Source: an uncultured Candidatus Saccharibacteria bacterium
GTDB taxonomy: Bacteria > Patescibacteriota > Minisyncoccia > Phycocordibacterales > CAIZLB01
Length of the DNA stretch: 64,000 nt
Assembly: GCA_964550955.1 (NCBI GenBank)
Contig: CAZKAF010000001.1
Location: forward strand, 99,951 to 163,950
Direction of reading: 5' to 3'
Program-made: the position numbers and the translations under genes
Part shown: in pieces, positions 1 through 64,000 of the stretch
Position numbering within the stretch: position 1 is the first letter of the stretch
Layout of the letters: each line of letters begins with the position of its first letter
The notes under the pieces: model-generated
The model's input: only the letters and a program-made list of their open reading frames with translations
Databases searched by the model: none
Told to the model about the DNA's origin: nothing

Positions 1-1
1 C

Positions 2-946
2 ATCTTCATGGATTTCTCGGTTTCTTTCGAGCTTAAGAACAACGTCATAGATTCTGTCGGAAACGGCATCAAGGTGAATGAGCATGTCACGCTCATGGGC
101 GCGAAGAAAATCACCGGCAACGGCATTGAGTCTGACGATTGGGCGCTGTACCTGGATTCGGCCGGCGTCGAGGCGCTTGGCAACGCGTTCAAGTCCGACA
201 AGTGGGTTTACAATAACGCATCCGGCAACGCGTTCGATAACGGAACGTCCGGCAACAAGTATTATTTTGCAAACGGCAGCGGCGCATGGACGCAGTTCGA
301 TATCAAGGATTCAAATAATGATAACTGGGCCGATGAAGGGGATGATCTTCCGTTCAGCGAAGCGACGCTCGGCGAATTGCATTGGTTCGGCGCCGGTCAG
401 GATGCGCATCCGTGGACTGAAGTCGACGTTTCTGCTCCTGCCGGAAGCGGCCAGAATTCGGGCGTCGCTGCTTCAGGCGGCCCGGTGGCCGTATCCAGCA
501 CGGTCTATTGCACGAATGCGCTGACGACGTTCTGTTCACCGCAAGTGCCATCGCTTGCGGCGCCTGGGCAGGCCCTCTCCTCGCTGGTGCCCGCTGCCGC
601 TCCATTAGCCTGCGGTCCGGGCCATGTCTTTGATGTTCGAACCGGCCTGCGGTGCGGCGCAACTTCGTCTTTCGGACTTGCAACCGGTCAGGCGGCGTCA
701 TTTTCATTCGCGTTCACTCAGGACCTGTCTCTCGGAAAAGTGCATCCGGAAGTAAAGCTGCTTCAGCAGTACCTCAACGCGAATGGATTCGCAATAGCTC
801 GAAGCGGTCCGGGCTCCATCGGAAACGAAACGACGATGTTCGGGTCATTGACACGAAGCGCGCTCGCTCGATTTCAGCAGGCAAAAGGAATCGTTCCGGC
901 TGCAGGATACTTCGGGCCCGTGACAAGAACGTTTGTCTCAAGATAG
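2..946 (+). CDS. 5'-truncated secreted repeat protein; C-terminus has two peptidoglycan-binding (PG_binding_1-like) modules
   Basis: Frame is open from the window edge (track ORF 8..946). C-terminal ~60-aa modules of the form LQQYLNANGF...GPGS.GNET..FG..TR.AL..FQ.A.GIVPAAGYFG are repeated and shared with the next gene. Confidence 0.55.
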   Translation: MFMDFSVSFELKNNVIDSVGNGIKVNEHVTLMGAKKITGNGIESDDWALYLDSAGVEALGNAFKSDKWVYNNASGNAFDNGTSGNKYYFANGSGAWTQFDIKDSNNDNWADEGDDLPFSEATLGELHWFGAGQDAHPWTEVDVSAPAGSGQNSGVAASGGPVAVSSTVYCTNALTTFCSPQVPSLAAPGQALSSLVPAAAPLACGPGHVFDVRTGLRCGATSSFGLATGQAASFSFAFTQDLSLGKVHPEVKLLQQYLNANGFAIARSGPGSIGNETTMFGSLTRSALARFQQAKGIVPAAGYFGPVTRTFVSR

Positions 947-1158
947 ATTGCCAGTCAGTTGCAGGATGAAATGACTGCTGAATATAAGCGCGATAGTCGC
1001 GCCATGAATGTCATGCCGGCATGATAATGCCTGCTGAGTCTTCCACACATCTTCATGTTTTCTTCATTAGGGCATCTTTCGATGTCTGTTACAATGAAAA
1101 GCACGGTTATTCGCTTTGGCGTCGCTGATCTTATCATTTAGCTTTCTCATTCCAATTC

Positions 1159-3390
1159 ATGATTACAAAAACACTTTTCGGACAGACAAAAAGCATCCTT
1201 GGAAAAATTGCCCAGGTCACTCTCATTTTCTCATTCCTCTTCAGTCCATTCGCCGGCATTGTCCCGGCTCTTGCTCCTCAAACCGCACAGGCTGCTGTTG
1301 ATGAGTGGACTATTCTCCCGGCGGGAGCCGCAACGGGTATCAGGTTCGGCACGACTCAGACGAATGCTGCCGCCTACGGCAACGGAAGATTCATTGTAGG
1401 TGGTAATTTGGGCAAAGCCTCGTACTCCGACGACGGCATCAACTGGACTGTCATTCCGCCGGGGGATGCGACTGGCATTAAATTTGGTACATCGGCTGTC
1501 TATTCTGCCGCGTATGGCAACGACAAGTTTGTCGTAGTCGGCGCTTCGGGCAAAGCCGCGTACTCGGCCAATGGCATCGACTGGACCGCTCTCGCGCCCG
1601 GAGACGATACCGGCATCAAGTTCGGAGAGTCCAATGTACGCTCAATAGCCTACGGCAACGGCATGTTCGTGGCCGTAGGCGATAGCGGCAAAGCCGCGTA
1701 CTCGGCCAATGGCATCGACTGGACCGCTCTCGCGCCCGGAGACGATACCGGCATCAAGGTTGGTTCCTCGAACATGAACGCAATAGCCTACGGCAACGGA
1801 AAGTTCGTGGCGGCTGGTTCTTTGGGCAGATTTTCATACTCCGACGACGGCATCAATTGGACTGCGTCGTGGATGTCGTCCATAAACGCCAATTCAATAG
1901 CCTACGGCAACGACAAGTTTGTCGTGGTTGGCGGTTCCGGCCAAGCCTCATATTCAATTAACGGCATCAGTTGGACCGCTCTCGCGCCCGGCGTGGCTTC
2001 GGGTGTCAAGTTTGGTAGCTCGAATGTCAATTCAATAGCCTACGGCAACGACAAGTTTGTCGTAGTCGGCGCTTCGGGCAAAGCCTCGTACTCCGACGAC
2101 GGCATCAACTGGACTGTCATTCCGCCCGGAGACGATACCGGCATCAAGGTTGGTTCCTCGAACATGAACGCAATAGCCTACGGCAACGGAAAGTTCGTGG
2201 CCGTAGGCGATAGCGGCAAAGCCTCGTACTCGCTGGTCCCACCCACATACACCCTCTCATTCGACGCTCAGGGCGGCAGCAGCACGTCCGACATTTTAGA
2301 CCTTGAAGAAGACGAATCAGTCACGCTTCCTGCAAGTTCAACTCGAGCAGGTTTTGTCTTCAAAAATTGGAACACTCAGGATGACGGTGACGGCACCGCC
2401 TACGCCGCGGGCGCGTCATATGTAATGCCGGGCGCGAACACGACGCTCTATGCCATCTGGAACGCTGTGCATGTCATTACTGCTTCGGCAAATGCCGGAG
2501 GGTCCATCAGCCCTTCCGGAGCCGTTGAGGTCGAAGAGGGCGAGGATCAGACATTTACCATCACCCCCGACAGCGGCTACTCCATTTCCAATGTAAAGGT
2601 GGGCGATGACGATTTGGGAGCCATTTCAGCATATACGTTCGACGACGTGCAGGAAGACCATGCGATCACCGCGTCATTCGTTCAGGATTCTGTTCCGGTT
2701 CCCAGCGGCCCTGTGACTGGCGGGTTGCCAACATTCAGCTCCGCTCCGGTGTATTGCAGCGGCACCCAGACCTCGTTCTGCAATCCAGGAACGCCGTTCC
2801 AGCCAATCGGCCAGACTCAGCCCGCGCCTGCCAGCCCGTCCTTCGGCCGCGACCTTCAAGCGGGATCTGCTGGCGCCGACGTGCTTGATCTTCAGCGATT
2901 CTTGAATGCGCGCGGGTACATGGTTGCTCCAAGCGGTCCCGGCTCGCCTGGCAATGAGACAAGCACTTTCGGCCAGCTGACGCGACAGGCTCTTGCGAAG
3001 TTCCAAGCCGCGAACGGCATCGTGCCTGCAGCCGGATATCTCGGTTCGATAACGCGAGCGTTCATCGCATCCATGCAGTCAATGCCAGGCGCGGCCGTTC
3101 CTGCTCCTATCCCTGCGGCACCTGTTCCTGCCGAGCCGTCTTCGCCGGCTGCACATGCGCGCGACCTTGATATGGGCATGTCGGGAGACGATGTCCGCGC
3201 TCTTCAGAATCTGCTCATCTCGCAAGGTCAGGTCATTCCGTCCGGCGCGACGGGGCTCTTCGGCGCGCAGACCAAGGCTGCCCTCGCCGCATATCAGGCC
3301 GCGAACGGCATCGTTCCTGCTGCGGGATATTTTGGCGCGGTCACTCGCGCGCACATGAAAGCTGCGGGGCTGAGCGGGCTGTGGTGGTAA
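1159..3390 (+). CDS. large secreted surface protein: N-terminal signal/TM, ~46-aa beta-propeller-like tandem repeats, Listeria/Bacteroides-type repeat domains, three C-terminal peptidoglycan-binding modules
   Basis: 743-aa ORF with a hydrophobic N-terminus ending AQA. Repeats of the form AYGNGKFVAVGDSGKA.YS.DGI.WT...PGDDTGIK. C-terminal PG_binding_1-like modules paralogous to those of ORF 2..946. Confidence 0.7.
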   Translation: MITKTLFGQTKSILGKIAQVTLIFSFLFSPFAGIVPALAPQTAQAAVDEWTILPAGAATGIRFGTTQTNAAAYGNGRFIVGGNLGKASYSDDGINWTVIPPGDATGIKFGTSAVYSAAYGNDKFVVVGASGKAAYSANGIDWTALAPGDDTGIKFGESNVRSIAYGNGMFVAVGDSGKAAYSANGIDWTALAPGDDTGIKVGSSNMNAIAYGNGKFVAAGSLGRFSYSDDGINWTASWMSSINANSIAYGNDKFVVVGGSGQASYSINGISWTALAPGVASGVKFGSSNVNSIAYGNDKFVVVGASGKASYSDDGINWTVIPPGDDTGIKVGSSNMNAIAYGNGKFVAVGDSGKASYSLVPPTYTLSFDAQGGSSTSDILDLEEDESVTLPASSTRAGFVFKNWNTQDDGDGTAYAAGASYVMPGANTTLYAIWNAVHVITASANAGGSISPSGAVEVEEGEDQTFTITPDSGYSISNVKVGDDDLGAISAYTFDDVQEDHAITASFVQDSVPVPSGPVTGGLPTFSSAPVYCSGTQTSFCNPGTPFQPIGQTQPAPASPSFGRDLQAGSAGADVLDLQRFLNARGYMVAPSGPGSPGNETSTFGQLTRQALAKFQAANGIVPAAGYLGSITRAFIASMQSMPGAAVPAPIPAAPVPAEPSSPAAHARDLDMGMSGDDVRALQNLLISQGQVIPSGATGLFGAQTKAALAAYQAANGIVPAAGYFGAVTRAHMKAAGLSGLWW
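1395..2230 (+). repeat. intragenic tandem repeats (~138-bp unit) inside the surface-protein gene
   Basis: Two 70-nt stretches, 1551-1620 and 1689-1758, are identical at the nucleotide level; other units are diverged. Confidence 0.65.
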
Positions 3391-3424
3391 GGAAGGTTTT
3401 GAAAAAATATTGTATAATCAGCAT

Positions 3425-3751
3425 ATGAAAAAGAACATCATCATAACGACGACTGAAACGATTTCCGGCCGGGAAGTTTCCCAGGTCTTGGGACTCGTGA
3501 AGGGGAATACGGTTCAGACGCGGCATATCGGAAGCCATATACTTGCCGGACTGACTACGGTGGTCGGCGGAGAAGTGAAGGGCTACGTGAAAGCTATCAC
3601 CTCGGCTCGGGAAGAGGCTACAAGCCGCATGATAGAGGAAGCGGAAGCTCTCGGCGCCGACGGCATCATCTGCATGCGCTATTCGACGTCCCAGATCATG
3701 AACGGCGCAGCGGAGATACTGGCGTACGGCACGGCGGTTAAGTTCAGGTAG
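3425..3751 (+). CDS. ybjQ: YbjQ/UPF0145 (DUF74) family protein
   Basis: About 108 aa with the family-typical motif ...SGREV...VKGNTV..R.IG....AGL....GGEV..Y......AREEA...M...A..LGADGII..RY. An extended -10 element TGTATAAT at 3411-3418 favours the ATG at 3425 over the track TTG at 3410. Confidence 0.7.
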   Translation: MKKNIIITTTETISGREVSQVLGLVKGNTVQTRHIGSHILAGLTTVVGGEVKGYVKAITSAREEATSRMIEEAEALGADGIICMRYSTSQIMNGAAEILAYGTAVKFR

Positions 3752-3792
3752 AGTAAGCTGCTGCAGGAGCGATTTGATTAAAAATTAGCATT

Positions 3793-4008
3793 ATGAACAT
3801 TCCAAGAATATTTGGTTTTGATGGCCTGTCTGCGGGCCTTTCGCTGCTGCTGTCATGCATTATTTTCGCAGTCTTCTTTTTCGTGATTAGAGAATTAGTG
3901 GCCTGGTATTGGAAAATAAACAGGGCGATTGAGCTTTTGGAAAAGATAGAAATTAATACGAGAAAGTCCAGCGGCAAATATGAAAAAGGGGAAGGGGAAA
4001 AGGAGTGA
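3793..4008 (+). CDS. small hypothetical membrane protein
   Basis: 71-aa ORF with one clear hydrophobic helix; no recognisable family. Confidence 0.3.
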   Translation: MNIPRIFGFDGLSAGLSLLLSCIIFAVFFFVIRELVAWYWKINRAIELLEKIEINTRKSSGKYEKGEGEKE

Positions 4009-4075
4009 TGTCGTTTTTACGACTTTACACGTCCTGCCGCCATGCTAGTATACGAGCAAACATAGTTCCGCGGCT

Positions 4076-4417
4076 TTGCCGCATGTTGAAATCGGCAGCG
4101 AAACCAAGCTCGGGACATTCTCAATCAAACCTCAACAAGCATTTCTCATGGCTTACTTTACCAGGCAAGTGTTAGGAGTCGAAGAGGGAATCGACATACG
4201 CATTACCGACAAGGACGGCAATCTGCCCATCGACTGTCTGTTTTGCGGCGGAATCGCCAAATTTCAGGTCACTGACGCGAAGCATCGGAGTCCCATCATC
4301 CAGATACGGGTATGCGCTTCGCCGGCATGCTGCGCGCAGGCGTTTTCATACATTCTTCAGGCCGGGTACGGACTCTCGCCTGAAGGGTCGCAAGTTCCTG
4401 AATTTTCGCATGCATAA
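4076..4417 (+). CDS. hypothetical Cys-containing protein (TTG start)
   Basis: 113-aa ORF, followed by the intrinsic terminator at 4426-4455. Confidence 0.35.
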   Translation: MPHVEIGSETKLGTFSIKPQQAFLMAYFTRQVLGVEEGIDIRITDKDGNLPIDCLFCGGIAKFQVTDAKHRSPIIQIRVCASPACCAQAFSYILQAGYGLSPEGSQVPEFSHA

Positions 4418-4425
4418 GCTGTTAA

Positions 4426-4455
4426 GCCCCGGGTGAACCCCGGGGCTTCTCTTTT
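4426..4455 (+). terminator. rho-independent terminator
   Basis: Hairpin GCCCCGGG-tgaa-CCCGGGGC followed by TTCTCTTTT. Confidence 0.65.
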
Positions 4456-4479
4456 GAAGCGTTTTTCGCAAAGCATCCG

Positions 4480-4505
4480 CCCTGACAAATTTTAATTTGT
4501 CAGGG
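4480..4505. terminator. perfect 11-bp-stem inverted repeat between convergent genes (terminator-like hairpin or protein-binding palindrome)
   Basis: ccctgacaaat-ttta-atttgtcaggg; no obvious U-tract follows. Confidence 0.3.
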
Positions 4506-4532
4506 ACGTATTAAAATTAGAGGCTTAAATTT

Positions 4533-5210
4533 TTAATTTAAATCTGATATCAATTCCTTCTCTTCTGAACCGTCGGGCCTGAGCTCGAACGTGGCACGGT
4601 CTTGGAATCTGATAATTTCTCCAAGGTTTCTCCCGTTCACTTTCTTCTTCTGGACCTTGAATGTTTCCGGGGCTTCCAGTCCGATTACGACCATCGGCAC
4701 CGAAAGTATGTTGCTGAGAGGGGCGAGGTATCTGCAAATTTTTTCATATTCTCCAACCGCGCTATCGAAAGCGCCCGCTTTTTTCAGACTTGCTGTGGCG
4801 CAAATCACGATTCCGACTTTTGTTTCGATTGCTTTCTTCACGTGGTTCATCTCGCTGGCAAGCACGGGCTTTAAAAGATTCCATGCAATCGCTTCGCCAT
4901 GATTGAAGCCGACTTCGATCGAAATGCTATCCTTGGCAAAGTCGAGCCTCCACTTGTTTCCAGTATATCCTTCTTGTTGAAAAATAGGGGATTCTTTCTG
5001 CCATCCTTTCTCCTCGAGCCTTTCCCTGAGGAGGTCGTTTATTGCGTACGAAAGGCTCATTTTGTTCGAATACTTCTCAGTCTGCTTTCGAATCATGTCC
5101 ATGTCGGTAATGCTTGAAATCGCATCCAGGACCTCCTGATAAAGGGCTGAGTAGGTTTCTTCTTTGAGGATGATGTCGCCTTGCCTATGGGGCTTAATTA
5201 CGTATTTCAT
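4533..5210 (-). CDS. type II restriction endonuclease, BglII/BstYI-like fold
   Basis: 225 aa. The segments EVGFNHGEAIAWNLL...KVGIVICATASL...ILSVPMVVIGLEAP align with the BglII core EVQFSNYPF...KVAIIITKG...VFDVPIRLVGLIE. Divergently paired with a C5-methyltransferase. Confidence 0.5.
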   Translation of the reverse strand: MKYVIKPHRQGDIILKEETYSALYQEVLDAISSITDMDMIRKQTEKYSNKMSLSYAINDLLRERLEEKGWQKESPIFQQEGYTGNKWRLDFAKDSISIEVGFNHGEAIAWNLLKPVLASEMNHVKKAIETKVGIVICATASLKKAGAFDSAVGEYEKICRYLAPLSNILSVPMVVIGLEAPETFKVQKKKVNGRNLGEIIRFQDRATFELRPDGSEEKELISDLN

Positions 5211-5279
5211 GACTATATAACACCTCTAAGGATAGATCAAGATTGATCAATTGTCCATTAAATGATACTATTCTGGCAT

Positions 5280-6521
5280 ATGAAAAAGTCGGCCAAGAAG
5301 ACTATAAAGGTTGTTGAATTGTTCGCGGGAGTAGGAGGATTCAGGGTCGGCTTTGACCGAGCTTCTGGTGCCGATAAGGGCTACGACGTCGTCTGGAGCA
5401 ATCAGTGGGAGCCGGGCACAAAAACCCAGCATGCTTCGGATGTATACGTTGCTAGATTCGGAGAAGGCGGTCATTCGAATGAGGACATACAGGAAGTTTC
5501 TACGGATAAGATTCCGAATCACGACATGCTCGTCGGCGGATTCCCGTGCCAGGATTACTCAGTTGCCCGCACGTTGAGCCAGTCCGCTGGGCTAGGGGGC
5601 AAGAAGGGCGTTTTGTGGTGGTCCATTCATAGAATCTTAAAGGAGAAGGGAAAGAATTCGCCATCATTCTTGATGCTTGAAAATGTCGACCGGCTTTTAA
5701 AGTCTCCTGCGTCCCAGAGAGGGAGAGACTTTGCCGTGATGCTCGCCTCGTTGGCTGACTTGGGATATGCAGTTGAATGGAGGGTCATCAATGCGGCGGA
5801 TTATGGCATGCCTCAGCGAAGAAGAAGGGTGTACATACTCGGCTACAAGAAGGGAACTCCTCTGTATAAGGAATTGGCGAAGACTAATGTCGTCGAATGG
5901 CTCAATGCGAAAGGGGTGCACGCCGAAGCTTTTCCCGTGAGGAGCGAATCAAATTTAAAGACTTTCATTTTGGAAGGCGACCTTGCTGACATCACCAAGG
6001 ATTTTAATGCGAAAGATGCTTTTCAGACAGCCGGCGTGATGATTAATCGGATTGTTCATACGTTTAAGGCCGTTCCTGCGTACGAAGGAAAGCTGGCCAA
6101 GCTGAAAGATTTCCTTTTGCCTGATAAGCAGGTTCCAGAAGATTACTTTATAAACGACGAGGCGATGGCTGAATGGAAGAGGCAGAAAGGCGGAAAGAAA
6201 GAAAAACGAACAAGCAAAAGCGGATTCGAGTATCATTACAGCGAAGGCCCGATGGCGTTCCCGGATTCTCTCGATAAGCCGTCACGAACTATTGTCACGG
6301 GGGAAGGGGGCTCGACGCCTTCTCGATTCAAGCACGTTATACAAACAAAGTCTGGAAAATATCGAAGGCTTACTCCTGTGGAACTTGAACGCTTGAATAT
6401 GTTTCCAGACGGTCACACTGAAGGACCTTCCGCTGTCAGGCGCGCGTTCTTCATGGGAAATGCTTTGGTTGTCGGCATTGTTACGAAGCTGGGGCAGGAG
6501 ATTTTGAGGAGGGTTGGTTAA
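5280..6521 (+). CDS. DNA (cytosine-5)-methyltransferase
   Basis: Motif I FAGVGGF, motif IV PCQDYSVA and motif VI ENV are present, with a C-terminal target-recognition region. The track start at 5262 is also possible. Confidence 0.9.
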   Translation: MKKSAKKTIKVVELFAGVGGFRVGFDRASGADKGYDVVWSNQWEPGTKTQHASDVYVARFGEGGHSNEDIQEVSTDKIPNHDMLVGGFPCQDYSVARTLSQSAGLGGKKGVLWWSIHRILKEKGKNSPSFLMLENVDRLLKSPASQRGRDFAVMLASLADLGYAVEWRVINAADYGMPQRRRRVYILGYKKGTPLYKELAKTNVVEWLNAKGVHAEAFPVRSESNLKTFILEGDLADITKDFNAKDAFQTAGVMINRIVHTFKAVPAYEGKLAKLKDFLLPDKQVPEDYFINDEAMAEWKRQKGGKKEKRTSKSGFEYHYSEGPMAFPDSLDKPSRTIVTGEGGSTPSRFKHVIQTKSGKYRRLTPVELERLNMFPDGHTEGPSAVRRAFFMGNALVVGIVTKLGQEILRRVG

Positions 6522-6550
6522 ATCCCATGAGGCGGTGTCAATGAGATTTG

Positions 6551-7603
6551 TTAGTTTATATTGATGTTTTTACCACATACCTTGCATGTTTTGCCTAGAA
6601 AAGTGGTTCGAAAAACTGTAGTTGCGAGAGCGATGCCTTCCTCGGTCGGATTCTTGGTACCGCAATAAGGGCAGTACAAAATTTCCGGCGGCATAATCAT
6701 TGATTCTGATATTGTATATCCGGCATATGCATTTGCGGGAAGGACGATTTTTTCGCCGGTGAGTGTATAACCTACAATCGGTCGGTTTACAGTTGTTGTG
6801 ATGGGAACAGACATTAATGAGGACAGTGTATTTCCTCCTAAGGTGATTGGGCTTCGCCATGCAGCAGCCGAAACGCTATCTGCGTAGGTTTTTTCTCTAT
6901 CAACAACTTCTTTTTTTATAGTTTCCTTCTTATTGAATCGATTGATGAATTCCGCCAGCGAATCAAAAAGTGTAATTGGGTATGGGCTTGCTTTGGTCCA
7001 TTCTGATTTCAAAAAAGAATTTAAGGCTTTATTGCCCTTTTGTTTCTCTGCATAATCTGAATCATTCGATATGATAGTCAGCGCGTTCGAGGTTGAGTTT
7101 GCTAAGATTGTCTCCCATGCTATGGCATCTCCGTAAGAATGGTCATTCTTTCTTGGAGGATTGCCCCTGAGGTATCTCCTGTGGGCCTTTTCAAGCACTT
7201 CTGGATTATCTGGCAAGAGGAGAGCTTTCTTAAAAAGTTGCTTGATTATTTTATCGGCCTCAGTCCTCTCTCTTTCGATTTCATCGTCATGTTCCTTGAT
7301 TAAATTCTTGAAGGATTCCTTTGTTTTAGCAATATTCTTGCTGAGGGCCCTTACTTTGCGAGAAGACTTTCCAATAAGATGAACGTTCGGCGCAGAATTG
7401 ACTGATTGCATCAGGTACTCCCTTTTTTCTTCTGCAACCTTCCTTCTTCCTCTGCGGTATTCATTAATCGTTTGTTCAGGCAGCAAGAGTGTGACTTTAT
7501 TACCCTTCACTAGTTCGGCGAGTTTCCTCAGTGGCTCGAGACGGTCTGCAGTAGTTGCTCTGAAATAGTCCAGATATATGTTTGTGTCGAGAAATATGCG
7601 CAT
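6551..7603 (-). CDS. PIN-like domain protein (DUF4935-like) with C-terminal zinc ribbon
   Basis: The N-terminus MRIFLDTNIYLDYF is PIN-like and acidic. The C-terminus has CPYCG...CKVCGK. The gene is adjacent to the R-M pair. Confidence 0.5.
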   Translation of the reverse strand: MRIFLDTNIYLDYFRATTADRLEPLRKLAELVKGNKVTLLLPEQTINEYRRGRRKVAEEKREYLMQSVNSAPNVHLIGKSSRKVRALSKNIAKTKESFKNLIKEHDDEIERERTEADKIIKQLFKKALLLPDNPEVLEKAHRRYLRGNPPRKNDHSYGDAIAWETILANSTSNALTIISNDSDYAEKQKGNKALNSFLKSEWTKASPYPITLFDSLAEFINRFNKKETIKKEVVDREKTYADSVSAAAWRSPITLGGNTLSSLMSVPITTTVNRPIVGYTLTGEKIVLPANAYAGYTISESMIMPPEILYCPYCGTKNPTEEGIALATTVFRTTFLGKTCKVCGKNININ

Positions 7604-7769
7604 CTTAATTCTTTGCTCTTTCTTGGATTATACAACAAATAATCTATTTTGATAAGCATAGAATAGATTGGAACCTGTCCCTTGGCTCTCGGCTCATCCC
7701 GTTTTGGAATTCTCGGCCAGCTCCTTCTGCTCTAAATTTCCAAAAAAATGCTAAAATGAAACCGCACGC

Positions 7770-8099
7770 ATGCAACCTAAGAAACGCTACAAAATAGTCG
7801 TGTATGTTCCTGGACCGGACGCGGACAAGCTCCGTGAGGCTATGGGCAATGCGGGGGCCGGAATAATCGGCAACTATTCGCATTGCACGTTCACGGTAAA
7901 AGGCACGGGCAGGTTCAGGCCGCTTGAAGGGGCGAATCCGGCAATCGGCGAAGTGGGAAAATTGGAAGAGGTTGCCGAGGACAGGATTGAGACAGTGTGC
8001 GAGGCTGACAAGCTCGCCGCCGTGCTTAAGGCCATCAAGGACGCGCATCCGTATGAAGAACCCGCTACCGACGTGTACCCGATAGAAGTATTTGAATAA
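7770..8099 (+). CDS. small CutA/PII-like fold protein (Nif3 insert-domain-like, COG3323-type)
   Basis: 109 aa: YKIVVYVP...AGAGIIGNYSHCTF.VKGTGRFRP.EGANP.IGEV...HPYEEPA. Confidence 0.45.
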   Translation: MQPKKRYKIVVYVPGPDADKLREAMGNAGAGIIGNYSHCTFTVKGTGRFRPLEGANPAIGEVGKLEEVAEDRIETVCEADKLAAVLKAIKDAHPYEEPATDVYPIEVFE

Positions 8100-8116
8100 C
8101 TCTCCGCCAGCTCGCC

Positions 8117-8860
8117 ATGAATCCTACGCTAATCAAAAATTGCAAATCGCTGCTCGAAGCCTTCAAGTCAGGCGGGCTTGGGCAGACGGTGATGCCTGAA
8201 GATTCGAACCCGGGCTTTTCCGACAAGGACGCGGAAATGAGAATCGCGTACTTCACGCTGCCGATGGCTTTGAACTATCAGAGAGACAGCTATAAGCTGT
8301 GGGAGGCCGCGCTTAAGACATTCAACGATTCTGAGACAAGATTCGTGTTCGACGCCGTCAAGGTTTCCGAAGCCGCCGAAGATGATGTCAGGAGGGCCTT
8401 GATGAAATATAAAGTCGCGCTCCAGCCTAACAAGCATGTGAATACCTGGAGAACGATCGCGAAGACCGTGTCGGAGAATTGGGGGTCATTCGCCAGGTTT
8501 TTCGAAGCGGCGGAAAATGATTTCTCGAATCTCAAGCAGATGGTTAAGGTTGATCATAAGAAAGGGTTTCCGTATCTGTCCGGTCCGAAAATTTTCAATT
8601 ACTGGTCATTCATCATGAGCACGTACGGCGGCATCGAGCTGTCGAATCGCGACCAGATAGAAATTGCCCCGGATACGCATATCGCTCAGTGCTCGGTCAG
8701 GCTTGGCGTCGTAACTCAGGAGGAAGCGCTGGCTTTAACCAAGGACGCGGTGTCCGAACGCTGGAGGGAATTGCTCAAGGGGAGCGGAATAGACCCGATT
8801 GACATGCATCCGCCTCTGTGGTTTTGGAGCAGGAACGGCTTTTTGTTTAAATTGGATTAA
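8117..8860 (+). CDS. hypothetical protein (possible HhH/AGOG-like DNA glycosylase; weak)
   Basis: 247-aa ORF in good coding context; no firm motif. Confidence 0.45.
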   Translation: MNPTLIKNCKSLLEAFKSGGLGQTVMPEDSNPGFSDKDAEMRIAYFTLPMALNYQRDSYKLWEAALKTFNDSETRFVFDAVKVSEAAEDDVRRALMKYKVALQPNKHVNTWRTIAKTVSENWGSFARFFEAAENDFSNLKQMVKVDHKKGFPYLSGPKIFNYWSFIMSTYGGIELSNRDQIEIAPDTHIAQCSVRLGVVTQEEALALTKDAVSERWRELLKGSGIDPIDMHPPLWFWSRNGFLFKLD

Positions 8861-8960
8861 AAATGCTAAAATGAGCCTAATGGATAAGAAGCCCGAATTG
8901 AAAGATTGATTAGAGCTATTAACAAAAGGGTCGGCTATTGTTATTGGTATTACATACGCA

Positions 8961-9560
8961 TTGGGGTTTTTTGTATGGAATTTTTATGTGCAGTTACTCG
9001 GCTTTTACCCTGAGTTGTTCCAAGGTAGATTTGTCACTACGGGTGCTTTGTTGGTGTTCATGGGCATGACATTATTCGGCTTTGGAGTTATGGCAAAAGA
9101 ATCAATTGTGTGGTTGTTGGAAAAAATGGGAGGTCGAGACCTTTATATCTTCAATACTGGCGGTGAGTATTCTAAGTTCGCACGGTTTTATTTTGTGACA
9201 GTAACTGCGCTTGCATACTTGCTATCTTTCAGTCTTTTTGTGTTTCCTCATATAGATGGACACTTCGGCGGCAATAAACCACGATTGGTTTCAATAATCG
9301 GAAATTCTGAGGACATCTCCTATCTCAAGAATTTCGGGGTACCTTTGGCTTCAAGCATTCAGACAGGGCTTCTTTGCGTTGCCTACGAAGACAAGGAATA
9401 CATGATAGTCATCCTTATGGATAGAATAATTTCATTAAAGAAAGATTCTTATACTGGTTTTGTGAGTTTGCCAAATAAAGACGAAGGGAAATATAAAAAT
9501 GAATGTACCAGTATTATTGTTACGAATCTGGTAAAAGCTCGTGCTTTAAAGAATGAATAG
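8961..9560 (+). CDS. hypothetical membrane protein in an AT-rich segment
   Basis: Multiple hydrophobic helices; local GC is clearly lower than in the flanks. Confidence 0.45.
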   Translation: MGFFVWNFYVQLLGFYPELFQGRFVTTGALLVFMGMTLFGFGVMAKESIVWLLEKMGGRDLYIFNTGGEYSKFARFYFVTVTALAYLLSFSLFVFPHIDGHFGGNKPRLVSIIGNSEDISYLKNFGVPLASSIQTGLLCVAYEDKEYMIVILMDRIISLKKDSYTGFVSLPNKDEGKYKNECTSIIVTNLVKARALKNE

Positions 9561-10126
9561 TGTTACTAAATAATTCCATGAACGAAACCTCCGCAAAAAT
9601 AAATATGAAAACGGACATCGACCCTGAAATCCCGACATTCGGCATTCCGCGCGAGAATGAGGAGCGGCGGGACGGAGGCTGCGGAATCGTGTTTGACCCG
9701 AAGACCGGCCTGTATGCCGTCGGCAAGCAGCATGAGAACGGATCGTTCAGGCTCTTTTCCGGAGGAGTGAGCGAGGACGAGGACATTCGGGAAGGCATCC
9801 TGAGGGAGGTGGTCGAGGAGAGCGGGCTGCATGACTTCGAATACGTGGAGAGAATCGGGCAGGCGTTCACGCATTATTTCAACACCCTGCGGAAGGTAAA
9901 TCGCGTGGCGCTCGCCACATGCTTCCTGGTGATTCTCAAGAGCGCGAGTCTCAAGCCGGTCGAGCTCGAGGAGCATGAGAAATTCTCCCTGGTCTGGGCG
10001 ACCGAGGAAGAGATTCTGGCCGACTGGAATGCGAGGAATGAAGACAAGGATAACGACCATTGGATTCATTTCATGGAGAAATGCTCGAGGCGCATCAGGG
10101 AGCTGGGGTATTGCAAGCAAATTTGA
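9560..10126 (+). CDS. NUDIX hydrolase
   Basis: Nudix box GGVSEDEDIREGILREVVEESGL. Alternative starts at 9578 or 9605. Confidence 0.75.
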   Translation: MLLNNSMNETSAKINMKTDIDPEIPTFGIPRENEERRDGGCGIVFDPKTGLYAVGKQHENGSFRLFSGGVSEDEDIREGILREVVEESGLHDFEYVERIGQAFTHYFNTLRKVNRVALATCFLVILKSASLKPVELEEHEKFSLVWATEEEILADWNARNEDKDNDHWIHFMEKCSRRIRELGYCKQI

Positions 10127-10138
10127 TACAATTAATTC

Positions 10139-10342
10139 ATGAAAGAAATAAAATACATTCTTGGTATCGGAGTCGTCTTATCAATAGTCGATGTCGCCGC
10201 GCTCGGCGTGCTTAAAGTCGTAAACTCGACGACGGGAGAAGCGTTCTATCGCCAGGTTGCCGAGTCTTTGAGCGTCATCGGCATAATCGTATTGGCCGCG
10301 CTGATCATCGCCTTGATAGTAAGGGCCTTCGCGTCAAAATAG
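10139..10342 (+). CDS. small membrane protein
   Basis: 67 aa with two hydrophobic helices. Confidence 0.4.
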   Translation: MKEIKYILGIGVVLSIVDVAALGVLKVVNSTTGEAFYRQVAESLSVIGIIVLAALIIALIVRAFASK

Positions 10343-10586
10343 GATTCCATGGAGTGCCTGACTGGGAAATATGCCGAGCCTGGCCGCATGCATTAGGAGA
10401 GCCGATTTCCCCCAAGCCGATGACTCAAAATTTTTCTCCGATTCAAAATCACATACTTTCTAAGCTGAAGAACGCGAAAGCGATGCGGTATAGCGATAAC
10501 CCTGTCGCGCTTTTAATGTTGAAGCATATAAAAACCCCGTCCAGCCGAGCTGCTGGACGGGGAATCTTCTCGCTGCTTGCAACGCG

Positions 10587-11303
10587 CTATTTTGCGTCCT
10601 GCTTTGCCGCGCCTGCTTCGATCAGCTCTGCCAGGCGAACGTAGTCGATGGCAAAGTGACCGTGAATCATTGATGCTGCCAGCTGCCGGGCGATGCGCGT
10701 CTGCACGGTATCGAGAACCTGCGTCTGCTCGATGTCCGGATAGCCTTTCATGCACATCAGCAGCTCCCGAGCCGCATCTTGCGCGATCCTCTTGAACATT
10801 CCCTCGTCAATTGCCGTCTTGACGGCGGCGTCGAGATCGCTGGCAAGTTCCAGGAATTTCCACCAGTCCCTCTTCAGGTCTTCCGAGGGCCGACGATGGG
10901 AGGCGTGATATGCGACGTTGGTCATTATCCGGGCAAGCACCCAGTTTCGGTCGTTGCCGGCGCTTGCGGGGCCAGCCTTGGCAGCTTGAAGCAAGTCCAG
11001 GCACGTCTTCATCCTTGAGGCGCTATGGACGCTCGGGCTGTATGAAACGGCAGTTTCCCATGCATTGAGCAGGGTTGCCGCTGACTTTTTCATATGGATG
11101 TCGGTCCATGATCCCATTGCGGCGGCTTCAAGAATGGTCCTTTTCAGGATTTCTGCCGCCTCCGCGTCTCCGTTCGCGTCTTTGATAAGCGCGTAGATAA
11201 AGATGAGGGCCTTTTCGTGACACCATTTCGCGGCCTCGCTCCGGAAGATCGGTTCTTCTTGAGAAGCGCCGTCGTCTGCGGTTCCTGTCTTGTTCGTGTT
11301 CAT
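10587..11303 (-). CDS. hypothetical protein
   Basis: 238-aa ORF, alpha-helical composition; no family recognised. Confidence 0.45.
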   Translation of the reverse strand: MNTNKTGTADDGASQEEPIFRSEAAKWCHEKALIFIYALIKDANGDAEAAEILKRTILEAAAMGSWTDIHMKKSAATLLNAWETAVSYSPSVHSASRMKTCLDLLQAAKAGPASAGNDRNWVLARIMTNVAYHASHRRPSEDLKRDWWKFLELASDLDAAVKTAIDEGMFKRIAQDAARELLMCMKGYPDIEQTQVLDTVQTRIARQLAASMIHGHFAIDYVRLAELIEAGAAKQDAK

Positions 11304-11542
11304 GTCGTGTTAGGTACTGCTCATTCCCTTGGGAATGTCTCCGGCCGACAGCCCTTGGGCGTCCGCGAGAGAGGTTTCGGGGCAGGCAATGGCGCCTGCT
11401 TGTCCGGGTCATATGGTACTTTGGATATAAATTGAGTCAACTGTATAATTAGGGCACCGCGGCCCGGGCGCGGCTGACAGAATATGGTGCAAGCACGGGC
11501 GCAGGGCTGGCAGAGCGCGGGCGCATTTAATCAAATAATCTT

Positions 11543-12022
11543 TTGCTCAACATGAACAACATCATCGAAACGACAATTTCCTCGCGGACGTATATCGTCT
11601 GGAGAAAGGAAATCGCCATCAGCGAGGTTTCCAACAAGGAGATGTGGGCCACGGCATTCGGCAAGGTGAACGACTATATCCAAAAGAACGGCATCGAGTG
11701 CAACGGCCCGGGCGTCGGCCTGTATTTTTCCTGGGATCAGCCGAAAGGCTACGCGGACTTCGCGATCGGCATGGCGGTTGCCGGAGTGACTGAAGTTTCC
11801 GATCCCGAGCTGTCAGTGGTCGTAGTGGCCGAATCGAAAGCATCTCAGATGACGGTCAAGGGCGACTATCGGCAGCTCATGGACGCGCACATGAAGATGG
11901 TCGTGTACACCAACGAGAGAAACATCGATTCTCCTCTTACTATCGAAGAATACACCATAACCGGCATGCAGAAGCCGAATCCTGAAGAATGGGAGACCAA
12001 CCTGTATTATCTGCACGCGTAA
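11543..12022 (+). CDS. GyrI-like / AraC effector-binding-domain-like small protein
   Basis: About 155 aa; size and pattern are typical of GyrI-like small-molecule-binding proteins; weak. Confidence 0.4.
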   Translation: MLNMNNIIETTISSRTYIVWRKEIAISEVSNKEMWATAFGKVNDYIQKNGIECNGPGVGLYFSWDQPKGYADFAIGMAVAGVTEVSDPELSVVVVAESKASQMTVKGDYRQLMDAHMKMVVYTNERNIDSPLTIEEYTITGMQKPNPEEWETNLYYLHA

Positions 12023-12027
12023 CGAAC

Positions 12028-12702
12028 ATGACCAATTTTCATAAAGCCTTGATCGTCATCGCCATCCTGCTCATGACCGTCGGCGTTTCTGCATACATAA
12101 TGCGAAGCGGTCCTGGCGGCTCGTTTCCTATTTTGCCCGAATCCTCCTCCTCGTCGGAACCTGCTCTTTCGTGGGTCTCTGCCGAAGCCGGCGGGCGGAT
12201 TCCGGGCGAAGAGCCCGGCGTCGAATGCCGCGATTCTTCAAAATATTTTGTCGTGCAGAAAGATGTCGCGGATTCCGTCGGCTCGGATATTCTCGTGAAA
12301 TACAAATCAAATCCGAATGAAAATTTTTCGTGCATATATGCGGCAAGAGAAGATGATTTTGAAATAAAGAATGCTTCGGCCGAATATTTTTTAGCTTTGT
12401 CAGGCAATTTCCTGATGCTCGACAGCGGCACCGCGCCGGAACCGCGCGAGCTCATCGTCTATGATCTTGCGGCCAGGAAAATAGTTTTCTCGGACCTGTA
12501 TGCCGGGCCGGTTGAGGCGGAAGGCGGCAAAGTTACATATTTCTCAAAGACTGCCCAGAAACCGACCTTGCTCAACTGTCCGGACTTGGCCGCATACGAG
12601 GCGAACGGTCTCGGGGCGGTCATCATGTCCAGGGTCATGGTCGATTTGTCCCTGCTCAAGAAGGCCGATCTGGGCGCTTTCAAGTGCCTGGCTACGCAGT
12701 AA
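12028..12702 (+). CDS. hypothetical secreted/membrane-anchored protein
   Basis: The N-terminal hydrophobic helix starts at MTNFHKALIVIAILL. ATG 12028 is chosen to avoid overlap with the upstream gene. Confidence 0.45.
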   Translation: MTNFHKALIVIAILLMTVGVSAYIMRSGPGGSFPILPESSSSSEPALSWVSAEAGGRIPGEEPGVECRDSSKYFVVQKDVADSVGSDILVKYKSNPNENFSCIYAAREDDFEIKNASAEYFLALSGNFLMLDSGTAPEPRELIVYDLAARKIVFSDLYAGPVEAEGGKVTYFSKTAQKPTLLNCPDLAAYEANGLGAVIMSRVMVDLSLLKKADLGAFKCLATQ

Positions 12703-12814
12703 GCAAAGCATTTCCGAGAAAGTTGCGCATGCGTGTGCATAAGCGCGACACGAACGGCACCAACTTTAGTATAATGTCTAGCATTAGCACTAAGCATATC
12801 AACCACTCAAAATA

Positions 12815-13855
12815 ATGAACGATACTATTCCTGTCCCTGCAAGCGACATACCGTTGCCAAAAACCCCGGGCTTGACATTTATAAGAATAATCTCGTTCGT
12901 CGCGCTCTTTTTCGCGACGGTCTCGTTCGTCTCCTTCATTTCGGCGGTAGCCGACTCGGTACTTCCTTCTCTGGGCTTCGACGATCTGAATCCGTACGAA
13001 TCAATCAAGGAGAGCCTGCCTCTTTTCATCGCCTCGTTCATTACTCTCATCGCCTCGCTGGTCGTCTTGAGGCACAAGAGGGTCGCGGCGCACAATGTCC
13101 AGTATTCGATCGGCTGGAGAAGGTTTCTATATACGCTCTTCACGATTCTCGGCATATGGCTTCTCGGCGGCCTCATGTATGTCATAGCGGAATGGCTTGA
13201 TGGCGATCTCGCGCTTCGAGTCATATTGAAAGTTGCCGCGTCCTTGGTGCTCATCGCCGTCATTGCCGGATATTACGTCGGCGAGCTGACGGGCACGTGG
13301 GTTCAGAGCGGAAGAAAGCACCTCATGTTTATCGGCGGAGTCAGCCTCGCGGTCGCCGTCGTCATCGTGACCTCTTTCGCGATTATCGGGTCGCCGGCAT
13401 TTCACCGAAATTTGAAAATTGATAGCGACACCCGCTGGAACATCGAGATCCTCAAGAGGATGGTCGAATGCGAATGCATGGAAGGGGAACTGCCTTCCGC
13501 GGAAGAATTTGACGCCCTCGTGTACGACTACGGATATGAGGACTACGTGGCTGACTTGAACGGAAAGGCAATCTCGTACGAAAGGATTTCAAGCAAGGAA
13601 TATCAATTCTGCGCGGCGTTCGCGTTTGACAGCCAGCAGCTCGACGCGCATGCTGCCAAGTACAAGGGGCAGTACAAGTCCGCGGTCAAGTGGGCGTATG
13701 AAAAGAACGGCTGCCAAAAGTTCGAATTGCCCGCAAAGGTTCAGAAGCCGATTACCGTCCTCTTCGATTCGGAAGATGTCGCGGAAGACAGCCCGGTCAT
13801 CCGGACTGGCAGCACGCGGTCTGACGGCGGGACAGCTGAAAATGGCAACGATTAA
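12815..13855 (+). CDS. hypothetical polytopic membrane protein
   Basis: 346 aa, about 6 TM helices plus a soluble C-terminal domain. Confidence 0.5.
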   Translation: MNDTIPVPASDIPLPKTPGLTFIRIISFVALFFATVSFVSFISAVADSVLPSLGFDDLNPYESIKESLPLFIASFITLIASLVVLRHKRVAAHNVQYSIGWRRFLYTLFTILGIWLLGGLMYVIAEWLDGDLALRVILKVAASLVLIAVIAGYYVGELTGTWVQSGRKHLMFIGGVSLAVAVVIVTSFAIIGSPAFHRNLKIDSDTRWNIEILKRMVECECMEGELPSAEEFDALVYDYGYEDYVADLNGKAISYERISSKEYQFCAAFAFDSQQLDAHAAKYKGQYKSAVKWAYEKNGCQKFELPAKVQKPITVLFDSEDVAEDSPVIRTGSTRSDGGTAENGND

Positions 13856-13884
13856 TCCTTCGCAGTCTCTAACTTAAATGCACC

Positions 13885-14337
13885 ATGTCATATCGAGAAA
13901 TAGTCACATACATACAAAATAAAACTGGTCAGGGCATTTCGAAGGATCAGGTTGTCGCCAATCTTAAAAGCGTGGGCTGGGCCGACGCCGACATAGAAAA
14001 GGCATTTCGGCTATGTGCGAGCGCGGGTTCCGCCGAAACTGCCGATGCGGGCCTCGACATGCACCGTTCCCTCGGGACCGTTGCCATAGCTCTCGCCGTG
14101 GGCAGCTGGATGTTCTCGTTTTTCCTGCCGCTTCCCATTGCGGGCATCATCGTCAGCATTCTGGCTCTTAAAAATCCCAAGGATCATACCAAGGCAATCT
14201 GGGGACTGGTGCTCTCATCCGTCAGCCTTCTTATGGGAATCTTGCTGGTCACGGTATTCTTCTGGACGTTTGCGAACTCTTCGGATTTCAAGGATTATCC
14301 ACCTCAGATCAATTACTCGGAGTACGGCGACCATTAA
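13885..14337 (+). CDS. hypothetical membrane protein (DUF4190-like)
   Basis: Soluble N-terminus plus two or three TM helices. Confidence 0.5.
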   Translation: MSYREIVTYIQNKTGQGISKDQVVANLKSVGWADADIEKAFRLCASAGSAETADAGLDMHRSLGTVAIALAVGSWMFSFFLPLPIAGIIVSILALKNPKDHTKAIWGLVLSSVSLLMGILLVTVFFWTFANSSDFKDYPPQINYSEYGDH

Positions 14338-14399
14338 TCCTGATACAATATAAGAGGTTAATGGGAGGTTATCCTTTATAAAGCTAACAAATTTACATT

Positions 14400-14783
14400 A
14401 TGGATATTACACTTTTTATCGCGCAAATTTGGGGACCGATCCTTCTCGCTCTCGGCGTCGGATTCTTTACGAGCCGAAGCTATTACCTGAAGATGTATCA
14501 TAACCTCGAGCAGCATGCGTTCGCGGTGTTCATGTTCGCGATTCTCGCCATCGCCGTCGGCATCATCCAGGTGCAGGCGCACAACGTATGGGGCTCGTTC
14601 ACTCAGGTTGTCATCAGCGTCTTGGGCTGGGGAACTCTCGTGAAGGGAATCATCTTCGCCGTGGCGCCGCGCTTCGTCGATCAGACTGCCGCATGGGAAG
14701 CGGACAAGAAGCTGATTCCTTCCGTAGGCGTGCTCATGATTCTTCTCGGCGCGTTTCTGACATGGGCGGGATATCTGGCCTAG
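14400..14783 (+). CDS. hypothetical small membrane protein
   Basis: 127 aa, four hydrophobic helices. Confidence 0.5.
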   Translation: MDITLFIAQIWGPILLALGVGFFTSRSYYLKMYHNLEQHAFAVFMFAILAIAVGIIQVQAHNVWGSFTQVVISVLGWGTLVKGIIFAVAPRFVDQTAAWEADKKLIPSVGVLMILLGAFLTWAGYLA

Positions 14784-14824
14784 GGCGCCTAGCCTTGGCC
14801 TGAAGCTGAAGCTTTCCGGATAAA

Positions 14825-16069
14825 ATGAATACCAAGCGCAACATCTTTCTCTGGACATTGTACGATTTCGCGAATTCCCTCGTCCAGATAGTCTTCTTCC
14901 TGTATTTCGCGCAATGGATCGTCATCGACCGGGGCATGGAGGACATCTACTTCAACCTGACTTTCACTTTCTCGGCCGTCCTGCTGCTCCTGACCGCTCC
15001 GCTGGTCGGGATACTTCTGGATTCGCATATGCGTCGCATCACGGGGCTCAGGTATTCGACTTTGGCGGTCACCGTTCTGTATGGCCTTTGCGCTTTCTTC
15101 GCGGTCATGGAGCTCGAGATCCATGCCATCATCCTGTTCACGCTCGGCCTGTATGCGTACCTGCTGACTTTTACCTTTTATACTCCCTTGATAAATGACA
15201 TCGCCCGGCCGGAGAAGAGGGGCTTCGTGTCGGGTCTCGGCATCGCGGGCAATTACATAGGCCAATTCGTCGGATTGCTGATCGTCCTTCCGTTCTCGAC
15301 GGGGAAGCTGAGCCTGTTCGGCTCGAGCGCCCGCGCGGAAACGCTGTTGCCTGCGGTCATAATATTCACCGTATGCGCGTTGCCGATGCTTCTTTGGTTT
15401 TACGAGCCGAAGAGGGATGCCGTCAAGATGTCGCTCGGGCAGGGCCTGAAGGAGCTTTCAGCTCAGACCAAAAAGCTTTTCGCGGTGCCCGGGCTTGCCA
15501 TGTTCCTGCTCGCGTATTTCCTGTTCAATGACACGATCCTGACCGCTTCGAACAATTTTCCAATATTCCTTCAGCAAGTTTGGGGCGTGCCCGACACCAT
15601 AAAGACATACGTGCTCATGGGCATCATCGTCACCTCCGGCATAGGAGGCCTCGCGTCGGGCATCATTGCCGACCGGGTCGGTCACAAGAGGACGCTCATG
15701 TACATCGTCGGAGGCTGGATGGTCATACTTCCGCTTCTGGCATTTGTTCAGAATTTCATACTCTTCGTCGTCGTGGCCGTCATCATGGGCTTCTGGTTCG
15801 GATCTCATTGGAGCGTCTCCCGTTCGCTTATGGCGGATATCGCCCCGAGAAAGGGAGGGAATCTCGCCTTCACGTACTTCGGCCTGGTCGAGCGCACGTC
15901 TTCCTTCGTCGGTCCCGTATTTTGGGGCCTCAGCGTCAGGGCGCTGTCGGAAATGGGAAGCCATAAGTATCGCGTGACGGTGGCCTTGCTGACCTTGTTC
16001 ATGGTTGCCGGATTTTTGGCCCTGACGAAAGTGAGCAATCGCAAGACGGAGGAAGAGGCGCAATTGTGA
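14825..16069 (+). CDS. MFS transporter, UMF1/Atg22-like family
   Basis: The N-terminal LYDFANS motif is characteristic; about 12 TM helices. Confidence 0.75.
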   Translation: MNTKRNIFLWTLYDFANSLVQIVFFLYFAQWIVIDRGMEDIYFNLTFTFSAVLLLLTAPLVGILLDSHMRRITGLRYSTLAVTVLYGLCAFFAVMELEIHAIILFTLGLYAYLLTFTFYTPLINDIARPEKRGFVSGLGIAGNYIGQFVGLLIVLPFSTGKLSLFGSSARAETLLPAVIIFTVCALPMLLWFYEPKRDAVKMSLGQGLKELSAQTKKLFAVPGLAMFLLAYFLFNDTILTASNNFPIFLQQVWGVPDTIKTYVLMGIIVTSGIGGLASGIIADRVGHKRTLMYIVGGWMVILPLLAFVQNFILFVVVAVIMGFWFGSHWSVSRSLMADIAPRKGGNLAFTYFGLVERTSSFVGPVFWGLSVRALSEMGSHKYRVTVALLTLFMVAGFLALTKVSNRKTEEEAQL

Positions 16070-16149
16070 TCTGCTGAAGCAATGCCTGCGGACATGATTC
16101 GTCCGCGCAAGGTTGGTCGCGCCGGGGCTGTCCGAGAGCTAGGCGAGAA

Positions 16150-16830
16150 TCAGTCCAGGAGCTTTCGCAGCTTGCCGCAGTTCAGTATGGATATCTTCTT
16201 GCGGACAATCGCGATATGCTTTTCCTTGATCAGCCGTTGCAGGGTGGCGTTCACGCTTTCCCTTGTCGCGTGAAGGAAGTCCGCTATCGTGTCTTGGGTC
16301 AGCGGAACGGCAATCGTGCATCTTGACCCGTCCTCTTTTCCGTAATATTTTGCCATGAACAGGAGCCATCTCGCGCATTTGCCGTACAGGCCTTTCTCGC
16401 CCTGATAGACGATGCGGTCGATGAGCAGGATCTGATTTCGCAGAGTCATGCCGAGGTATTCGCTCATGAGACGGGAGTCGCTTTTCAGGCATGCCAGGAA
16501 TCTTTTTCGCTTCATCCTGAGGATTTTCGACGCCGTCTCGGACGTGTACGAGAGCATCCCATCATAATCTTCCATGAAAGATCCGCTTTGGGCGAATGCC
16601 GCGCCCGGCACGAAGTAGCCGATTATCCTGTCAGTCTTGTCGGGGAAGGAGAACGAGACGCGCACGAGCCCTTCGGCGAGAAAGAAAACCCAGTCGCTCT
16701 GCTCCTTTCTCCAGACCACGTGCTGTCCGCGGCCGTACTCGACGGGCTCTCCGTTCTCCATGAAGAACGATTCAAATTCCCTTGAATACGGAAAAAAGTT
16801 TGACATGCCTACAGTATACTCCGATGGCAT
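16150..16830 (-). CDS. Crp/Fnr-family transcriptional regulator
   Basis: A cNMP-binding beta-roll followed by a C-terminal HTH (TQDTIADFLHATRESVNATLQRL). The real start may be the ATG at 16806. Confidence 0.75.
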   Translation of the reverse strand: MPSEYTVGMSNFFPYSREFESFFMENGEPVEYGRGQHVVWRKEQSDWVFFLAEGLVRVSFSFPDKTDRIIGYFVPGAAFAQSGSFMEDYDGMLSYTSETASKILRMKRKRFLACLKSDSRLMSEYLGMTLRNQILLIDRIVYQGEKGLYGKCARWLLFMAKYYGKEDGSRCTIAVPLTQDTIADFLHATRESVNATLQRLIKEKHIAIVRKKISILNCGKLRKLLD

Positions 16831-16989
16831 ATTTTGTTAAATATTGCACATTTTGAGCAAGGCTGGGATTGTCGCGGCTTATCAGCCCGTCAGCGCCGTT
16901 CGGGGGTGCCGCTGAATTATCCCTGAATTCTTCATGAAATCTCGCCTCTAATTGCGTACAATGATTCAATATACATAAAATATAAAATC

Positions 16990-17424
16990 ATGAATGAAAA
17001 TAGGGCAATAATTGGAATGCTGGCAGTATTGATTCTCGGTCTTGCCGGCGGATATGCTTTGGGCGGCAACAGAGAGCCGGGCCAAGAATACGGGGGCATG
17101 ACGGGGCCGGGCCATGCAATGTCGGAAGGGCGCATGGCGTCCGGCGGCAAGGCGACGGGCAGCTCTCATGGCGAAGACATGGGCATGTCCGAGATGATGG
17201 CGTCGATGAGCGCGGGACTTGAAGGCAAATCGGGAGTCGAGTTTGACAGGGCTTTTTTGAGCGAAATGATCGTTCATCATCAGGGGGCGGTCAAGATGGC
17301 GGAACTCGCATTGAAAAATTCCGGCCGGTCGGAAATAAGGGATTTGGCCGAAGACATCGTGAGCGCCCAAAAGAGGGAAATAGCCGACATGGAGGCATGG
17401 CAAGCCGGCTGGTTTAACGAATAG
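16990..17424 (+). CDS. DUF305 domain protein
   Basis: FDRAFLSEMIVHHQGAVKMA...AQKREIADMEAW matches DUF305; N-terminal TM/signal. Confidence 0.7.
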   Translation: MNENRAIIGMLAVLILGLAGGYALGGNREPGQEYGGMTGPGHAMSEGRMASGGKATGSSHGEDMGMSEMMASMSAGLEGKSGVEFDRAFLSEMIVHHQGAVKMAELALKNSGRSEIRDLAEDIVSAQKREIADMEAWQAGWFNE

Positions 17425-17510
17425 GCGGCCAGGATGCCGTCGCGGCCCCTTACTGGGAGGGCTCGATTCTGCGGATTCTATATTTAACTTAAAATTGCTA
17501 TAATCAACCC

Positions 17511-18098
17511 ATGAAAAACTTAAAGAAAATTTGCTCCATTTTACTTGCATTATCAGTTATCATCGCTCCTGCAGTCGTTCCTTCAGCGGCGTCAGCATGC
17601 AGCTGCATGGCGCAGCCGGACATTAATGACGAGGCTTTGGAGGCGGCAGGCGCCGTGTTCGCGGGAACGTTCATTGGCGCGGATACGAGTCCTGAAAATT
17701 CAAACGTCCTGAGGTTTCAAGTTTCAGAAACATGGAAAGGTCCTAACGATCAGGCAATCGGGCTGAGCACGCCGAAAGACAGCGCCGCTTGCGGATGGAA
17801 TCCCGAAGTAGGCCAGGAATATCTTGTTTACGCATATGAGACGAACAGCGATTCTCGAATCAGCGGCGATGACGCGACGCAGTACGCCATAAACCTGTGC
17901 AGCCGAATGATTCCGATAGCTGACGCCGGAAGCGACCTTGAAAGCTTGGGCGAAGGCCGAATACCGGACGTTCCTTCCGAGTCGGGGGCATCAGCAAGTT
18001 CTGGCTCTGCAGCAAGCGCGCCTCTTGCATATAAGGTCGTCGGAGGAGTGATAGTGATAGCCTTGGCATACGGAATTCTCAGAAATTTCAGGAAATAG
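17511..18098 (+). CDS. secreted, C-terminally TM-anchored protein with TIMP/NTR-like N-terminus (mature N-terminus CSC)
   Basis: The signal peptide ends AASA, followed by CSCMAQPD...FAGTFIG. Compare the TIMP mature N-terminus CSCSPVHPQQAF...VIRAK. Confidence 0.5.
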   Translation: MKNLKKICSILLALSVIIAPAVVPSAASACSCMAQPDINDEALEAAGAVFAGTFIGADTSPENSNVLRFQVSETWKGPNDQAIGLSTPKDSAACGWNPEVGQEYLVYAYETNSDSRISGDDATQYAINLCSRMIPIADAGSDLESLGEGRIPDVPSESGASASSGSAASAPLAYKVVGGVIVIALAYGILRNFRK

Positions 18099-18122
18099 CA
18101 GCGTTTTGGGACATAACATAAC

Positions 18123-18446
18123 ATGAGGGCGCGCGCGACTGGGCGAATGCCGGGAATAATTAGAAAATTTATGGACAAAAATAAAAACAAAATCTGGTTC
18201 AGGAGGAAGCTGTACGGCTGGGGCTGGGTGCCCGTGACATGGCAGGGCTGGCTCGTGACCTTGCTATACGTCGCGCTGATCGTGCTTGCCGGGCTGACCA
18301 TCGACGGCAATTCGCCTCGGTCCGAACTCGCGTTCACGTTCATAATTCCGGTCGCCCTCATTACCGTCGCGCTCGTGCGCATTCTCTACAGGAAAGGCGA
18401 GCCGCCAAGATGGCAATGGGGCAAGGACATCGAGAGGGACAGATAG
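18123..18446 (+). CDS. small membrane protein (DUF5808-like)
   Basis: FRRKLYGWGWVPVTWQGW plus two TM helices. Confidence 0.4.
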   Translation: MRARATGRMPGIIRKFMDKNKNKIWFRRKLYGWGWVPVTWQGWLVTLLYVALIVLAGLTIDGNSPRSELAFTFIIPVALITVALVRILYRKGEPPRWQWGKDIERDR

Positions 18447-18519
18447 CATCGCCTTCCGGGCTTTCATCCGCCGCGCCGCATGGTCTCAAGCAAGGCTTAA
18501 GCGGCTTAAGCAAACATTC

Positions 18520-18771
18520 ATGTCCTTTTTCACTTACATTTTAAAATGCGCGGACGGGACGCTCTATGTCGGCTCGACCAATGACATTGAAAAGCGCCTG
18601 CATCAGCACAATAACCTGAAAGGCGGCGCCCATTACACCAAGATTCGAAGGCCGGTCGAGCTGGTTTATTCGGAAGCGCTCGGCACATTCAGGGAGGCCC
18701 GGCAAAGGGAAGCTGAAATCAAGAAGTGGGGCAGGGAAAGGAAGCTGGCGTTATTCAGCGGTCTTCAATAG
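18520..18771 (+). CDS. GIY-YIG nuclease family protein (YhbQ/UPF0213-like)
   Basis: YILKCADGTLYVGSTNDIEKRLHQHN. Confidence 0.8.
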   Translation: MSFFTYILKCADGTLYVGSTNDIEKRLHQHNNLKGGAHYTKIRRPVELVYSEALGTFREARQREAEIKKWGRERKLALFSGLQ

Positions 18772-18869
18772 CGGGACATGCCGGATATCGCGAGGCTGGG
18801 CGCATGCGGCGGCCGGCAATGGACTTTTTTCCCGCACGGTGTATCATCGAGGCAGAAAGGAGTTTTTTG

Positions 18870-19295
18870 ATGAATATTTTGTGCATATACAACGACGAAG
18901 AAGAAAGTTTTTTGGCCACGCATCCGGAAGATGAGCTTGATGATCACGCGATTTACGTCGCTGCGAATTTCAAGGAGGCTGAGCGCCTGATTCAGAATGC
19001 CGGTTCGTTTCCTCCATTCGGCGCGGTGCTCGCGGACGCTTGGATCCCTTCCGGCCTGAACAATGGAAAGAACCGGTGGGCAAGGGACCTTGAGCCGCTT
19101 GCTTTCAGGAGCCTGATTCAGGGCTTCGGAGTATTTCTGCCCGACCATTACGAGGGGGAATACGAATGCCGCCGCACCGTCGATGACTATCATGCCGTGG
19201 TGGTTGACGCTTCTTGCATGACCGTGACGGGCAAGAGGGACTGGCAGGCATTGCTGGGGAAAGTGCTCGACACCATCGACACGATTCCCGGCTGA
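18870..19295 (+). CDS. hypothetical protein
   Basis: ATG at 18870 is preceded by GAAAGGAG at the expected distance. The track ORF starts earlier (18726) and would overlap the GIY-YIG gene. Confidence 0.4.
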   Translation: MNILCIYNDEEESFLATHPEDELDDHAIYVAANFKEAERLIQNAGSFPPFGAVLADAWIPSGLNNGKNRWARDLEPLAFRSLIQGFGVFLPDHYEGEYECRRTVDDYHAVVVDASCMTVTGKRDWQALLGKVLDTIDTIPG

Positions 19296-19397
19296 ACCTC
19301 CTGCCGGATGATGCTGCGGCAAATTAAGCCTCAAGCCCGAAGCTCTTCCGCTGCGCTTCTGCTCGTGCCTGTGCCAAGTTCTCGCCTCGCGAGAAAA

Positions 19398-19434
19398 TTA
19401 AAACCGTCCCCAGAATTGGGCGACGGTTTTTTTT
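19398..19434. terminator. bidirectional rho-independent terminator between convergent genes
   Basis: A-run, then CCGTCCCC...GGGCGACGG hairpin, then T8. Confidence 0.6.
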
Positions 19435-19500
19435 AATTATTGCGCCGCTGCGCGAAACGGCGCTCATTTTCCAGTTCCAAAATTTCTGACACCCCGTTTC

Positions 19501-21198
19501 TTATTCTGCCGTTTCGGCATCCTTGCGTTCCTGGTCAAGATTTATCAGCCTGGATCCGTTCAGGAGCCTCTCTTCGAGAATCGTCGCGCCGCCTCGGTGC
19601 TCGATCCTGCTCGCATTCTCCGCTGAGACGATCAGGTTTCCCGTGACCCATATTTCCGCTCGGGAAGCGTTTGACGCGCTGACGGTCATGTTTTCCGTCT
19701 TAAGGGATGATGCCTGATAATTCGAAGCGTTCTTCAGGGTCGTGGTGGCAGACCCGGCCGTCCCCGTGAGGGATATTCGAGAGCTGTTTTCCAGTCGCGT
19801 CGCAAGAGTCCTCGTCGTCACTTCCATGTCGGCGCGGCTTGAGTTCCGAAGCTCGATTGTCAGCGAGTCGGTCGTCAGCTTTCCGGTCAGGCTCGCCGCG
19901 TTTTCAAGGAGTATTCCGGAGAGGTCGGGGACCGTGATCGTCATGTCGACCGTTCCGATATCGCAAAACAAGCATTCCTTGTTGGCCATGTTCCTGCTTA
20001 TTTTCAAGACGCCTTCTTCTGCAACGAGGCTTACCCGGTCTATGGCGCCCTTCCTGCCTTCCGCGATTATGCTCGTCTCGCTTCCTTGGACGATTTTCAC
20101 CCGAACGCTTTTTGCCTCGATCCTTGAGAATTCTCCCGGCGCTTGCATGATTCTGGTTTCGGCTGCGGATCCGGGATCATTGGCCACGGCCTCCATTGAC
20201 TTGAAGACGGTGCTGGTGACCAGCAGGCCGCTTGCCGTCAGCGCGACGAACCAGATGCTCAGAAGAAGCAGGGTATTCGCCTTGTTGACCTTGCTTGTCC
20301 TGAAGAGAAGATCGGCAGAGCAGAAGCCTATGAAAATAAGCGGCGCGGCGGCGGCAAGGTAGACTGCCGCAACTGCTCCGTAGAAGAGGGGTCCTGTCAG
20401 GACGCCGGCCACTGTCGGATCGAAGAGGGATACGGGATATCCCGAAAGGGCCATGCCTGCCGCTATGGTCAGGGCGACGATGCCTCCGAATGAGATGGCG
20501 CCCATCATGATTCCCGTCGCGATTCTGAGAAAGCCCAGCGCGTGCCGCTCGAGGAACTTGACCGTCTTTCGTATCGGATTGCGCGCCTTGCTCACTCCGT
20601 CCTTGATGGTATTGCTCGCCATGCTTCTCATGGTCTTGAGATTTACCGGATTGCCCCGCATGGCCAATTTCTGCGAAGCGGTCTTCGCTTCCGGCATGGT
20701 AATCCAGAGGATGACGTAGAGAAGTATGCCGATGCCGCTCGTGAATGTCAGCACTATGAAAAGCACCCTGAAGAGCACGGGGTCGATATTGAAATAAAAT
20801 CCGAGGCCTGACGAAACTCCGGCGATGATCGCGTTATCAGGATCCCGGTACAGCGTCTTGCCGGACCGGACGTATTCATCCGAACCCTGCGCGCCTTCCC
20901 GGGCATCGGAAGATCCTGACTTGTCGGAATCCGCTTCCTTGAGCTGTTCCACGGTACCGATATCCTTTATGACTTCTTCGACCTTGCTCAGGGCGATGGT
21001 CTTCGGGCTGGTCTTGGAGTCAGATTCCTCGAACTTCTCGGCGATGCGCGCCTCGATGTCCTTCAGTATTTCGTCAGTATCGTCGCTTGCGGAGAAGAAC
21101 TCCCTCACGGAAGCGAGATAGCCTTCAAGCGCCGCATACGCATCGTCCTCAAGATAGAAGAGGGTATTGTTTATCGTGATGCTCGTAGTTTTTTTCAT
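19501..21198 (-). CDS. PspC-domain membrane protein with C-terminal DUF4097-like (toast-rack) region
   Basis: PspC motif LYRDPDNAIIAGVSSGLGFYFNIDPVLFRVLFIVLT. Multiple TM helices. The C-terminus is beta-rich. Confidence 0.75.
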   Translation of the reverse strand: MKKTTSITINNTLFYLEDDAYAALEGYLASVREFFSASDDTDEILKDIEARIAEKFEESDSKTSPKTIALSKVEEVIKDIGTVEQLKEADSDKSGSSDAREGAQGSDEYVRSGKTLYRDPDNAIIAGVSSGLGFYFNIDPVLFRVLFIVLTFTSGIGILLYVILWITMPEAKTASQKLAMRGNPVNLKTMRSMASNTIKDGVSKARNPIRKTVKFLERHALGFLRIATGIMMGAISFGGIVALTIAAGMALSGYPVSLFDPTVAGVLTGPLFYGAVAAVYLAAAAPLIFIGFCSADLLFRTSKVNKANTLLLLSIWFVALTASGLLVTSTVFKSMEAVANDPGSAAETRIMQAPGEFSRIEAKSVRVKIVQGSETSIIAEGRKGAIDRVSLVAEEGVLKISRNMANKECLFCDIGTVDMTITVPDLSGILLENAASLTGKLTTDSLTIELRNSSRADMEVTTRTLATRLENSSRISLTGTAGSATTTLKNASNYQASSLKTENMTVSASNASRAEIWVTGNLIVSAENASRIEHRGGATILEERLLNGSRLINLDQERKDAETAE

Positions 21199-21202
21199 GA
21201 TG

Positions 21203-21535
21203 TTATTTTAGTAGGCTGTTAATTGACTGCGCAAGCTCTTCCCAGATTCCTTTCATATCCTTCAGTTCCTTCTTTCCGTCCGATGTCAGCGAGTAGTATT
21301 TTCTCGGCGGTCCCGACTTTGATTCTTCCCATGAATAATCCAGCAATTCCTGCGCGCGCAGGCGGCTGAGGAGAGGGTAGAGGGTGCCTTCGACCACGAT
21401 AAGGTTCGCGGTCTTCAGCTTCTTGAGAATGTCCGATGCATATGCCTCGCCTTTTTCGATGATAAGCATCGTGCAGAATTCCAGCATTCCTTTCCTCATT
21501 TGCGCATGCGCTGATGAACTTGTATTTTCCTTCAT
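21203..21535 (-). CDS. PadR-family transcriptional regulator
   Basis: The wHTH segment ...ASDILKKL....VVEGTLYPLLSRL...L.. is PadR-like. A start at 21535 or 21499 is more plausible than the track start at 21709. Confidence 0.75.
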   Translation of the reverse strand: MKENTSSSAHAQMRKGMLEFCTMLIIEKGEAYASDILKKLKTANLIVVEGTLYPLLSRLRAQELLDYSWEESKSGPPRKYYSLTSDGKKELKDMKGIWEELAQSINSLLK

Positions 21536-21750
21536 GTAAGACAGTATCGCATATAGTACTATGTTACGCAAGGTACTATACTGACAATTATACACAGGGC
21601 TGATGTTCGGAATCGGCGGCAGGGAAATGCCATCCGGATTCAGGCGACGGAAGGGCTTAAGTAAACATTCACGCTGGTCTTCTTTCTGCGCCTCGGCGCG
21701 CATGTTCATAAGCCATATGAATTTCTTGAAGAATGGTTTATACTTCCTTC

Positions 21751-21894
21751 ATGGCAAAACGACAAGCGACAAATACAAAAAACAAGACATCACGATCAAA
21801 GAAGACGAAGAAGAGGCTTGCGGTCAAGTCAGAAATGCTCGCGAAGAAGGCGGCAAAGAAGGCAAAAACCAAAGGCAGGGCCAAGAACCAATAA
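21751..21894 (+). CDS. 47-aa highly basic protein (below the ORF-track size cutoff)
   Basis: MAKRQATNTKNKTSRSKKTKKRLAVKSEMLAKKAAKKAKTKGRAKNQ. The stop lies 30 nt before a strong terminator. TATACT at 21739-44 sits 7 nt before the ATG, suggesting a leaderless mRNA. Confidence 0.3.
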   Translation: MAKRQATNTKNKTSRSKKTKKRLAVKSEMLAKKAAKKAKTKGRAKNQ

Positions 21895-21923
21895 ATCCAG
21901 ATTGCTCACTTAATTACCAGCAA

Positions 21924-21961
21924 AGCAAAAAAATACCGCGCGAGATGCGCGGTATTTTTTT
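21924..21961. terminator. bidirectional rho-independent terminator
   Basis: A7, then ATACCGCGC-gagat-GCGCGGTAT, then T8. Confidence 0.75.
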
Positions 21962-22275
21962 ATCTGCGAGTTCCGAAAGAACTGAGATGCTTACGCCTGA
22001 GGCGCACCTTCAGCTGCAGGAGCAGCTTCACCTTCAACCGGAGCTCCCGCTGGAGCGACAACTACTTCTTCTTCAGTAGTAGTCGGGATATCTTGTTCTG
22101 TCATGTTGAATATAGGTTAAAATATGAGTAATTGGGTCGACTTGTCCATAGTACCAGCTCGGGCCGCGTTTGTCACTTTTCAAATCGTGAAAATGTAGCA
22201 TTGTGTTTTTGAAGCGCGCGCGGACAATGCGGGCAAAATATGCGAAGCGCTCCGTTCCAAGTATAATTAGCAGAA

Positions 22276-23763
22276 ATGCTTTTTAACTCGTTCGCATTTC
22301 TCATCTTCTTTCCGACGGTCGTATCCGCCTATTTTTTGATTCCGCACAAATTCAGAACCCCGTTTCTGCTTCTTGCGAGCTCGATTTTTTACATGTGGCT
22401 TGTGCCGTGGTACATGCTCGTGCTTCTGTTCCTGATCGTCGTCGATTACGGCTTGGCCTTGCGCATCGGGCGTTCCGAAGGAAAAAAGCGCCTGTATCTG
22501 CTATATGCCAGCATTCTCGCCACCTGCTCCGTCCTGTTCGTCTTCAAATATTATGCGTTCTTCAACGAAGTGACGGCCGTCGTCTTCTCTTGGGCGGGCC
22601 TGCTATATCAGGCGCCCAGCTTCTCTCTCATATTGCCGATAGGCCTCTCTTTCCACACGTTTCAAAGCCTGAGCTACGTCATAGAAGTCTACAGGGGGCG
22701 GCAAGCCGCAGAGCGGAGCTTCATGACATATGCGCTGTACGTCATGTTCTTTCCGCAGCTTGTCGCGGGGCCCATCGAGCGTCCCCAGCACCTGCTTCAT
22801 CAGTTCAAGGAAGTTCATGCCTTCGATGCCGAGCGGCTGTATGGCGGATTGCGCCTCATCCTTTGGGGCCTGTTCAAGAAAGTGGTGGTTGCCGACAGGC
22901 TCGCGCCCATTGTCGATACCGTCTTTGACGACCCGTCTCGATTCGGGGGCTTGGCGCTGATGACGGCAAGCGCATTGTTCACCCTTCAGATTTATCTGGA
23001 CTTTTCCGGATATTCGGATATCGCGCGCGGGTCGGCCAGGGCCATGGGATTCGAGCTGATGATAAATTTCCGGCGACCCTTCTTCGCGCATTCAGTTGCC
23101 GATTTCTGGAAGCGATGGCACATTTCGCTCACTGCGTGGTTCAGGGATTATGTATATATCCCTCTTGGCGGGAACAGGGTCTCGAGAGCCAGGTCTTATT
23201 TTAATCTCATCCTCACGTTCTTTTTAAGCGGATTATGGCACGGCGCGCACATTCATTTTGCCGTCTGGGGCCTGATAAACGGCGCGTATCTTTTTGTCCA
23301 GAAGGCCGCGAAAGATTTCGCCGGGAGGTTTCCTGCCTTTTCCGCGATCTATAAAGTCCCTCGGGGCGTGCATGGAATTTTCACGTTCATGCTGATTGCC
23401 GTATCATTCATATTCTTCAGGGCGAATTCCGTCGCGGAAGCCGCATACATAGTGAGCCGGCTTCCCGACAACGTGCTTGTCGATATCAGGAACCTGTACG
23501 GCTTGCTGCTGGAGGGAGGCGGCGTGACATCGTATCTTTTCAAGACGGCGGAATATTCAATCGAGCCCGTGCCTTTCCTTATCCTTTCGGTGTTCGCGGT
23601 CGAGTTCGTGTTCGAGTATCCCGAATCCCGGCTTTCGAGGAAGATTCGGTTCCTGCTCGGCAGATTCAGGGCCGTGCGGTGGGCGGTGTATTATGCGCTC
23701 ATCTTGGCGATCGTGATAATCGGAGTGCATGCTGACGTGCCGTTCATTTATTTCCAATTTTAA
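22276..23763 (+). CDS. MBOAT-family membrane O-acyltransferase (AlgI/DltB-like)
   Basis: 495 aa, polytopic; conserved His region WHISLTAWFRDYVYIPLGGNR. Confidence 0.85.
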   Translation: MLFNSFAFLIFFPTVVSAYFLIPHKFRTPFLLLASSIFYMWLVPWYMLVLLFLIVVDYGLALRIGRSEGKKRLYLLYASILATCSVLFVFKYYAFFNEVTAVVFSWAGLLYQAPSFSLILPIGLSFHTFQSLSYVIEVYRGRQAAERSFMTYALYVMFFPQLVAGPIERPQHLLHQFKEVHAFDAERLYGGLRLILWGLFKKVVVADRLAPIVDTVFDDPSRFGGLALMTASALFTLQIYLDFSGYSDIARGSARAMGFELMINFRRPFFAHSVADFWKRWHISLTAWFRDYVYIPLGGNRVSRARSYFNLILTFFLSGLWHGAHIHFAVWGLINGAYLFVQKAAKDFAGRFPAFSAIYKVPRGVHGIFTFMLIAVSFIFFRANSVAEAAYIVSRLPDNVLVDIRNLYGLLLEGGGVTSYLFKTAEYSIEPVPFLILSVFAVEFVFEYPESRLSRKIRFLLGRFRAVRWAVYYALILAIVIIGVHADVPFIYFQF

Positions 23764-23768
23764 GATTC

Positions 23769-24797
23769 ATGAAAACCTTCCAACAAATCCTGGCATTTAC
23801 CCTGATCGGCATCCTCGCGTATCTTCTTGCCGTAACTTTTCTTCCCAAATATCTTGTCAGCGGCATGAATTCGCACGGATGGTCGTTCGACGAGACTGCG
23901 GAGGACCTCAAGCGATTGGAACGCGCGGACATCCTCATTCTCGGATCGTCGCACGCATACCGGACTTTTGATCCGGATGTCGCCGAACGGGAAGGGGCTG
24001 ACATTTTCAACCTTGCAACGCCCGCGCAGACTCCCATGAACTCATATTTCATGTTCAAGGATTTTCTCGAGGGGAATCTTACGGGCGGCAGGAAAATTCG
24101 TCCCCAAGTCGTCGCGATCGAGCTGTACTGGAGAACGCTGAAGTCCAACGAAGGCCTGGAGTCCTATGTCAAAAGCATAAGCCATTATCCTCCCACCATG
24201 AATGCGCTGCGCTTGGCATTGGAACAGGAAAGCGTGACGGCATTCAACCTGTTCGCGTCGCGGCTCGCGAGGAGCGCCTTCGGCCTGAAAAGCAGGCCTG
24301 AAAATTTGTCGGACGGAAAGCCCTATCTTAGGAACGGATTTTTTGACTCGACCAAGGACAGGACCTCTGTCAAGCGCAGGCCCTCGCGGGGCATTGCCGG
24401 CTCGAAAGAGAATCAGGATGCTCAAATTCAGGGAATGTGCGGGGACAACAAGGATTCCTGCATGCCCCGAAAGAAGCAGGTTCAATATATAAGAGATATC
24501 GTGGCATTGGCCAGATCGGAAAAGATGCCGGTCGTGTTCGTCGTCGCTCCCATGCCGGATGATGATTTGGCGAATAACGTGTCGGAACGGGATGCGAACG
24601 CGGTCTTGAGCGTGCTGGCAAAGGAGCTGGAAGTGCCATTCATCGTCGATTTTTCAGATGCTGGCCTGGACGATTACGAAGACTACGAGGATGGAAGCCA
24701 TCTGAACAAGCTCGGCGCCGAGAAGGTGACGCGCGAATTCTTGAGGCAAATCAGGAAAATACCAGGGTACAGCTCTCATTCCAAGTCTAGTTTTTAG
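23769..24797 (+). CDS. DltD/AlgJ-like SGNH-fold partner of the MBOAT acyltransferase
   Basis: N-terminal TM anchor; ILILGSSHA block; position immediately downstream of the MBOAT gene. Confidence 0.55.
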   Translation: MKTFQQILAFTLIGILAYLLAVTFLPKYLVSGMNSHGWSFDETAEDLKRLERADILILGSSHAYRTFDPDVAEREGADIFNLATPAQTPMNSYFMFKDFLEGNLTGGRKIRPQVVAIELYWRTLKSNEGLESYVKSISHYPPTMNALRLALEQESVTAFNLFASRLARSAFGLKSRPENLSDGKPYLRNGFFDSTKDRTSVKRRPSRGIAGSKENQDAQIQGMCGDNKDSCMPRKKQVQYIRDIVALARSEKMPVVFVVAPMPDDDLANNVSERDANAVLSVLAKELEVPFIVDFSDAGLDDYEDYEDGSHLNKLGAEKVTREFLRQIRKIPGYSSHSKSSF

Positions 24798-24827
24798 GGC
24801 TTTTTTATGAGGGTATAATGTGCCTGC

Positions 24828-26030
24828 ATGACGCAAAATCCCTCAAAAGCCCCGGGCTCGGCCGCCGGGCATCCTCAATTTCCCAAAGTCTGCGTGGTAA
24901 AAGATACCGTTCTGACGTATTCGGAGACGTTCATCGGACATCATGTGCGCTGCCTCTCGGCCGAGCTTTGCATACTTTCGGATTTCATGTACAGGAGCGA
25001 GCTCAAGTCCCGAACGATGCGGTTCGTCAATCGCGTCTCTCTCTTCCTGACAAACAAGTCGTTCCTGACCAAGGTGAAAAAAAAGCGATTCAAGGAATTT
25101 CTGTTAAAAAATAATATCGATGTAGTCCTGGCCGAGTTCGGGCCTACCGGAGTCATCGTCAGGGGAGTCTGCGAGGAATTGGGCATTCCTCTCGTCGTTC
25201 ATTTTCACGGGTATGACGCCTCGCGCTTCGACGTGCTGCGAAAGAACAGGAAGGAGTACGAGCACCTGTTCCAGGCCGCGCGGAAGGTTATCGCCGTCTC
25301 GAAGGAAATGGAAGGCGACCTGATAGCTCTCGGCGCTGACAAGAGAAAAATCGCTTTCAACTCATGCGGGGTGGATACGGACTTGTTCGCGCCTCCGGCA
25401 GACGCCCGCCGTTCTGAAACGTTTCTCGCGGTCGGCCGGCTGGTAGAAAAAAAATCTCCGGATTCCACGATTCTCGCATTCTCGCGCATCGCCGAAGAAT
25501 TTCCGTCCGCCCGGCTTGTGGTCGTCGGTTCGGGTCCCTCGCTGTCCACGTGCAGGAGAATCGTATCGGATTTCAAGCTCGAATCGAAAGTCGAGCTGAG
25601 GCAGAATTGCCCGCATGACGAGGTGGTCCGGCTGATGTCGGAAGCGGGATGCTTCGTGCAGCATTCCAAGACGGCATCGAACGGGGACAAGGAAGGCACG
25701 CCCGTGGCGATCCTCGAAGCGAGCTCGGCCGGATTGCCGGTCATTTCAACCCTGCATGCCGGCATCAAGGATGCGGTCATTGACGGCGTTACGGGATTGC
25801 TGGGTCCGGAAGACGACATCGAGCGCATGGCGGAATCGATGAGAAAGATCCTGAGAAGCCCTCGTCTCGGAAGCGTGATGGGAAAGGCGGGCCGTCAGCA
25901 CGTCCTCAAGAATTATTCGCACGAGGTGGTCGATGCCCGGCTGAAAGAAATAGTGGTTTCCGCTTGGCATGAAAGCCTCGCGCATGAGGCCGGATCAGTT
26001 ACTAAGGAAATTATCACAGCAAGCGCATGA
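24828..26030 (+). CDS. GT4-family glycosyltransferase
   Basis: EGTPVAILEASSAGLPVISTLHAGIKDAV..G.TGLL, a GT-B C-terminal motif. Confidence 0.8.
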   Translation: MTQNPSKAPGSAAGHPQFPKVCVVKDTVLTYSETFIGHHVRCLSAELCILSDFMYRSELKSRTMRFVNRVSLFLTNKSFLTKVKKKRFKEFLLKNNIDVVLAEFGPTGVIVRGVCEELGIPLVVHFHGYDASRFDVLRKNRKEYEHLFQAARKVIAVSKEMEGDLIALGADKRKIAFNSCGVDTDLFAPPADARRSETFLAVGRLVEKKSPDSTILAFSRIAEEFPSARLVVVGSGPSLSTCRRIVSDFKLESKVELRQNCPHDEVVRLMSEAGCFVQHSKTASNGDKEGTPVAILEASSAGLPVISTLHAGIKDAVIDGVTGLLGPEDDIERMAESMRKILRSPRLGSVMGKAGRQHVLKNYSHEVVDARLKEIVVSAWHESLAHEAGSVTKEIITASA

Positions 26031-27103
26031 CCTCGACTAATCGACCGGATAAAACTTTCGTATTTTCAGTTTGCGGAGACATGGGGGTTGTCGACGTGAA
26101 CATGGCTCTCAAGTTCGTTCAGCAGGCCGTCAGGGATTCGGCTCATCCTGATCAGTACGACGTGCTCGTGCTTGCCGGGCGGGTGACTGAAAAAATATCT
26201 CATACCAGGGTTATCGAGGTGGATATCCCCGAAGACCTGAGCGACGCTCAGGGCAGCCGATATCTGAAGACGGCTCCGCATAAATTCATTCCGGACATGC
26301 GCGGCACGTACTGTTACCTGGACAATGACGCCTTCGTGCTTTCGGCATCCGCGCTCAAAATATTCGATCTGAAGAAAGGCATCGTCCAGTTCGCCTCCGA
26401 TCAGTTTGTCACGGTCAGGAAGTTCACTCATCCGAGCCTTCATTATGGAAATTTGCCCGACGCGCTCAATCACTATTTCAAGGTGCGCGTCGATGCCGAC
26501 TGGAGAATATGGAACAGCGGGGTGTATCTGTTCGATTCGGATTCAAGGGATTTTCTCGACGCGTGGCACGCGTTCATGCTTCAGACGTTCGATATCCCGC
26601 AATGGAAAGTGAAGGATCAGGCGCCGCTCATCGCCGCCGTTTGGAAATTCGGCCTTGAGAATGCGGACAGGATTCCGTCCGTTTACAACTGGCTGTATGG
26701 CATGAGCGAGAGAGGGAAGCATAAGACCGTTTTCGCGAAAGACGGGCCGCGAAGCGCCGGCCTTTATTACAAGAAGAACAAAATCCGGATAGTTCACTTT
26801 ATCGGCGGCGACAGGAACAAGGGCGCGAAGGAATGGCTGAGCTGCTTCGAGCTTGTCCTGAATCCGTCATCAGCCGAATTTAAAAAAATAAAGAAATACC
26901 AGAACGCCTTGAAGCGGTCGGGAAGGCGGATTTTCAATTCTCTCAAAAGCAGGTCGGAGATGCTCGTTCTGAGGCCCTTGTGGCATGTCTCCGCGATATT
27001 TCGCGAATTCGTGCCGGGATATGCCGCCCGCCTGGACAGCCTCAAGCAAAGGCATGCCGAGAAAAGGCTGGAAAAGCTGAAGGCCGAAACATGGTACACT
27101 TGA
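26027..27103 (+). CDS. hypothetical protein in glycan locus (possible GT-A-like transferase)
   Basis: 358 aa; YLDNDAFVL could be a DxD motif; 4-nt overlap with the upstream gene. Confidence 0.45.
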   Translation: MTSTNRPDKTFVFSVCGDMGVVDVNMALKFVQQAVRDSAHPDQYDVLVLAGRVTEKISHTRVIEVDIPEDLSDAQGSRYLKTAPHKFIPDMRGTYCYLDNDAFVLSASALKIFDLKKGIVQFASDQFVTVRKFTHPSLHYGNLPDALNHYFKVRVDADWRIWNSGVYLFDSDSRDFLDAWHAFMLQTFDIPQWKVKDQAPLIAAVWKFGLENADRIPSVYNWLYGMSERGKHKTVFAKDGPRSAGLYYKKNKIRIVHFIGGDRNKGAKEWLSCFELVLNPSSAEFKKIKKYQNALKRSGRRIFNSLKSRSEMLVLRPLWHVSAIFREFVPGYAARLDSLKQRHAEKRLEKLKAETWYT

Positions 27104-27125
27104 TGCATAATCATAATGCGCGCGC

Positions 27126-27905
27126 ATGAATTCATACAGCCTAAAATTTAAAAAAGTAATGAATTTGAGCCTCTCACTGGCCGGCGCGCATTTCAAGCTG
27201 CGCAATGAGGGAAGCTACCTGGGCATCCTCTGGTATCTGCTGAACCCCCTGGCGCTCTTCGCGGTCCTGCTGTTCGTGAAGCATGCGGCGTTCAGCGCCA
27301 GCGTGCCGATTCAGCATTATCCTCTGTATCTCTTCGTCGGCCTGGTCATGCAGAATTACCTGAACCGCGCCGTCGCGGGCTCCGTGGACATTATCCGCAA
27401 GAATGCCGGGTTCATAAAGTCCATACAGATACCTCTCGAGGCGCTGGTCATCTCAAGCGTCATGCACATGCTGTACGCGCATGCGTTCGAAATGATTCTC
27501 GTCGCGGGCCTCGTCCTGTATTTCGGCGTCTCGCTTTCCATGCTTCTCTTTTACGCCGTCTCGGTGATCCTGTTCACGCTTTTCATTCTCGGCCTCTCGT
27601 TCGTCTTCGCCACGATCGGCGCTTATGCCAATGACGTGCAGAATGTCTGGAACGTGGTTTCCCAGATACTCTTCTTCATCACTCCCATATTTTACTCGGT
27701 GCATCCCGGCACGTTCCTGCATGCGATCAACCAATTCAATCCTCTCTACTATTTCATCACGTTCGCCCGCTGGCCCGCCATCGCCCAGTCCGGCATGACC
27801 GCCGGATCGCTCTTCGCCGCCCTGGCCGGCTTTTCCTTCCTGAGCCTGGGCATCGGACTTTTTGTATTCGAGAAAAGCAAGCGAAAGTTCGCCGAATTAG
27901 TGTAG
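27126..27905 (+). CDS. ABC-2 type polysaccharide export permease (Wzm/TagG/KpsM-like)
   Basis: Six TM helices; position upstream of a Wzt-like ATPase. Confidence 0.75.
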   Translation: MNSYSLKFKKVMNLSLSLAGAHFKLRNEGSYLGILWYLLNPLALFAVLLFVKHAAFSASVPIQHYPLYLFVGLVMQNYLNRAVAGSVDIIRKNAGFIKSIQIPLEALVISSVMHMLYAHAFEMILVAGLVLYFGVSLSMLLFYAVSVILFTLFILGLSFVFATIGAYANDVQNVWNVVSQILFFITPIFYSVHPGTFLHAINQFNPLYYFITFARWPAIAQSGMTAGSLFAALAGFSFLSLGIGLFVFEKSKRKFAELV

Positions 27906-27922
27906 GCGCATAAAAAAATCAG

Positions 27923-28714
27923 ATGAATCATCCGCCCAATAATTACCAAGATCGGAAAGTCAGGATCGACGTCAGGAAGGTTTCGAAGACGTTCGACATA
28001 AGCACTAAAAAGAATGAGACCACCCTCTTCAAGCTCGTCAGCGCCTTTTCGGGCAAGAATCTTCACAGGAAAATAAAAGTGCTCGATTCCGTTTCCTTCT
28101 CGGTAAGAAGCGGGGAAGTGCTGGGCGTCGTCGGAAGGAACGGATCGGGCAAGAGCACCCTGCTTCGCCTGATCGCGGGCGTGTATGAAAAAGACGAGGG
28201 CGAGATCGCGGCGGAAGGCAACCTCGTCTACATAGCGAGCTTTTCGCAGGGGCTCAAGGACAAGCTGACCATGAGGGAGAACATCTTCCTCGTGGGGGCC
28301 ATCTTCGGCCTGCAATACGAGGACGTCAGGAAAATATTTGACGATATCGTGAATTTTTCAGATCTCCGGGATTTCGTGGACGCGAAGGTGTATCAGTTTT
28401 CTACCGGCATGGTCACCCGGCTTACGTTCTCCATCGCCGTTCACTGCCTTGAATTCAGGAAGCCCGACATCCTGCTTCTGGACGAGGTCCTGAGCGCCGG
28501 AGGCGACCTGCAGTTCAAGGCCAAGGCTCATGAAAGGATACAGAAGCTCGTCCGAAGCGGCGCTTCGGTGGTGATTGTCAGCCACAATATGGCCGATATA
28601 CAAAAGCACGCGCATGCGGTACTGTGGCTCGACAAGGGGGCGGTCAAGATGGTCGGCTCGCCGGAAGAAATCCTGCCCTTATATGGCTCGCATGACTCCG
28701 CGCGTCCCGCATAA
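27923..28714 (+). CDS. ABC transporter ATP-binding protein (Wzt/TagH-like)
   Basis: Walker A GRNGSGKST, signature region, Walker B ILLLDE. Confidence 0.85.
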   Translation: MNHPPNNYQDRKVRIDVRKVSKTFDISTKKNETTLFKLVSAFSGKNLHRKIKVLDSVSFSVRSGEVLGVVGRNGSGKSTLLRLIAGVYEKDEGEIAAEGNLVYIASFSQGLKDKLTMRENIFLVGAIFGLQYEDVRKIFDDIVNFSDLRDFVDAKVYQFSTGMVTRLTFSIAVHCLEFRKPDILLLDEVLSAGGDLQFKAKAHERIQKLVRSGASVVIVSHNMADIQKHAHAVLWLDKGAVKMVGSPEEILPLYGSHDSARPA

Positions 28715-28740
28715 ATCTGCGTGGCTCGCATAAACAGAAC

Positions 28741-30966
28741 ATGAAAATAGCAATTTTCTACAATTTTTTGGACAGCATCGGCGGGGCGGAAGAGCTGACG
28801 CTCATGTTCGCCCGGAGCTTGGATGCGGACATTTATACTACGAACGTCGATCCGGACAAGATAGCGAAGATGGGCTTCGCGGACCTGCTTCCTCGCATTC
28901 ACAGCATCGGCTCCGTTTCCGCGCATGCGCCGTTCAGGCAGCAGATGACGCTCTTTCATTTCTCGAAAGTCGACGTGTCCGACAAGCATGAGCATTTTCT
29001 GATAACGGGCGATTGGGCCATATCCGCGGCAAAGCATCATCCTTCGGCCGTCTGGTATACCCACAGTCCCCTGAACGAGCTTTGGCAGTTTCGCGGGCTG
29101 ATCATGAGCGAGATGCTCAGCTTCTGGCAGCGTCCGCTGTTTTTCGCCTGGTCCGGCTTCAACAGGATCCTTACCGGCCGGTATCAGAAGAAAATCAGGA
29201 GAATCGTCTCGAACTGCCGGGGCACCCAGGTGCGATTGAAAGCCGCGTACGGCCGCGAGTCGTCCCTCATATTTCCGCCGGTCGACACCGGACTGTACGA
29301 GTACGGTCATCCCCAAGGCTATTGGCTCTCGGTCAACAGGCTGGTACGGCACAAGAGAGTCGAAGCCCAGATGCTGGCTTTCGCCAAGATGCCGGACAGG
29401 AAGCTGATAATCGTCGGAAGCTACGAGAAGGGCGCGTCGCAGTACGAAGAATATCGCGAATATCTGGAGTCGATCAGGCCGCCGAACGTCGAGATGCGAA
29501 GCTGGGTCGATTCGAGCGAGCTCGTTCGGCTGTACTCCAATTGCACGGGCGCGCTCGCGACCTCCCCTCATGAGGATTTCGGCATGTCGGCAATCGAGGC
29601 CATGGCATCGGGCAAGCCGTTCGTCGCCCCGAACAGCGGAGGGTATGCCGAATCGGTCATTCATAAGAAAACCGGATACCTGTACCGGCACGTCGACGAT
29701 TCAAGAAATGCGGACGGCCTGATCGAGGGCGTGTCCTGGGTTGAGCACGCCTTGCGCGACAATCCGGGCTTTTTTGCCGACAAGTCTTTTGACCGGGCAA
29801 GGGACTTCGATATCGGCCATGCATGCGCCGAGCTCGTGAAGGTTCTTGCCGAAGAATCCGCGCCGGCGAACGATTCGGTCGCGGACATCGGCATGTTTTA
29901 TCCGTACTCGAAGCCGCTCGTGAGCGTGGTCGTTCCGATCAGAAACGGGGCGGGATATCTCAGGGATTTCCTCTTAAGCATGCAGGGCCAGACATACAAG
30001 AATTACGAGCTCATTCTTGTCGACAATACGAGAAGGGGCATGGCGCTCTGCCCGGAAGACAAGGCCGTCCTGAGGTCGCTGCCGAAGTACAAGGTCGCAA
30101 GGGAGCTTAGGAAAGGGCGCGGCAGGGCGCGGCAGGCGGGGGAATTGGCATCGTCCGGAGACATCGTCCTGATGACGGACATCGACTGCACGGTTTCCCC
30201 TGATTGGATCGAGGAAATGACGAATCCTATCGTCAACAACATCGCGCTCTCCGTCCAGGGGTCGGATTTGCCGGAAGACAGAAATTCGTTCTGGTCCGCC
30301 CAGCAGGCGCTCCGTTCCGAAGACAAGTGGGAAGCCATTCATGAATTGTCCAAAAAAAGCATTCAAGGGCTCATCGATACGAAGAATTTCGCGATACGGA
30401 AAGACGTTCTCGCGAAAATAGGATTTTCAGATTGCCGATACGTGAGCGGAAACGACACGGCGCTGTCCATACGGCTTTCTTCTTTCTGCGAGCGCATCAG
30501 GGACGACGCCATGCGCGGGAAGGATGCTCGCGTCGAGGGACTGCACGGGTTCGAAGGCGTGGCATTTCTTGACGAGGTCAAGGTCAGGCATCGTCATCCG
30601 GATTCGTTCTTCAAGCTTCTTTATAAGCAATTGTATCGAGGATATTGGACCGCAGTCATAACGAAAGATTATCGGGAAATGGTGGATGCTGCATTCAAAA
30701 GCAGGACTGCCCAGACGGTCGAATCGTTCTTCAGGATGCCCGATGAGGGTAAGCGGGAAGACGTGCGTGAGGAAGAGCAACGCGATGCGCCGCGCTCGCT
30801 GGGCGGGAAGCAGAAAAGCCCGGCAATCAGGGACTTTGACGAGAGAGTGCTGAATCGGCTCAAGGCCATGATGTCCGAAAGCAATCAGCAGTATCTGTTC
30901 GATTTCGTATCGGGTTTCGCATGGAGAATCGGAATCCTGTTCGGCCGGCTCTGGAATGCGTACTAG
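28741..30966 (+). CDS. bifunctional glycosyltransferase (N-terminal GT4-like GT-B + central GT2 GT-A domain)
   Basis: EDFGMSAIEAMASGKPFVAPNSGGYAES (GT4); VSVVVPIRNGAGYLRDFLLSMQGQTYKNYELILVDN (GT2). Confidence 0.8.
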   Translation: MKIAIFYNFLDSIGGAEELTLMFARSLDADIYTTNVDPDKIAKMGFADLLPRIHSIGSVSAHAPFRQQMTLFHFSKVDVSDKHEHFLITGDWAISAAKHHPSAVWYTHSPLNELWQFRGLIMSEMLSFWQRPLFFAWSGFNRILTGRYQKKIRRIVSNCRGTQVRLKAAYGRESSLIFPPVDTGLYEYGHPQGYWLSVNRLVRHKRVEAQMLAFAKMPDRKLIIVGSYEKGASQYEEYREYLESIRPPNVEMRSWVDSSELVRLYSNCTGALATSPHEDFGMSAIEAMASGKPFVAPNSGGYAESVIHKKTGYLYRHVDDSRNADGLIEGVSWVEHALRDNPGFFADKSFDRARDFDIGHACAELVKVLAEESAPANDSVADIGMFYPYSKPLVSVVVPIRNGAGYLRDFLLSMQGQTYKNYELILVDNTRRGMALCPEDKAVLRSLPKYKVARELRKGRGRARQAGELASSGDIVLMTDIDCTVSPDWIEEMTNPIVNNIALSVQGSDLPEDRNSFWSAQQALRSEDKWEAIHELSKKSIQGLIDTKNFAIRKDVLAKIGFSDCRYVSGNDTALSIRLSSFCERIRDDAMRGKDARVEGLHGFEGVAFLDEVKVRHRHPDSFFKLLYKQLYRGYWTAVITKDYREMVDAAFKSRTAQTVESFFRMPDEGKREDVREEEQRDAPRSLGGKQKSPAIRDFDERVLNRLKAMMSESNQQYLFDFVSGFAWRIGILFGRLWNAY

Positions 30967-31206
30967 CTGTGTTTTTGGCCGGATGGGTATCGGGAGATAC
31001 GCCTGTAGAATGTGTTCTTCTTTTGGGTATGTATAGGATAGGCAATGACGCAGCTGCATGCGGTGTGGACGGTTGGGCTGCCATGGCGTCTCAAGCAGGC
31101 GCTCAAGCAATATCGCAAAAGTGCGATGTTGCTCTCGAGGAAACAAAGCAAAAACCCGGCATGCAAACGCTCGGATATTTTTCTATTCTCCTGACCTCCT
31201 CGATAC

Positions 31207-31914
31207 TTATTTCATGTTCCTGATTATGCAGATGACGTGCCGCATGCCGTCCCTGAGCGACCTGAGCTTGGAGTCTCCGATTCGCTTCTTATAGCCTGTC
31301 GGGAGCTCGGTTATCCGGAGGCCCTGCTTCGAGGCTTTTATGATCATTTCCGATGCCAGCTCCATTCCGTCTGAAATGAGATTCAGGTTCTGAACCGCGC
31401 CGTTCTTGAAAGCCCGTGCCCCGCAATGAATGTCCTTGATTTGTATGCTGAATATTTTCTGAACTAAAAATGAGAGGAACGGATTGCCGATGTATTTTCT
31501 GTGAAGGGGCATGACGCCCAGCTCCATCTTCCGGGCGAAGCGGTTGCCTATGACAAGGTCGAAGCCTTCATCGAGCTTTCTCATGAACTTGGGTATGTCT
31601 CCGAAATCATACGTGCCGTCGGAATCGGCCATGAACACGTAGTCATGCGACGCGTCGGCAAAGCCTGACCGGTAAGCGGAGCCGTATCCTTTTTTCAGTT
31701 CCTGAAACATGCGTATTTGCACGGGGCTGGCTGGCCGGTTGTCCGCGATTCTCCGGCGAATGATCGGCGCGCTTTGGTCCGTCGATCCGTTGTCGACGAC
31801 CAGGATTTCTCCCGCCAAGGCGTTCTCGCTCATTGCCTGGAGAACCTGATCGATGCAGATATCGATGGATTGCTCCTCGTTCAGGCAGGGAAGCACGACG
31901 CTGATTTTTTGCAT
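31207..31914 (-). CDS. GT2 polyprenol-phosphate sugar transferase (Dpm1/ArnC-like)
   Basis: ISVVLPCLNEE...VVDNGSTD...MADSDGTYD. Confidence 0.8.
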   Translation of the reverse strand: MQKISVVLPCLNEEQSIDICIDQVLQAMSENALAGEILVVDNGSTDQSAPIIRRRIADNRPASPVQIRMFQELKKGYGSAYRSGFADASHDYVFMADSDGTYDFGDIPKFMRKLDEGFDLVIGNRFARKMELGVMPLHRKYIGNPFLSFLVQKIFSIQIKDIHCGARAFKNGAVQNLNLISDGMELASEMIIKASKQGLRITELPTGYKKRIGDSKLRSLRDGMRHVICIIRNMK

Positions 31915-31950
31915 GTATGATATTATATCAAGTAATCAGATCTTACGCTT

Positions 31951-33840
31951 ATGGAACTTTTACTCGCAATATTGCTTTCAGTCGGATACTTCGCGCCGTT
32001 CATCTTTTACCGAAACCTCAAGTCGTTCGTCGGCTCCCTGACGATATTCCTGTCCGCGCACCTGCTTGTGGGCCTGGCCACGCAGTTTGCGGGAATATTC
32101 ACGTACCTGACGGTGACCCTGATTCACCTGGCATTGAACGTGACCGCGCTGGCGATGCTTCATGTCGCGCTGAAGCGCAAGGAAGCCCCTCCGGTGGCGC
32201 ATGTCGAGGATTTGAAAAAGAAAAACAATATTTTTTGGGCGAAGGTCGTCATCGGAGCGATAGCCTCGGTCACGTTGCTGTATCAGGCCTATTCCGTCCA
32301 CTACAGCTTTACCGGACTGGCCAGCACTATCGTAGGCACGCAGGCCTTGCAGGGCAGCGCGTATCCGTACCCGTATTATTCCGACGAATGGGTGGCAGTA
32401 TCCATGATCAACTATTCGATCAGCACGAAATCCCTGCCTCTCGTCAATCCTCTGAATGCGAACGAGCCGTTCATGCATTTCCTGACGCCTTTCTACAGCC
32501 TCGTTTCCGAGCTTAGCCTGTCTTTCGGGCTGAATCCTCTGACGGACTATTCAAAGCTGACCATATTCTTCGGGGCAATCCTGTTCATTTCCCTGTATGC
32601 ATTGCTGCGCTCGTACGGAATCGGCTTCTTCGCGGCCGTGCTGGCCGTGCTTTCGGCCGGCCAGATCACGAACGGGGCCAATCTTGCCGTTTTCTGGTAC
32701 CTCATACCGTATCTGGTCGGATTCATATTCTTCATACACTTTTTAATGTATCTTCAGCTCAAGAAATGGCCGCTGGCGACGGCATCCGGGCTCATGGCCT
32801 GCCTCCTGTATCCGCCCATGGCCGTATTCATGTTCGCGGCCCTGATTCCCATCCTGTATGCGGTCAAGAAGGAGCTCCGAGTAAAGGTTCTCGTCTCTGT
32901 CTTGGCAGTCACCCTGGCTTTGGTCTTCTCGACTTCCATCATATCGATAGAGACATTTTCATTCGCCGAAACGCTCAAGACGTTCTTCGACCTGATATTC
33001 CGGGACTCTCTTCTCCGGGGTTCGGTGGCGGACTACAAGCTTTGGTATGTCATGCCGCTGTTCTTCGTTCCTTTCGCATTTCACGGCCTGTATTTGGCGT
33101 TCAGGCAGAAAAGGCACAGCCTCGTTTCCGCGACGGCGTTCGGCCTTGCCCTTTGGCTCATATATCCTCATATTCCGTTCGTGGTGTTCCTCGAGCATTC
33201 GAGAGTCGTGGCAGTTACGGGCCTCCTGCTTTTTGTGGCCATCGGTTTCAGCTATGAGTTCATCCTGAGATACATCGAGCTCGGCCAGAAGGAGAATATC
33301 ATCGACCCTTTGGTCGATCCTTCCTTGCCCAAGCGGATTTCCAGAATGTTCGTGAAATACATGATACCGATAGTGACGGGCGCATGCGTGCTCATCTTCG
33401 CGTTCTTCGCCGGAGGGTATACCGAGCGCCTGCTCTGGGTAAATTTGAAATTGAAGACGCCTAATCAGAACGGAACAGCTCAGCTGGTGTCGCCGGCCAC
33501 TCCCGCCAACAGGTACCTGCATCAGGATGACCTCAGGCTTTTCTCCGACCTGGAGAAAGTCCGCTTCTTGGCGCCGCCGTGGAAAGGGCTCGTAATCGGG
33601 GTGGCGACAAACAATTATCCGCTTGAATCAAAATCCTCCACGGTTACGAATCTTCAGCTCAAGTATTCCGATTTTATGAGATCTTCATGCGTTCAGAAAG
33701 CTTTGTACATACGGGATAGGAAAGTCGAGTACATATACAGCGAACAGCAGACCTGCAAGGATCTGCTTAAGACGCTGACTCTTATCGGTACCAGCACCGA
33801 AGGCCTCCATCTCTACAAGACTTCATACAAGGCCATTTAA
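31951..33840 (+). CDS. large polytopic membrane protein, candidate GT-C glycosyltransferase/polymerase
   Basis: 629 aa, more than 12 TM helices; adjacent to a Dpm1/ArnC-like GT2. The functional assignment is by context only. Confidence 0.5.
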   Translation: MELLLAILLSVGYFAPFIFYRNLKSFVGSLTIFLSAHLLVGLATQFAGIFTYLTVTLIHLALNVTALAMLHVALKRKEAPPVAHVEDLKKKNNIFWAKVVIGAIASVTLLYQAYSVHYSFTGLASTIVGTQALQGSAYPYPYYSDEWVAVSMINYSISTKSLPLVNPLNANEPFMHFLTPFYSLVSELSLSFGLNPLTDYSKLTIFFGAILFISLYALLRSYGIGFFAAVLAVLSAGQITNGANLAVFWYLIPYLVGFIFFIHFLMYLQLKKWPLATASGLMACLLYPPMAVFMFAALIPILYAVKKELRVKVLVSVLAVTLALVFSTSIISIETFSFAETLKTFFDLIFRDSLLRGSVADYKLWYVMPLFFVPFAFHGLYLAFRQKRHSLVSATAFGLALWLIYPHIPFVVFLEHSRVVAVTGLLLFVAIGFSYEFILRYIELGQKENIIDPLVDPSLPKRISRMFVKYMIPIVTGACVLIFAFFAGGYTERLLWVNLKLKTPNQNGTAQLVSPATPANRYLHQDDLRLFSDLEKVRFLAPPWKGLVIGVATNNYPLESKSSTVTNLQLKYSDFMRSSCVQKALYIRDRKVEYIYSEQQTCKDLLKTLTLIGTSTEGLHLYKTSYKAI

Positions 33841-33894
33841 TAAAAAACTATCTAACTTCTTTGTTCAGCTGCCCGCATCGCTAAGCGAGCGCGA

Positions 33895-35154
33895 TCATTC
33901 CGCCGCTTCTCCCGTCTCTGCTCCGCTTGGCGGAGCGGACTGCATGTTCTTGATGATGATGTCTATGCTCTCGGGCTCTATCTCTGACACGGTTATGTAA
34001 GACGGAACGTTGAGCATTTCCTTCTTGATCTCGATGGCCTTGGTTCCGGATGCGAAGTCCTTGGCATCGACTCGAATCTCGAGCTTCGTGGCGTCGATGA
34101 GGCTGATGTCCCTGCTTTTTCCTTGCAGCACGACATTGACTTGCCTGGTGCTGGTCTTGCTCTCGATTTCGAGTCCCGAAGGAAGAAGCTGGAACGACAG
34201 CGGAACCGTATATTCCTTCTTGATGACTCCGGTCTGGACGAATAGGAAAATCCACAGGATGGAGGCGACGGAAAGCGCCAAGGCTTTCGTGCCCAGATTG
34301 CTCAGGAAGAAATAATGCCAGAAGCTCGTATGCGCCTTTTCTTCCTCGCCCGTAAGCTTCTTGAGCAATTCCCGGAGCGCGTCTTCCTTCATGACCGTGC
34401 CCTTTCCTTGTTCATATGCGGTTATGGTTCCTCGCTCTTCCGAAACGGCGATGGCAATGGCGTCAGTATCTTCCGTGACGCCGGCTGATGCCCGGTGCCT
34501 CGTGCCCGCCTTTCTGTATCCGGTATATTCTCGGGCGAGCGGCAGATGAACTCCGAAAAGCTTGATCGCGTCGTGCTCGATGACGATGGCGCCGTCATGC
34601 CCGGACGAATTCGTGTCGAAGATGCTGAGAATGATTTCTTTCGTCACTTCGCCGCCGAGCCGCTGTCCGCCCTCGATGAGGTCGTCAAGCTCCTGCTTGC
34701 CGGGAAACACGATTATCCCGCCGATTCTTTTCTCCGCCATGTATAAGAGCGCGTCGGCAATCTCGCCGGACGTGCCCTTGCTGATCTGCTTGGCCGAACT
34801 GAACAGGTCGCGCTGGCCAGTGACGATCCACTTGAAGAATTTGCGGATTTCCCGCTGAAAGACGATGGCGATGATGATGAACGTCAGCGTCGAGAGAGGC
34901 TGCAGGATGGAGCGGGTGAGCGAGAGGTTGAGGTTCTGCGACAGGAAGCTGACCGCCATGAGAACGAGCGACACTCCGGCAACGAAATACGAGCGCGTCT
35001 GCTTGACGAACAGCAGGACGATGTAGATGGCGAGAGCCACGAGGGCGATATCTATCACTTCTCGAAACGTTATGTTTTGGAAGGCGATTCCTATGTTCGA
35101 GAAAGAGCTCGCGACGGATGCGAGCTGGAATGATGAGATAAGGTCCTGATACAT
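33895..35154 (-). CDS. cdaA: diadenylate cyclase CdaA fused to a YbbR/CdaR-like domain region
   Basis: Three N-terminal TM helices. DAC motifs SSGHDGAIVI...GTRHRASAGVTEDTDAIAIAVSEERG. A further TM helix and YbbR-like repeats make up residues 280-419. Confidence 0.75.
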   Translation of the reverse strand: MYQDLISSFQLASVASSFSNIGIAFQNITFREVIDIALVALAIYIVLLFVKQTRSYFVAGVSLVLMAVSFLSQNLNLSLTRSILQPLSTLTFIIIAIVFQREIRKFFKWIVTGQRDLFSSAKQISKGTSGEIADALLYMAEKRIGGIIVFPGKQELDDLIEGGQRLGGEVTKEIILSIFDTNSSGHDGAIVIEHDAIKLFGVHLPLAREYTGYRKAGTRHRASAGVTEDTDAIAIAVSEERGTITAYEQGKGTVMKEDALRELLKKLTGEEEKAHTSFWHYFFLSNLGTKALALSVASILWIFLFVQTGVIKKEYTVPLSFQLLPSGLEIESKTSTRQVNVVLQGKSRDISLIDATKLEIRVDAKDFASGTKAIEIKKEMLNVPSYITVSEIEPESIDIIIKNMQSAPPSGAETGEAAE

Positions 35155-35450
35155 GTTGTAATTTGCTTTAGCTTATAAAAGGTATTAACCCCAGAGCAGG
35201 CTCTGGACATTGCAAGCAAAGCTCGCATGTTCCGCAGCAAGCTGCGGGTTAAACATTGTGTTACCGTCGCTCGTTCGGAAATGAAAATGTATTTTCATTT
35301 CTCTCACTTTGCTAGGTAATAAAAATGCTTGATACGTATACATAATATAGATACGGGCACGATGTAACAACCCCGATAATCGCAGTTCCGGAGGATTCTT
35401 TCAGCCATGCGCGACAGAATGGGGCATGATGCCCGGTTCAATGCTGAATA

Positions 35451-35480
35451 TTGACAGTATATGCATATCTATAGTATAAT
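35451..35480 (+). promoter_or_regulatory. near-consensus sigma70-type promoter for the DGR target gene
   Basis: TTGACA (35451-56), 18-nt spacer, TATAAT (35475-80). Confidence 0.6.
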
Positions 35481-35512
35481 AACAAAGATACAGCTCCTTT
35501 AAAACCATGGTT

Positions 35513-35563
35513 CTTCGCCACAGCACAAAGCTCTTTATCTGAGGGCTCCGTGCTGTGGCGAAG
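35513..35563 (+). promoter_or_regulatory. strong hairpin in the putative 5' leader of the DGR target gene
   Basis: CTTCGCCACAGCAC ... GTGCTGTGGCGAAG: 14-bp perfect stem with a 23-nt loop. Confidence 0.5.
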
Positions 35564-35623
35564 AGTCCAGCGAACCAAACCGCATCCTTATGGGTGCACA
35601 TCAAATAGAACATCGATAACGGT

Positions 35624-36319
35624 ATGAAACCGATTACGACAGGACAGAGAGAGCAATTCGGAACCGTCGTCAAAGACGCGGCCCGCAAAGCGGCTGAAGA
35701 AGGGGTCACCGAACTTGAACAGGGTGGTGCTCTCGACGGCGACAGCATCCAGCGCGTCCTCGAAAAAGGAGGTGATCTGGCTGCCAAGCTGAAAGCGTTC
35801 GTGAAAACGACGCTTGCCGAAATGGCGGAAAGCATCCGCGGATGCCTCAAGTTAATCTCGGGAGCGGAAACGCTTACCCTTGATCCGACTGACGGCAAGA
35901 AGACCATCGCAAGGGCCGGCGACCTGTTCTTTTATCTCGACGGTGACTTCAAGGCCTATGGCTGCGACGTCCCCGGAAAACCGAGCCAGGGCGGTCCCGT
36001 CCAGGTTCACGAGATGGTCAAGGACGGTACCTTCGCCCAGATTTTTGGCGGATTGAGTGACAATCTCGATTCGTTGTGTCTGGAGCAGGACCAGATCATT
36101 CAGTTTGTCGAGAAGCACCGCAAGTGGCTTCGCACGGATGGGTACGGCACCTTCTTCCTGTTCAAGGTGAACGGAGAAGGCTTCGTTGCGAGCGTGCCCG
36201 TGCCCTCCGGTGGCGGCCTCTGCGCCGACGTCTCTCGCTTCTCGCGCGGCCTTGTCTGGTCTGCCCGGGATCGTCCTCGCGTGGTGGTTCCGCAACCCCT
36301 TGTGCCTCAGGTTCCCTGA
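35624..36319 (+). CDS. DGR target (variable) protein; C-terminal ~40 aa encoded by the VR
   Basis: 231 aa. The last 120 nt form the VR. The TR counterpart encodes Asn (AAC) where the VR encodes varied residues. Confidence 0.75.
   Translation: MKPITTGQREQFGTVVKDAARKAAEEGVTELEQGGALDGDSIQRVLEKGGDLAAKLKAFVKTTLAEMAESIRGCLKLISGAETLTLDPTDGKKTIARAGDLFFYLDGDFKAYGCDVPGKPSQGGPVQVHEMVKDGTFAQIFGGLSDNLDSLCLEQDQIIQFVEKHRKWLRTDGYGTFFLFKVNGEGFVASVPVPSGGGLCADVSRFSRGLVWSARDRPRVVVPQPLVPQVP
36181..36300 (+). repeat. DGR variable repeat (VR)
   Basis: About 120 bp aligned to the TR at 36668-36787; about 25 mismatches, every one at a TR adenine. Conserved 3' end GTGGTGGTTCCG. Confidence 0.85.
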
Positions 36320-36667
36320 ACCTTTGGCTCTTAGTCCCTTTGACCCTTTGTCCGCGTATGAAAATGCGTTGGCAGAGGTCAGGGGGATTTTTTTTATGCA
36401 GCGATGTCCGCGTTTACTAAAATCGCCGGCCGAGTGTATACTGAACATGCAATGCATAGACGCGTCTCGGCCACGGCTTGGATGCCATACTTGCGTCAAT
36501 GCAGGCTCGAGAATTTTGCCGGACACGTCCTGCAAAAGAGCGGGTCTGTCTTTTCAAATAAAAAATAATTAGTTGGTGCGACAAGCTGAAGGACTTCTAG
36601 GTCCTGCATAAGATTCAGCCCGTCCTGATTGGGCGGGCAGTGTACCAGATGGCTTGCCGCACGAATT

Positions 36668-36787
36668 CTTCGTTGCGAACGTGAACGTGAACTCCGATGG
36701 CAACCTCAACGCCAACGTCAATCGCTTCTCGAACGACAATGTCTGGAATGCCAAGAATCGTCATCGCGTGGTGGTTCCGAAACTCAT
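36668..36787 (+). repeat. DGR template repeat (TR), non-coding
   Basis: Adenine-rich copy of the VR with 13 AAC/AAT codons in the VR frame; not part of a credible ORF. Confidence 0.85.
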
Positions 36788-36798
36788 GATTTCTCTCA

Positions 36799-37161
36799 TC
36801 AAGACATGGTGAGAGTTTTGTTTTGGCGGGATTGCGCCAGAGGGCTTTGCAGTCCTTTTCGCCATCCTCCGAGCATCTTGCCTATTTCCTCAAGCTTCCC
36901 CGAAAGCTCTATGTATTTAGGAGTCGGCATCAGCTTGCTTTCCCATGCCAGCTGCATGAAGAACTTAAGGGCATCCAGCTTCGATATCGTGGTTCCGAGA
37001 ACATGGACTTTTTCTGCCGGCGCCATGTATATGCATGCGAAGCTCAATTCCAGCACTTCGAGAAAGATGCCTTCGATCTTCTGGCCCATGCCGAACCTTT
37101 CGGTTCTCGGGAAATTCCTATGAAGCAATAGCCAGGCTTGGTAGGCTTCCTTTTCTTTCAA
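36799..37161 (-). CDS. avd: Avd (accessory variability determinant), four-helix-bundle protein
   Basis: 120 aa. FPRTERFGMGQKIEG and KLEEIGKMLGGW match the Avd / 23S-rRNA-IVS four-helix-bundle family. TTG start. Lies on the strand opposite to TR and RT. Confidence 0.75.
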   Translation of the reverse strand: MKEKEAYQAWLLLHRNFPRTERFGMGQKIEGIFLEVLELSFACIYMAPAEKVHVLGTTISKLDALKFFMQLAWESKLMPTPKYIELSGKLEEIGKMLGGWRKGLQSPLAQSRQNKTLTMS

Positions 37162-37185
37162 GATTACGCCAGGGGTCGTTTTTGC

Positions 37186-37198
37186 GGGGGGGGGGGGG
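37186..37198. repeat. G13 homopolymer tract in the avd/RT divergent intergenic region
   Basis: gcgggggggggggggggca, seen directly. Confidence 0.8.
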
Positions 37199-37224
37199 CA
37201 GATTCATGGTTTGTATTGTGTAAT

Positions 37225-38223
37225 ATGAAAAAAATGAATATTTCCTACAACGATATCATATCTTTGGAAAATCTCTACGAAGCGTGGGCGGAGTTCGTCA
37301 ACGGCAAGAGACATAAAAGGGACGTGGCCTTGTTTGCATTAAATCTCTCGCACAATATTTTCGCGCTGCATGAGGAGCTGAAGAACAGGACGTATCGGCA
37401 TGGCGGATATAAGGCATTTGCCATCAATGATCCGAAGCCTCGAAGTATCCATAAGGCTCATGTTCGGGACAGGCTTCTGCATCATGCGGTCTATCGAACC
37501 CTGTACAGGTACTTTGACAAGAAGTTCATATTTGATTCGTACTCGTGCAGATACGCCAAAGGGACGCATAGGGCGCTCGGCCGCTTCCGTCATTTTTTCA
37601 ACAAGGTCTCTCACGGCAATCGCCGGACGTGCTGGGTGCTGAAGTGCGACGTTCGAAAATTCTTTGCGTCCATAGATCAGGGAATATTGCTGGACATATG
37701 CAAAAGGCACCTGCCGGACCAGGACATACTCTGGCTCATGCAGGATATCGTCGGCAGCTTTTATAGCACGGAAGCGGGGAAGGGCCTGCCTCTTGGAAAT
37801 CTCACGTCTCAATTGCTCGTAAACGTATACATGAATGAATTTGACCAGCATGCGAAGCATGTCCTCAAGCACCAGCATTACATTCGCTATGCCGATGATT
37901 TTGTCATCATGCATCACGATAAAAGCGAGCTGCAGAAGGCGCTTCCGAAAATAGGGGAATTCCTGCTCGATAATCTGAAATTATCGCTGCATCCCGACAA
38001 GGTGTTCATCAAGACGTTCGCGTCGGGCGTTGATTTTCTTGGCTGGGTCCATTTTCAAGATCATAGGGTTTTGCGAAATGCCACGAAGAAGAGGATGCTT
38101 AGAAATTTGAACGGAGGGGCCGCGAAAGAGGTCGTCCAGTCCTATCTCGGCCTCCTTTCTCACGGGAACGCGTTTGGGCTGAAAAGGAGGATCAAGGCCT
38201 TGATGCGCAAAACCATTGATTAG
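37225..38223 (+). CDS. DGR reverse transcriptase
   Basis: RT domains with the IRYADDFVIM (YADD) box. The N-terminus LENLYEAWAEFVNGKRHK is typical of DGR/retron RTs. ATG 37225 is preferred over the track start 37138, which would run through the G-tract. Confidence 0.9.
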   Translation: MKKMNISYNDIISLENLYEAWAEFVNGKRHKRDVALFALNLSHNIFALHEELKNRTYRHGGYKAFAINDPKPRSIHKAHVRDRLLHHAVYRTLYRYFDKKFIFDSYSCRYAKGTHRALGRFRHFFNKVSHGNRRTCWVLKCDVRKFFASIDQGILLDICKRHLPDQDILWLMQDIVGSFYSTEAGKGLPLGNLTSQLLVNVYMNEFDQHAKHVLKHQHYIRYADDFVIMHHDKSELQKALPKIGEFLLDNLKLSLHPDKVFIKTFASGVDFLGWVHFQDHRVLRNATKKRMLRNLNGGAAKEVVQSYLGLLSHGNAFGLKRRIKALMRKTID

Positions 38224-38267
38224 AGCCGTTAAATTCTGGTTCCTAGATTAGTTTAGCGTCATAATGC

Positions 38268-38296
38268 TTGACAAACACATACAAATATAGTACTAT
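38268..38296 (+). promoter_or_regulatory. sigma70-type promoter
   Basis: TTGACA, 17-nt spacer, TACTAT; ends about 15 nt upstream of ATG 38312. Confidence 0.5.
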
Positions 38297-38311
38297 ATAC
38301 CTATACAAATT

Positions 38312-39055
38312 ATGACCAATTTAACTATCTCAACAGAAATGATCAAATCAACATTCATCTACGCAGGAGCGGTTCTTATTGTATTTGGTGCATATTTTTC
38401 AACTCCAATTACGGCAAGCGCTGCTACGTACCTAATCGACCTTTCAGGCAATGGCTGCGGCTCGCAATGCGCCGAACTTCAGGAATATTTGAATTCGCTT
38501 AACAGCAATAGCAATTCGAATTCGTCATCTACAAGCTCGACTGATGCGAATGGTTCTGGCGATCAGGCCACAGTTCCGACGTATCCGAACCTTCAGTACC
38601 AGTATTCGTCATCTACGCTGGCGTATTATCAGAGAAACCAGCAGCCGACGACTTCCAACTTGTATGCATATCCGACGTATTCGTACTTTGCGAATCCGGC
38701 AGGCGCGTATCCAAGTTCATACCCAGGCACTGCGTATCCGAGTGGTGCTGCATATCCGGCTCAGAACCAATATAACCCATACGGCCAGTACAATCAGTAC
38801 GGCTCGACAGGCTATGTGCCGTACCCTTCGCTTCAGTACGTGTATAACAATGGCAAGGTGGCTGGTCCTTCGACCTCCACATACGCTGCTCCCAACTATG
38901 CAGCGGAGCTGTACATGCTAGGCCGGTACCCGTCCTATGGCGCGCCGACATACGGCACTCAGTCCCAGCAGCCTTACCCTTATTACGGAACGCAGGCTTA
39001 CAATGCTCCGTTCTCGATGCAGCCTTCAGGCTTCGTCATGACTTCTGGAAAGTAA
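38312..39055 (+). CDS. secreted low-complexity Tyr/Pro/Gln/Ser-rich protein
   Basis: N-terminal TM/signal; CGSQC pair; motif YPSLQYVYNNGK; C-terminus GFVMTSGK. Paralog of the next gene. Confidence 0.55.
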   Translation: MTNLTISTEMIKSTFIYAGAVLIVFGAYFSTPITASAATYLIDLSGNGCGSQCAELQEYLNSLNSNSNSNSSSTSSTDANGSGDQATVPTYPNLQYQYSSSTLAYYQRNQQPTTSNLYAYPTYSYFANPAGAYPSSYPGTAYPSGAAYPAQNQYNPYGQYNQYGSTGYVPYPSLQYVYNNGKVAGPSTSTYAAPNYAAELYMLGRYPSYGAPTYGTQSQQPYPYYGTQAYNAPFSMQPSGFVMTSGK

Positions 39056-39145
39056 GATCGAGCTGCGATAAAATCTCTTTAAAATGCTTGCGCGCGATTG
39101 AACTGTCGTTGCAAAAGCAGGGGAAGAGTGATATAAAGTGAGCAC

Positions 39146-39724
39146 ATGAAGAAATTAACTTTCATTTCAGTGCTCGCTTTTGTCGTTTTCGGGTTCGCCT
39201 TCGCGGCGCGGCTGGAAGCTTGTTCAGTGTCGTACGGGTATGACTACGGCTGCGGAACGGGATATTACGGCGGCTCCTACGACGGTTACTATGGCGGAAA
39301 TGGCTACGGATACGGAACCGGATATGGAGACCAGTACAATTATGTGCAGTATCCAAGCCTGACATACGTCTACTATCAGGATCCCGGACCAAGGAACACC
39401 ATGAGCGACTACAGCTACAACTATGTGCAGTATCCGAATCTGACATACGTGTACCATGACGGCAGGACCTCTCGTCCGGCAGGCAACACGGGATATTCTT
39501 CATATCCTTCGCAGTATCCGCAGACAGGCGGCGGGAACAACAACCCGTATTATTCGCAGCAGCCTGCATATCAGCAGCAGCCGGCGTACCAGTATCAGCA
39601 GCCTGCATATCAGGCATATCAGAATCCGTATCAGTACGGGTACGGATATGCCGGCAATTCTTACGGTCAATACAGCCAATACTCCGCATACGGTGCCGGT
39701 TTCATCATGACGTCGGGGTACTAG
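39146..39724 (+). CDS. secreted low-complexity Gly/Tyr/Gln-rich protein (paralog)
   Basis: Signal peptide; Cys pair; YVQYPSLTYVYYQD and YVQYPNLTYVYHDG motifs; C-terminus GFIMTSGY. Confidence 0.55.
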   Translation: MKKLTFISVLAFVVFGFAFAARLEACSVSYGYDYGCGTGYYGGSYDGYYGGNGYGYGTGYGDQYNYVQYPSLTYVYYQDPGPRNTMSDYSYNYVQYPNLTYVYHDGRTSRPAGNTGYSSYPSQYPQTGGGNNNPYYSQQPAYQQQPAYQYQQPAYQAYQNPYQYGYGYAGNSYGQYSQYSAYGAGFIMTSGY

Positions 39725-39863
39725 AAGTTTTTGGACAGAAGCCCTGTCGCTTCGGCGGGCGGAACTCTTCATGAATTCATAAAAAACTTTTTAGTTTTTG
39801 AAAAATGTCCTCTAATGGGCATTTTATTTTTTGTAGAAATGGCCGCGTGCTATAATCGATGGA

Positions 39864-41255
39864 ATGCAGAACAATAATTCACCCTGGTTGCAGCAATTGA
39901 AAAGAACGCGAGCCGTCGACACGCTGCTCGGGGACATGAGAACGGACATTGCCATCATCGGCGCCGGCATCGCGGGCGTTTCAACCGCATACTTCACCCT
40001 GAAGAATACTGACAAGCAGGTCTTGCTCATCGAGGCGAGCAAGGTCGCGCATGGCGCGACGGGCCACAATGCCGGGCAGATCGTCTTCGAATTCGAAAAA
40101 GAGCTTCACGCGCTTACCGAGACATACGGCCTGCAGCTTGCCGCCGATGCGGAACGGTCAGTCCGAAGCGCCTGGATGCTCATCGAGGAAATGTATCAGG
40201 ATGCCAATCTTCAAACCCCCATGTCTTCGTTTTTGGGATACAACGGGTACGCGACTGTCCCTCGAGTCATCGAAGAATTGAAAAATAACGCCCTCCGGGT
40301 CGAAGCGGGCATTCCTGTTGCCCCTGTTTACATAGCCGAGCACGCTGAAGGGCTCGACCAGATACCGCGGGCATACAAGGATTTGTACAACATTGTCCCT
40401 CATGAAGACGTCCTGTCCCTGCTTGAGACCAAGGACAAGCAGTATATCGCCGTGATGTCCGAAAGGAAGGGCTGCGTGAACAGCGCCCTGCTCGTCGAGG
40501 AAATCGTCGGCTATCTTCTTTCAAAATATGCGGGCAGGTTCGTCTTGGCCGAAGAGAGCCCTGTCAGGGAAATAGTTCTCGATCATGACTCCGGAATGCT
40601 CAAGGTGTTCAGCCATTCCGTATACGCAAAGAAAGTGGTCCTGTGCACGAACGGCTTCGAAAGATTCAAGATCACGAACCTGGTCGGAGGAAATATCGAC
40701 ACGAAGTTCCATCATATGGTCATCGGCAATGTCGGGTACATGGCAGGCTATCTTGAAAAGCTGGATCATCCTCCGATTGCCTTGCAGTACCATGACAAGG
40801 AACAGATAGATGCCGGTCGCGCGGAAGTCTCATATATGGAAAAGCCGTACATGTACCTGACAAGGAGGCCGTATGAGGTCGAGAAAAATGAAAGCCATAA
40901 CCTGGTTTGCGTGGGCGGCCCGGAACAGAACATCGAGGACACGACCTCGTATCGCAAGGAAAGCGAGATGATGGCGGAATCAATCGACCAGATCGAGCAT
41001 TTCATCCATAAGACATACGCGCATGCTCCGAAAGACAAGATCGATTTCAAGTTCAAATGGCACGGCCTGATGGGCTACACGCCGACGAACATGCGAGTCA
41101 TCGGAGAGGAACCCAAGAACGGGGTATTGATGTATAATCTGGGGTGCAACGGCATCGGCATTCTTACCTCGATTTACGGCGGCAAGAAGATATCGGAAAT
41201 ACTTCGAGGCGATGCGCTGCCGCCGTCGCTTTTTGATCCGAGGATCTCCTACTAA
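39864..41255 (+). CDS. FAD-dependent oxidoreductase (DAO/glycine-oxidase-like)
   Basis: N-terminal Rossmann DIAIIGAGIAGVSTAY; 463 aa. Confidence 0.75.
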   Translation: MQNNNSPWLQQLKRTRAVDTLLGDMRTDIAIIGAGIAGVSTAYFTLKNTDKQVLLIEASKVAHGATGHNAGQIVFEFEKELHALTETYGLQLAADAERSVRSAWMLIEEMYQDANLQTPMSSFLGYNGYATVPRVIEELKNNALRVEAGIPVAPVYIAEHAEGLDQIPRAYKDLYNIVPHEDVLSLLETKDKQYIAVMSERKGCVNSALLVEEIVGYLLSKYAGRFVLAEESPVREIVLDHDSGMLKVFSHSVYAKKVVLCTNGFERFKITNLVGGNIDTKFHHMVIGNVGYMAGYLEKLDHPPIALQYHDKEQIDAGRAEVSYMEKPYMYLTRRPYEVEKNESHNLVCVGGPEQNIEDTTSYRKESEMMAESIDQIEHFIHKTYAHAPKDKIDFKFKWHGLMGYTPTNMRVIGEEPKNGVLMYNLGCNGIGILTSIYGGKKISEILRGDALPPSLFDPRISY

Positions 41256-41258
41256 ACC

Positions 41259-41885
41259 ATGCTTGAATTATTCGTTGGAAAAATTGACGTGCTCGCTCCG
41301 CTCTTGCTCAGCTTGGGCCTTTGGGTCTATGCGTTCGTATTTTTGCTTGCCATCCTGGAATCGGCTCCCGTGCTCGGGACATTCACTCCGGGCACGCTGA
41401 TGCTCCTGTTCATAGGGTTGCTCTGCTCGCAGGGGCACATACTGGTACTGCCTGCCATCCTTTTCGCCACGCTCGGCGGCATTGCCGGAGACAGCGCGGG
41501 GTACTACCTTGGCAGATACGGCAGGAATTTCATAAAGGAAAATAAGGGCTTGCTTCGCACGGGGCATTTGGATATTGGAAAGACGTATTTTTACAAGCAT
41601 GGCGGAAAGAGCGTCTTCCTGGGCAGGTTCATCGGGCCGATTCGGCCGATTATTCCTCTGATTGCCGGCATGGTCCACATGTCATTTAGGAGATTCTTCG
41701 TCTTGAACGTCGCGAGCGCGCTGCTTTGGGCTTCGCTCTATATCGCGTGCGGCTTCCTGTTCGGCAATCATATCGAATTCATCGACTCGCTGATCTCAAA
41801 GATCGGCCTCGTCACCACTCTCATCATCGGCTGCGCCGCCATCTATTTTTTCAATAAATACAGAAAGGAGAAGGTCTTGGGATAA
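41259..41885 (+). CDS. DedA/TVP38-family membrane protein
   Basis: 208 aa, TM helices, and a GRFIGPIRPIIPLIAGM-type motif. Confidence 0.75.
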   Translation: MLELFVGKIDVLAPLLLSLGLWVYAFVFLLAILESAPVLGTFTPGTLMLLFIGLLCSQGHILVLPAILFATLGGIAGDSAGYYLGRYGRNFIKENKGLLRTGHLDIGKTYFYKHGGKSVFLGRFIGPIRPIIPLIAGMVHMSFRRFFVLNVASALLWASLYIACGFLFGNHIEFIDSLISKIGLVTTLIIGCAAIYFFNKYRKEKVLG

Positions 41886-41988
41886 GGTCCGGCCATTTCA
41901 TTCGCATGGTCATGCGGTTCACTGAGCGCTGGGTATTGGGCAAAATTCATATGCAGTTTATGCCCGCTTCATCCGCGTCAGGTAGGAT

Positions 41989-42519
41989 TTGTTCGTGCAT
42001 ATGCATGGGCGTACTCGAAACAGTCAATTTAAAATCCGTCAGTCGGGCATCGTCTCGCTGACTTTGGTCTTGTTGCTCACCGGAATCATCTCATCGGCTG
42101 TTTTTGGCCTGATTGAATCCAATACCCCGTATCTCCTTTTGAAGAGAGATATCGACATGCATCGAACTCGTTTAAGGGCGAGCGTTTCCTGTCGTGACAT
42201 GGCAATATCGCATATACATGAGAATGCGGATTTTGACGCGGTATTTTCTTTGGAAAACGTGAGGCGCGTGTTTGCTGACATTGCGCTGGCGGAAGGCAAA
42301 TCCGCCTGTTCAGTGCTCGGCATCGAAAGGATTCAGCCTGTCGACGCGTCATTGCTCGGCGACTCGGCAGTCGACCTCTCGTCCGCATACAGGTTGTTCA
42401 TTATTCGGACTTCCGGCGAAACGGCAGGGGATAGCGCAAGGCTTCATCTGGAAACTGGCGTGGCTTTCGACGAGCGGATGATGATCGTCTGGAAGCGGTC
42501 ATTGGAACTTCAGATTTAG
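41989..42519 (+). CDS. hypothetical protein with N-terminal TM helix (possible pilus-associated)
   Basis: GIVSLTLVLLLTGIISSAVF near the N-terminus; located upstream of a pilin gene. Confidence 0.4.
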   Translation: MFVHMHGRTRNSQFKIRQSGIVSLTLVLLLTGIISSAVFGLIESNTPYLLLKRDIDMHRTRLRASVSCRDMAISHIHENADFDAVFSLENVRRVFADIALAEGKSACSVLGIERIQPVDASLLGDSAVDLSSAYRLFIIRTSGETAGDSARLHLETGVAFDERMMIVWKRSLELQI

Positions 42520-42580
42520 TTTATTCCCGCATCATCCCGGTCGCGTATCATCAGCGCATTAACCAGTTAACATTTTAATT

Positions 42581-43042
42581 ATGCAAAAAAGATACATAAC
42601 AAGCGGAGGCTTCACGTTGCTTGAGGTCCTCATGGTTATCGGCATTTTGGCGATACTCGCGGGCGTCGTGCTGACCGCGGTTAATCCCGCCCGGCAGTTC
42701 AAGGTAGCGCGCGATTCGCAGAGAAATGCGAACATCGTCACCGTGCTGAACGCGATTGGCCAAAACATGACGGACCATGCCGGCAATTTCATATGCGAGG
42801 GGGTCTTGGCCGAATTGCCTGCCGCGAAGGAGGGGATGGGAAGCGATGCCGGATTTGACATCGCGCCCTGCCTGGTGCCTGACTACATATCCGCATTGCC
42901 ATATGACCCGGGCAAGGAATCCGCATACTATGTCGATGAGACTGACTATGAGACCGGATATTACATAAGCCGGGATGTCGAGGGGAGGGTGACCGTATAT
43001 GCGGACGGCGAGATTCAGCCGGATTTGAAAACCGTGCGATAG
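42581..43042 (+). CDS. type IV pilin/pseudopilin (prepilin, class III signal)
   Basis: MQKRYITSGGFTLLEVLMVIGILAILAGVVL: G/F cleavage site with Glu at +5. Confidence 0.8.
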   Translation: MQKRYITSGGFTLLEVLMVIGILAILAGVVLTAVNPARQFKVARDSQRNANIVTVLNAIGQNMTDHAGNFICEGVLAELPAAKEGMGSDAGFDIAPCLVPDYISALPYDPGKESAYYVDETDYETGYYISRDVEGRVTVYADGEIQPDLKTVR

Positions 43043-43114
43043 TCAGGGCATCGGGCTATCGCTTTCGGGGTCGCGGAATGGACAGGTGCATGGCAGTCTG
43101 AGTATACTTCTGAC

Positions 43115-43885
43115 ATGAACATTTCATCGGGTTCCGTCAAGAAAGATTTGCTCGGGATTGCCTCGAAAGAAAAAGCCTCGGTTTACGCCTGGTTTTTCAA
43201 GACTGGAAAGGGCGGGTATGGCGAAGGCGATGCATTCATCGGCGTCACCGTTCCGCAGCAGAGAGTCATCGCTAAAAAATACTCCGCCCAGTTCATGGAC
43301 CGGCATGCCGGCGAGAAGCCCGAGAAGCTGAACTCGGGCTCTTTCGCCTGGATTCAGGAGTTGCTGAACGACAAAATTCACGAATGCAGGCTGTCCGCGC
43401 TGATGATTCTCGCATACCTGTACAAGCATAAGAAAGCTGATAGGCGCCTCAAGGAATCGGCGTACAAGCTCTATCTTAAAAACTTCAAGAACATAAACAA
43501 CTGGGACTTGGTCGACTGCAGCGCGAGGGACATCGTCGGCGGCTATTTGCATGAGTTCGGGCATGGCGATGTCTTGGCAACGCTCTCTGTCTGGGCGGAT
43601 TCAAGCCACCTTTGGACTCGGCGAATCTCCGTCATCGCGACGCATTATTTCATCGGCAGGGGAGAGTTAGGGCCGACGCTTTTCATTTCGAAAAAGCTTC
43701 TCGGCGACAGGCATGATCTGATTCATAAGGCGAGCGGCTGGATGCTGAGGGAAGCGGGAAAGAAGAGCGAAAAAGCCCTTACGCGTTTCCTTGACGAGCA
43801 TCATAAGCGAATGCCTCGAACGATGCTCAGATATGCCATTGAACGGCTGTCACCCGAGCAGAAAGCGCGTTATATGAAGAGATAG
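43115..43885 (+). CDS. DNA alkylation repair enzyme (AlkD-like HEAT-repeat, PF08713-like)
   Basis: 256-aa alpha-helical repeat protein, WDLVDCSARDIVGGYL region. Confidence 0.5.
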   Translation: MNISSGSVKKDLLGIASKEKASVYAWFFKTGKGGYGEGDAFIGVTVPQQRVIAKKYSAQFMDRHAGEKPEKLNSGSFAWIQELLNDKIHECRLSALMILAYLYKHKKADRRLKESAYKLYLKNFKNINNWDLVDCSARDIVGGYLHEFGHGDVLATLSVWADSSHLWTRRISVIATHYFIGRGELGPTLFISKKLLGDRHDLIHKASGWMLREAGKKSEKALTRFLDEHHKRMPRTMLRYAIERLSPEQKARYMKR

Positions 43886-43948
43886 AGATGGGCCGTATTT
43901 TGCCGTTTCAAAGCCGCGCCTTCCGGTTTTCAAGCGATTTGCCCGCCT

Positions 43949-43978
43949 TTGACTTTTCAGCGCTTTTTTTGCTATGAT
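43949..43978 (+). promoter_or_regulatory. candidate promoter for the tRNA gene
   Basis: TTGACT, 18-nt spacer, TATGAT, about 70 nt upstream of tRNA position 1. Confidence 0.4.
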
Positions 43979-44050
43979 GGGCAAGTTCGCTGAAGTTCGA
44001 GGCCTGGTTTGGCCGTCGAATGGGCGGACACTGAAAGCAGAATAAAACAT

Positions 44051-44559
44051 TCCCCTGTAGCTCAGCGGTAGAGCAATCGACTGTGAACGTGTCCTGCCTT
44101 TGATATACTCCAAAGTATGTTGAAAAAGAGGACATATGCTGATCGTGCGCCATATATGATTGAAGCTGTCAGAAAGCGGAGAATAAAGCTTCGCAAGATG
44201 GCCAGAGAGTATAAAGGCGGCAAATGTGAGATTTGCTAAATTCGCGAAGGCATAACGCAGCTTCCGGTACGAAAGTCCGGTCGCAAATAAGGTGAATTGC
44301 TGGAAGTCCTGATTCTCATGTCAGGATAATCAGCAGCCAAGCTCGGCAAGAAATTGCCTTGAAGGTTCAGAGACTATCCCTTCGGGGAGTAGTCGGATGC
44401 AGGTAGCAATGCAAAGCGTTCGACGAAGCGCCTTACGTCTAAACATGTATAAGTGCAGCAATGCAAAATTCATGCATGACGATGATATAGTCCACACCGT
44501 CAGTAATGATGGATAAACGTGTAATCGATTGGTCGTAGGTTCGATCCCTACCGGGGGAG
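44051..44559 (+). tRNA. tRNA gene split by a group I intron in the anticodon loop (anticodon UGU/Thr or GUU/Asn depending on exact junction)
   Basis: 5' exon: TCCCCTG-TA-GCTC-AGCGGTA-GAGC-A-ATCGA-CT... 3' exon: ...TGTAA-TCGAT-TGGTC-GTAGG-TTCGATC-CCTAC-CGGGGGA-G. The acceptor stem pairs across 435 nt. Confidence 0.7.
44083..44519 (+). ncRNA. group I self-splicing intron (no ORF)
   Basis: R element TTCAGAGACTAT (44366-77) and S element GATGATATAGTCC (44481-93) supply the P7 pairing GACTA/TAGTC. A G precedes the candidate 3' splice sites, a U precedes the 5' splice sites. Confidence 0.65.
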
Positions 44560-44561
44560 CA
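44542..44561 (+). repeat. attL: 20-bp core (tRNA 3' end)
   Basis: cgatccctaccgggggagca, identical to 52691-52710. Confidence 0.7.
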
Positions 44562-46137
44562 TTGAAGGATGAGAAGGCACGAAAGTGCCTTTTTGTCTTT
44601 GTGGCATAAGGGTATTATCTGGTTCGTAGCACTCTGAAAGCCTCGGCATCCATTCCACGAAATACTTAGCCAATAAAGTTAAATCCGACTTTATTTCTAG
44701 GCTGTTTTGCCAGAAGTTCGTAAACAATTGGTTGAACAAAACTCGCTTGTCGTCATTCTCTGCCATCTCATAGATTGCATCCGCGTTAAACGCCAATTCA
44801 TGGACAATGAGAGCTAGATTCTGGTACTCATCAGACTGATTATTAATACGAACCAGGGCGCTTTGGAAATTCTCTTCCTCAGCTGAAATATGGGCTATTT
44901 GGCGCTCACAGAATTCAAGCGGAACTGTACCTTCGAGCTTAGCCATATAAATTTTATCCTTCTTGGTTCGTATCATACCTAAGTGAGTGTTTAGACGATG
45001 AATTTCATTCTCGCGTTCTCCAATTTTCTCTTTGAACTCGCAACAAATAACATCCTCAATCCATTTGAGTAGGTCTTTGTTCTTGGGTGCAATTTTCTTG
45101 AATATGGGTCTAAGTTGCTCCTCAACCTTTTCTTCGCGGATATAGGTCTTTTTAGGGCATTTACGAGAGGTCAGGTGGTTATTGCAATGTCCGTACCAAT
45201 GACTCTTTTGCTTCTCCCAAGTCAAAGATTTGCCGCAGCCTTCACAGACAATCATTGTCTTGAATAGCGGGTTGTGAATATTGAATCGCGGCTGATTTAT
45301 CTTTCGCTTTAATATCTTCTGCACTTTATCAAATAGGTCTCTTCCAATTATTGGCTCATGCTTACCGCTGTATTTCTGGCTTTTCCATAAGAAAGAACCG
45401 TAATAGAAAGGGTCTTGAATTAAGACATGCAATCTCTTATGAAGAACTCTTTTTCCGCTTCTGGCGCGCAGACCACGACTGTAAAGCTCCTCTTCTAATT
45501 TTGTTAAAGAGTAGTTTCCAGTGGCGTATAAATCAAACATGTCGCGCATAAGCGGGGCAACACCCTTATCAATAACATGTATCTTCTTTCCCTTGTCTCC
45601 TATGGTCATATAGCCCAAAGGTGGTTTTGTTGGCAGCCAACCTTCAGCTATCTTTTCAACTTGCCCTTTCTTAACTTCTTCAGAAAGGTTAGCGATATAT
45701 TTCTTAGCTAATACGATTTCAATATCCCATCTGAACTTTTCATCAGACTTGGCATTTTTATGAATTACTAAGTTCTGTTTTACAAAGTGGATATATCTGT
45801 TTTCGTCTTGCTCAAGCCAATCATTAATAACAACAGCTTCCTTAAGATTTCTTGTAAGCCTGTCCACTTTCTCACAGAGTAAGTGAGATATATTATTCTT
45901 TACAAGAAATTCCATCATTTCCCCAAAGACCTTTCTTTGTTTCGAGCCGCTGGCGCTTTCAGCAATACAGAATTCTTTAATAAGGTTGAATCCCTTTTGG
46001 TCAGAACGTTCCTTTAGTAATTTACTTTGAGCGGGAAGGGAATAACCTGTTTCCTCCTGTTCTCTGGTAGAGACACGGCAGTACATGGCTGCGCGATTAT
46101 TCGCCCCAAGTGATGGGGCTTGTTTCTGGGTCTTCAT
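44548..46137 (-). CDS. large serine recombinase (integrase)
   Basis: N-terminal resolvase catalytic domain (AAMYCRVSTREQ). Recombinase domain. Zinc ribbon CEGCGK...CPKK. Coiled-coil. The last 4 codons overlap the tRNA 3' end. Confidence 0.85.
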   Translation of the reverse strand: MKTQKQAPSLGANNRAAMYCRVSTREQEETGYSLPAQSKLLKERSDQKGFNLIKEFCIAESASGSKQRKVFGEMMEFLVKNNISHLLCEKVDRLTRNLKEAVVINDWLEQDENRYIHFVKQNLVIHKNAKSDEKFRWDIEIVLAKKYIANLSEEVKKGQVEKIAEGWLPTKPPLGYMTIGDKGKKIHVIDKGVAPLMRDMFDLYATGNYSLTKLEEELYSRGLRARSGKRVLHKRLHVLIQDPFYYGSFLWKSQKYSGKHEPIIGRDLFDKVQKILKRKINQPRFNIHNPLFKTMIVCEGCGKSLTWEKQKSHWYGHCNNHLTSRKCPKKTYIREEKVEEQLRPIFKKIAPKNKDLLKWIEDVICCEFKEKIGERENEIHRLNTHLGMIRTKKDKIYMAKLEGTVPLEFCERQIAHISAEEENFQSALVRINNQSDEYQNLALIVHELAFNADAIYEMAENDDKRVLFNQLFTNFWQNSLEIKSDLTLLAKYFVEWMPRLSECYEPDNTLMPQRQKGTFVPSHPSMLPR

Positions 46138-46254
46138 GGTTGTGTTTGCAACCTTGGTTTGTCAGTGATATTCTTCGGGTATCACTTAACAACGAAAGTT
46201 GCTTTTGTGTGTTATCTAAAAGACCTCTTGCTTAGCCGCGGGGGTCTTTTAGTT

Positions 46255-46476
46255 TTAATTAAATAGCGTTAGTACAAGAATCAATACAGTAAAAGTGAGA
46301 ATCCATCCAAGTTTTCCGTATTTCTTTTCCCATTGGATATTTTCTTTGACAGCGTGCAACATTATTTCTTGTTCTGACATTTTGTAAACTTCCTTATAGT
46401 TTTCTACTTTGAACTTGGCTGAAATGGTAGCTTCCAAATCTTCGCGACTAGTTTTTTCTTCTTTTGTGATTGCCAT
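46255..46476 (-). CDS. small protein with C-terminal TM helix
   Basis: 73-aa ORF on the island. Confidence 0.35.
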   Translation of the reverse strand: MAITKEEKTSREDLEATISAKFKVENYKEVYKMSEQEIMLHAVKENIQWEKKYGKLGWILTFTVLILVLTLFN

Positions 46477-46701
46477 TGCTTTTCAATTAGGTTGATAACA
46501 AGGCAAACGAAAAAGCGACAGCCGTTGCCTTGCAACCCATACTGAAAGCACAAAGGCTCGCAATCTGGAAGGTCAGCTGCCGCTTTCTAGTCCAGATTGG
46601 TTGGACCACAGAAAAACAGCGCTGCCTTTGCGCGTAAATATTCAATATGGGTTGCTCTTACATTCTACCATACTGAATGAGGGTGGCAACTTGTGGCAAG
46701 G

Positions 46702-46875
46702 TCAGCCATCGTCTGATTTCTCCACTTCAGCATTAAAATAAGCCTCAAGTATCGTGGTCAATAGCTTAATCATGGAGGTCTCCTCAATAGCAGCAATCAT
46801 CTTAAGATTTTGGTGCAGCTTCTTGGGTATCCTCACAAGCACAGTCTTTTTGTTTTGATGTAAATTTGTATACAT
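46702..46875 (-). CDS. 57-aa ribbon-helix-helix (CopG/Arc-like) DNA-binding protein (not in ORF track)
   Basis: MYTNLHQNKKTVLVRIPKKLHQNLKMIAAIEETSMIKLLTTILEAYFNAEVEKSDDG. A beta-strand plus two helices, with the KxxLxRIPxxLHxxLK pattern. Confidence 0.4.
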   Translation of the reverse strand: MYTNLHQNKKTVLVRIPKKLHQNLKMIAAIEETSMIKLLTTILEAYFNAEVEKSDDG

Positions 46876-47555
46876 TTTGTTTTAGTCGCCCGACTTTTAC
46901 CTTCTAACCCCCTCCTGCGGGATGCAGTTGCTGGGTTTCTTTCTGTATCAGACGGATGCCTTTAGTGCAGCAGCTACCCTTAAGTATTGCTCATTTGTGC
47001 AATCACTTTTTCGAACTCTGCCTAAAGATGAAATGCTGCGGCGCTCTTCATTGAACTGGGCGAGAAGTCGTACACTCGTTTTCCCAGTTTTTCGCAAGAA
47101 CGTCTCAACACTCCTTGTTGTTTTTAACGCGCTCCCTCCTCAGTCGCGCCATTGTGTAAGTGATGAGTTTTACTTCTGCCCACACTTAATAGAAGGTTTC
47201 GTCTGAATTGTTCAAGGCTAAATTAATAGCCCTAAAGCCCCTTGGTGGTAAAGTCCCAAACACTAAGAGGCTTTAGGAGTATCAATCTTCTTGTTCTTTT
47301 GAAGTATCACAAATAAACCCAGATAAAACTGAGCCACTGATTGGGCTATTGTATTAAGTTCATCATCAGCAATGAATACACCTGCCTTTGCATTGATTTC
47401 TTTGAACTTCTGTATTTGTTCGGGTGTTAGCTTCACTCATTGAGAATATCAGTAACTCTTATACACTCTACATACACCCTCCCAAGTCTATATTCAGAAA
47501 ATAACCCTTATTTCAGGCTGTCATCAATTACTTATTAACATGTACAAGGAAAAAT

Positions 47556-48191
47556 CTAGATTAAAGTTATGTCTAAATCAATCGTGTAGCCTTCGCCTCG
47601 AATACCTCTTATTGGCTTTGCTCCAGTATTAAGGAGTTTTATTTTTTCCATTACTTTATTTGTCTTTGTGATTAGCTCGCCGACTCGAATTCCATGATTG
47701 CCGAATGCAGACTGAATATCCTTTGTTTTAAGTGGTCCGTCAGTGTTGGCGAATAAAGTAAGTAATCTATAACGTTGAGATTCTTTGCTTACAGTACCTA
47801 TCTTCGTATCATCCATATAAATAGCCCCCTCAGAGTCTATTTTTATCTTAGTCTTTTTTGTACCAGTATATTGAGCGGGGTCAAAAGTCTTTGTATTAAC
47901 ATCGACAGCGTAACTTTCTGCCAAACCAACTTCATCAATTAAAGAAATGTCATCTGTCTTGATTACAAAGCATCTCTTCTGAGTGCTGCCTTTTTCTTTT
48001 TCATAACAGCCATAACCATGCTTAAAATCCTCAACAATTCCTAGCTGTTTGAAATGAAGTAGAATTTCGTACACATCTTGTCTTGTAAGGTCTTTTTGCA
48101 GCTCAGATATGGAAATACCCAGAGTCTTGCCACCAAACTGCTGGTTCTGCTGTTGAAGATAACTGAGGATTGTTCGCTCGTCTGATTTCAT
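47556..48191 (-). CDS. hypothetical protein with N-terminal winged-helix-like region
   Basis: 211 aa. Start codon overlaps the track start of the divergent Xis-like gene. Confidence 0.45.
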   Translation of the reverse strand: MKSDERTILSYLQQQNQQFGGKTLGISISELQKDLTRQDVYEILLHFKQLGIVEDFKHGYGCYEKEKGSTQKRCFVIKTDDISLIDEVGLAESYAVDVNTKTFDPAQYTGTKKTKIKIDSEGAIYMDDTKIGTVSKESQRYRLLTLFANTDGPLKTKDIQSAFGNHGIRVGELITKTNKVMEKIKLLNTGAKPIRGIRGEGYTIDLDITLI

Positions 48192-48231
48192 GTATATTTA
48201 CAGTATAACTTGCCACAAGTTGCCAAACAAC

Positions 48232-48414
48232 ATGCCTTCAAAAACACCCCAATTTTATACCCTGAAAGAGGCTTCTGAATTACTCAAAGTAAGTGTAAGG
48301 AGTCTATACCGTTATATTCAGACCAAAAAGTTGGTGGCAACAAAGGTTGGCTATTGGCGAATAAGCAAAAATGACTTAGACAGTTTTATTAAGGATGGCT
48401 CAAACATTAAATAA
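48232..48414 (+). CDS. excisionase-family HTH DNA-binding protein (MerR-superfamily Xis-like)
   Basis: YTLKEASELLKVSVRSLYRYIQTKKLVATKVGYWRISKNDLDSFI. The ATG at 48232 is preferred over the track start 48190. Confidence 0.55.
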   Translation: MPSKTPQFYTLKEASELLKVSVRSLYRYIQTKKLVATKVGYWRISKNDLDSFIKDGSNIK

Positions 48415-50266
48415 AATGAAACTGTATCTTAAATCATTGGAGCTAACAAATTACCGTACTTTCGGTAGTGAAACCCTAGATATAGATAAAGAGATAACTC
48501 TTCTTGTCGGGGCTAATGAATCAGGCAAGACTAATCTTCTGGATGCACTAGAGCTGCTTGATGTTGAGAAGACATTTAATGATTCGGATACAAAAATTAA
48601 CTCTGAATACTCCGCAAAGAATTACGAGCCATATCTAAGTTATAGAATGGAGCTGACTGAAGAAATGCAAACTAAGCTTAAAAGGTATGCAAGATACTTT
48701 GAAAAGAATAACGAGGTTTTTATAAATCGTAATGGGAGCGATATTGACGATATAACAGTAGATACGGTAAATGACGTAAGCTATGATTTCCCAATTGCAT
48801 ATAGGAACGTATCAGATGTAGAACAGAAACTCATTAGCAAGAACGGCATTGTGGCTCTTTCCCCGCAGAGTTACACACTTACTTCCATTAATTATTTCAA
48901 GAACTCAAAACTTTTCAAAGACGGAAAGGTTATAAAGATTGAAGATAAAGAAAGAAACAGGCTCCTAACTGCAAAAATAAAAGAAATTGTCTTGGAAAAT
49001 ATGCCATCTGTGTTTCTCTGGAAGTATTCAGATGCCTACTATATTCCCAAAGATGTACCGATTGATTTTTATAATCAGAAGGACAAATTTCAGTCTGTAA
49101 TAAATCTCTTTAAGTTGGGGGACATAGATGAAGATAAGATTGTTACACACCTAACGAATAGAGACAGTGTATACATAATCAATTTTTTGAATACTTTGTC
49201 TAAGAAAGTATCACTTGTGCTGAATAACACTTGGAAACAGAGGAAAAATATAAAGCTCAATCTTCATTTTAAAGAAACTTGGATAGAGATTCTGGTAGAG
49301 GAGAAGGACTATCAAATTGACCCAAATAAAAGAAGTGAAGGGCTACAGTGGTATCTTTCGTTCCTTATCAATTTTCGTTCAAAACTACAGACTCTCAAAA
49401 ATAATATAATCTTGTTTGACCAGCCTGGAGACAAGCTTCATCCTGGCGGACAAAGAGACCTTATGGAAAGATTTGAAGAGATGGCTGAATTTAATCAGAT
49501 TGTTTATTCAACTCATACGCCGTTTACAATAAATAAGGATTATCCAGAAAGAGTTAGGCTTATAACTAGACCCGAGGATGACAGTAAGATTATCAACAGG
49601 CTAAGTAACAGAGAGATTTTTAAGGATGAGTTATTGAGAAGCTCACTTGGTTTAAGTTTGTCTGATGTATCTCCTGTGGCTGAGAAAAATATTCTTGTTG
49701 AAGGTTTGTTGGATAAGCTCATATTAACGGATTTTATAGAGAAATTGAAAAAGTTTAAGTTCAGTATCAAGCTGAACCAGTCTGTTATCATTCCAGCGCA
49801 CAGCGCTTCGAAGATTCTTTATTATGCTAATTTTATTAAATCAAACGGATTAGACGTTTTAGCGATATTTGATGGAGACGCAGCAGGGAAGGAGGCAATT
49901 GTAGAAAATAAAAAGAAGAAGGTTTTGGAAAGTAGGGAAATCTTACTAGTGTCTTTAGGCAAAGGGACTGCACAAACTATAGAAGACATTATCCCGATAA
50001 AAATTATTACTGATTCTATTAATGAAATAGGAGTGCTTATTGATAAAAATAAATTTACTCCAATTGCATTAACGACAACACCAGTAATGCCACTTATAAA
50101 GGGTCATTTCGCAAAACTTGGAATGGATTTTTCAGAATCAGATAAACATCTGTTTTCAATTAAGGTATTGGAAAAGTTTAAGAAGATGCCCGTTAAGGAA
50201 ACGGATTTAAAGGGTAGTCTGTCAGGACTCTATGAATTAGTTAAAGAAATAAAAAAGAAGTTATAG
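48395..50266 (+). CDS. OLD-family nuclease: N-terminal ABC-type ATPase + C-terminal TOPRIM domain
   Basis: P-loop LLVGANESGKTNLL. Walker B/D-loop ILFDQPGDKLHP. H-loop YSTHTP. TOPRIM ILVEGLLDK...IFDGDAAGKEA. Confidence 0.7.
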   Translation: MAQTLNKMKLYLKSLELTNYRTFGSETLDIDKEITLLVGANESGKTNLLDALELLDVEKTFNDSDTKINSEYSAKNYEPYLSYRMELTEEMQTKLKRYARYFEKNNEVFINRNGSDIDDITVDTVNDVSYDFPIAYRNVSDVEQKLISKNGIVALSPQSYTLTSINYFKNSKLFKDGKVIKIEDKERNRLLTAKIKEIVLENMPSVFLWKYSDAYYIPKDVPIDFYNQKDKFQSVINLFKLGDIDEDKIVTHLTNRDSVYIINFLNTLSKKVSLVLNNTWKQRKNIKLNLHFKETWIEILVEEKDYQIDPNKRSEGLQWYLSFLINFRSKLQTLKNNIILFDQPGDKLHPGGQRDLMERFEEMAEFNQIVYSTHTPFTINKDYPERVRLITRPEDDSKIINRLSNREIFKDELLRSSLGLSLSDVSPVAEKNILVEGLLDKLILTDFIEKLKKFKFSIKLNQSVIIPAHSASKILYYANFIKSNGLDVLAIFDGDAAGKEAIVENKKKKVLESREILLVSLGKGTAQTIEDIIPIKIITDSINEIGVLIDKNKFTPIALTTTPVMPLIKGHFAKLGMDFSESDKHLFSIKVLEKFKKMPVKETDLKGSLSGLYELVKEIKKKL

Positions 50267-50566
50267 ATTTAACTTATGTTTTAGAGAGGAAAATATCGCA
50301 CCTACCAAAAAGCCAGCCAGGACACCAATCATGAAAAGTACCACTCCTGCGGCGTATGGATTATTCACTAATTCATTGAATTTTTCAGGATTACTTTTGT
50401 TCATTTCTTGGTAAGCGGCAACAACGATGACACCCCAAAAAGCACTGAAGCCTAAATATTCAAAATCGCTTATTGTCTTTCTGGAACCGTTGCCTTTTCT
50501 GTAACCCCACACCAAGCCAAAGCCAGCCAGTATGATTAGAAAGTAAGTATATGTATCTATGTCCAT
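50261..50566 (-). CDS. small membrane protein (coordinates approximate)
   Basis: Three TM helices beginning MDIDTYTYFLIILAGFGL. The track ORF extends to 50695, but the upstream part looks non-coding. Confidence 0.3.
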   Translation of the reverse strand: MDIDTYTYFLIILAGFGLVWGYRKGNGSRKTISDFEYLGFSAFWGVIVVAAYQEMNKSNPEKFNELVNNPYAAGVVLFMIGVLAGFLVGAIFSSLKHKLNL

Positions 50567-50747
50567 AGTGGCACAAATACTACATTTCTTGCGGCGAAAA
50601 GCAACCTCACGGTGCATATTAAAGTTGAGTCTTGAAAGGGTGTAAAGAGTGCTTTGTGGTACAATTATGCTAACATCAGTACACCCTATGACCATCTCAA
50701 ATAATCAATGTTTGCTCACAAATTTTGTCCTTGTTCCAGTCAATTCC

Positions 50748-51350
50748 ATGGAGCCTGCAACTTTCTTTACTGATAAAATAAAGGCAAAGTTTGTGGAGAT
50801 TTATGGAGATTCCAGCAAGCCGACAATAACTCAATTTCCAGAGCTGTTGGTAATTTTTGATGCTGTAAATCAAATTAATGTTTCTATAGAAAGAGGAAAG
50901 GCTGTGATTACTGACAGTAAGGTAACCAATTTCAATCAACGAGACCTAAATAAGTTATCTCAGTTTGCACACTCTATATTTAATGTTTTAGAGTTAGGGA
51001 AGTTAAAAGCTTATGGCTTTAATACAATTTGCTTAATGGATTTAGAAGCGGGAACTAATTCTTCGAAGTTGTTAAGCGATAGCTTTTTAAAGCTTGATAA
51101 ATTTACTTCAAGTGAAGGGGAAATAATTGGCGGAGGTGTAAGATTAATTTATAAAAATGCCTCGTCTGTGAGGAATGACCTAAGAATTGACCCATTCTTT
51201 GCTGAAGGTTCCCTTGATGAGACAGAGACGATAAGAGTGAATCAGAATTCAAATTTTGATAAGCAGGTCTTGCCAGATTTATCAGAGTTACAAGGTTGTA
51301 TTTCAGATATTTACAATGCATTGCCAGTTTTAATTGGAAAGCTTATATGA
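50748..51350 (+). CDS. hypothetical protein (island cargo, gene 1 of 3)
   Basis: The ATG at 50748 is in frame with the track GTG start 50649. The stop overlaps the next start (ATGA). Confidence 0.45.
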   Translation: MEPATFFTDKIKAKFVEIYGDSSKPTITQFPELLVIFDAVNQINVSIERGKAVITDSKVTNFNQRDLNKLSQFAHSIFNVLELGKLKAYGFNTICLMDLEAGTNSSKLLSDSFLKLDKFTSSEGEIIGGGVRLIYKNASSVRNDLRIDPFFAEGSLDETETIRVNQNSNFDKQVLPDLSELQGCISDIYNALPVLIGKLI

Positions 51351-51775
51351 TTGAACATAATTTAATTAAAATCGTGACAAGCGATAATATTTCTGTGACT
51401 ACTCAGCCTATGGGTTTGGGGGTTGCCTTGTCAGACACATACATTATCGATACCTCAAAGTGTATTGATAATGTAACCCAATTTCAATATGTAGGCTCTG
51501 TTTCTGCCCTTACGACTAGTTTTACAATCACGCATAGAAACGACTCTGGTTTCAGTAATTCTGATTTAAAGAGATTAAACAAGATTGTATACAACTTTCA
51601 GGATACATTGCCTCATACAGTTATATTTGAAAAAGTTAAGAAATATGAACATCGTTTTAACTTAAAGTCTGAGGATTTTCACACAAAGTGGGAATTAGGA
51701 GAATTACCTGCGACCCCTGAATTTTATGACTGGAATAACTCCTACAAGACTTTAAATTTAAATGTCAGTAAGTAA
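51347..51775 (+). CDS. hypothetical protein (island cargo, gene 2 of 3)
   Basis: Translationally coupled; overlaps the next gene by 14 nt. Confidence 0.45.
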   Translation: MIEHNLIKIVTSDNISVTTQPMGLGVALSDTYIIDTSKCIDNVTQFQYVGSVSALTTSFTITHRNDSGFSNSDLKRLNKIVYNFQDTLPHTVIFEKVKKYEHRFNLKSEDFHTKWELGELPATPEFYDWNNSYKTLNLNVSK

Positions 51776-52244
51776 ACGTGTACAGTATATAAAAGATACT
51801 ATTAAAAGTTATAAAGATATTTTTGAATATCCAGAGGTGTCTTTAAATTCAGTAAAGACTAGCAATAATAGTATCTACTTTCCTCGGGAAGTTGATTTTG
51901 ATAAGGCTGAGGGTGCCGAATTGAAAGGGGGAGTCGGTTTCCTCTCTGTTTTTGAGGATTATGATGAAACCAATAAAAAAGTCAAAGGATATATTTATCG
52001 ATTTTCATCTGACGAATATACGTACCTAGTAGAACATAAAAAATCAAAAGAATGTGTAGATACATATTTTAATTTTCATTACCAGGATGACGATAAGCAT
52101 GAACCTCACGTTTCATTTCTCCACAATTCAATTCGATACAATTCTGCAAATATTCAACTGGATGAATTTCTTGATTTCGTTAAGAGAACCTTTATGGGTC
52201 CACGAAAAGGAATGAATTATAGAGTTTGGCATTCGAGGAATTAA
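51762..52244 (+). CDS. hypothetical protein (island cargo, gene 3 of 3)
   Basis: 160 aa; no family recognised. Confidence 0.45.
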   Translation: MSVSKRVQYIKDTIKSYKDIFEYPEVSLNSVKTSNNSIYFPREVDFDKAEGAELKGGVGFLSVFEDYDETNKKVKGYIYRFSSDEYTYLVEHKKSKECVDTYFNFHYQDDDKHEPHVSFLHNSIRYNSANIQLDEFLDFVKRTFMGPRKGMNYRVWHSRN

Positions 52245-52690
52245 TTCTGGGCTTTTTCCTCCTCTAAGAGCGGGTATCCTACCGTCTATCTAAAATAACG
52301 TTTAGGAAACTGCCAGTACCTAAATTTGAAAACCCTGAAATCCGCCATGCGTTGCTCGAAGGGTATGTACTTTTCTATCATATTTAATGATACGGTCTAT
52401 ACCCATGCTAATACTTTTGACACGCTCGCTCCATAATACTTACCAATCCCCAGGATTGCATGCGTATGTATCAGTATGACTATGTATATGTAAGGTTACT
52501 TAGCTGACTATCGCCAATAAAGTCCTTATTTGCTGTATCGAAACAGAAGGATGGGGGAAAACCTCATCCCATTTCATGGTTCGTATAACATCCCTCCATG
52601 CGAGCAGAAAAAGAAAGGGCGCCAGCAAAGCTGGTGCTTTTTCTTTTTCCTGTGACCTGGGTCAGCGATCGAATTTCGACGAAGGAGGGG

Positions 52691-52710
52691 CGATCCCTAC
52701 CGGGGGAGCA
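52691..52710 (+). repeat. attR: 20-bp direct repeat of the tRNA 3' end
   Basis: cgatccctaccgggggagca. Confidence 0.7.
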
Positions 52711-52791
52711 AAATAATACAATGCCAGACTGACCCGGATTTTGAGCTAAGACGAAAGTTTACTTAAGCCCGGGTCAGAGTATACTGACTAG

Positions 52792-53325
52792 ATGAATAAA
52801 TTACGTATAGCAGCGTTGCTCACGGGTGTTATCCTGGCGGGAGGTTTCTTTGCATTGAACTCGCATGTCTATGACGAAAAGCAGGCGGACACTACAGACA
52901 ATTACCAAGATGCCGAATACCTGATCGAAGGCGAGCACATGAAAATTGGAAGCAATGTCCATTATTTCGGCAATGAGCTCAAGGCCGACCTTGATGGTGA
53001 TGGTCGGGATGATGTCGTCTTTCTCATTACTCAAGAGGGCGGCGGTTCGGGCACCTTTTTCTATGCGGTAGCTGCGCTTAATACTGATCGTGGCTACATC
53101 GGCTCGGCCGGGTTTTTTTTGGGTGATCGGATAGCGCCGCAGAGCACGAATATAAGCCAAAATCCACGGCACAAGCATGTCATTGTGGTGAACTATGCCG
53201 ATCGCGCGGCAGGTGAGCCGATGACCGCGCAACCCTCGGTGGGCAAGAGCGTTTATTTGAAACTTGATCCTATGAGTATGCAATGGGGCATTGTCGAGCC
53301 AGATTTTGAAGGCGAATCTCGCTAG
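52792..53325 (+). CDS. secreted hypothetical protein (DLDGDGRDD Ca-binding/FG-GAP-like segment)
   Basis: N-terminal signal/TM, 177 aa. Confidence 0.5.
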   Translation: MNKLRIAALLTGVILAGGFFALNSHVYDEKQADTTDNYQDAEYLIEGEHMKIGSNVHYFGNELKADLDGDGRDDVVFLITQEGGGSGTFFYAVAALNTDRGYIGSAGFFLGDRIAPQSTNISQNPRHKHVIVVNYADRAAGEPMTAQPSVGKSVYLKLDPMSMQWGIVEPDFEGESR

Positions 53326-53422
53326 AACTTTAACTAGGCAAGGCCTAGACGGATAGATTAAGCATATATATTTCCAAGGTTCCGATATCCCGTACCATGT
53401 CGAGTGGGTATTGACTAAAATA

Positions 53423-53508
53423 AAGAAACATGGTATTAATATGCCAGGTTCTTCATGTTATATGGGTAGCGGCTTTGAAAGGAAGCCCTGGTGTCCCAAA
53501 CCTTACAC
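53423..53508 (+). promoter_or_regulatory. conserved intergenic element, copy 1 (degenerate palindrome + 35-nt motif ending 18 nt before ATG)
   Basis: aagaaacatggtattaatatgccaggttctt ... gcggctttgaaaggaagccctggtgtcccaaaccttacac. Confidence 0.5.
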
Positions 53509-53526
53509 CTAAAGGATAGTTATTAT

Positions 53527-54051
53527 ATGCACATTGTTATGTTGGTCATGTTTGCCGTTGTGTCGCTCACGTTGCTGGGCGTGGTGGTTCTGATTGCAAA
53601 GGAAAGGCTTCGGGATCTCGGACATTTCATAAACGTCTGCGTCTTGGCCACGTTCGTCTGTGGAAACCTGATTTCCAATGCGGTCTTCTGGACTCTTCAC
53701 GTGGATTCGCTCTTGGTGCCGCTCAAAGAGCAGTTTCGAATGGCATCTGCGACGGAACCGAGGCATCGGTACGCTGCAAGTGACAGGGGATCAACTCTTG
53801 ATTACGGCGGCAGATTGGACCGCATCGTCCAAGAGAGGGACGCTCTTACCAAAGAGATGGGCCTGATCGGGATTGGGGTAAGCTGGCACACCGACGGGGA
53901 CTCAGTCAGTTCCGTTGGAATTTACCTCCATGCCGGATTCCTTGCTATCTTTTCAGTGCCAGTCATCCTTCTCGCGTTGCTGGTCTGGCTCACCAAGGGG
54001 TCGCGCCAAGCGTATTGGCGCAGAAAAGATGCGCGCCGCCCGCTGGCCTGA
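53527..54051 (+). CDS. hypothetical membrane protein
   Basis: The ATG at 53527 is chosen because the track GTG start 53491 lies inside the conserved upstream element. Confidence 0.5.
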   Translation: MHIVMLVMFAVVSLTLLGVVVLIAKERLRDLGHFINVCVLATFVCGNLISNAVFWTLHVDSLLVPLKEQFRMASATEPRHRYAASDRGSTLDYGGRLDRIVQERDALTKEMGLIGIGVSWHTDGDSVSSVGIYLHAGFLAIFSVPVILLALLVWLTKGSRQAYWRRKDARRPLA

Positions 54052-54059
54052 CAATACCG

Positions 54060-54112
54060 CCTCCTGGCGACAAGAAAAACCTCTTGTCGTGACAGGGCAG
54101 GCGGTTTTTTTT
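54060..54112 (+). terminator. rho-independent terminator
   Basis: CCGCCTCC..CGACAAGA-aaaacc-TCTTGTCG..GGCAGGCGG followed by T8. Confidence 0.6.
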
Positions 54113-54285
54113 ATTTATATTCATCAAGGCTCTGACATCTCTCAGCCCTCTGAGCAAAGCGGGCAAGATGTAATATCCCTCCGGCGTTACCGTCAGCATA
54201 GAATCTCGTTTTACATCCCTGAGTGGATAGTATTATAATATAGCCGAGAACCAATATAAGTATAATAATAAGTATAATAAAAAAT

Positions 54286-54588
54286 ATGGAATCAGGACCA
54301 AAACAACCGATAGAGTCAAATGAAGGAGTTTCTCAAAAGGAACAAATTCAAACAGTGCTGTCAGCGCTGAATGGGGCAAAATCCATGCCCGCGGGGAGCG
54401 AGCGCGACGCGTTCGTCCAAGAACAGTTTGATGCATTGGCTGGAGTCATTCCGCCTTCGATAAATAGGGCAATGGATGTGGGCGGCAGGAAAATCTGGCA
54501 ATTTATTGCACAAGGCGAAGGCTTCGATCTTTCAGTAAACGTGGTGGCCACGCAAGAATCAATAGTGGTTAATTGCGTGATGGATTAA
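54286..54588 (+). CDS. hypothetical protein
   Basis: 100-aa ORF. Confidence 0.4.
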   Translation: MESGPKQPIESNEGVSQKEQIQTVLSALNGAKSMPAGSERDAFVQEQFDALAGVIPPSINRAMDVGGRKIWQFIAQGEGFDLSVNVVATQESIVVNCVMD

Positions 54589-54657
54589 TTTGTTTAATCT
54601 TGTTCATTGCGTGCCGATGACGCGTCGGCGGGCCATTATCACATAATTCACAAATAT

Positions 54658-55080
54658 ATGTCTGAAACACAAATGTTTCCAGCGATACGATTCAATGACC
54701 AGAAATGCCGGGAGGCCATGGAGTTTTATAAAGATTGTTTTGGCGGGGAGCTTCAATTCATGACCGTCAAGGATAGTCCGATGGCGGCTGACATGCCGGA
54801 AGATGCGCATGGCCTTGTCATGCACTCGACTCTTAGGAACAATGGCTGGACGCTCGTCGGTTCCGACATGATGAGGGATCGCGCCGTAAGCGGCGACCAA
54901 GTCGGCGTCATGGTTGATTTTAAAAATGAATCTGAATTGCGAGCGGCCTTCGACAAGCTTGCGGTTGGCGGTGAAGTATTCATGCCGGTCGAGGACGCGT
55001 TCTGGGGAGCATTTTTCGGCGTACTGACCGACAAGTACGGAGTAGAATGGTCGCTTAACTGCACGAAGGTCCAGGGCTAG
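54658..55080 (+). CDS. VOC-family (glyoxalase/PhnB-like) protein
   Basis: FYKDCFGGEL...VMHSTLRNNGWTLVGSD...FWGAFFGVLTDKYGVEWSLNC. Confidence 0.65.
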   Translation: MSETQMFPAIRFNDQKCREAMEFYKDCFGGELQFMTVKDSPMAADMPEDAHGLVMHSTLRNNGWTLVGSDMMRDRAVSGDQVGVMVDFKNESELRAAFDKLAVGGEVFMPVEDAFWGAFFGVLTDKYGVEWSLNCTKVQG

Positions 55081-55108
55081 GGAGGGTTGATTGCATGGAC
55101 AAAACTAA

Positions 55109-55190
55109 AAGAACGTGGTATTAATACCACGTTCTTTTGCATAAAGGGTAACGGTCTTGAAAGGAGGCCTCGGTGTCCCGAACAATACAC
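55109..55190 (+). promoter_or_regulatory. conserved intergenic element, copy 2 (28-bp perfect palindrome + 35-nt motif)
   Basis: AAGAACGTGGTATTAATACCACGTTCTT (55109-36), 19-nt gap, then CTTGAAAGGAGGCCTCGGTGTCCCGAACAATACAC (55156-90), then 18 nt, then ATG. Confidence 0.55.
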
Positions 55191-55208
55191 TAAAACGGGT
55201 AAAATAAA

Positions 55209-55670
55209 ATGAAGGACGTTCGTTTTGAACAGCAGGGCAGTGTCGCCGTCTTGGTGCAAATCCAATGCGAATGCGGCAACAATGTCATGGAAAATGCCGA
55301 GAACGACGGAATGGCGTTCAAGCATGAGGTGTTCATGGGCAGCGGGAGGGAAGTTGAGTTGCACTGCGAGTGCGGCCGGGCGTACAAGCTGCGTCCGCAG
55401 AACGGGCATGTGCATGTCGCCGAGGCTCATCCTCCTATCCGTCCCGGCACGACGATCGTGACGACTGCTGAAAATGCTGATTTGTCAGGAGAATGGACCG
55501 GCGAGGCCAAGGCCGCCCGGAAGTGGGGAGTGAACGGTACGATTATCGGCCACCACGACTCCCATGGCTTGTGCTACGTTGTTCTTCACGAAGATGGATC
55601 CGAAGGGGTCTATAATCCCAGCGAGATTCGCATCGCAAAGAGGAAGAAACAAGGTCGCGACTCTGCTTAA
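55209..55670 (+). CDS. hypothetical Cys-rich (zinc-ribbon-like) protein
   Basis: CECG...HCECG pairs; 153 aa. Confidence 0.5.
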   Translation: MKDVRFEQQGSVAVLVQIQCECGNNVMENAENDGMAFKHEVFMGSGREVELHCECGRAYKLRPQNGHVHVAEAHPPIRPGTTIVTTAENADLSGEWTGEAKAARKWGVNGTIIGHHDSHGLCYVVLHEDGSEGVYNPSEIRIAKRKKQGRDSA

Positions 55671-55796
55671 GCTCTTAAGCTGCCAGCAGGCTGCGCCTCA
55701 AATGAAATTAATGTGCCATCCGAGATATTCTCGGATGGCATTTTCTATGCATGCGGGATGTTGCCCTGAACCGCCTTCGGGATTACCATTAGGGCC

Positions 55797-57080
55797 ATGG
55801 TTAGGAAAGCTTCAAAAAATAATGAAAATGCGGATGCGGATGAGGGCATGGATTTCGACAGCGAAACCCGGGCAATCGAGCCATTGGCATCGCGCATTCG
55901 GCCTTTGTCGCTCGACAGCTATGTCGGCCAAAGCCATTTGATAGGCGAAGGGAAGCCGCTTCGAATCGCCATCGAAAAAGGGCATATTTTTTCTTTCCTG
56001 CTCTGGGGTCCGCCCGGCGTCGGAAAAACTACGCTTGCGCGCATCTACGCGAATGCTGTCGACGCGGACATGCATGAACTTTCTGCGGTTTCGGCTGGCA
56101 AGGACGAGATGAGGGCGATAATAGAAGGAGACAAGGGTGTCAGGAAGAAATCGCTGTTTGAACTCGATGCGTCACGGCAAGCGTCCGGCAAGCGTCCTAA
56201 GATTTTATTTATCGATGAGATCCATCGTTTCAATAAGAGTCAGCAGGATTTTCTTTTGCCGTATGTCGAATCAGGCGCGATAACCTTGATTGGAGCGACG
56301 ACGGAGAATCCGAGCTTCGAAGTCATTTCAGCCTTGCTGTCGCGGTGCCGGGTATTCACTCTCACCGAATTGAACGAAGCCGAGATGTTGCAGATCATTG
56401 ACCGTGCTCTCAAGGATAAGAAGGGAAGGAGAGCGGCACTCAAGATGGATAAGAAGGCGAAGGAATGGCTTGTTGCCATGGCGAACGGAGATGCGAGGCA
56501 AGCCTTGGCCATGATCGAGTCTACCGAGCGGCTCTACGGAACCGTCACGGTCGAGACGCTCAAGGAAACGCTTCAGTCGAAGTTCCTGCGCTACGACAAG
56601 AAGGGCGAGGAGCATTACAATGCTATCTCCGCTTTTATAAAAAGCATGCGGGCCAGCCAGCCTGACGCTGCGCTCTATTATCTGGCCCGCATGCTCGACG
56701 CGGGCGAAGATCCTAAATTCATCGCAAGGCGCATGGTGATCTTCGCCAGCGAGGACATCGGCTTGGCCGTTCCAACTGCGCTGGTTGTCGCAAACGAAGT
56801 CTTCCGCGCGGTCGAGGTCATCGGTCTTCCGGAATGCCGGCTTAACCTGGCGCATGGCGTGGCGTACCTTGCGACCTGCAAGAAGAGCAGGGCCGTCTAC
56901 GACGGAATAGGAGCAGCCATGGAGGACGTGAAGGTTCATGGCAATCTGCCCATTCCGCTCAAGATTCGCAATGCGCCGACCAAGCTCATGAAGGAACTCG
57001 ACTACGGCAAGGGCTATGAAAAGTACACCAAGGAAGACCTGATGCCGGAAAAGCTCAAGGGCAGGAAGTATCTGCATTAG
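55797..57080 (+). CDS. rarA: replication-associated recombination protein A (RarA/MgsA), AAA+ ATPase
   Basis: VGQSHLIGEGKPLRIAIE...LWGPPGVGKTTLARI...ILFIDEIHRFNK. Confidence 0.9.
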   Translation: MVRKASKNNENADADEGMDFDSETRAIEPLASRIRPLSLDSYVGQSHLIGEGKPLRIAIEKGHIFSFLLWGPPGVGKTTLARIYANAVDADMHELSAVSAGKDEMRAIIEGDKGVRKKSLFELDASRQASGKRPKILFIDEIHRFNKSQQDFLLPYVESGAITLIGATTENPSFEVISALLSRCRVFTLTELNEAEMLQIIDRALKDKKGRRAALKMDKKAKEWLVAMANGDARQALAMIESTERLYGTVTVETLKETLQSKFLRYDKKGEEHYNAISAFIKSMRASQPDAALYYLARMLDAGEDPKFIARRMVIFASEDIGLAVPTALVVANEVFRAVEVIGLPECRLNLAHGVAYLATCKKSRAVYDGIGAAMEDVKVHGNLPIPLKIRNAPTKLMKELDYGKGYEKYTKEDLMPEKLKGRKYLH

Positions 57081-57151
57081 GGCTTGATATCAACACGCTG
57101 ATTCGGCTCTGGTTTCGTTTTTTTATTTTATATCAATAAGAAGAGGTATTC

Positions 57152-57748
57152 TTATAATCCTCGAGCTTTCCATGCCTCTTTCATCCTTTCCATCTTTTCA
57201 AGCGCCGGACCTGTCCGCGAAGGGTCGACGTTCCGCTTCATGGCATCAATGAATCCTTGCGCGCCGATCAGGTCGGTACCTGCTTTGATTTTCTGCTCAT
57301 TGCCCTTAAGAACGATCGTGCTTGTCCATGTGCCGAAGCTGACGCTGGTCACGTCTTTCCAGTGCAGGGCCGAATATGCGCCATACATGTCCCAGCCTTC
57401 GATCTTGTCGTCATCGTATCGAATCATCATGTTGCGTCCGGAGAGAACCATCCACATGCCGAGCAGGATAAACAACATGAAAAAAGCCGAGAGGAAGATA
57501 AAGAATATGACAAAAGGCGGCTGGTCTGAGACGTTTTTTAAACGAAGAAAAATCCCTATCTCGACGGCCAGGCAAAAGACAATCAGTGCCCAGCCGATCG
57601 CTCCGTAGATTTTGCCGTGCTTCAAGACCTTTAGCCCGTCTACATTCGGGGCAACCTCAAGCTTTGATTTTTCATCCATGTTTTTTGACAGGGCGCCAAG
57701 AAGCGACATGGTAAGATTCGTGGCAACTGATCCATTTTTTGGTTTCAT
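57152..57748 (-). CDS. hypothetical membrane protein
   Basis: Two TM helices in the central region; 198 aa. Confidence 0.45.
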   Translation of the reverse strand: MKPKNGSVATNLTMSLLGALSKNMDEKSKLEVAPNVDGLKVLKHGKIYGAIGWALIVFCLAVEIGIFLRLKNVSDQPPFVIFFIFLSAFFMLFILLGMWMVLSGRNMMIRYDDDKIEGWDMYGAYSALHWKDVTSVSFGTWTSTIVLKGNEQKIKAGTDLIGAQGFIDAMKRNVDPSRTGPALEKMERMKEAWKARGL

Positions 57749-57776
57749 GAATGAATTATACGCAACTTGCGAAGAT

Positions 57777-58148
57777 TTACGACTTTCTTAAAATTTTCTC
57801 CATCGCTTTTCCTTTTGCCAGCTCATCTATCAGCTTGTCCAGATATCGAATTTCCCGCATGAGGGAATCGTTGATTTCCTCTATCCGAACGCCGCAGATC
57901 ACGCCGGTAATAAGGCTTCTTGAAGAATTCAGTTGAGGGGCTTCGGCGAAGAACGTCTCAAAGTCAGTTTCTTCTTTCAGGCGCGACTCAAGCTGTTTTT
58001 GGCTGTATCCGGTCAGCCATCGGATGACCTCGTCGACTTCTTTCTTCGTCCGTCCTTTTTTCTCCGCTTTGGCAATATAAAAAGGATAAATGCGTGCGAA
58101 GCTTGTTGCATAGATGCGATGTTTTGTTGCGGCGGATGATTGCTTCAT
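57777..58148 (-). CDS. DUF2200-family protein
   Basis: [39 protein letters not shown]. Confidence 0.5.
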
Positions 58149-58459
58149 GATTTCTTTTTAGATTTTTTGCCGAGCATGTACTTCTGCGACGGACTGACCG
58201 GCTTGTCCGATCGGTGAACGCAGCCCATCCAGCAGCACGGACGGCGTTTTCCGTCCATGAGTTCCGTGACCGCTCTCTCAACATGCTGGTCCCTGGTCTC
58301 TTGCTGCTTGACTGACACGACCCAGCAAATCCATTCATTGCGGGCGAGCGGCGTGATGCTTTCCCACATCTTGAGAGCGCCCGATTCAGCGGCAAGGGCT
58401 TTGCGCAAATCTGCAGGCAGCTTGTGCGCGGTGCCGCCTGAAATTTCTTTTTTTGACAT
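58145..58459 (-). CDS. YdeI/OmpD-associated family protein
   Basis: [13 protein letters not shown] motif; 4-nt overlap with the downstream gene. Confidence 0.5.
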
Positions 58460-58628
58460 GCAGTCATTTTAGCAAAATACGCTTCATTTTGAAACGCTCG
58501 CGCGGAGAGGAGATATGGCTGACGGGAGAGACGGTTGGCGCCGGAACGGGAATGCCTTGATGATATTGACTAAGGAAAATGACGTGATATAAATACGTCA
58601 CGTTCTTTCACGTTTCAATTCAACCAAC

Positions 58629-58916
58629 TTGGAAAAAGATATTATGGACAAAAATTCAAAATGGATGGCGATTTCGGGGTTTGCCGGGCTGTCTCTCTTC
58701 TTGATTGCGAATTTCACCAATCTGTTTGCGGGATCAAGCGTCTTGGCCGGATGTCTTCAGCTGGCCGTCAATGCTTTCGTGTTTTTTGTCTGGACGAAGG
58801 CGTTCATGCAAAGCTCCGGTTTCAAAAAGTTCGTGGCCTTCTTCGGAGTAATTGTGCCTGTCATGATGGCGGGCATAACGATCTTTCGGGTACTCATTCC
58901 TGCAATTATTCGCTAG
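58629..58916 (+). CDS. small membrane protein
   Basis: 95 aa, three hydrophobic helices. Confidence 0.4.
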   Translation: MEKDIMDKNSKWMAISGFAGLSLFLIANFTNLFAGSSVLAGCLQLAVNAFVFFVWTKAFMQSSGFKKFVAFFGVIVPVMMAGITIFRVLIPAIIR

Positions 58917-58994
58917 GCTTAGTTTTTCGGCATAAGCTTTCTGCGCATCCCATGAGACCCTCCACAGCTCCCGGGCTTAATTAGACAGATTACT

Positions 58995-59075
58995 AAGAAC
59001 GTGGTATTAATACCACGTTCTTTAATTAGCGGGCAGAGGCCTTGAAAGGAGGCCTCGGTGTCCCGAACAATACAC
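58995..59075 (+). promoter_or_regulatory. conserved intergenic element, copy 3 (28-bp perfect palindrome + 35-nt motif)
   Basis: Identical palindrome (58995-59022), 18-nt gap, identical 35-nt motif (59041-75), then 18 nt, then ATG 59094. Confidence 0.55.
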
Positions 59076-59093
59076 CGAAAAGGATAAGGTAAC

Positions 59094-59357
59094 ATGAAAG
59101 TGCTGATATCAGATCATCAATGGTGCGAGGGTCATGCCCGGTTTGGGGATGACGGATGGAAGTGCAAGACTACCGGTGCCGAAATTGTCGCGACGACAGT
59201 GGGGCGCTCTCTGCATGACGGGCCGTTCCCGCTTTCCGGCAGCGGGCGAGTCGTTGATGTCCTGCATCTGCATTGCCCCGCATGCCAGCCTGACTGGAAA
59301 AAGCCGAACCATGGTACCCCGGTCAAGCCTGAGCAGATTGCCAACGTGTCGGGCTAG
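59094..59357 (+). CDS. small Cys/His-rich hypothetical protein
   Basis: CEGH...C.C...HLHCPAC; 87 aa. Confidence 0.45.
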   Translation: MKVLISDHQWCEGHARFGDDGWKCKTTGAEIVATTVGRSLHDGPFPLSGSGRVVDVLHLHCPACQPDWKKPNHGTPVKPEQIANVSG

Positions 59358-59536
59358 CATCCAGCCCATTGCCGTCTCCGGTCGCGAAAGAGGAAAACCT
59401 CTGTCGCGATGCGGCGGCGGTTTTCTTTTTTTTTCATTCCAGCTTTCGAGTCCGTGCCGCCTTTGCGGCAGCTTTCCGCTCGACTGGACATTTGGTTTCG
59501 GTATAGTACTCTTTTTTCAGGCAAGGCACATTAACA

Positions 59537-60646
59537 GTGTCAGAACAAACAGCTCAAGAAAGGAACACGAAACACATGAATACAGCGCTTTCAACTCCGT
59601 CCGACAAGGTACGGGCTTTGTGGCAAAAGGCCAATTCGCTTTGCGGATGCATGGCTCATATCAGGACCGTCAGCGGACGCCGCCGGTTTCCGGAAGGATT
59701 CGAAGAGGAGGAGCCCTTTCGGGTAAGGGATGATTTCGCCGCCGACGAGGCGAAGCTGCTTTCCAGCAAGACCCTTCGTCTCGCCGAACGCAAGACGCAG
59801 GTCTTCACTCTTCCGCACAACAAGCTGGTGCGCACGCGGCGCACCCATACGGACGAGGTGATAGCCATCTCGGTCATAGCGGCGGAAATGCTCGGGCTCA
59901 ACACGGGCCTGGTGCGAGCGGCTGCCATCGGTCACGACATCGGCCATGTGCCGTTCGGTCATCAGGGGGAGGAATGGATGGCCAGCCGCATGGGAAGGCC
60001 TGAATTCTGCCATGAAGTCATGGGCGTAATCGTCGCTCAGAAAATCGAGCGGGCGGGCGCGGGACTGAATCTCACGTTTCAGACTCTGGATGCCATGCAT
60101 CGCCATAGCGGAAACAGGGTTTCGTCCGGAATGACCCCCGAGGCGTGGGTGTTGCGGTATTGCGACAAGGTCGCGTATCTTTTCGCGGATTACAACGACA
60201 TCTTCGTCCGGGCAAAGTTCGCCCGCATCAAGGAATTGGACGATCTCGTCAATGAGTTCGGCGAGAATCAGCGGCAGCGCTCAAGCACTGCCATCGCGGC
60301 TCTCATTGTCGAATCGAGCGAGCTGAAAAAAGTCTCGTTCGAGCAATCCGAATGGGGAAGGAAGTTTCAGCGAATCAGGACGCTGATGTACGGGGTTTAT
60401 CCTCGCGTCACGCAGCAGGATGTCGGATCCGTCCTCGGGCCGGTGCTTGATTTTCTTCAGAACTTGGGGCACGGCGATCCGTTTCTTCTGCTCGCGCTCA
60501 TGACTGACGAGGACGTGATGTCCATCGCGTCATGCCAGGTGAAGGATTTCGGATGCCTCACGCGTACTTCGGCGGGCGAAATCATTCCTCATCTGGAACA
60601 GATCGGCCGCGTTGACCTGTGCGACCTTGATCTTTCCTGGCGATGA
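59537..60646 (+). CDS. HD-domain phosphohydrolase, dGTP triphosphohydrolase-like
   Basis: RTHTDEV...HDIGHVPFGHQGE. An alternative start at 59576 is possible. Confidence 0.7.
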   Translation: MSEQTAQERNTKHMNTALSTPSDKVRALWQKANSLCGCMAHIRTVSGRRRFPEGFEEEEPFRVRDDFAADEAKLLSSKTLRLAERKTQVFTLPHNKLVRTRRTHTDEVIAISVIAAEMLGLNTGLVRAAAIGHDIGHVPFGHQGEEWMASRMGRPEFCHEVMGVIVAQKIERAGAGLNLTFQTLDAMHRHSGNRVSSGMTPEAWVLRYCDKVAYLFADYNDIFVRAKFARIKELDDLVNEFGENQRQRSSTAIAALIVESSELKKVSFEQSEWGRKFQRIRTLMYGVYPRVTQQDVGSVLGPVLDFLQNLGHGDPFLLLALMTDEDVMSIASCQVKDFGCLTRTSAGEIIPHLEQIGRVDLCDLDLSWR

Positions 60647-60765
60647 GGCCGGGTCAGGGAGCTCTGATGCGAACACCCCCGCAGACGCAATGTCTGCGGG
60701 GGATTCTTAATTGCCGTGGCGGGGCATTTGCGACCTCGCGCATGCAAGCGGAAATATGATATTGT

Positions 60766-61437
60766 TTGAATATGAAAAGAATATATTTTGTCCGCCACGG
60801 CGAAAGCACCGGAAATGTCGGCGATTTCAGGCAGGGACCGGACACGCCCTTGTCGGAAGAAGGGGAACGCCAGGCGAAAATCGTCGCTCAAAGATTCAAG
60901 GATATCGAAATAGACAAGATACTGGTCAGCACGTATCTTCGGGCCAAGCAGACGGCCGGGCACATCAACGCCGTTCTTGGCAAGGAGATAGAATATTCGG
61001 ATCTGCTCGTCGAAAGGATCAAGCCCACGAAAGTGGTCGGCACGCATAGGGACGACCCCGAGGCATTGCTGATTGACAAGATGAACAGGGAAAACTTTCA
61101 CGATCCGGATTTCAAGTTCGAAGACGGGGAGACTTTCGCGGAAATGAAGAAAAGGGCTTCGGACCTGATTGCTCGTCTCAAGGAGATGCCCGAGGAAAAC
61201 ATATTGTGCGTGTCTCACGGAATTTTCCTCAGAATGGTCCTGGCATGCGTCATCCTCGGAGAATCGCTCACGTCCCATGAATATTGGAATTTTTATACGA
61301 ACGTGTCCCTTGCCAATACGGGAATCACCCTGTTTGAAGAATCCGCGAAAAATGGCGAATCAAGGCTGAAATTGAAAATCTGGGGAGACGTGGCGCATCT
61401 TGGCATCGTCGGCATCCGGAGCGGGGATTCCTGGTAA
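60766..61437 (+). CDS. histidine phosphatase family protein (phosphoglycerate-mutase-like)
   Basis: RHGESTGN catalytic motif; C-terminal SHG. Confidence 0.8.
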   Translation: MNMKRIYFVRHGESTGNVGDFRQGPDTPLSEEGERQAKIVAQRFKDIEIDKILVSTYLRAKQTAGHINAVLGKEIEYSDLLVERIKPTKVVGTHRDDPEALLIDKMNRENFHDPDFKFEDGETFAEMKKRASDLIARLKEMPEENILCVSHGIFLRMVLACVILGESLTSHEYWNFYTNVSLANTGITLFEESAKNGESRLKLKIWGDVAHLGIVGIRSGDSW

Positions 61438-61547
61438 GCGGCAAGCTGCGGCTTGCGCCCGTTGACATCGCGCTTTTAAGGCATATACTCTTTCCAGCAA
61501 ATTCTTTCAACGCGAACAGAACAAACACAACAGGAGGAAAACCACGC

Positions 61548-62072
61548 ATGAATATTGAGACATCGGTGCCGGAGGCCCCGGCTAAGGCAATCGTGATACC
61601 GCAGGAGGATCAAGGCAGGCTGGACGAATGGATTCGATTCTTCAGGAATCTTTCTCCCCGAATCAGGGTCGTTCAGCCGAAAGACGGCGACTTCGGCCAA
61701 TTCTACGAGGCTTCGTTCGGCAAGCTGCGAAAGCTTCTCGGCGGTCTTGGGCGCGAGGAAGGCGGGCTCATTCGCGGCTGGCCCGAAAAGGAGCGCATCG
61801 CCTTCGGGGTCGCCTGCGATTCCGCTTTGCCCGGTTCCTCGCCAGCCGCCTACGGAACTGGCGATATCTGGATGTTCTGCTTCGGCAATCGGGCATTCAG
61901 CCTCAATCATTTTGAGGGCGATGCAGATCCTGAGAACAATCACTTTCCCGGCACGTACTCGCTTGGCGGGTACGCGGGCGAGCTGCTGGAATGGGCATTC
62001 ATTGCCGATCTTGTCATCGACAAGGTCAGGGGCTTGGAAGATCAGGTTCCGCAGCTTGCCGGAGCGGCATGA
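61548..62072 (+). CDS. hypothetical protein
   Basis: 174-aa ORF preceded by AGGAGG. Confidence 0.45.
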   Translation: MNIETSVPEAPAKAIVIPQEDQGRLDEWIRFFRNLSPRIRVVQPKDGDFGQFYEASFGKLRKLLGGLGREEGGLIRGWPEKERIAFGVACDSALPGSSPAAYGTGDIWMFCFGNRAFSLNHFEGDADPENNHFPGTYSLGGYAGELLEWAFIADLVIDKVRGLEDQVPQLAGAA

Positions 62073-62136
62073 GCGGAACGGGCGCCATCGAAAGATGGCG
62101 CTTTTCTTTTTGGCACATTCCCGAATTTTATATACA

Positions 62137-62787
62137 ATGCCTGTGATGAATATTTCAAAAAAGCTCTTGTTCTGGTCAGGCGTCGTCCTGTTCGCCGCGG
62201 CGTGCGCATATTTCTATTCCGCGAGGGAAAGAGGAAACGTGACTGACTTGGCGAACTATCCGCCTCAAAGCCCGACGGTGGTCGCGTTCGGAGACAGCCT
62301 CACGTTCGGCTTCGGCTCGACGAAAGGCAATGACTTCGTGACGCTGCTGTCGAGCAGGATGGGAATTCCCATAGCGAACAGGGGCGTGCCTGGCGACACG
62401 ACGGTGGCGGCGCTTGGCCGCATAGACAGCATTCTCGCGCTGAACCCCGGCGTGACGATAGTTTACCTGGGCGGAAATGATTTCCTGCGAAGAGTTCCCA
62501 TAGATGAGACGTTCGGCGCGCTGGAAACTATCGTCATGAAGCTTCAGGAGCAAGGCTCCGTTGTCGTTCTGGTCGGCATCCGGGGAGGATTGATCAATGA
62601 TCAGTATGCCCGAAGGTTCGAGGACTTGTCGAAGAAATACAAGGCGCTGTACGTTCCGGACCTGATGTTCAGCATCATCGGCCAAAAAGACCAGATGCAC
62701 GACTCCATACACCCGAACGATGCAGGGTACGCAAGGATTGCCGAGAGCATTTATGAAAGGATGAAATTCCTTTTTCCGAAAGATTGA
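62137..62787 (+). CDS. SGNH/GDSL hydrolase (arylesterase/TesA-like), secreted
   Basis: VVAFGDSLTFGFGS block I; N-terminal signal. ATG 62137 is in frame with the longer track ORF 61747. Confidence 0.75.
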   Translation: MPVMNISKKLLFWSGVVLFAAACAYFYSARERGNVTDLANYPPQSPTVVAFGDSLTFGFGSTKGNDFVTLLSSRMGIPIANRGVPGDTTVAALGRIDSILALNPGVTIVYLGGNDFLRRVPIDETFGALETIVMKLQEQGSVVVLVGIRGGLINDQYARRFEDLSKKYKALYVPDLMFSIIGQKDQMHDSIHPNDAGYARIAESIYERMKFLFPKD

Positions 62788-62793
62788 TATACT

Positions 62794-63270
62794 GTGAGCA
62801 TGCTAAATAAAAAAGTATATATTCCGGTCCTGATCGCGCTCGCCGCGACGGCAGGATTCCTGGCATTCAGGTCATTGAGAGGCGAAGGGAAGGCGCGAAT
62901 CGCCCCGGAGGAAGTCGTTCGGACGTTCTATTCGGCTTACGTTGCCTCCATCGATGCGTCTCCTCTTGATCCAAGATACGATCAGCCGGGCCTGGTCACC
63001 GAGCATTTCATTGAAAGCCAGAGAGCGCTGAGGCACAACCCAGATCCTGATGAAATCGGTTTGGGGTATGATCCCGTGTCATGCGCGCAGGATGCTCCGC
63101 ATGCCGACTTGAAAGGCGTGCGAATCTCGACGACGCGTCAAGATGCGACGTCGGCTCGAGTTGCGGCCGCGATGAATGGCTATTCGTATTATCCTCAGTT
63201 CGGCTTGATAAAAAACGGCAGCTCTTGGACGATCGATTCCATTGAATGCGTCCTTTCGGAAGATTTTTAA
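62794..63270 (+). CDS. hypothetical secreted protein
   Basis: N-terminal signal/TM, 158 aa. Confidence 0.45.
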   Translation: MSMLNKKVYIPVLIALAATAGFLAFRSLRGEGKARIAPEEVVRTFYSAYVASIDASPLDPRYDQPGLVTEHFIESQRALRHNPDPDEIGLGYDPVSCAQDAPHADLKGVRISTTRQDATSARVAAAMNGYSYYPQFGLIKNGSSWTIDSIECVLSEDF

Positions 63271-63370
63271 ATGACTCTTGCCATTGCAATTTTATCGGCG
63301 TATAGTATTTATTGGCATCCAACAACGGGTGCCATTGAACATCAACAAGCGTACATTGGAGGATAATTGT

Positions 63371-63586
63371 ATGGCTCGTAAAAGAAGCAAGAACAAAAAC
63401 AAGAGGAAGAAAGTGTTAAACGACCAGGATATCTGGAGGCTCTGCCTGCCCGATCCGTGGAAGGGCAGCAAGCTGCTCAAGCCTGCAGGCGCCTGCGCCA
63501 GCATGAGAGGCCTTGGCGATAACCCCCGCGCAGTTGACGGGCTTCCGCGACAAAATTGCCGCGCCGTGCGCGTTTTCTCCCGATAA
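63371..63586 (+). CDS. small basic hypothetical protein
   Basis: MARKRSKNKNKRKK... AGGA lies upstream; a terminator follows. Confidence 0.35.
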   Translation: MARKRSKNKNKRKKVLNDQDIWRLCLPDPWKGSKLLKPAGACASMRGLGDNPRAVDGLPRQNCRAVRVFSR

Positions 63587-63619
63587 CGGGGAATGCTCGC
63601 CGGATTTAAATAACGACCC

Positions 63620-63652
63620 ACCCACGGAAAATCCGCGCAGGTGGGTTTTCTT
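63620..63652 (+). terminator. rho-independent terminator
   Basis: CCCACC...GGTGGG hairpin followed by TTTTCTTTTTT. Confidence 0.5.
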
Positions 63653-63758
63653 TTTTCATTCACGGATATATGAAAAGCCTATGAACTCGGTAAGATAGCC
63701 AGGCCGCGAGCGTCTTATATAGCGTGTAAGGAATTATTAATAGCGTAACGAATATATC

Positions 63759-64000
63759 ATGAAAACGACAACAACATTTCTCTTGGCCGGTCTCGCGCTC
63801 GTTCTCCCCGCGATAACGTCTGCCGCAGTTTATCAATACGTTGACACGTCGGGCTTCGTTCGATCGCTTGAAGCCGTAAATGCGGAAGACGCGCTTCGAA
63901 GAGTTCCAGCCCTAGGCGGCGATCCAAGAACTGGCGTAATGCTTTATTCCGGAACGGTCCAGAATGGCGGCCCGACTTCGGCTACCGGATTGTACGGCTA
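63759..64000 (+). CDS. 3'-truncated secreted protein (runs off window)
   Basis: Signal peptide MKTTTTFLLAGLALVLPAITSA. Confidence 0.4.
   Translation, partial: MKTTTTFLLAGLALVLPAITSAAVYQYVDTSGFVRSLEAVNAEDALRRVPALGGDPRTGVMLYSGTVQNGGPTSATGLYG

Follow-up and report, generated by a model that had tools for sequence, protein, structure and literature searches.

Among the relatives of the DGR found in the 64 kb stretch of DNA analysed here (hereafter, the window), the junction between avd and the reverse transcriptase (RT) gene is occupied by a simple-sequence repeat that is fixed in position and hypervariable in length. Judging by the reading frames, this repeat is inside avd, downstream of the start codon. 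In the window, the repeat is a G13 tract, and the explanation that we consider probable is a frameshift-type phase switch on Avd, whereby slippage would determine whether the Avd core is in frame with a start codon at ATG 37207-37205. The relatives almost always carry a length-variable repeat at this place and, for this reason, the tract is likely to be an on/off switch for targeted hypermutation.

The locus combines an RVT_1-type RT containing the LGNLTSQ and YADD motifs, an adenine-biased pair of template repeat (TR) and variable repeat (VR), and Avd, in the order target gene (with the VR), TR, avd (on the reverse strand), RT (Table 1). The TR and VR differ at 25 sites inside the repeat, all 25 of which are TR adenines (A to C, 11; A to G, 10; A to T, 4); as read from the sequence, these changes are a sign of past retrohoming only. 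Two T to G differences at the 5' edge lie beyond the true repeat. The avd core matches the Pfam bAvd family (PF22296, E=1.5e-13, 51.6 bits with a cut-off of 40); a Pfam search with the target protein of 231 aa detected no domain. The bAvd ORF, the G13 tract and the RT start described in the sequence-only reading are all real features of the sequence; the TR, placed there with an end at about 36787, ends at 36783/4. The same reading took the architecture to be unusual because avd is on the opposite strand. This layout, TR-(avd)-RT with a reverse-strand avd, is already known as architecture B3 (Wu et al. 2018, PMC5758913), the standard one in CPR/Patescibacteria, and the window has TR, avd and RT in this order, with avd reversed. 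The CPR DGRs of the B3 type (clade 2 of Roux et al. 2021, PMC8144416), which have the same parts in the same order and orientation, are the family to which the locus itself belongs. The avd homologues are on the same relative strand as in the window in 93/93 related loci in which avd was detected. Thus, this is an ordinary CPR-type DGR, in which the opposite-strand avd is usual for the clade and of no import.

Table 1. Features of the DGR locus in the window
Feature	Coordinates	Strand	Remarks
DGR target gene	35624..36319	+	231 aa; VR at the 3' end, i.e. C-terminal
Variable repeat (VR)	36181..36296	+	direct repeat family D1; upstream of the TR, 487 nt from it
Template repeat (TR)	36668..36783	+	3' end with GC-rich CGCGTGGTGGTTCCG common to the VR (IMH-like)
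Terminator-like hairpin	36793..36825	+	CTCTCATCA-AGACA-TGGTGAGAG, then TTTTGTTTTG; pattern scan
avd core	36799..37161	-	four-helix-bundle bAvd domain; 120 aa from TTG 37161 as annotated
Proposed true avd 5' end	37162..37207	-	ATG 37207-37205, AAT CTG, C13 (poly-Pro), AKTTPGVI
G13 simple-sequence repeat	37186..37198	G13 on +, C13 on avd strand	proposed slipped-strand switch
Weak -10-like hexamer CACAAT	37215..37220	-	7 nt upstream of avd ATG; no TG
DGR reverse transcriptase	37225..38223	+	RVT_1 E=5.8e-22; start ATG 37225 or ATG 37234

A scan of genome and metagenome contigs yielded 120 related loci with RT identity of 50-69%, all of them in Patescibacteria-type MAGs or metagenome contigs; no locus in these scans had RT identity above 69%. 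The RTs most similar to that of the window come from loci that themselves have TR/VR pairs. The repeat counts are based on the 93 loci in which avd was detected, and the frame and codon analyses on 74 non-redundant loci; many of the related loci share common ancestry, so that fewer independent observations are available than the counts imply. The Avd-like ORF, the conservation of which was in question after the sequence-only reading, is present in every relative where it could be detected, and the avd core is full length in 70/71 loci.

The G13 tract is the sole run of at least 8 G or C within the 64 kb window and, accordingly, is far beyond chance. A repeat of at least 7 nt is found at the same place, within the 27-77 bp that separate avd from RT, in 78 of the 93 relatives, and is missing in the other 15. 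The repeats belong to several classes, namely G(n) (40 loci), (GA/AG)n (32), (GT)n (4) and a heptamer (1), with the sizes G7-16, (GA)5-17, (GT)12-18 and (TTGCTGA)3, or 7 to 36 nt overall; the units are thus 1, 2 or 7 nt long, and none is a multiple of 3. The enrichment is local: there are 39 G/C runs of at least 8 nt in 7.4 kb of such gaps vs 1 in 552 kb of flanks, and 36 dinucleotide repeats of at least 5 units vs 0, respectively. The distance from the repeat to the Avd core is 16-24 nt in most loci, most often 18-20. The length polymorphism can be gleaned from six pairs of loci with 0-4 mismatches in the 600-nt flank. In three pairs, the flanks are identical and only the repeats are unequal, (GA)12 vs (GA)9, G10 vs G8 and (GT)18 vs (GT)16, and in three others, with 1-4 flank mismatches, the repeats are G8/G11, G11/G12 and (AG)8/(AG)9. 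In the pair L027/L100, one member is in frame and the other is out, and the same holds for the more diverged pair L032/L033. The sequence-only reading had weighed a slipped-strand switch against a homopolymer artefact and had suggested a comparison of tract lengths with related contigs; the repeat in 78/93 relatives and the length variation between identical flanks speak for a switch candidate.

That the G13 tract comes from poly-G reads or a chimeric join, and that avd was inverted by misassembly, is scarcely credible, even though public contigs from the same strain break exactly at the tract and N-runs lie beside the repeat in some relatives. The order, orientation and repeat position recur in 93 loci assembled independently in many studies, which effectively refutes an artefactual origin as far as the existence of the tract is concerned, and the sequence on both flanks of the tract is coherent, conserved coding sequence. 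Moreover, two independent Logan contigs from the run SRR16797981, reached through look-ups of the target protein and of the product of the post-RT gene, match the window at 100% identity on both sides of the tract; exact-product look-ups with the RT (three start variants) and the 120-aa Avd returned no same-strain match. The G run at the broken end is 13 nt long in one of these contigs, which stops there, and 15 nt long in the other, which starts with it; both the break and the discrepancy may stem either from real heterogeneity or from poly-G read errors. Short-read assemblies can miscount a homopolymer by one. The existence of the tract is therefore firm, whereas its exact length (13 vs 12, 14 or 15) is uncertain.

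The significance of this repeat depends on where avd starts. The annotated start at TTG 37161, which leaves a gap of 63 bp to the RT ATG 37225 and had been accepted in the sequence-only reading, is probably wrong, given that the frame and the protein similarity run upstream through the tract to ATG 37207-37205 on the minus strand. Several lines of evidence point in this direction. In the relatives, TTG 37161 aligns with codons that are not starts (Leu codons CTC and TTA, and others); the avd frame is open across the flank and the repeat in 74/74 non-redundant loci; conservation extends to the residues that immediately precede the old start (P-x-V-I-L or A-S-I-L); and in 33 of the 63 loci with a repeat, the segment from the repeat to the Avd core contains neither ATG nor GTG nor TTG. 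On the opposite strand, codon 6 (or 5) of the RT is CAT, which reads as ATG on the avd strand, in 59/74 loci and is CAC in none. Because CAC accounts for 38% of the His codons elsewhere in these RTs, the minus-strand ATG is constrained at the nucleotide level. We infer that translation starts at ATG 37207, 17 bp away from the RT ATG (37208-37224); the C13 tract would then span about codons 4-8 of avd and code for a run of prolines. Some internal initiation at TTG 37161 could occur in the window. A second conserved minus-strand ATG, within GATATCAT (RT codons 11-12), was considered as the avd start and rejected, since its fixed 7-nt spacing to the first ATG favours the TG of an extended -10 element; its use as a start, which might conceivably still take place, would leave two of the three phases 'on' in some loci.

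With this start, replication slippage would alter the length of the tract and thus place the Avd core in or out of frame with the start codon. Virtual translation of the window avd predicts a protein of 135/136 aa for 12 or 15 repeat units, a stop after 29 codons for 13, and a stop after 14 codons for 14; as assembled, with G13, the gene is out of frame with the core. Out-of-frame alleles presumably yield no Avd. In the studied DGRs, cDNA synthesis requires Avd together with the RT, and hence the tract would turn mutagenic retrohoming on and off stochastically, in a heritable and reversible manner. Diversification of the target protein would be confined to a minority of cells, and a return to the off state would lock a variant in; such switching would presumably be adaptive. 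Reversibility, as opposed to decay, is indicated by the intactness of nearly all avd cores and by the segment adjoining the avd 3' end, which is an adenine-biased TR in 52 of the 57 relatives tested, out-of-frame alleles among them.

The conserved ATG is in frame with Avd in 12 of the 62 repeat-bearing loci, a share that does not exceed the third predicted for an irrelevant frame, and the three frames (12/26/24) are close to random. This share fits a mostly-off switch, and it fits equally well RNA polymerase slippage or +1 ribosomal slippage (CCC-C) that restores the frame. It is well established that RNA polymerase slips on long homopolymers and that +1 slippage occurs at CCC-C codons. The near-random frames are also in line with a different explanation, on the whole an unlikely one, under which the repeat is not a switch but either a dimmer or a neutral by-product: it would have grown from the purine-rich ribosome-binding region of the RT and be tolerated because transcriptional slippage or +1 frameshifting provides some in-frame Avd at any length, and the length variation would then have no on/off effect and be under no selection. 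This possibility derives further support from the loci without a repeat, which keep a purine-rich tract just upstream of the TTG start of the RT, for example, AGAAGGAGAAAGAAGAAG-TTG; the persistence of such tracts suggests that the repeats arose from them and, as a result, are always G-rich on the RT strand. Three observations are difficult to accommodate in this way. First, long repeats are kept in about 40 of the 49 lineages (clusters at 80% RT identity) despite the turnover of the motif (G, GA, GT, heptamer), which shifts even within clusters, a pattern that is difficult to account for unless the repeat itself is under selection. Second, we know of no efficient transcriptional or ribosomal frame correction for dinucleotide and heptamer repeats. 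Third, 9 of the 11 loci that have lost the repeat are fixed in the in-frame state, which shows the frame to be of consequence.

The sequence-only reading had assigned the tract to a divergent promoter. As annotated, the tract indeed lies between two divergent genes, and under this explanation, which we regard as quite improbable, its length sets the -35/-10 spacing or the face-of-helix geometry for avd, RT or both. In 15 of the 24 poly-G relatives, a -10-like hexamer starting with TA (TAATAT, TATAAT, TAGTAT) directly follows the tract on the RT strand, and the RT would need a nearby promoter if the TR transcripts stop at the hairpin that follows the TR. There is a precedent in Haemophilus influenzae hifA/hifB, where a (TA)n repeat in overlapping divergent promoters sets the -35/-10 spacing and acts on transcription. 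The common trait is a single repeat, placed between divergent genes, with the potential to control each of them; the difference is that, here, the repeat is proposed to be translated, being part of the 5' coding end of avd, and that repeats of 7 to 36 nt misfit a promoter spacer of 16-18 nt. Furthermore, a promoter scan at the tract found no -35/-10 pair, the avd frame and protein similarity continue across the flank and the repeat, start codons on the avd side of the repeat are missing from half of the loci, and the conserved avd ATG, along with a -10-like motif, lies beyond the far end of the repeat. A single promoter-scan match upstream of the TR (36413-36442) is at the chance level (1 found vs 1.2 expected).

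The motif beyond the repeat has the form of an extended -10 element, TGnTATYAT, located 7 nt upstream of the conserved avd ATG in a position matrix of 54 unique relatives. The RT codon 11 is ATC in 61 of the 68 cases in which it encodes Ile, vs 25% ATC elsewhere. The window hexamer CACAAT, which matches the motif of the relatives only at A2, A4, A5 and T6, may be its counterpart. The placement of this motif would fit a leaderless avd mRNA, a possibility that, if correct, would account for the strict need for ATG.

The strand bias of the repeats is conspicuous: the strand in the sense of the RT and TR always carries the G-containing form (G, GA, GT), never the complement, so that some sequence constraint beyond mere slipperiness is involved. 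This bias and the degenerate purine-rich tracts that remain in loci where the repeat was lost could be taken to indicate a structural element, such as a G-quadruplex, a polypurine triplex, or a priming or blocking site for RNA processing, cDNA synthesis or insulation. We consider such an element very unlikely: G13, (GA)17, (GT)18 and (TTGCTGA)3 are too dissimilar to form one structure, loci devoid of any repeat exist, and the hairpin following the TR predicts that the TR RNA stops some 360 nt short of the tract. Nor does any Rfam family match the region, the only match in a scan of the 64 kb window being a group I intron elsewhere.

The hairpin itself is directly 3' of the TR, overlaps the last codons and the stop codon of avd, and is present in both the MFE and the centroid folds. 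A terminator-like element is found on the TR strand in 56/65 relatives, compared with 2/65 on the other strand and 18/612 random windows (3%). The hairpin with its T tract is proposed to be the putative 3' end of the TR RNA. The fold of the entire TR plus hairpin is no more stable than shuffled sequences (z = -0.02) and, given the conservation, only the local hairpin is supported, not the whole fold. The sequence-only reading expected TR transcripts reaching the RT to be antisense to avd; with a terminator-like hairpin right after the TR, the predicted antisense overlap shrinks to only about 27 nt.

In the poly-G clade that includes the window, the tract is followed by a separate ATG for the RT, so that the proposed switch, which the sequence-only reading had allowed to gate avd, RT or both, would act on avd alone, leaving the RT ungated at translation. 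The sister (GA)n clade is different. There, an RT start codon after the repeat is absent in 21/25 loci, the plus-strand frame in register with the codons of avd contains no stop over 25 codons or more, nearly all the 25 loci have an ATG at a distance of 63-70 nt upstream of the repeat, and an in-frame ATG is present in 25/25. In the first 22 codons of avd in this clade, TTA, CTA and TCA are never used (0/550), compared with 5.9% in the rest of avd and 7.7% in the first 22 codons in the poly-G clade. Hence, the RT of the (GA)n clade appears to start inside avd, in the antisense orientation, with the repeat contained in two head-to-head overlapping genes; because the same repeat lies in both, it probably gates the RT along with avd. 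The link between avd being in frame and the RT being in frame with the upstream ATG in this clade is a mathematical result of the in-phase codons, and therefore, the avoidance of TTA, CTA and TCA is the independent evidence for the overlap. For the poly-G clade, the possibility that the RT, too, is phase-variable through an RT-strand start located immediately before the G tract was rejected as well, such starts occurring in about half of the loci, not above the level set by base composition.

The locus resembles the DGR of BPP-1 (mtd-avd-TR-brt) in the I/LGxxxSQ and YxDD motifs of the RT, the four-helix bundle of Avd, the adenine-specific changes and the GC-rich IMH-like end. The differences are that avd, TR and brt are co-directional in BPP-1, whereas avd is on the other strand in the window; that the DGR RNA of BPP-1 includes a post-TR spacer of ~140 nt, whereas, in the window, the terminator-like hairpin begins within 10 nt of the TR, which would limit a spacer RNA, if there is any, to about 40 nt; and that avd in the window is interrupted by a slippery repeat. 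With the classic contingency loci, such as the poly-G tracts of Campylobacter jejuni and of hmbR in Neisseria meningitidis, and lic1 of Haemophilus with its (CAAT)n, the avd repeats share the non-triplet unit near the 5' end of an ORF, the tolerant low-complexity N-terminus, length differences between near-identical strains, the coexistence of in-frame and out-of-frame alleles, and genes that are otherwise intact. Those loci are known from host-associated pathogens and, for the most part, govern surface structures, restriction-modification systems or methyltransferases, whereas here, in uncultured bacteria that are free-living or episymbiotic, the function under control would be a targeted mutator and, in the (GA)n clade, one repeat would be shared by two overlapping divergent genes. 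The phasevarions (mod methyltransferases) and phage contingency loci (PMC12633550) are comparable in that a stochastic repeat switch affects a master function, with one slippage event changing the downstream programme; here, that programme would be the diversification of one target protein rather than methylation-dependent expression or host range.

In the full-text DGR literature (with Paul et al. 2017 outside this scope), no repeat or phase variation was reported for any DGR and, within the same scope, the papers on CPR DGRs do not mention a repeat at the avd/RT junction, a longer avd frame or a head-to-head overlap. How mutagenic retrohoming is limited so that useful variants are kept is an acknowledged question, a 2024 preprint stating that the mechanisms that regulate it in DGRs 'await discovery', and the avd repeat offers a concrete hypothesis that is testable from sequence alone. 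The hypothesis applies to a very large group of uncultured bacteria. The phase of the repeat can be read from metagenomic reads, compared with the VR microdiversity in the same sample, and used as a covariate in surveys of DGR activity. Gene callers misplace the avd start or truncate avd in these elements, and the RT start of the (GA)n clade is probably misplaced too; in a reconstitution of a CPR DGR, an in-frame tract length and the longer avd would be advisable. The chances are about even that, throughout the CPR DGR clade, the repeat at the 5' end of avd, and in the case of (GA)n, of RT as well, is a selected, heritable, stochastic switch of a retroelement. Such a clade-wide switch, if real, would explain the apparently low activity of the CPR DGRs (clade 2), which is below the average (PMC8144416). 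It would also allow organisms with tiny genomes and a small set of regulators to vary a surface protein in a minority of their cells and to fix the successful variants afterwards, with a mutational switch in control of a targeted mutator.

The window holds a complete diversity-generating retroelement (DGR), comprising a target gene with its variable repeat (VR), a template repeat (TR), the accessory gene avd and the reverse transcriptase (RT) gene. The coordinates of a previous sequence-only reading hold, save that the TR ends at 36783/4 rather than at 36787. All 25 VR/TR differences within the repeat fall on TR adenines, and the two remaining differences lie at the 5' edge, beyond the true repeat.

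Features of the DGR and of its surroundings, in window coordinates
Feature	Position	Strand	Remarks
DGR target ORF	35624-36319	+	VR forms its end
VR	36181-36296	+	116 nt; repeat pair with TR 487 nt downstream
Small hairpin	36310-36322	+	GGTTC-CCT-GAACC; across target gene stop codon, 14 nt past VR
TR	36668-36783	+	repeat pair with VR
Hairpin and T tract	36793-36825	TR strand	9-bp hairpin, then TTTTGTTTTG; directly past TR, overlapping last avd codons and stop
avd ORF as annotated	36799-37161	-	Pfam bAvd PF22296, E=1.5e-13, exceeds curated cut-off
G13 tract	37186-37198	G's on +	sole G or C run of at least 8 in 64 kb
Counterpart of conserved avd ATG	37207-37205	-	17 nt upstream of RT ATG
Intergenic segment between avd ATG and RT ATG	37208-37224		only truly intergenic part
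Weak -10 counterpart, CACAAT	37220-37215		7 nt from avd ATG
RT ORF	37225-38223	+	RVT_1 E=5.8e-22; DGR-typical motifs LGNLTSQ and YADD
Tandem low-complexity genes	38312-39055; 39146-39724	+	directly after RT
ORF	43115-43885	+	
Group I catalytic intron	44195-44513	+	Rfam RF00028, 67.6 bits, full-length model match
ORF	44548-46137	-	

Scans with the RT protein yielded 120 related loci, 40 of them in species-representative genomes and 80 in metagenomes (50-69% RT identity to the window); most of the named genome loci carry a Patescibacteria (CPR) MAG annotation. An Avd homologue was detected in 93 of the 98 loci that have enough upstream DNA, in every case immediately upstream of the RT and on the other strand, and an adenine-biased TR/VR pair with the TR adjoining the 3' end of avd is present in 52 of 57 loci tested, the VR usually located ~450-500 nt upstream of the TR on the same strand. 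The gene order of the window, which had been taken for unusual, is exactly architecture B3, TR-(avd)-RT with a reverse-strand avd (Wu et al. 2018, PMC5758913), so that this orientation is a known arrangement and not an assembly inversion; with all testable defining features found, the locus belongs to the CPR B3 DGR family. One relative, L015, has a second Avd-like match ~4.5 kb downstream of its RT (8424-8741, minus strand of that locus), suggestive of a further DGR cassette nearby in the same genome.

Several neighboring elements of the window deserve mention. The small hairpin past the VR may correspond to the GC-rich inverted repeat that follows the VR in other DGRs. The two tandem genes after the RT encode low-complexity proteins rich in Tyr, Gly, Gln, Pro and Ser, with a hydrophobic N-terminal segment and a common C-terminal motif F[VI]MTSG[KY]; a Pfam search of these two proteins gave no match. 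The group I intron sits between two ORFs, and a search of the whole window detected no tRNA or rRNA gene that could be its host.

A repeat between avd and the RT is a general feature of these loci. In the avd-RT gaps (27-77 bp) of the 93 relatives with avd, repeats of 7 nt or more comprise G7-G16 (40 loci), (GA)n or (AG)n of 5-17 units (32 loci), (GT)n of 12-18 units (4 loci) and (TTGCTGA)3 (one locus), with one further poly-C call at a scaffolding gap (L010), whereas 15 loci lack such a repeat, most of them retaining a short or degenerate purine tract, e.g. G6, GGGGGGTGGG or AGAAGGAGAAAGAAGAAG. G/C runs of at least 8 number 39 in 7.4 kb of gaps, compared with one in 552 kb of flanks of the same loci, and dinucleotide repeats of at least 5 units number 36 and 0, respectively. 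A repeat is present in ~40 of the 49 clusters delineated at 80% RT identity, and the motif varies inside clusters; by this comparison, what is conserved is the presence of a repeat at this site rather than one particular sequence. The repeat is always G-rich on the RT strand, a bias for which the best explanation is that repeats arose from the purine-rich tract found ahead of the RT start where no repeat is present. A structural nucleic-acid element at this position is highly improbable given that the motifs are too varied.

The length polymorphism among related MAG contigs that one would look for in a slippage-prone tract was indeed found. Loci with identical 600-nt flanks carry unequal repeats, namely (GA)12 and (GA)9, G10 and G8, and (GT)18 and (GT)16, and those with 1-4 flank mismatches differ likewise (G8 and G11, G11 and G12, (AG)8 and (AG)9), so that the repeat mutates much faster than its surroundings; by their matching contig names or lengths, several pairs with equal repeats are apparently one contig deposited twice, in the MAG and in the source metagenome. 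Two loci with the same flanks, L012 and L056, carry G10 and GGGGGGTGGG, respectively, neither of which is in frame with the conserved ATG discussed below; the interruption would stabilize the tract, and L056 may be locked off. Runs of N stand beside the repeat in L010 (~650-800, with 41 C's in addition) and L031 (~3970-4000), that is, these public assemblies are scaffolded or broken at the repeat, like the Logan contigs of the window's own strain.

For that strain, no same-species contig was found in the scanned genome and metagenome collections, and exact-product look-ups returned two Logan contigs of run SRR16797981, 100% identical to the window on the two sides of the tract. One stops exactly past the 13th G and the other starts with 15 G's followed by CAGATTCATGG, which means that the assembly graph of this run is unresolved at the tract, with at least one read path of at least 15 G's. 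Such a break is as expected from tract-length heterogeneity, 15 being an in-frame length, and lends it partial support, although poly-G read error would give the same picture. That the tract as such is an artefact is excluded, and this explanation, which survives for the exact length, has a negligible probability.

The tract had been placed in a divergent promoter, a location at odds with several independent comparative observations. The annotated avd start, TTG 37161, is matched in relatives by codons that are not starts (CTC, TTA, CAG and others), ATG, GTG and TTG are absent between the repeat and the Avd core in 33 of 63 repeat-bearing loci, and, judged from these alignments, this TTG is probably not the avd start codon. 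In each of the 74 non-redundant loci, the avd frame crosses the 16-34 nt flank and the repeat without a stop, with conserved residues before the old 'start' (P-x-V-I-L ahead of KEKEAY in the window's clade, A-S-I-L ahead of QRIKEGY in the (GA)n clade); in L009, a (GA)n locus, the 18 nt between (TC)9 and that position read GAT AAC GCC TCG ATT CTC (DNASIL), in agreement with the in-frame sequence of repeat-free loci. Beyond the repeat, CAT occupies RT codon 6 (or 5) in 59 of the 74 loci and CAC in none, compared with 38% CAC among the other His codons of the same RTs, which implies constraint at the nucleotide level, namely an avd-strand ATG. From this ATG to the repeat, the reading frame is stop-free in almost all loci, and the repeat would be translated as poly-Pro, (Ser-Leu)n or (Thr-His)n. 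In virtual translations of the window, G12 gives MNLPPPPAKTTPGVILKEKEAYQ... (135 aa), which aligns end to end with in-frame relatives, and G15 gives 136 aa, compared with peptides of 29 aa for G13, as assembled, and 14 aa for G14. The tract is thus best described, on these comparisons, as a conserved hypervariable repeat within the predicted true avd frame, assembled here at an out-of-frame length.

Frameshift-type phase variation of Avd is the best-supported explanation and a reasonably probable one: slippage would alter the tract length, and one length in three would join the ATG to the Avd core. The slipped-strand switch proposed from the sequence thus stands in principle, as a conserved hypervariable repeat, though in all likelihood not as a promoter mechanism; a promoter-spacer switch fits poorly with an avd frame, conserved residues and an ATG that run through and past the tract, and is quite improbable. 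In repeat-bearing loci, the frames are nearly random (in frame and the two others, 12/26/24 of 62), as expected if the repeat were a 'dimmer' or a neutral by-product, with polymerase slippage or +1 slippage on CCC-C restoring the frame. This alternative, the main rival, appears unlikely, given that long repeats persist through motif turnover and that the in-frame state is fixed where the repeat was lost: 9 of 11 such loci have the ATG in frame with Avd, so the frame matters. An intact avd core in 70 of 71 loci, and VRs that are diversified even in out-of-frame alleles, point to reversibility rather than decay under the phase variation scenario.

In the (GA)n sister clade, the same repeat probably serves two genes. 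In 21 of 25 loci, the RT frame lacks ATG, GTG and TTG from the repeat to the conserved Tyr8. The plus-strand frame that shares avd codon boundaries extends upstream of the repeat for at least 25 open codons in 25 of 25 loci and includes an ATG in each; in nearly all of them an ATG lies 63-70 nt upstream of the repeat, where it complements the His codon of the Avd motif PHIPK. The avd codons TTA, CTA and TCA, which are stops in the avd-phased antisense frame, account for 0 of 550 codons among the first 22 after the repeat, compared with 5.9% in the rest of avd and 7.7% in the same segment of the poly-G clade. On the simplest reading, the RT in this clade would begin inside the antisense of avd and translate the repeat as (Glu-Arg)n. 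The two genes (in L009, L018-L027 and L066-L111) show an apparent head-to-head overlap of ~110-125 nt, from ~70 nt upstream to ~25 nt downstream of the repeat, on opposite strands with codons in phase, and the start codon of each complements a His codon of the other; both would therefore be in frame at the same repeat lengths, and one repeat would switch both. In the poly-G clade, to which the window belongs, the avd-phased plus-strand frame is closed, with a median of 3 codons, and an ATG of its own is available to the RT, so that only avd would be affected.

Candidate expression signals flank avd at both ends. On the avd strand of 54 unique relatives, ATGATAT(C/T)AT is shared at -17 to -8 from the conserved ATG, an extended -10 pattern (TGnTATYAT) with a spacing of 7 nt to the ATG. 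The G of its TG is the third base of RT codon 11, where 61 of 68 Ile codons are ATC, compared with 25% elsewhere, the neighboring Ile codon 12 having normal usage. The pattern fits the hypothesis of a leaderless avd mRNA beginning at the ATG, which would explain the strict ATG start; the window counterpart is weak, and a generic promoter scan of its avd-RT junction found nothing. At the other end, a hairpin with a T tract occurs in the avd stop region on the TR strand in 56 of 65 loci, compared with 2 of 65 on the opposite strand and 18 of 612 random 90-nt windows, and is retained though stem sequences vary (T tract TTTT[CG]TTTT). If this hairpin terminates transcription, TR RNA would be antisense to avd by only ~27 nt and would not share a transcript with the RT. 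The hairpin could also have a function within the DGR RNA; with its T tract, it may mark a very short 3' region of this RNA in CPR DGRs.

A full-text literature search, with Paul et al. 2017 outside its coverage, returned no report joining DGRs with simple repeats or phase variation, and neither Wu et al. 2018 (PMC5758913) nor Roux et al. 2021 (PMC8144416) mentions such a link. The CPR DGR clade has lower-than-average activity (Roux et al. 2021, PMC8144416), and, according to a 2024 preprint, the mechanisms that regulate retrohoming 'await discovery'; a mostly-off switch would agree with both statements, neither of which is evidence for it. The switch, as everything here beyond sequence comparison, is what we infer. 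The principle, a repeat in the 5' coding region, is that of classical contingency loci; what we propose as new is that the target of the switch is a targeted mutator and that, in one clade, the repeat lies inside two overlapping divergent genes. In the studied Bordetella system, Avd is needed together with the RT for cDNA synthesis. Given that requirement, a minority of cells would have retrohoming switched on, and in the others it would be off but open to re-activation.

Follow-up and report, generated by a model that had tools for sequence, protein, structure and literature searches.

Two adjacent genes on the forward strand, here called g1 (38312..39055) and g2 (39146..39724), belong to a small undescribed protein family that is confined to one narrow clade of CPR bacteria of the Paceibacteria type. 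Coordinates refer to the window, the whole stretch of 64,000 nucleotides that was analysed. Comparison with the sequences of relatives establishes that both are real genes, and a tentative interpretation, to which we give somewhat less than an even chance, is that they encode a two-component, self-associating, Tyr-rich extracellular or cell-surface material. CPR/Patescibacteria are mostly uncultured, and the build of their surface and the way in which they adhere to hosts are poorly known; for one Paceibacteria lineage, the pair is a specific candidate for a matrix or adhesive at the cell surface. Given how narrow the family is, and as no sign of a new biochemical principle was seen, its general impact is likely to be modest unless the C-terminal tail described below turns out to be a new assembly signal.

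The ORF list and alignments of relatives place both frames where the sequence-only reading had put them, and the products are pre-proteins of 247 and 192 amino acids. The g1 protein is laid out as a signal peptide, a small N-domain with a Cys pair, a spacer rich in Ser, Asn and Thr, a Tyr-rich motif region and a C-terminal tail. In the g2 protein, the signal peptide is followed by a Cys-loop, a Gly/Tyr region, two repeats of 27 amino acids, a region rich in Gln, Tyr, Pro and Gly, and the tail. The low-complexity, Tyr/Gly/Gln/Asn/Pro-rich character that had been claimed for both agrees with the measured composition: Tyr makes up 14.2% of g1 (with Ser 13.4%, Gly 8.5%, Pro 8.5% and Gln 7.3%) and 21.9% of g2 (with Gly 15.1%, Gln 9.9% and Pro 6.2%), while the background for Tyr in the window, measured over 42 long ORFs, is 3.5%. 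Tyr reaches 16-25% in the mature chains, where charged residues are scarce (10 of 209 in g1, 9 of 167 in g2), and the combined fraction of Gln, Asn, Ser, Tyr, Gly and Pro peaks at 0.77 in g1 and 0.90 in g2 in windows of 60 amino acids.

When hydropathy was examined, a single segment of signal-peptide or transmembrane length was found in each protein, at the N-terminus; beyond residue 45 there is no hydrophobic segment, the highest Kyte-Doolittle mean over 19 residues being 0.3 in g1 and 0.7 in g2. In both proteins the hydrophobic segment is followed by a conserved site of the A-x-A type. The predicted signal peptide of g1 (residues 1-38, 38312..38425) would be cleaved after A-S-A, and that of g2 (residues 1-25, 39146..39220) after L-E-A, making Cys26 the first residue of the mature chain. 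Most of the g1-type sequences examined have (A/T)-x-A followed by a conserved T-Y-x-x-D, and conservation of residues 1-12 in P0002 and P0003 supports M1 as the start of g1. The exported-type N-termini proposed earlier are thus borne out at the level of sequence, and actual export of both proteins appears probable.

An early Cys pair in each protein, also noted before, was found as C49/C53 in g1 and C26/C36 in g2, and such conserved pairs fit an extracytoplasmic location. The g1 pair forms a CxxxC motif in an N-domain that g2 lacks, TYLIDLSGNGCGSQCAELQEYLNSLNS (residues 39-65, 38426..38506). In an alignment of 17 sequences, Y40, G46 and Y59 of this domain are invariant, and conservation is 90% or higher at D43, G48, C49 and C53; the AlphaFold model has a weak helix at residues 52-64. 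In g2-type proteins, A25-C26 is invariant in 19 of 19 sequences, which suggested a lipoprotein; a lipobox would close the signal peptide with the pattern [LVI][ASTVI][GAS]C. We lean against this reading because residue -2 of the cleavage site is often charged (it can be E, D, F, N, Y, S, A or L), and a signal peptidase I site of the A-x-A type fits better. The g1-type proteins have no Cys at the cleavage site.

Each protein carries two copies of an aromatic motif, YPxLxY[VQ]Y. Those of g2, YPSLTYVY (residues 69-76) and YPNLTYVY (residues 96-103), are encoded on the forward strand at 39350-39373 and 39431-39454; a repeat search showed that they lie within tandem repeats, YNYVQYPSLTYVYY and YNYVQYPNLTYVYH, which span 39335..39457 with a period of 81 nt as two 42-nt copies that are 86% identical. 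In g1, a motif search and the alignment located YPSLQYVY at residues 171-178 (38822..38845), with P172 and Y176 invariant in the 17 sequences. That the motif is shared by both proteins had been recognized before, but a weaker second copy in g1, YPNLQYQY (residues 91-98, 38582..38605), had been missed; it was detected by motif search, the 17-sequence alignment and profile comparison. Two copies of YP...Y.Y arise by chance in 0.2% (g1) and 1.2% (g2) of shuffles that preserve composition. Across the family the motif reads Y-x-Q-Y-P-x-x-x-Y-x-Y, with Y-V-Y or Y-x-Y at its centre; it is present in 2-4 copies, is often followed by Q-(N/D)-P, and is separated from the next copy by fast-evolving spacers of Gly, Ser, Gln, Asn and Pro.

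The proposal that g1 and g2 are paralogues finds support in a comparison of their profiles over the motif core (hhalign 99.4%, E 4.2e-21). Pairwise Smith-Waterman alignment is only weakly significant in a shuffle test (z 2.5; 17 of 1000 shuffles), and our case for paralogy is built on the hhalign result and on the architecture that the two have in common. When 1.84 billion representative proteins were searched with a profile, only 26 relatives were retrieved at E<=1e-3, with the same architecture throughout, and a scan of 185,579 GTDB species genomes found relatives in two, at two loci; two scans of JGI metagenomes with back-translated motifs gave no confirmed relatives. Carriers of the family include GCA_036405975.1, GCA_964399245.1 and D4_MAG_00069, and the genes are also present in SRR16797977, from which the identical contig L014 derives. 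Neither g1 nor g2 matches Pfam at E<=0.1, and the 36 family members have no Pfam match at E<=0.01 apart from one weak hit of a single member to the Drosophila 'New_glue' family (E 0.005), which we dismissed as compositional. No member matches in profile searches of NCBIfam, PHROGs and PDB sequences. The family does not look like phage or plasmid cargo either: besides the lack of PHROG matches, tblastn of g2 against 50,697 phage records and of g1 against 72,556 plasmid records found nothing. A full-text literature search yielded no description of the family; a Patescibacteria paper that it returned concerns a host protein.

Gene context could be read in 11 lineages, and g1 adjoins g2 in 10 of them; the exception, L019, has g1 without g2. 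Both proteins end in a conserved octapeptide, GFVMTSGK in g1 (residues 240-247, 39029..39052) and GFIMTSGY in g2 (residues 185-192, 39698..39721), as had been reported from the sequence. A tail of the form GF.[MLI].S within the last 9 residues occurs in a fraction of 6e-5 (g1) and 1e-5 (g2) of shuffles. Twenty-eight of the 34 members collected carry it, including 16 of 16 g1-type proteins; the six that do not are of g2 type. Together with L019, they indicate that neither the tail of g2 nor g2 itself is indispensable. The family-wide consensus is G-F-[TVI]-[MIL]-T-S-[GI]-x-COOH: the protein ends 5-6 residues past the Phe, and the last residue is variable. The tail codons vary synonymously, which indicates selection at the amino-acid level. 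The sequence-only reading had staked itself on conservation of motif and tail in homologues, and both are conserved.

A processing or assembly role of the tail is possible, and the sequence-only reading had suggested a sorting signal. In its strict form, this idea states that an enzyme encoded elsewhere in the genome, such as a transpeptidase or a PDZ-containing C-terminal protease, cleaves GFxMTSGx-COOH or couples the protein covalently to the wall or to a lipid. Such a signal would agree with the selection on the tail and with its rigid placement, 8-9 residues from the C-terminus in 26 of 28 cases (5 and 7 in the others), with F in 28 of 28 and G in 27 of 28, across paralogues that are about 30% identical outside it. 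It would also agree with a co-variation between sub-clades: where g1 ends in TSI(I/V)(K/R), the tail is missing from its g2 partner (L012, L020). Hydropathy of g1 and g2, however, reveals neither a transmembrane helix nor a basic cluster next to the tail, so it is not a signal of the sortase or exosortase type, and known archaeosortase and rhombosortase signals differ from it in the same way. No sorting-signal model of NCBIfam (E<=0.01) or Pfam matches g1 or g2. In 205 kb of related DNA with 1251 reading frames, only members of the g1/g2 family carry the tail, while sorting signals usually mark several unrelated substrates per genome. The search for a cognate sorting system, which covered the 67 long ORFs of the window, detected no sortase, exosortase, rhombosortase, prepilin peptidase or C-terminal protease, and no candidate enzyme is conserved beside the pair. 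A sorting signal in the usual sense is therefore not what the tail looks like, and we consider an enzyme-recognized signal unlikely, at perhaps one chance in a handful.

The tail does resemble the signals LPXTG (sortase), PEP-CTERM (exosortase), PGF-CTERM (archaeosortase) and GlyGly-CTERM (rhombosortase) in being short and conserved and in keeping a set spacing from the end of exported proteins, but it differs from them in its length of only 8-9 residues, in the lack of a helix and basic cluster, and in its restriction to one family. LPXTG itself is absent from g1 and g2, which also have no hydrophobic helix at the C-terminus, and a sortase gene is missing from the window. The tail core, (S/G)-G-F-(T/V/I)-(M/L), is also reminiscent of the prepilin signal G|F-T-L-(I/L)-E. 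The substrates of prepilin peptidase have N-terminal leaders, which the enzyme processes on the cytoplasmic side of the membrane, whereas the tail is C-terminal on a Sec-exported chain, has no Glu at +5 and is not followed by a hydrophobic helix. We rejected the prepilin reading on these grounds, and the resemblance is probably fortuitous. The gene at 42581-43042, 2.9 kb downstream, does encode a genuine pilin with GGFTLLEV; it matches N_methyl / TIGR02532, and neither g1 nor g2 does.

AlphaFold2 models built from 8-sequence alignments have mean pLDDT values of 42.9 (g1) and 40.6 (g2), values that neither prove disorder nor exclude a beta-solenoid. In g2 the pLDDT is below 50 over residues 22-192, and the same holds for most of g1. 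The secondary structure is confined to the signal helix and, in g1, a few short helices or bridges, with no beta-solenoid or folded repeat in either model (pLDDT 41-43). The mature chains are thus predicted to be largely disordered. Hot spots predicted for them on an aggregation scale include the conserved motifs and the tail. By their Q/N/S/Y/G/P fraction, few charges and low pLDDT, both proteins fall into the prion-like or sticker-spacer compositional class. The earlier description of the pair as prion-like or amyloid-like holds for composition, but neither a beta-solenoid in the AlphaFold models nor a match to an amyloid family model accompanies it. With the S/Y/G/Q-rich prion-like domains of the FUS type, g1 and g2 have in common a high Tyr content, Gly/Ser/Gln/Asn/Pro spacers, near absence of charge and predicted disorder; they differ in being bacterial, in being exported rather than cytoplasmic or nuclear, and in having Cys pairs, a conserved repeat motif and a tail.

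A possible scenario is as follows. After Sec export and removal of the signal peptide, each protein would become a nearly uncharged, intrinsically disordered chain with a Cys pair near the new N-terminus that is capable of forming a disulfide. Cohesion would come from the Tyr-rich motifs, in the role of 'stickers'; self-association is suggested by composition. The tail is among the few hydrophobic stretches in the mature chain and may serve as a determinant of assembly or retention rather than as a classical enzyme-sorted anchor. With its extra folded N-domain and its Ser/Thr/Asn spacer, g1 could be the base or organiser, and g2, denser in Tyr and Gly and with a variable number of repeats, the bulk component. 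The product might serve small, probably host-attached cells as a surface coat, glue or fibre, attachment being a guess from the CPR lifestyle in general.

Adjacent paralogous genes for Sec-exported repeat proteins rich in Gln, Asn, Gly and Ser are also found in the functional amyloids curli (CsgB/CsgA) and Fap of Pseudomonas (FapB/FapC). Like these, g1 and g2 have few imperfect repeats and a plausible split into an organiser or nucleator and a bulk subunit. Unlike curli, they have no Curlin_rpt and no sequence relationship, no genes of the csgEFG or fapDEF type lie nearby, and the host is a CPR bacterium instead of a proteobacterium; their motif is based on Tyr and Pro, a C-terminal tail is present, and no beta-solenoid is predicted. 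A bolder version of our proposal is that the Paceibacteria clade has, in GF[TVI][MIL]TS[GI]x-COOH, its own new kind of C-terminal signal for assembly or anchoring, and that g1 and g2 are an organiser and a subunit in the manner of CsgB/CsgA that build a Tyr-rich fibre or adhesive layer. We regard this version as rather improbable. If true, such a pair would let ultra-small cells coat themselves or attach to a host, and the co-variation between the tail type of g1 and the tail of g2 would reflect a direct interaction from tail to tail or from tail to partner.

Tyr-rich proteins with structural or adhesive functions include plant extensins and glycine-rich proteins (with isodityrosine sites at Y-x-Y), CotC/CotU and mussel foot proteins. 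A Tyr-rich cell-surface protein of diatoms (PMC4220933) belongs here as well. The likeness of g1 and g2 to extensins, glycine-rich proteins, CotC/CotU and the mussel foot and diatom proteins is compositional: they are Tyr-rich and of low complexity with Y-x-Y units, are secreted (as predicted for g1 and g2) and plausibly serve as material for walls or adhesion; there is no homology, and neither hydroxyproline or DOPA nor a peroxidase machinery is evident.

The conserved aromatic repeats of g1 and g2 admit another explanation, namely non-covalent binding to the cell wall: a hairpin-like Y-x-Q-Y-P-x-x-x-Y-x-Y unit of about 25-29 amino acids would bind a wall polymer, and the remainder would be spacer. 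Choline-binding and other aromatic repeats hold proteins on Gram-positive walls in this manner, and the 2-4 repeats occupy conserved positions. The neighbourhood is also rich in envelope functions, with a homologue of DedA/UptA-like undecaprenyl-phosphate transporters, glycosyltransferases, an ABC-2 exporter and PG_binding_1 proteins, but this argument is weak, as gene order is inherited among close relatives. Moreover, models for CW_binding, SLH, LysM, GW and SH3b have no match, and no folded repeat is predicted. We view wall binding as improbable.

Plant extensins and the spore-coat proteins CotC/CotU of Bacillus are made insoluble by di- or isodityrosine bonds, and a matrix of g1 and g2 might be cross-linked oxidatively at Y-x-Y in the same way, with H2O2 supplied by the adjoining DAO-family flavoprotein. 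Y-V-Y or Y-x-Y is indeed central in every motif copy, and a gene for a DAO-family FAD oxidoreductase lies 3' of the pair in 9 of 10 lineages with readable downstream sequence. The predicted oxidoreductase, however, has no signal peptide, its gene has its own promoter, and a terminator-like hairpin followed by a T-run (39802..39835, forward strand) sets it off from g2. This hairpin is a single consensus match that does not exceed shuffle expectation; in L001 the equivalent place is taken by a different hairpin, rich in GC. In addition, the L016 locus keeps g1-g2 without the DAO gene, and neither a peroxidase nor a laccase was found nearby. Such cross-linking is in our view quite improbable.

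Signals of the RRNPP type are made as exported precursors in which the last 5-8 residues are conserved, and g1 and g2 share with them export-type N-termini and conserved final residues, as would be typical of precursors of Phr/SHP-type signals or of a bacteriocin-like peptide with the tail as active molecule. This idea has very little chance: such precursors usually have 20-60 amino acids versus 130-270 with conserved internal repeats here, genes for a receptor, Opp or processing are not linked to the pair, and the last residue of the tail is not conserved.

The pair does lie immediately downstream of the RT of a DGR, as the sequence-only reading had stated (the RT stop is at 38223 and g1 begins 89 nt later), but the relation to the DGR that this position implied is unsupported. 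The TR (36663-36783) has one VR (36176-36296), located in the upstream gene 35624-36319, and all 27 differences between the two 121-nt repeats fall at TR adenines. Besides the TR and the VR at 36176, the window contains no TR copy on either strand at up to 25 non-A mismatches, and a repeat search over 35500-39800 detected none in g1 or g2, in agreement with the earlier remark that neither gene has a VR or is a DGR target. All five orthologous loci with readable upstream sequence (L001, L006, L009, L012 and L018) contain the pair without DGR, RT or Avd, and the DGR cassette is an insertion of about 3.1 kb between cdaA and g1 found in the lineage of the window only. The adjacency is accidental and the pair independent of the DGR, judging from these comparisons; that g1 and g2 serve as extra targets or accessory factors, an idea prompted by the short distance to the RT, is refuted as far as sequence can show and has almost no probability left. 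An easy mis-association is thereby corrected.

Lastly, g1 and g2 might be spurious frames in DNA of biased composition, since other open frames overlap them (125 amino acids at 38544-38921 on the forward strand, 175 at 39162-39689 on the reverse strand), but comparison of relatives refutes this reading, as signal peptide, Cys pair, motifs and tail are kept frame-specifically across over 10 lineages, in which codons change synonymously and indels come in multiples of three. The orthologues retain frame, N-terminus, motifs and tail at 32-43% identity, calculated over the longer protein, and the genes that flank them are 62-81% identical (VTT in L009, at 40%, is an exception).

Synteny with the DAO, DedA and pilin-like genes is uninformative, as all the genomes are closely related. 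An operon with DAO and DedA was rejected as evidence for the same reason, and also because a separate conserved promoter box precedes each gene and DAO is missing in L016. The good promoter and almost leaderless start attributed earlier to g1 were found as TTGACA and TACTAT separated by 17 nt (38268..38296, forward strand), a promoter-like site with 10 of 12 consensus matches that stops 15 nt short of the ATG, where a Shine-Dalgarno sequence is not apparent. The TTGACA/TAnnAT pair is conserved 5' of g1 in five of six lineages, namely those of the window, L001, L006, L009 and L012. Upstream of g2, an extended -10-like box, TGaTATAAA (39129..39137, forward strand), ends 8 nt before the ATG and was missed by the consensus scan. 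A (G/A)TG(A/G)TATAA box is found at the same distance from g2 in five of six lineages, which suggests that g2 may be transcribed from a promoter of its own, as an mRNA with little or no leader.

The genes under study, g1 (38312..39055, + strand, 247 aa) and g2 (39146..39724, + strand, 192 aa), encode Tyr-rich proteins. Tyrosine makes up 14.2% of g1 (Ser 13.4%, Gly 8.5%, Pro 8.5%, Asn 7.7%, Gln 7.3%) and 21.9% of g2 (Gly 15.1%, Gln 9.9%, Ser 8.3%, Pro 6.2%), compared with 3.5% in 42 long ORFs of the window; charged residues number 10/209 and 9/167, respectively, in the mature chains. Only one hydrophobic segment of membrane-spanning length occurs per protein; it lies at the N-terminus and is followed by a small-x-Ala site. 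Both proteins have a Cys pair (Cys49/Cys53 in g1, Cys26/Cys36 in g2). An aromatic motif occurs twice in g1 (YPNLQYQY, aa 91-98; YPSLQYVY, aa 171-178) and twice in g2, as YNYVQYP(S/N)LTYVY with a spacing of 27 residues, encoded by an 81-nt tandem repeat. The C-terminal ends are GFVMTSGK (g1) and GFIMTSGY (g2). Composition-preserving shuffles yielded two YP...Y.Y motifs in 0.2% (g1) and 1.2% (g2) of cases, and a C-terminal GF.[MLI].S in fractions of 6e-5 and 1e-5. The ORF, composition and shuffle data thus agree with the sequence-only reading on composition, exported-type N-terminus, Cys pairs, motif and tail; YPSLQYVY and both g2 copies had been correctly recognized, and the weaker first g1 copy had been overlooked.

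Word-indexed searches of 5.8 billion proteins detected three relatives each for g1 and g2, a profile search added two, and a full profile search with HMMER, covering 1.84 billion cluster representatives, retrieved 26 proteins at E<=1e-3. All 26 share a layout made of a signal peptide, at least one Cys pair, one to four copies of the aromatic motif, a variable low-complexity stretch and, usually, the tail. When uncalled and neighbouring genes read off contigs were included, 34 distinct members were obtained, 16 g1-type and 18 g2-type. An N-domain (T-Y-x-x-D-x-x-G-N-G-C-G-x-x-C-A-x-L-x-x-Y-L) is unique to g1-type proteins, and in all g2-type proteins the signal peptide is predicted to be cleaved at Ala-Cys. 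The proposed paralogy of g1 and g2 is upheld by the common layout and by profile-profile comparison of the two types (99.4% probability, E 4.2e-21), with three motif copies as the core; a simple pairwise shuffle test was only weakly significant (z 2.5). No family member matched Pfam, NCBIfam, PHROG or PDB sequences, phage collections contained no match to g2 and plasmid collections none to g1, and no text with the g1/g2 motifs was found in the literature searched. A weak match (E 0.005) of one g1-type member of a 17-sequence alignment to Pfam New_glue, a Drosophila salivary glue family, was discarded as almost certainly derived from Ser/Thr/Asn-rich spacer composition. The family is new and very narrowly distributed, and its kind, exported low-complexity Tyr-rich proteins, is broadly familiar.

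The single unusual, testable feature of the family is the fixed C-terminal GFxMTSGx tail. It is carried by 28 of the 34 members (16/16 g1-type, 12/18 g2-type), with consensus G(27/28)-F(28/28)-[T11 V7 I5 M3]-[M16 I6 L4]-T(22)-S(24)-[G18 I6]-x and a length of 8 or 9 residues in 26/28; conservation of motif and tail in homologues is confirmed. The pattern was sought in 205 kb of related DNA, in the 1251 stop-to-stop frames that reach 60 aa, and only g1/g2 orthologues carry it. The tail ranks first in hydrophobicity in mature g2 and second in mature g1. In the related loci L012 (2211-3493) and L020 (91-1204), g1 ends in GF(T/V)(I/L)TSI(I/V)(K/R) and the partner g2 stops directly past its last motif (...YVYNR), without a tail. 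Co-evolution of the two tails could be behind this sub-clade pattern.

AlphaFold, run on an 8-sequence alignment, predicted the signal helix as the sole structured element, to which g1 adds some short helices or bridges (pLDDT 41-43). The mature chains are almost uncharged, with 16-25% Tyr and Gly/Ser/Gln/Asn/Pro spacers freely variable in length; set into them are aromatic motifs, few in number and strictly conserved, and the hydrophobic tail. By approximate scale values, both motifs and tail are among the aggregation-propensity hot spots of the mature chains. Self-associating extracellular materials of the "sticker-and-spacer" or repeat-based type have this architecture. The nearest models are the two-gene functional amyloid systems CsgB/CsgA and FapB/FapC, and Tyr-rich wall or adhesive proteins such as extensins, spore-coat CotC/CotU and mussel foot proteins; in both cases the likeness is one of analogy. 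Architecture and analogies lead us to favour, tentatively, a matrix or adhesive built from two components at the cell surface or outside the cell: g1 would organise it, g2 would make up its bulk, and the tail would serve in assembly or retention.

An alternative is that the tail is a genuine sorting or processing signal read by an enzyme, as the sequence-only reading had suggested. Its conservation is the attractive side of this explanation, which we nevertheless consider unlikely: hydropathy reveals no TM helix or basic cluster in the tail, g1 and g2 match no C-terminal sorting-domain model of NCBIfam or Pfam, and a check for a cognate enzyme among 67 long ORFs of the window found no sortase, exosortase, rhombosortase, prepilin peptidase or C-terminal protease. 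If it is a sorting signal, the tail fits no known class. Non-covalent binding of the aromatic repeats to the wall seems somewhat more doubtful. Oxidative cross-linking of the abundant tyrosines, assisted by the DAO-family FAD oxidoreductase encoded 3' of g2 (39864-41255), is improbable; in locus L016 (166-2269) the pair is followed directly by DedA, and DAO is absent. That g1 and g2 are precursors of C-terminal signalling peptides, with the short tail as product, is very improbable.

The gene order in the window is cdaA (33895-35154, - strand), a diversity-generating retroelement (DGR), g1, g2, DAO, a DedA/VTT protein gene (41259-41885, UptA-like in NCBIfam), a hypothetical protein gene and a type IV pilin-like protein gene (42581-43042). 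In 10 of the 11 lineages whose context could be read, g1 and g2 occur as a pair: the genes are directly adjacent in the window, L001, L006, L009, L012, L015, L016 and L020, and one gene is inserted between them in L005 (a methyltransferase) and L018 (NYN). In L019 (368-1915), g1 is directly followed by DAO and g2 is absent. Upstream genes differ, cdaA being 5' of the pair in some loci only. Because all the genomes are closely related, this synteny says little on function. In the Logan contig L002 (1-5836), cdaA-g1-g2 is followed by its perfect inverted copy, g2-g1-cdaA, which most likely arose through an assembly error.

The DGR cassette is complete (35624-38223): a target gene (35624-36319) containing the variable repeat (36176-36296), the template repeat (36663-36783), a bAvd-like gene (36799-37161, - strand, opposite to template repeat and reverse transcriptase) whose 5' end overlaps the longest reverse transcriptase ORF, and that ORF itself (RVT_1, 37138-38223). 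Template and variable repeat differ at 27 of 121 positions, all 27 at template adenines. No further copies were found in the window, in agreement with the earlier statement that g1 and g2 lack a variable repeat. Between the right end of the cassette and the g1 promoter lie no more than about 45 nt. The DGR is absent from all orthologous loci with readable upstream sequence, and the cdaA-g1 spacer is 162 bp in L001 versus 3157 bp in the window; the cassette therefore looks like a lineage-specific insertion of roughly 3.1 kb between cdaA and g1. Judged from these loci, the DGR is a neighbour of g1-g2, not a partner; the connection suggested previously was wrong, and a DGR-related role is extremely unlikely.

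Identity between the window proteins and their g1 and g2 orthologues amounts to 32-43% (over the longer protein), versus 60-81% for the flanking CdaA, DAO, DedA and pilin genes (except DedA in L009, 40%); hence, the genomes are close relatives in which g1 and g2 evolve fast. Despite this divergence, the reading frame, the motifs and the tail persist, and tail codons differ synonymously (GGC/GGT/GGA, TTC/TTT, ACT/ACG/ACA, TCT/TCG/TCC/TCA). Sequence comparison shows that g1 and g2 are real, paralogous genes; that they are spurious ORFs is scarcely conceivable.

Conserved promoter-like elements precede g1, g2 and DAO individually. That of g1 (TTGACA-17-TAnnAT, 10/12 positions matching in the window) agrees with the good promoter described earlier. 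At g2 (39129-39137) and DAO (about 39845-39855), an extended -10-like box, TGnTATAA(A/T), ends 7-9 nt before the ATG, in the same positions in L001, L005, L006, L009 and L012, and no Shine-Dalgarno sequence is found at either start. This arrangement suggests that both mRNAs are leaderless and that such mRNAs are common in the lineage. A hairpin resembling a terminator separates g2 from DAO.

Additional observations were made in the window. The hypothetical protein encoded between DedA and pilin (41989-42519) is conserved (cf. L016, 2374-2955) and matches nothing in Pfam or NCBIfam; its pilin-like N-terminus (...SG|IVSLTLVLLL; ...RG|FIALFFVV in L016), without Glu+5, suggests that it may be a minor pilin. 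Defence-type genes are present at 4533-6521 and 48395-50266, and include a BglII-like restriction endonuclease paired with a C5 cytosine methylase and an OLD-family nuclease (AAA_15 plus OLD TOPRIM). A standard scan of the 64 kb found no tRNA; with introns allowed, ARAGORN detected a tRNA-Thr(UGU) at 44051-44560, split by a 437-nt intron, and a full-length group I intron was identified there (Rfam RF00028, 67.6 bits, match 44195-44513). Because a large serine recombinase gene (44548-46137, - strand) directly adjoins it, this site may be an integration hot spot.

Follow-up and report, generated by a model that had tools for sequence, protein, structure and literature searches.

A predicted tRNA-Asn(GUU) gene split between positions 35 and 36 by a subgroup IA group I intron with a relic of a homing-endonuclease gene

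The window analysed here (the whole stretch of 64,000 nucleotides) contains a locus that we read with confidence as a tRNA-Asn(GUU) gene, its anticodon being interrupted after U35 and before U36 by a group I intron of 437 nt that belongs to subgroup IA and is predicted to splice itself. The intron occupies 44085..44521 on the forward strand, ends in the omega-G at 44521, displays an IA architecture and was delimited by an Rfam match, by a splice-junction rule that holds in 73/73 homologues and by covariation. The original prediction, which was made from the letters of the DNA, proposed that a group I intron interrupts the anticodon loop of a tRNA gene, and this proposal was upheld by both the Rfam match and the cloverleaf obtained after splicing in silico.

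Results

The split tRNA gene

The 5' exon (44051..44084, forward strand), as delimited from the ARAGORN cloverleaf after in-silico splicing, comprises the acceptor 5' strand UCCCCUG, the D arm, the anticodon stem 5' strand AUCGA and CUGU as far as U35. The 3' exon (44522..44559, forward strand) comprises U36, A37 and A38, the anticodon stem 3' strand UCGAU, the variable loop, the T arm, the acceptor strand CGGGGGA and the discriminator G; CCA is not encoded at the 3' end. When 437 nt were excised in silico, a canonical cloverleaf of about 72-73 nt was obtained at either of two candidate junctions: joining 44082 to 44520 gave the anticodon UGU (Thr), and joining 44084 to 44522 gave GUU (Asn), each splice removing 437 nt and the two cloverleaves being equally good. 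The original prediction had placed the start of the 5' half at 44051 and the end of the 3' half at about 44559 (the discriminator G in our cloverleaf) and had held that the halves form a cloverleaf only when about 435 nt are removed; both statements agree with what we found, the exact length being 437 nt. The default ARAGORN search reported zero tRNA genes across the 64-kb window, and the search with the intron option reported a single split gene with a 437-nt intron as tRNA-Thr(tgt) i(33,437).

Homologues were collected by scanning one genome per species for the P7' motif followed by an Asn-like 3' half, which yielded 120 loci; ARAGORN called an interrupted tRNA in 74 of the 120, and 73 of these were parseable. 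At the 35/36 junction, the 5' exon ends in CTGT and a G precedes TAA in all of the parsed homologues (73/73), consistent with the earlier proposal that the splice sites follow a U on the 5' side and a G on the 3' side.

The locus was also recovered from a second data set, in which a Logan contig (L124, run SRR16797977) is 100% identical to positions 43587-49137 of the window. This identity extends across the tRNA, the intron and the island junction described below, and therefore the arrangement is not an assembly artefact of a single data set. About 70 nt upstream of the tRNA, a promoter-like site (43949..43978, forward strand) consists of TTGACT, an 18-nt spacer and TATGAT, with TG before the -10 element. 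The site has 10/12 consensus matches, one site being found against 1.6 expected in shuffles, and for this reason it is no more than a plausible promoter. On the other side of the gene, a hairpin (AAGGCAC-GAAA-GUGCCUU) followed by a T-run was seen by eye at 44574-44594, where a terminator scan gave no call.

The ribozyme core

A search with the Rfam Intron_gpI model had been suggested together with the original prediction, and it gave a significant match: RF00028 aligned to 44195-44513 on the forward strand over its full length (model positions 1-253 of 253) with 67.6 bits, against a gathering score of 50, and E = 5.5e-15. This was the sole Rfam match in the 64-kb window. The R-like and S-like elements on which the prediction had relied, with a P7 pairing of GACUA and UAGUC, were present where they had been placed: the R-like element UUCAGAGACUAU lies at 44366-44377 and the S-like element GAUGAUAUAGUCC at 44481-44493, both on the forward strand, and the P7 core pairing joins GACUA at 44372-44376 with UAGUC at 44488-44492.

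A complete group I fold could be drawn on the forward strand. The 5' strand of P1 (44081..44085, CUGU of the exon followed by the first intron nucleotide, G) pairs with the internal guide CGCAG (44256..44260), which forms the 3' strand of P1, and U44084 pairs with G44257 in the G.U wobble at the splice site. The P2 hairpin, CCGG(U)AC-GAAA-GUCCGG, follows at 44264..44280. P3 (44288-44294 with 44429-44435) encloses P4 (44298-44303/44330-44335), P5 (44306-44312/44321-44327), P6/P6a with a GAAA loop (44336-44366), the P7 5' strand, P7.1 with a UUCG loop (44377-44388) and P7.2 (44392-44424). The guanosine-binding helix P7 is formed by the 5' strand G(A)GACUA (44370..44376), which pairs with 44488-44493, the 3' strand being UAGUCC (44488..44493). 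An extended P8 with a GCAA tetraloop (44436..44481) and the P9 hairpin CCGUCA-GUAA-UGAUGG (44497..44512) complete the fold, and every pair of the core (P2-P9 with P7.1 and P7.2) is standard in the window. The single-sequence minimum free energy (MFE) fold (z = -3.7) contains P2, P3, P4, P5, P8 and P9.

The fold was examined for covariation in an alignment of 32 intron cores. RNAalifold found compensatory changes in 38 of 54 pairs and recovered P2-P6, P7.2, P8 and P9 unaided and P7.1 partly; the P7 pseudoknot was missed. All six of its P2 pairs showed compensatory changes. When the full structure, including the P3-P7 pseudoknot that is typical of group I introns, was projected onto the 32 sequences, 84.1% of the cells were paired compared with 70.2% in shuffles, double changes occurred in 45/71 pairs, and the covariation score was 0.327 compared with 0.128 for shuffled alignments and at most 0.126 when the structure was slid by 1-3 columns. 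P2 and P9 were projected one column out of register at the window's bulged U and were paired in only 53% and 67% of cells, respectively, and in the RNAalifold register both helices show covariation. The P7 5' strand is invariant in 32/32 aligned introns, and all of the columns that are invariant across these relatives are kept in the window, including those of P7, J8/7, omega-G and the guide GCAG.

The guide was located with an nhmmer profile in 65 introns. Its GCAG is invariant in 65/65, lies 37-39 nt (mostly 38) upstream of P4 and pairs with the exon CUGU such that U35 is opposite G. The adjoining P1 pair, between intron position +1 and the guide position IGS-1, is paired in 58 of the 65 introns (G-C 25, A-U 16, C-G 9, U-A 3 and G.U 5), whereas in shuffles of this pair the paired count averaged 31 and never exceeded 42, with 0/10,000 reaching 58. 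Two other ways of locating the guide were abandoned: the longest exon-complementary stretch was misled by P4' (GCAGCCAAG) and, in the window, by GUAGUCGG at 44389-44396, and a strict P4 regular expression, which the nhmmer profile replaced, located only 24 of 74 guides. Inspection by eye revealed no convincing P10 helix joining the 3' exon to the guide region. At the other end of the intron, the omega-G of the window is G44521, and a G occupies the same position in 73/73 homologues.

In established classification, the presence of P7.1 and P7.2 between P7 and P3' marks subgroup IA. In the window, these two helices together form a 50-nt insertion relative to the Rfam model, and both show compensatory changes among the relatives. 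We therefore assign the intron to subgroup IA on its predicted architecture.

An endonuclease relic in the P1 loop

The loop of P1 (L1) holds an insert of 170 nt (44086..44255, forward strand) that aligns to both ends of an open reading frame (ORF) encoded at the same place in homologous introns. The spacing between the 5' splice site and the guide is 4-25 nt in short homologues and about 300-330 nt in those bearing a homing-endonuclease gene (HEG), compared with 170 nt in the window. The HEG-bearing homologues are introns of 519-590 nt and encode proteins of about 101-109 aa. In the window, an ORF at 44117..44239 on the forward strand encodes MLKKRTYADRAPYMIEAVRKRRIKLRKMAREYKGGKCEIC (codons 44117-44236) followed by a stop codon. 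The encoded 40 aa correspond to the N terminus of a homing endonuclease of the HNH type, and over this length they are 53-70% identical to 11 proteins that homologous introns encode in L1.

Alignment of the DNA to intact homologues revealed a clean in-frame deletion of 153 nt (51 codons), which removed the GY...HH...CxxCH segment, and a GAA-to-TAA change that created the stop codon at the deletion junction. The ORF thus ends after the first CxxC and is without the catalytic motif of the HNH family (PF01844). A Pfam search with the relic ORF gave no match; the intact homologous proteins themselves match Pfam HNH PF01844 weakly, over the whole profile and below the cut-off (E = 4e-4 to 0.014). 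Downstream of the deletion, EGITQLP survives in frame. The C terminus of the intact gene is encoded by GAAGGCAUAACGCAGCUUCC, a stretch that also supplies the guide sequence, the 3' side of L1 and the first part of P2, and this end of the gene was retained because the ribozyme needs it for its guide sequence and P2.

On this comparison, the L1 insert is identified as the relic of an HNH homing-endonuclease gene that the intron once carried and that is now dead, its predicted product being incapable of acting as an HNH enzyme. The original prediction that a homing-endonuclease ORF is absent was therefore correct with regard to an intact gene, but it overlooked the 40-codon HNH relic in the P1 loop. 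Because the 51 codons with the HNH motif are gone and a stop codon is present, the intron is most likely immobile and is probably inherited vertically, and it represents a late stage of the homing cycle. The internal deletion in the HNH gene also accounts for the intermediate length of the intron, 437 nt.

Predicted splicing of the intron

We infer from the established chemistry of group I introns and from the in vitro behaviour of homologues that the intron would splice itself in a guanosine-dependent manner. The pre-tRNA would be transcribed, probably from the promoter-like site at 43949-43978, and CUGU at the 5' exon end would pair with the guide GCAG (44257-44260) to form P1, with U35 and G forming a wobble where cleavage takes place. 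The attack after U44084 would come from a free guanosine bound in P7; the omega-G at 44521 would next occupy the guanosine-binding site, and U35, through its released 3'-OH, would attack after the omega-G. Ligation of the exons would give CU-GUU-AA, with GACUGU joined to UAAUCG at the junction, in a functional tRNA-Asn. Nakagawa et al. (bioRxiv 2025; mSystems 2026, PMC13011429) described Patescibacteria whose tRNA-Asn(GUU) genes carry a group I intron at 35/36, and two such introns homologous to that of the window performed precise guanosine-dependent self-splicing at this position in vitro; an omega-G-to-C mutant stalled at the intron-3' exon intermediate, and the ligated tRNA was sequenced (PMC13011429).

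The window intron could instead be decaying and splicing-dead, the gene being a pseudogene and the cell using another copy of tRNA-Asn. The clear decay of the endonuclease gene and the 170 nt of non-functional sequence held in L1 are compatible with such a history, and the relic, lying between the strands of a short 5-bp P1, could slow folding. However, the core helices are all intact, the columns that are invariant in the 32 relatives are conserved in the window, and the exons are identical to uninterrupted genes that appear functional. Large L1 loops are also tolerated, given that many of the homologues carry an intact HEG, an insert of about 300 nt, in L1, and among the complete genomes that have been published, tRNA-Asn is often represented by the interrupted gene only (PMC13011429). 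We therefore consider a dead intron very unlikely and favour an intron that still splices.

The anticodon

Comparison with homologues fixed the predicted anticodon as GUU (Asn) and placed the intron between positions 35 and 36. The original prediction had left the anticodon as UGU (Thr) or GUU (Asn), depending on the junction; the two possible junctions are real, but the ambiguity did not survive the comparison with homologues. In the alternative reading, the gene is tRNA-Thr(UGU), the intron separates positions 33 and 34, and splicing would join 44082 to 44520, with GACU ligated to UGUAAUCG. This is the gene that ARAGORN calls with its intron option, and its cloverleaf is equally good, with a U before the 5' site and a G before the 3' site. 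However, the terminal G together with a UGU anticodon at the 33/34 junction was found in only 42/73 homologues, the remaining 31/73 having no terminal G or no UGU, whereas the 35/36 junction works in 73/73. In addition, if the gene were tRNA-Thr, the invariant GCAG guide would place its A, and not its G, opposite U33, leaving no wobble at the splice site, and the covarying P1 pair adjoins U35, not U33.

Uninterrupted genes also argue against the Thr reading. A metagenome scan with the 28-nt Asn splice junction detected at least 120 contigs with an uninterrupted gene, and in six metagenome contigs (L125, L161, L190, L197, L217 and L227) the uninterrupted gene is identical to the Asn splice product at 72/72 positions. 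Two of the six, L125 and L217, encode homologues of the four genes upstream of the tRNA in the window, with the order kept and 42-66% amino-acid identity. The window gene has U1-A72 and the discriminator G73; of the genes listed from the fetched loci, 3/3 uninterrupted tRNA-Asn genes have the same, whereas 3/3 tRNA-Thr genes start with GCC. Among the identity comparisons with uninterrupted tRNAs, only this signature of acceptor stem and discriminator was informative: identity over the whole body to 65 uninterrupted tRNAs of the fetched loci, a weak test, was alike for Lys, Met and Asn at 0.79-0.82. A BLAST search of the spliced tRNA against E. coli genomes did not discriminate between isotypes, tRNA-Ile, tRNA-Lys and tRNA-Asn being the best matches at 76-88% identity. 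The best E. coli matches to the spliced tRNA are located on plasmids and prophages. Finally, the same miscall as Thr has been published and was disproved by sequencing the spliced RNA of homologues (PMC13011429). Taken together, these observations make tRNA-Thr(UGU) extremely improbable, and the gene is best read as tRNA-Asn(GUU).

The adjacent island

The original prediction that the same tRNA gene serves as the integration site of the adjacent island was supported by a 20-bp repeat, a recombinase and a low GC content. The island, of about 8.1 kb, extends over 44562..52710, and its GC content is 35-42% inside compared with about 52% outside (0.49-0.56 in the flanks). An exact direct repeat of 20 bp, CGATCCCTACCGGGGGAGCA, is found at both borders, with zero matches expected in shuffles: the attL core (44542..44561, forward strand) consists of the tRNA 3' end plus the two following bases, and the attR core (52691..52710, forward strand) is the second copy. 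Adjacent to the tRNA, a large serine recombinase of 529 aa (44548..46137, reverse strand) with the Pfam domains Resolvase, Recombinase and Zn_ribbon_recom has its stop codon inside the repeat and the tRNA 3' end. The cargo of the island includes an HTH_17 protein (48190-48414) and an OLD-family ATPase/TOPRIM nuclease (48395-50266). Homologues of the recombinase (25-43% identity) were found near tRNA-Asn in several other loci and abut its 3' end in two of them (L046 and L033). In the syntenic contigs L125 and L217, tRNA-Asn is about 1.65 kb further from the last upstream gene than in the window and has no recombinase homologue beside it, and the genes in the 350-750 nt of downstream sequence that could be compared are unlike those of the window.

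We propose that, independently of the intron, the 3' end of this tRNA gene would have served the island as attachment site, and that integration of the island would have regenerated the last 20 bp of the gene. An identical core of 20 bp is longer than usual for serine recombinases, which argues for caution over how the island recombined. That the intron and the tRNA themselves belong to the mobile island, having arrived with its attP and not being part of the host chromosome, is barely credible, even though the island abuts the tRNA, the recombinase ORF overlaps the tRNA 3' end and group I-interrupted tRNA genes are also found on viral contigs, because the repeat is confined to the final 20 bp of the gene, no tRNA-like sequence precedes the attR core, the drop in GC content starts downstream of the tRNA, and L125 and L217 carry tRNA-Asn downstream of the same four host genes with no recombinase homologue, the sequence available beyond their tRNA being 350-750 nt.

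Discussion

The intron of the window is a further member of the tRNA-Asn 35/36 class reported by Nakagawa et al. (PMC13011429), and only its degenerate HEG is not covered in that work. Members of the class belong nearly all to subgroup IA and are missed, or miscalled as Thr(UGU) with an intron at 33/34, by ARAGORN and tFind; four of them carry HNH genes, and HEGs were reported solely in introns longer than 500 bp, all of them intact and with no mention of relics (PMC13011429). The class bears the tFind label Asn.4Ug, which PMC13011429 cites from Williams 2020 (bioRxiv 10.1101/2020.01.27.920355); that earlier work had already enlarged, with tFind, the range of bacterial tRNA genes known to be interrupted by introns. 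In the part of the PMC13011429 supplement that was searched, the sequence of the window intron had no match. The closest matches to the exons of the window tRNA are in Saccharibacteria metagenome-assembled genomes (MAGs), and the nearest relatives of exons and intron are in MAGs of Saccharibacteria and other Patescibacteria, from which the host is tentatively placed in the phylum Patescibacteria. Introns of the same class were also found in contigs labelled Cyanobacteria, Nitrospira, Omnitrophota and others.

In one sequencing run, a contig with the upstream genes breaks off precisely at the 5' splice site (...GACTGT). A k-mer assembly graph behaves in this way where alleles with and without the intron occur side by side and have the same 5' exon, so the intron might still be in flux in the sampled community, although we regard this as unlikely. 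If both alleles were present in the same population, they would provide a natural snapshot of the late homing cycle in a lineage resembling Patescibacteria, with the endonuclease dead and the intron being lost or retained. They would then allow a direct test of whether selection maintains an intron without a HEG, for example through a role in regulating the supply of tRNA-Asn, or whether such an intron persists merely because its precise deletion is hard.

Neither the intron nor its relic nor the island changes current understanding. The locus nevertheless matters in several respects. With regard to intron evolution, it adds a stage that is absent from the published survey, in which the HNH gene is internally deleted and both of its ends survive. 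It also shows two unrelated selfish elements in one small tRNA gene, the anticodon loop being occupied by an intron and the 3' end by an island. In addition, standard tRNA finders that miss the gene or call it Thr would make a genome seem to be without tRNA-Asn, and estimates of its completeness would suffer, a published pitfall that was reproduced here.

Among known systems, the tRNA-Asn introns of Patescibacteria are the same as that of the window in the tRNA, the insertion site, the rule of a U at -1 and an omega-G, the IA core with P7.1 and the miscall as Thr by ARAGORN. Some members of this class have HNH genes and homologues self-splice in vitro. The window intron differs in length, with 437 nt compared with about 190-350 nt for HEG-less and about 520-590 nt for HEG-bearing members of the homologue set of this analysis. 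The cyanobacterial and plastid tRNA-Leu(UAA) introns and the Azoarcus tRNA-Ile(CAU) intron are likewise self-splicing group I introns in the anticodon loop of a bacterial-type tRNA, and they share with the window intron a P1 that uses nucleotides of the anticodon loop, as well as peripheral GNRA tetraloops. These introns belong to subgroup IC3, are without P7.1 and P7.2 and are inserted at 34/35 or 36/37, whereas that of the window has P7.1 and P7.2 (IA) and lies at 35/36. The phage T4 td intron with I-TevI and other IA introns resemble it in the IA core with P7.1 and P7.2 and in looping out an endonuclease ORF, the start of which lies in a hairpin in the window intron and in td-type introns alike. 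Unlike in T4 td, the host gene in the window is a tRNA gene and not a protein-coding gene, the endonuclease is HNH-type and truncated, and the ORF is of a kind that is located in L1 with its 3' end overlapping the guide sequence and P2. The island, in turn, is similar to other islands that target tRNA genes in its repeat of the tRNA 3' end, its foreign composition, the recombinase beside the tRNA and its cargo of a defence gene, but it uses a large serine recombinase instead of the usual tyrosine integrase and yet has a 20-bp repeat.

Coding and ribozyme sequence overlap in the intron

The introns of L046, L082, L116, L051 and L054, comparison loci with intact homologues of the HNH homing endonuclease, were aligned with the intron of the window, in which a 40-codon relic of that gene (44117-44239) is left. 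In the intact homologues, the final codons of the HNH gene (EGITQLP...) form the 3' side of L1, the internal guide sequence and the 5' strand of P2, and these nucleotides are common to the protein and the ribozyme. The segment encoding EGITQLP is kept in frame in the window, at positions 44243-44266.

Inspection of the alignment by eye also revealed an 8-bp hairpin, GAUAUACU-CCAA-AGUAUGUU, at positions 44102-44121, which encloses the relic ATG at 44117; at the same place, the homologues that bear the endonuclease gene have a comparable hairpin, GGUAUAC...GUAURCC. The hairpin around the relic ATG may be an element that sequesters the start codon. In addition, GUAGUCGG, at the start of P7.2 (44389-44396), is complementary to the 5' exon end UCGACUGU over 8 bp, wobbles included. 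This complementarity is probably due to chance; the P7.2 segment could also act as a competitor of P1.

Possible intron-bearing and intron-less alleles

The Logan contig of run SRR16797981 that carries the upstream genes (L001) has its end precisely at the 5' splice site, ...CAATCGACTGT, with locus position 3970 corresponding to window position 44084. Unlike this contig, those of two further runs enter the intron sequence without a break. The end of L001 is consistent with a branch in the assembly graph at which intron-containing and intron-less alleles diverge after a common 34-nt exon, and the two alleles could belong to one population or one of them could come from a co-occurring relative.

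Recombinase, attachment site and cargo of the island

Homologues of the island serine recombinase, with 25-43% identity, were found close to tRNA-Asn genes at other loci, irrespective of whether an intron was present or absent. The homologues in L046 (4193-5734) and L033 (2661-4130) directly adjoin the 3' end of the tRNA, the arrangement also seen in the window, that in L042 (7131-8000) lies close to tRNA-Asn, and further homologues near tRNA-Asn occur in L054, L083, L016, L198, L211 and L178. On sequence grounds, this distribution suggests a large serine recombinase family that targets tRNA-Asn. The two copies of the att core of the island (one at window 44542-44561) match perfectly over 20 bp, a long core for a serine recombinase. 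The stop codon of the recombinase gene (44548-44550) falls within both the att core and the tRNA acceptor strand, and thus the reading frame runs through the attachment site.

The main cargo of the island, at 48395-50266, is an OLD-family nuclease combining an AAA_15 ATPase with an OLD-like TOPRIM domain, for which the best PADLOC model was Old (84.5 bits); the three small ORFs after this gene gave no family matches. The OLD-family nuclease region is probably an anti-phage module.

A putative diversity-generating retroelement

Elsewhere in the window, a 361-aa reverse transcriptase (37138-38223) matched the PADLOC RT model with 171.7 bits and the NCBIfam group II RT-like model with 138.6 bits, the latter being below the cut-off. 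A pair of 121-nt repeats with 78% identity to each other (36176-36296 and 36663-36783) lies upstream of it, and 25 of their 27 mismatches have A in the second copy. Mismatches with A in one copy are the signature of a template and its variable repeat. From their sequence features, the repeats and the reverse transcriptase together look like a diversity-generating retroelement.

Occurrence of the split tRNA-Asn in phages and beyond Patescibacteria

Three IMG/VR viral contigs have Intron_gpI matches at, or within about 30 nt of, an Asn-type pattern match, with other tRNA genes around: L253 (176-404, 96 bits), L267 (1556-1754, 62.5 bits) and L356 (3192-3390, 66.4 bits). Judged by these matches, group I-interrupted tRNA genes of the Asn kind are carried by phages too. 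GOLLD RNA was additionally found in L350.

Going by contig labels, the tRNA-Asn 35/36 intron also occurs outside Patescibacteria, in some cases with HNH genes. The genome contigs concerned (L003, L017, L026, L031, L038, L049, L050, L056, L061, L072, L089, L100, L113 and L122) are labelled Cyanobacteria, Nitrospira, Elusimicrobia, Omnitrophota, Planctomycetales, Margulisiibacteriota, Limnocylindria, Syntrophales and a delta proteobacterium. Split tRNA-Asn genes of this kind are also present in L004 (JAGVXA010000008.1) and L013 (JAFCDH010000004.1), the latter with a truncated HNH ORF, both labelled Candidatus Pacearchaeota archaeon. A similar case, for which mis-binned bacterial scaffolds were suspected, is described in Williams 2020 (bioRxiv 10.1101/2020.01.27.920355).
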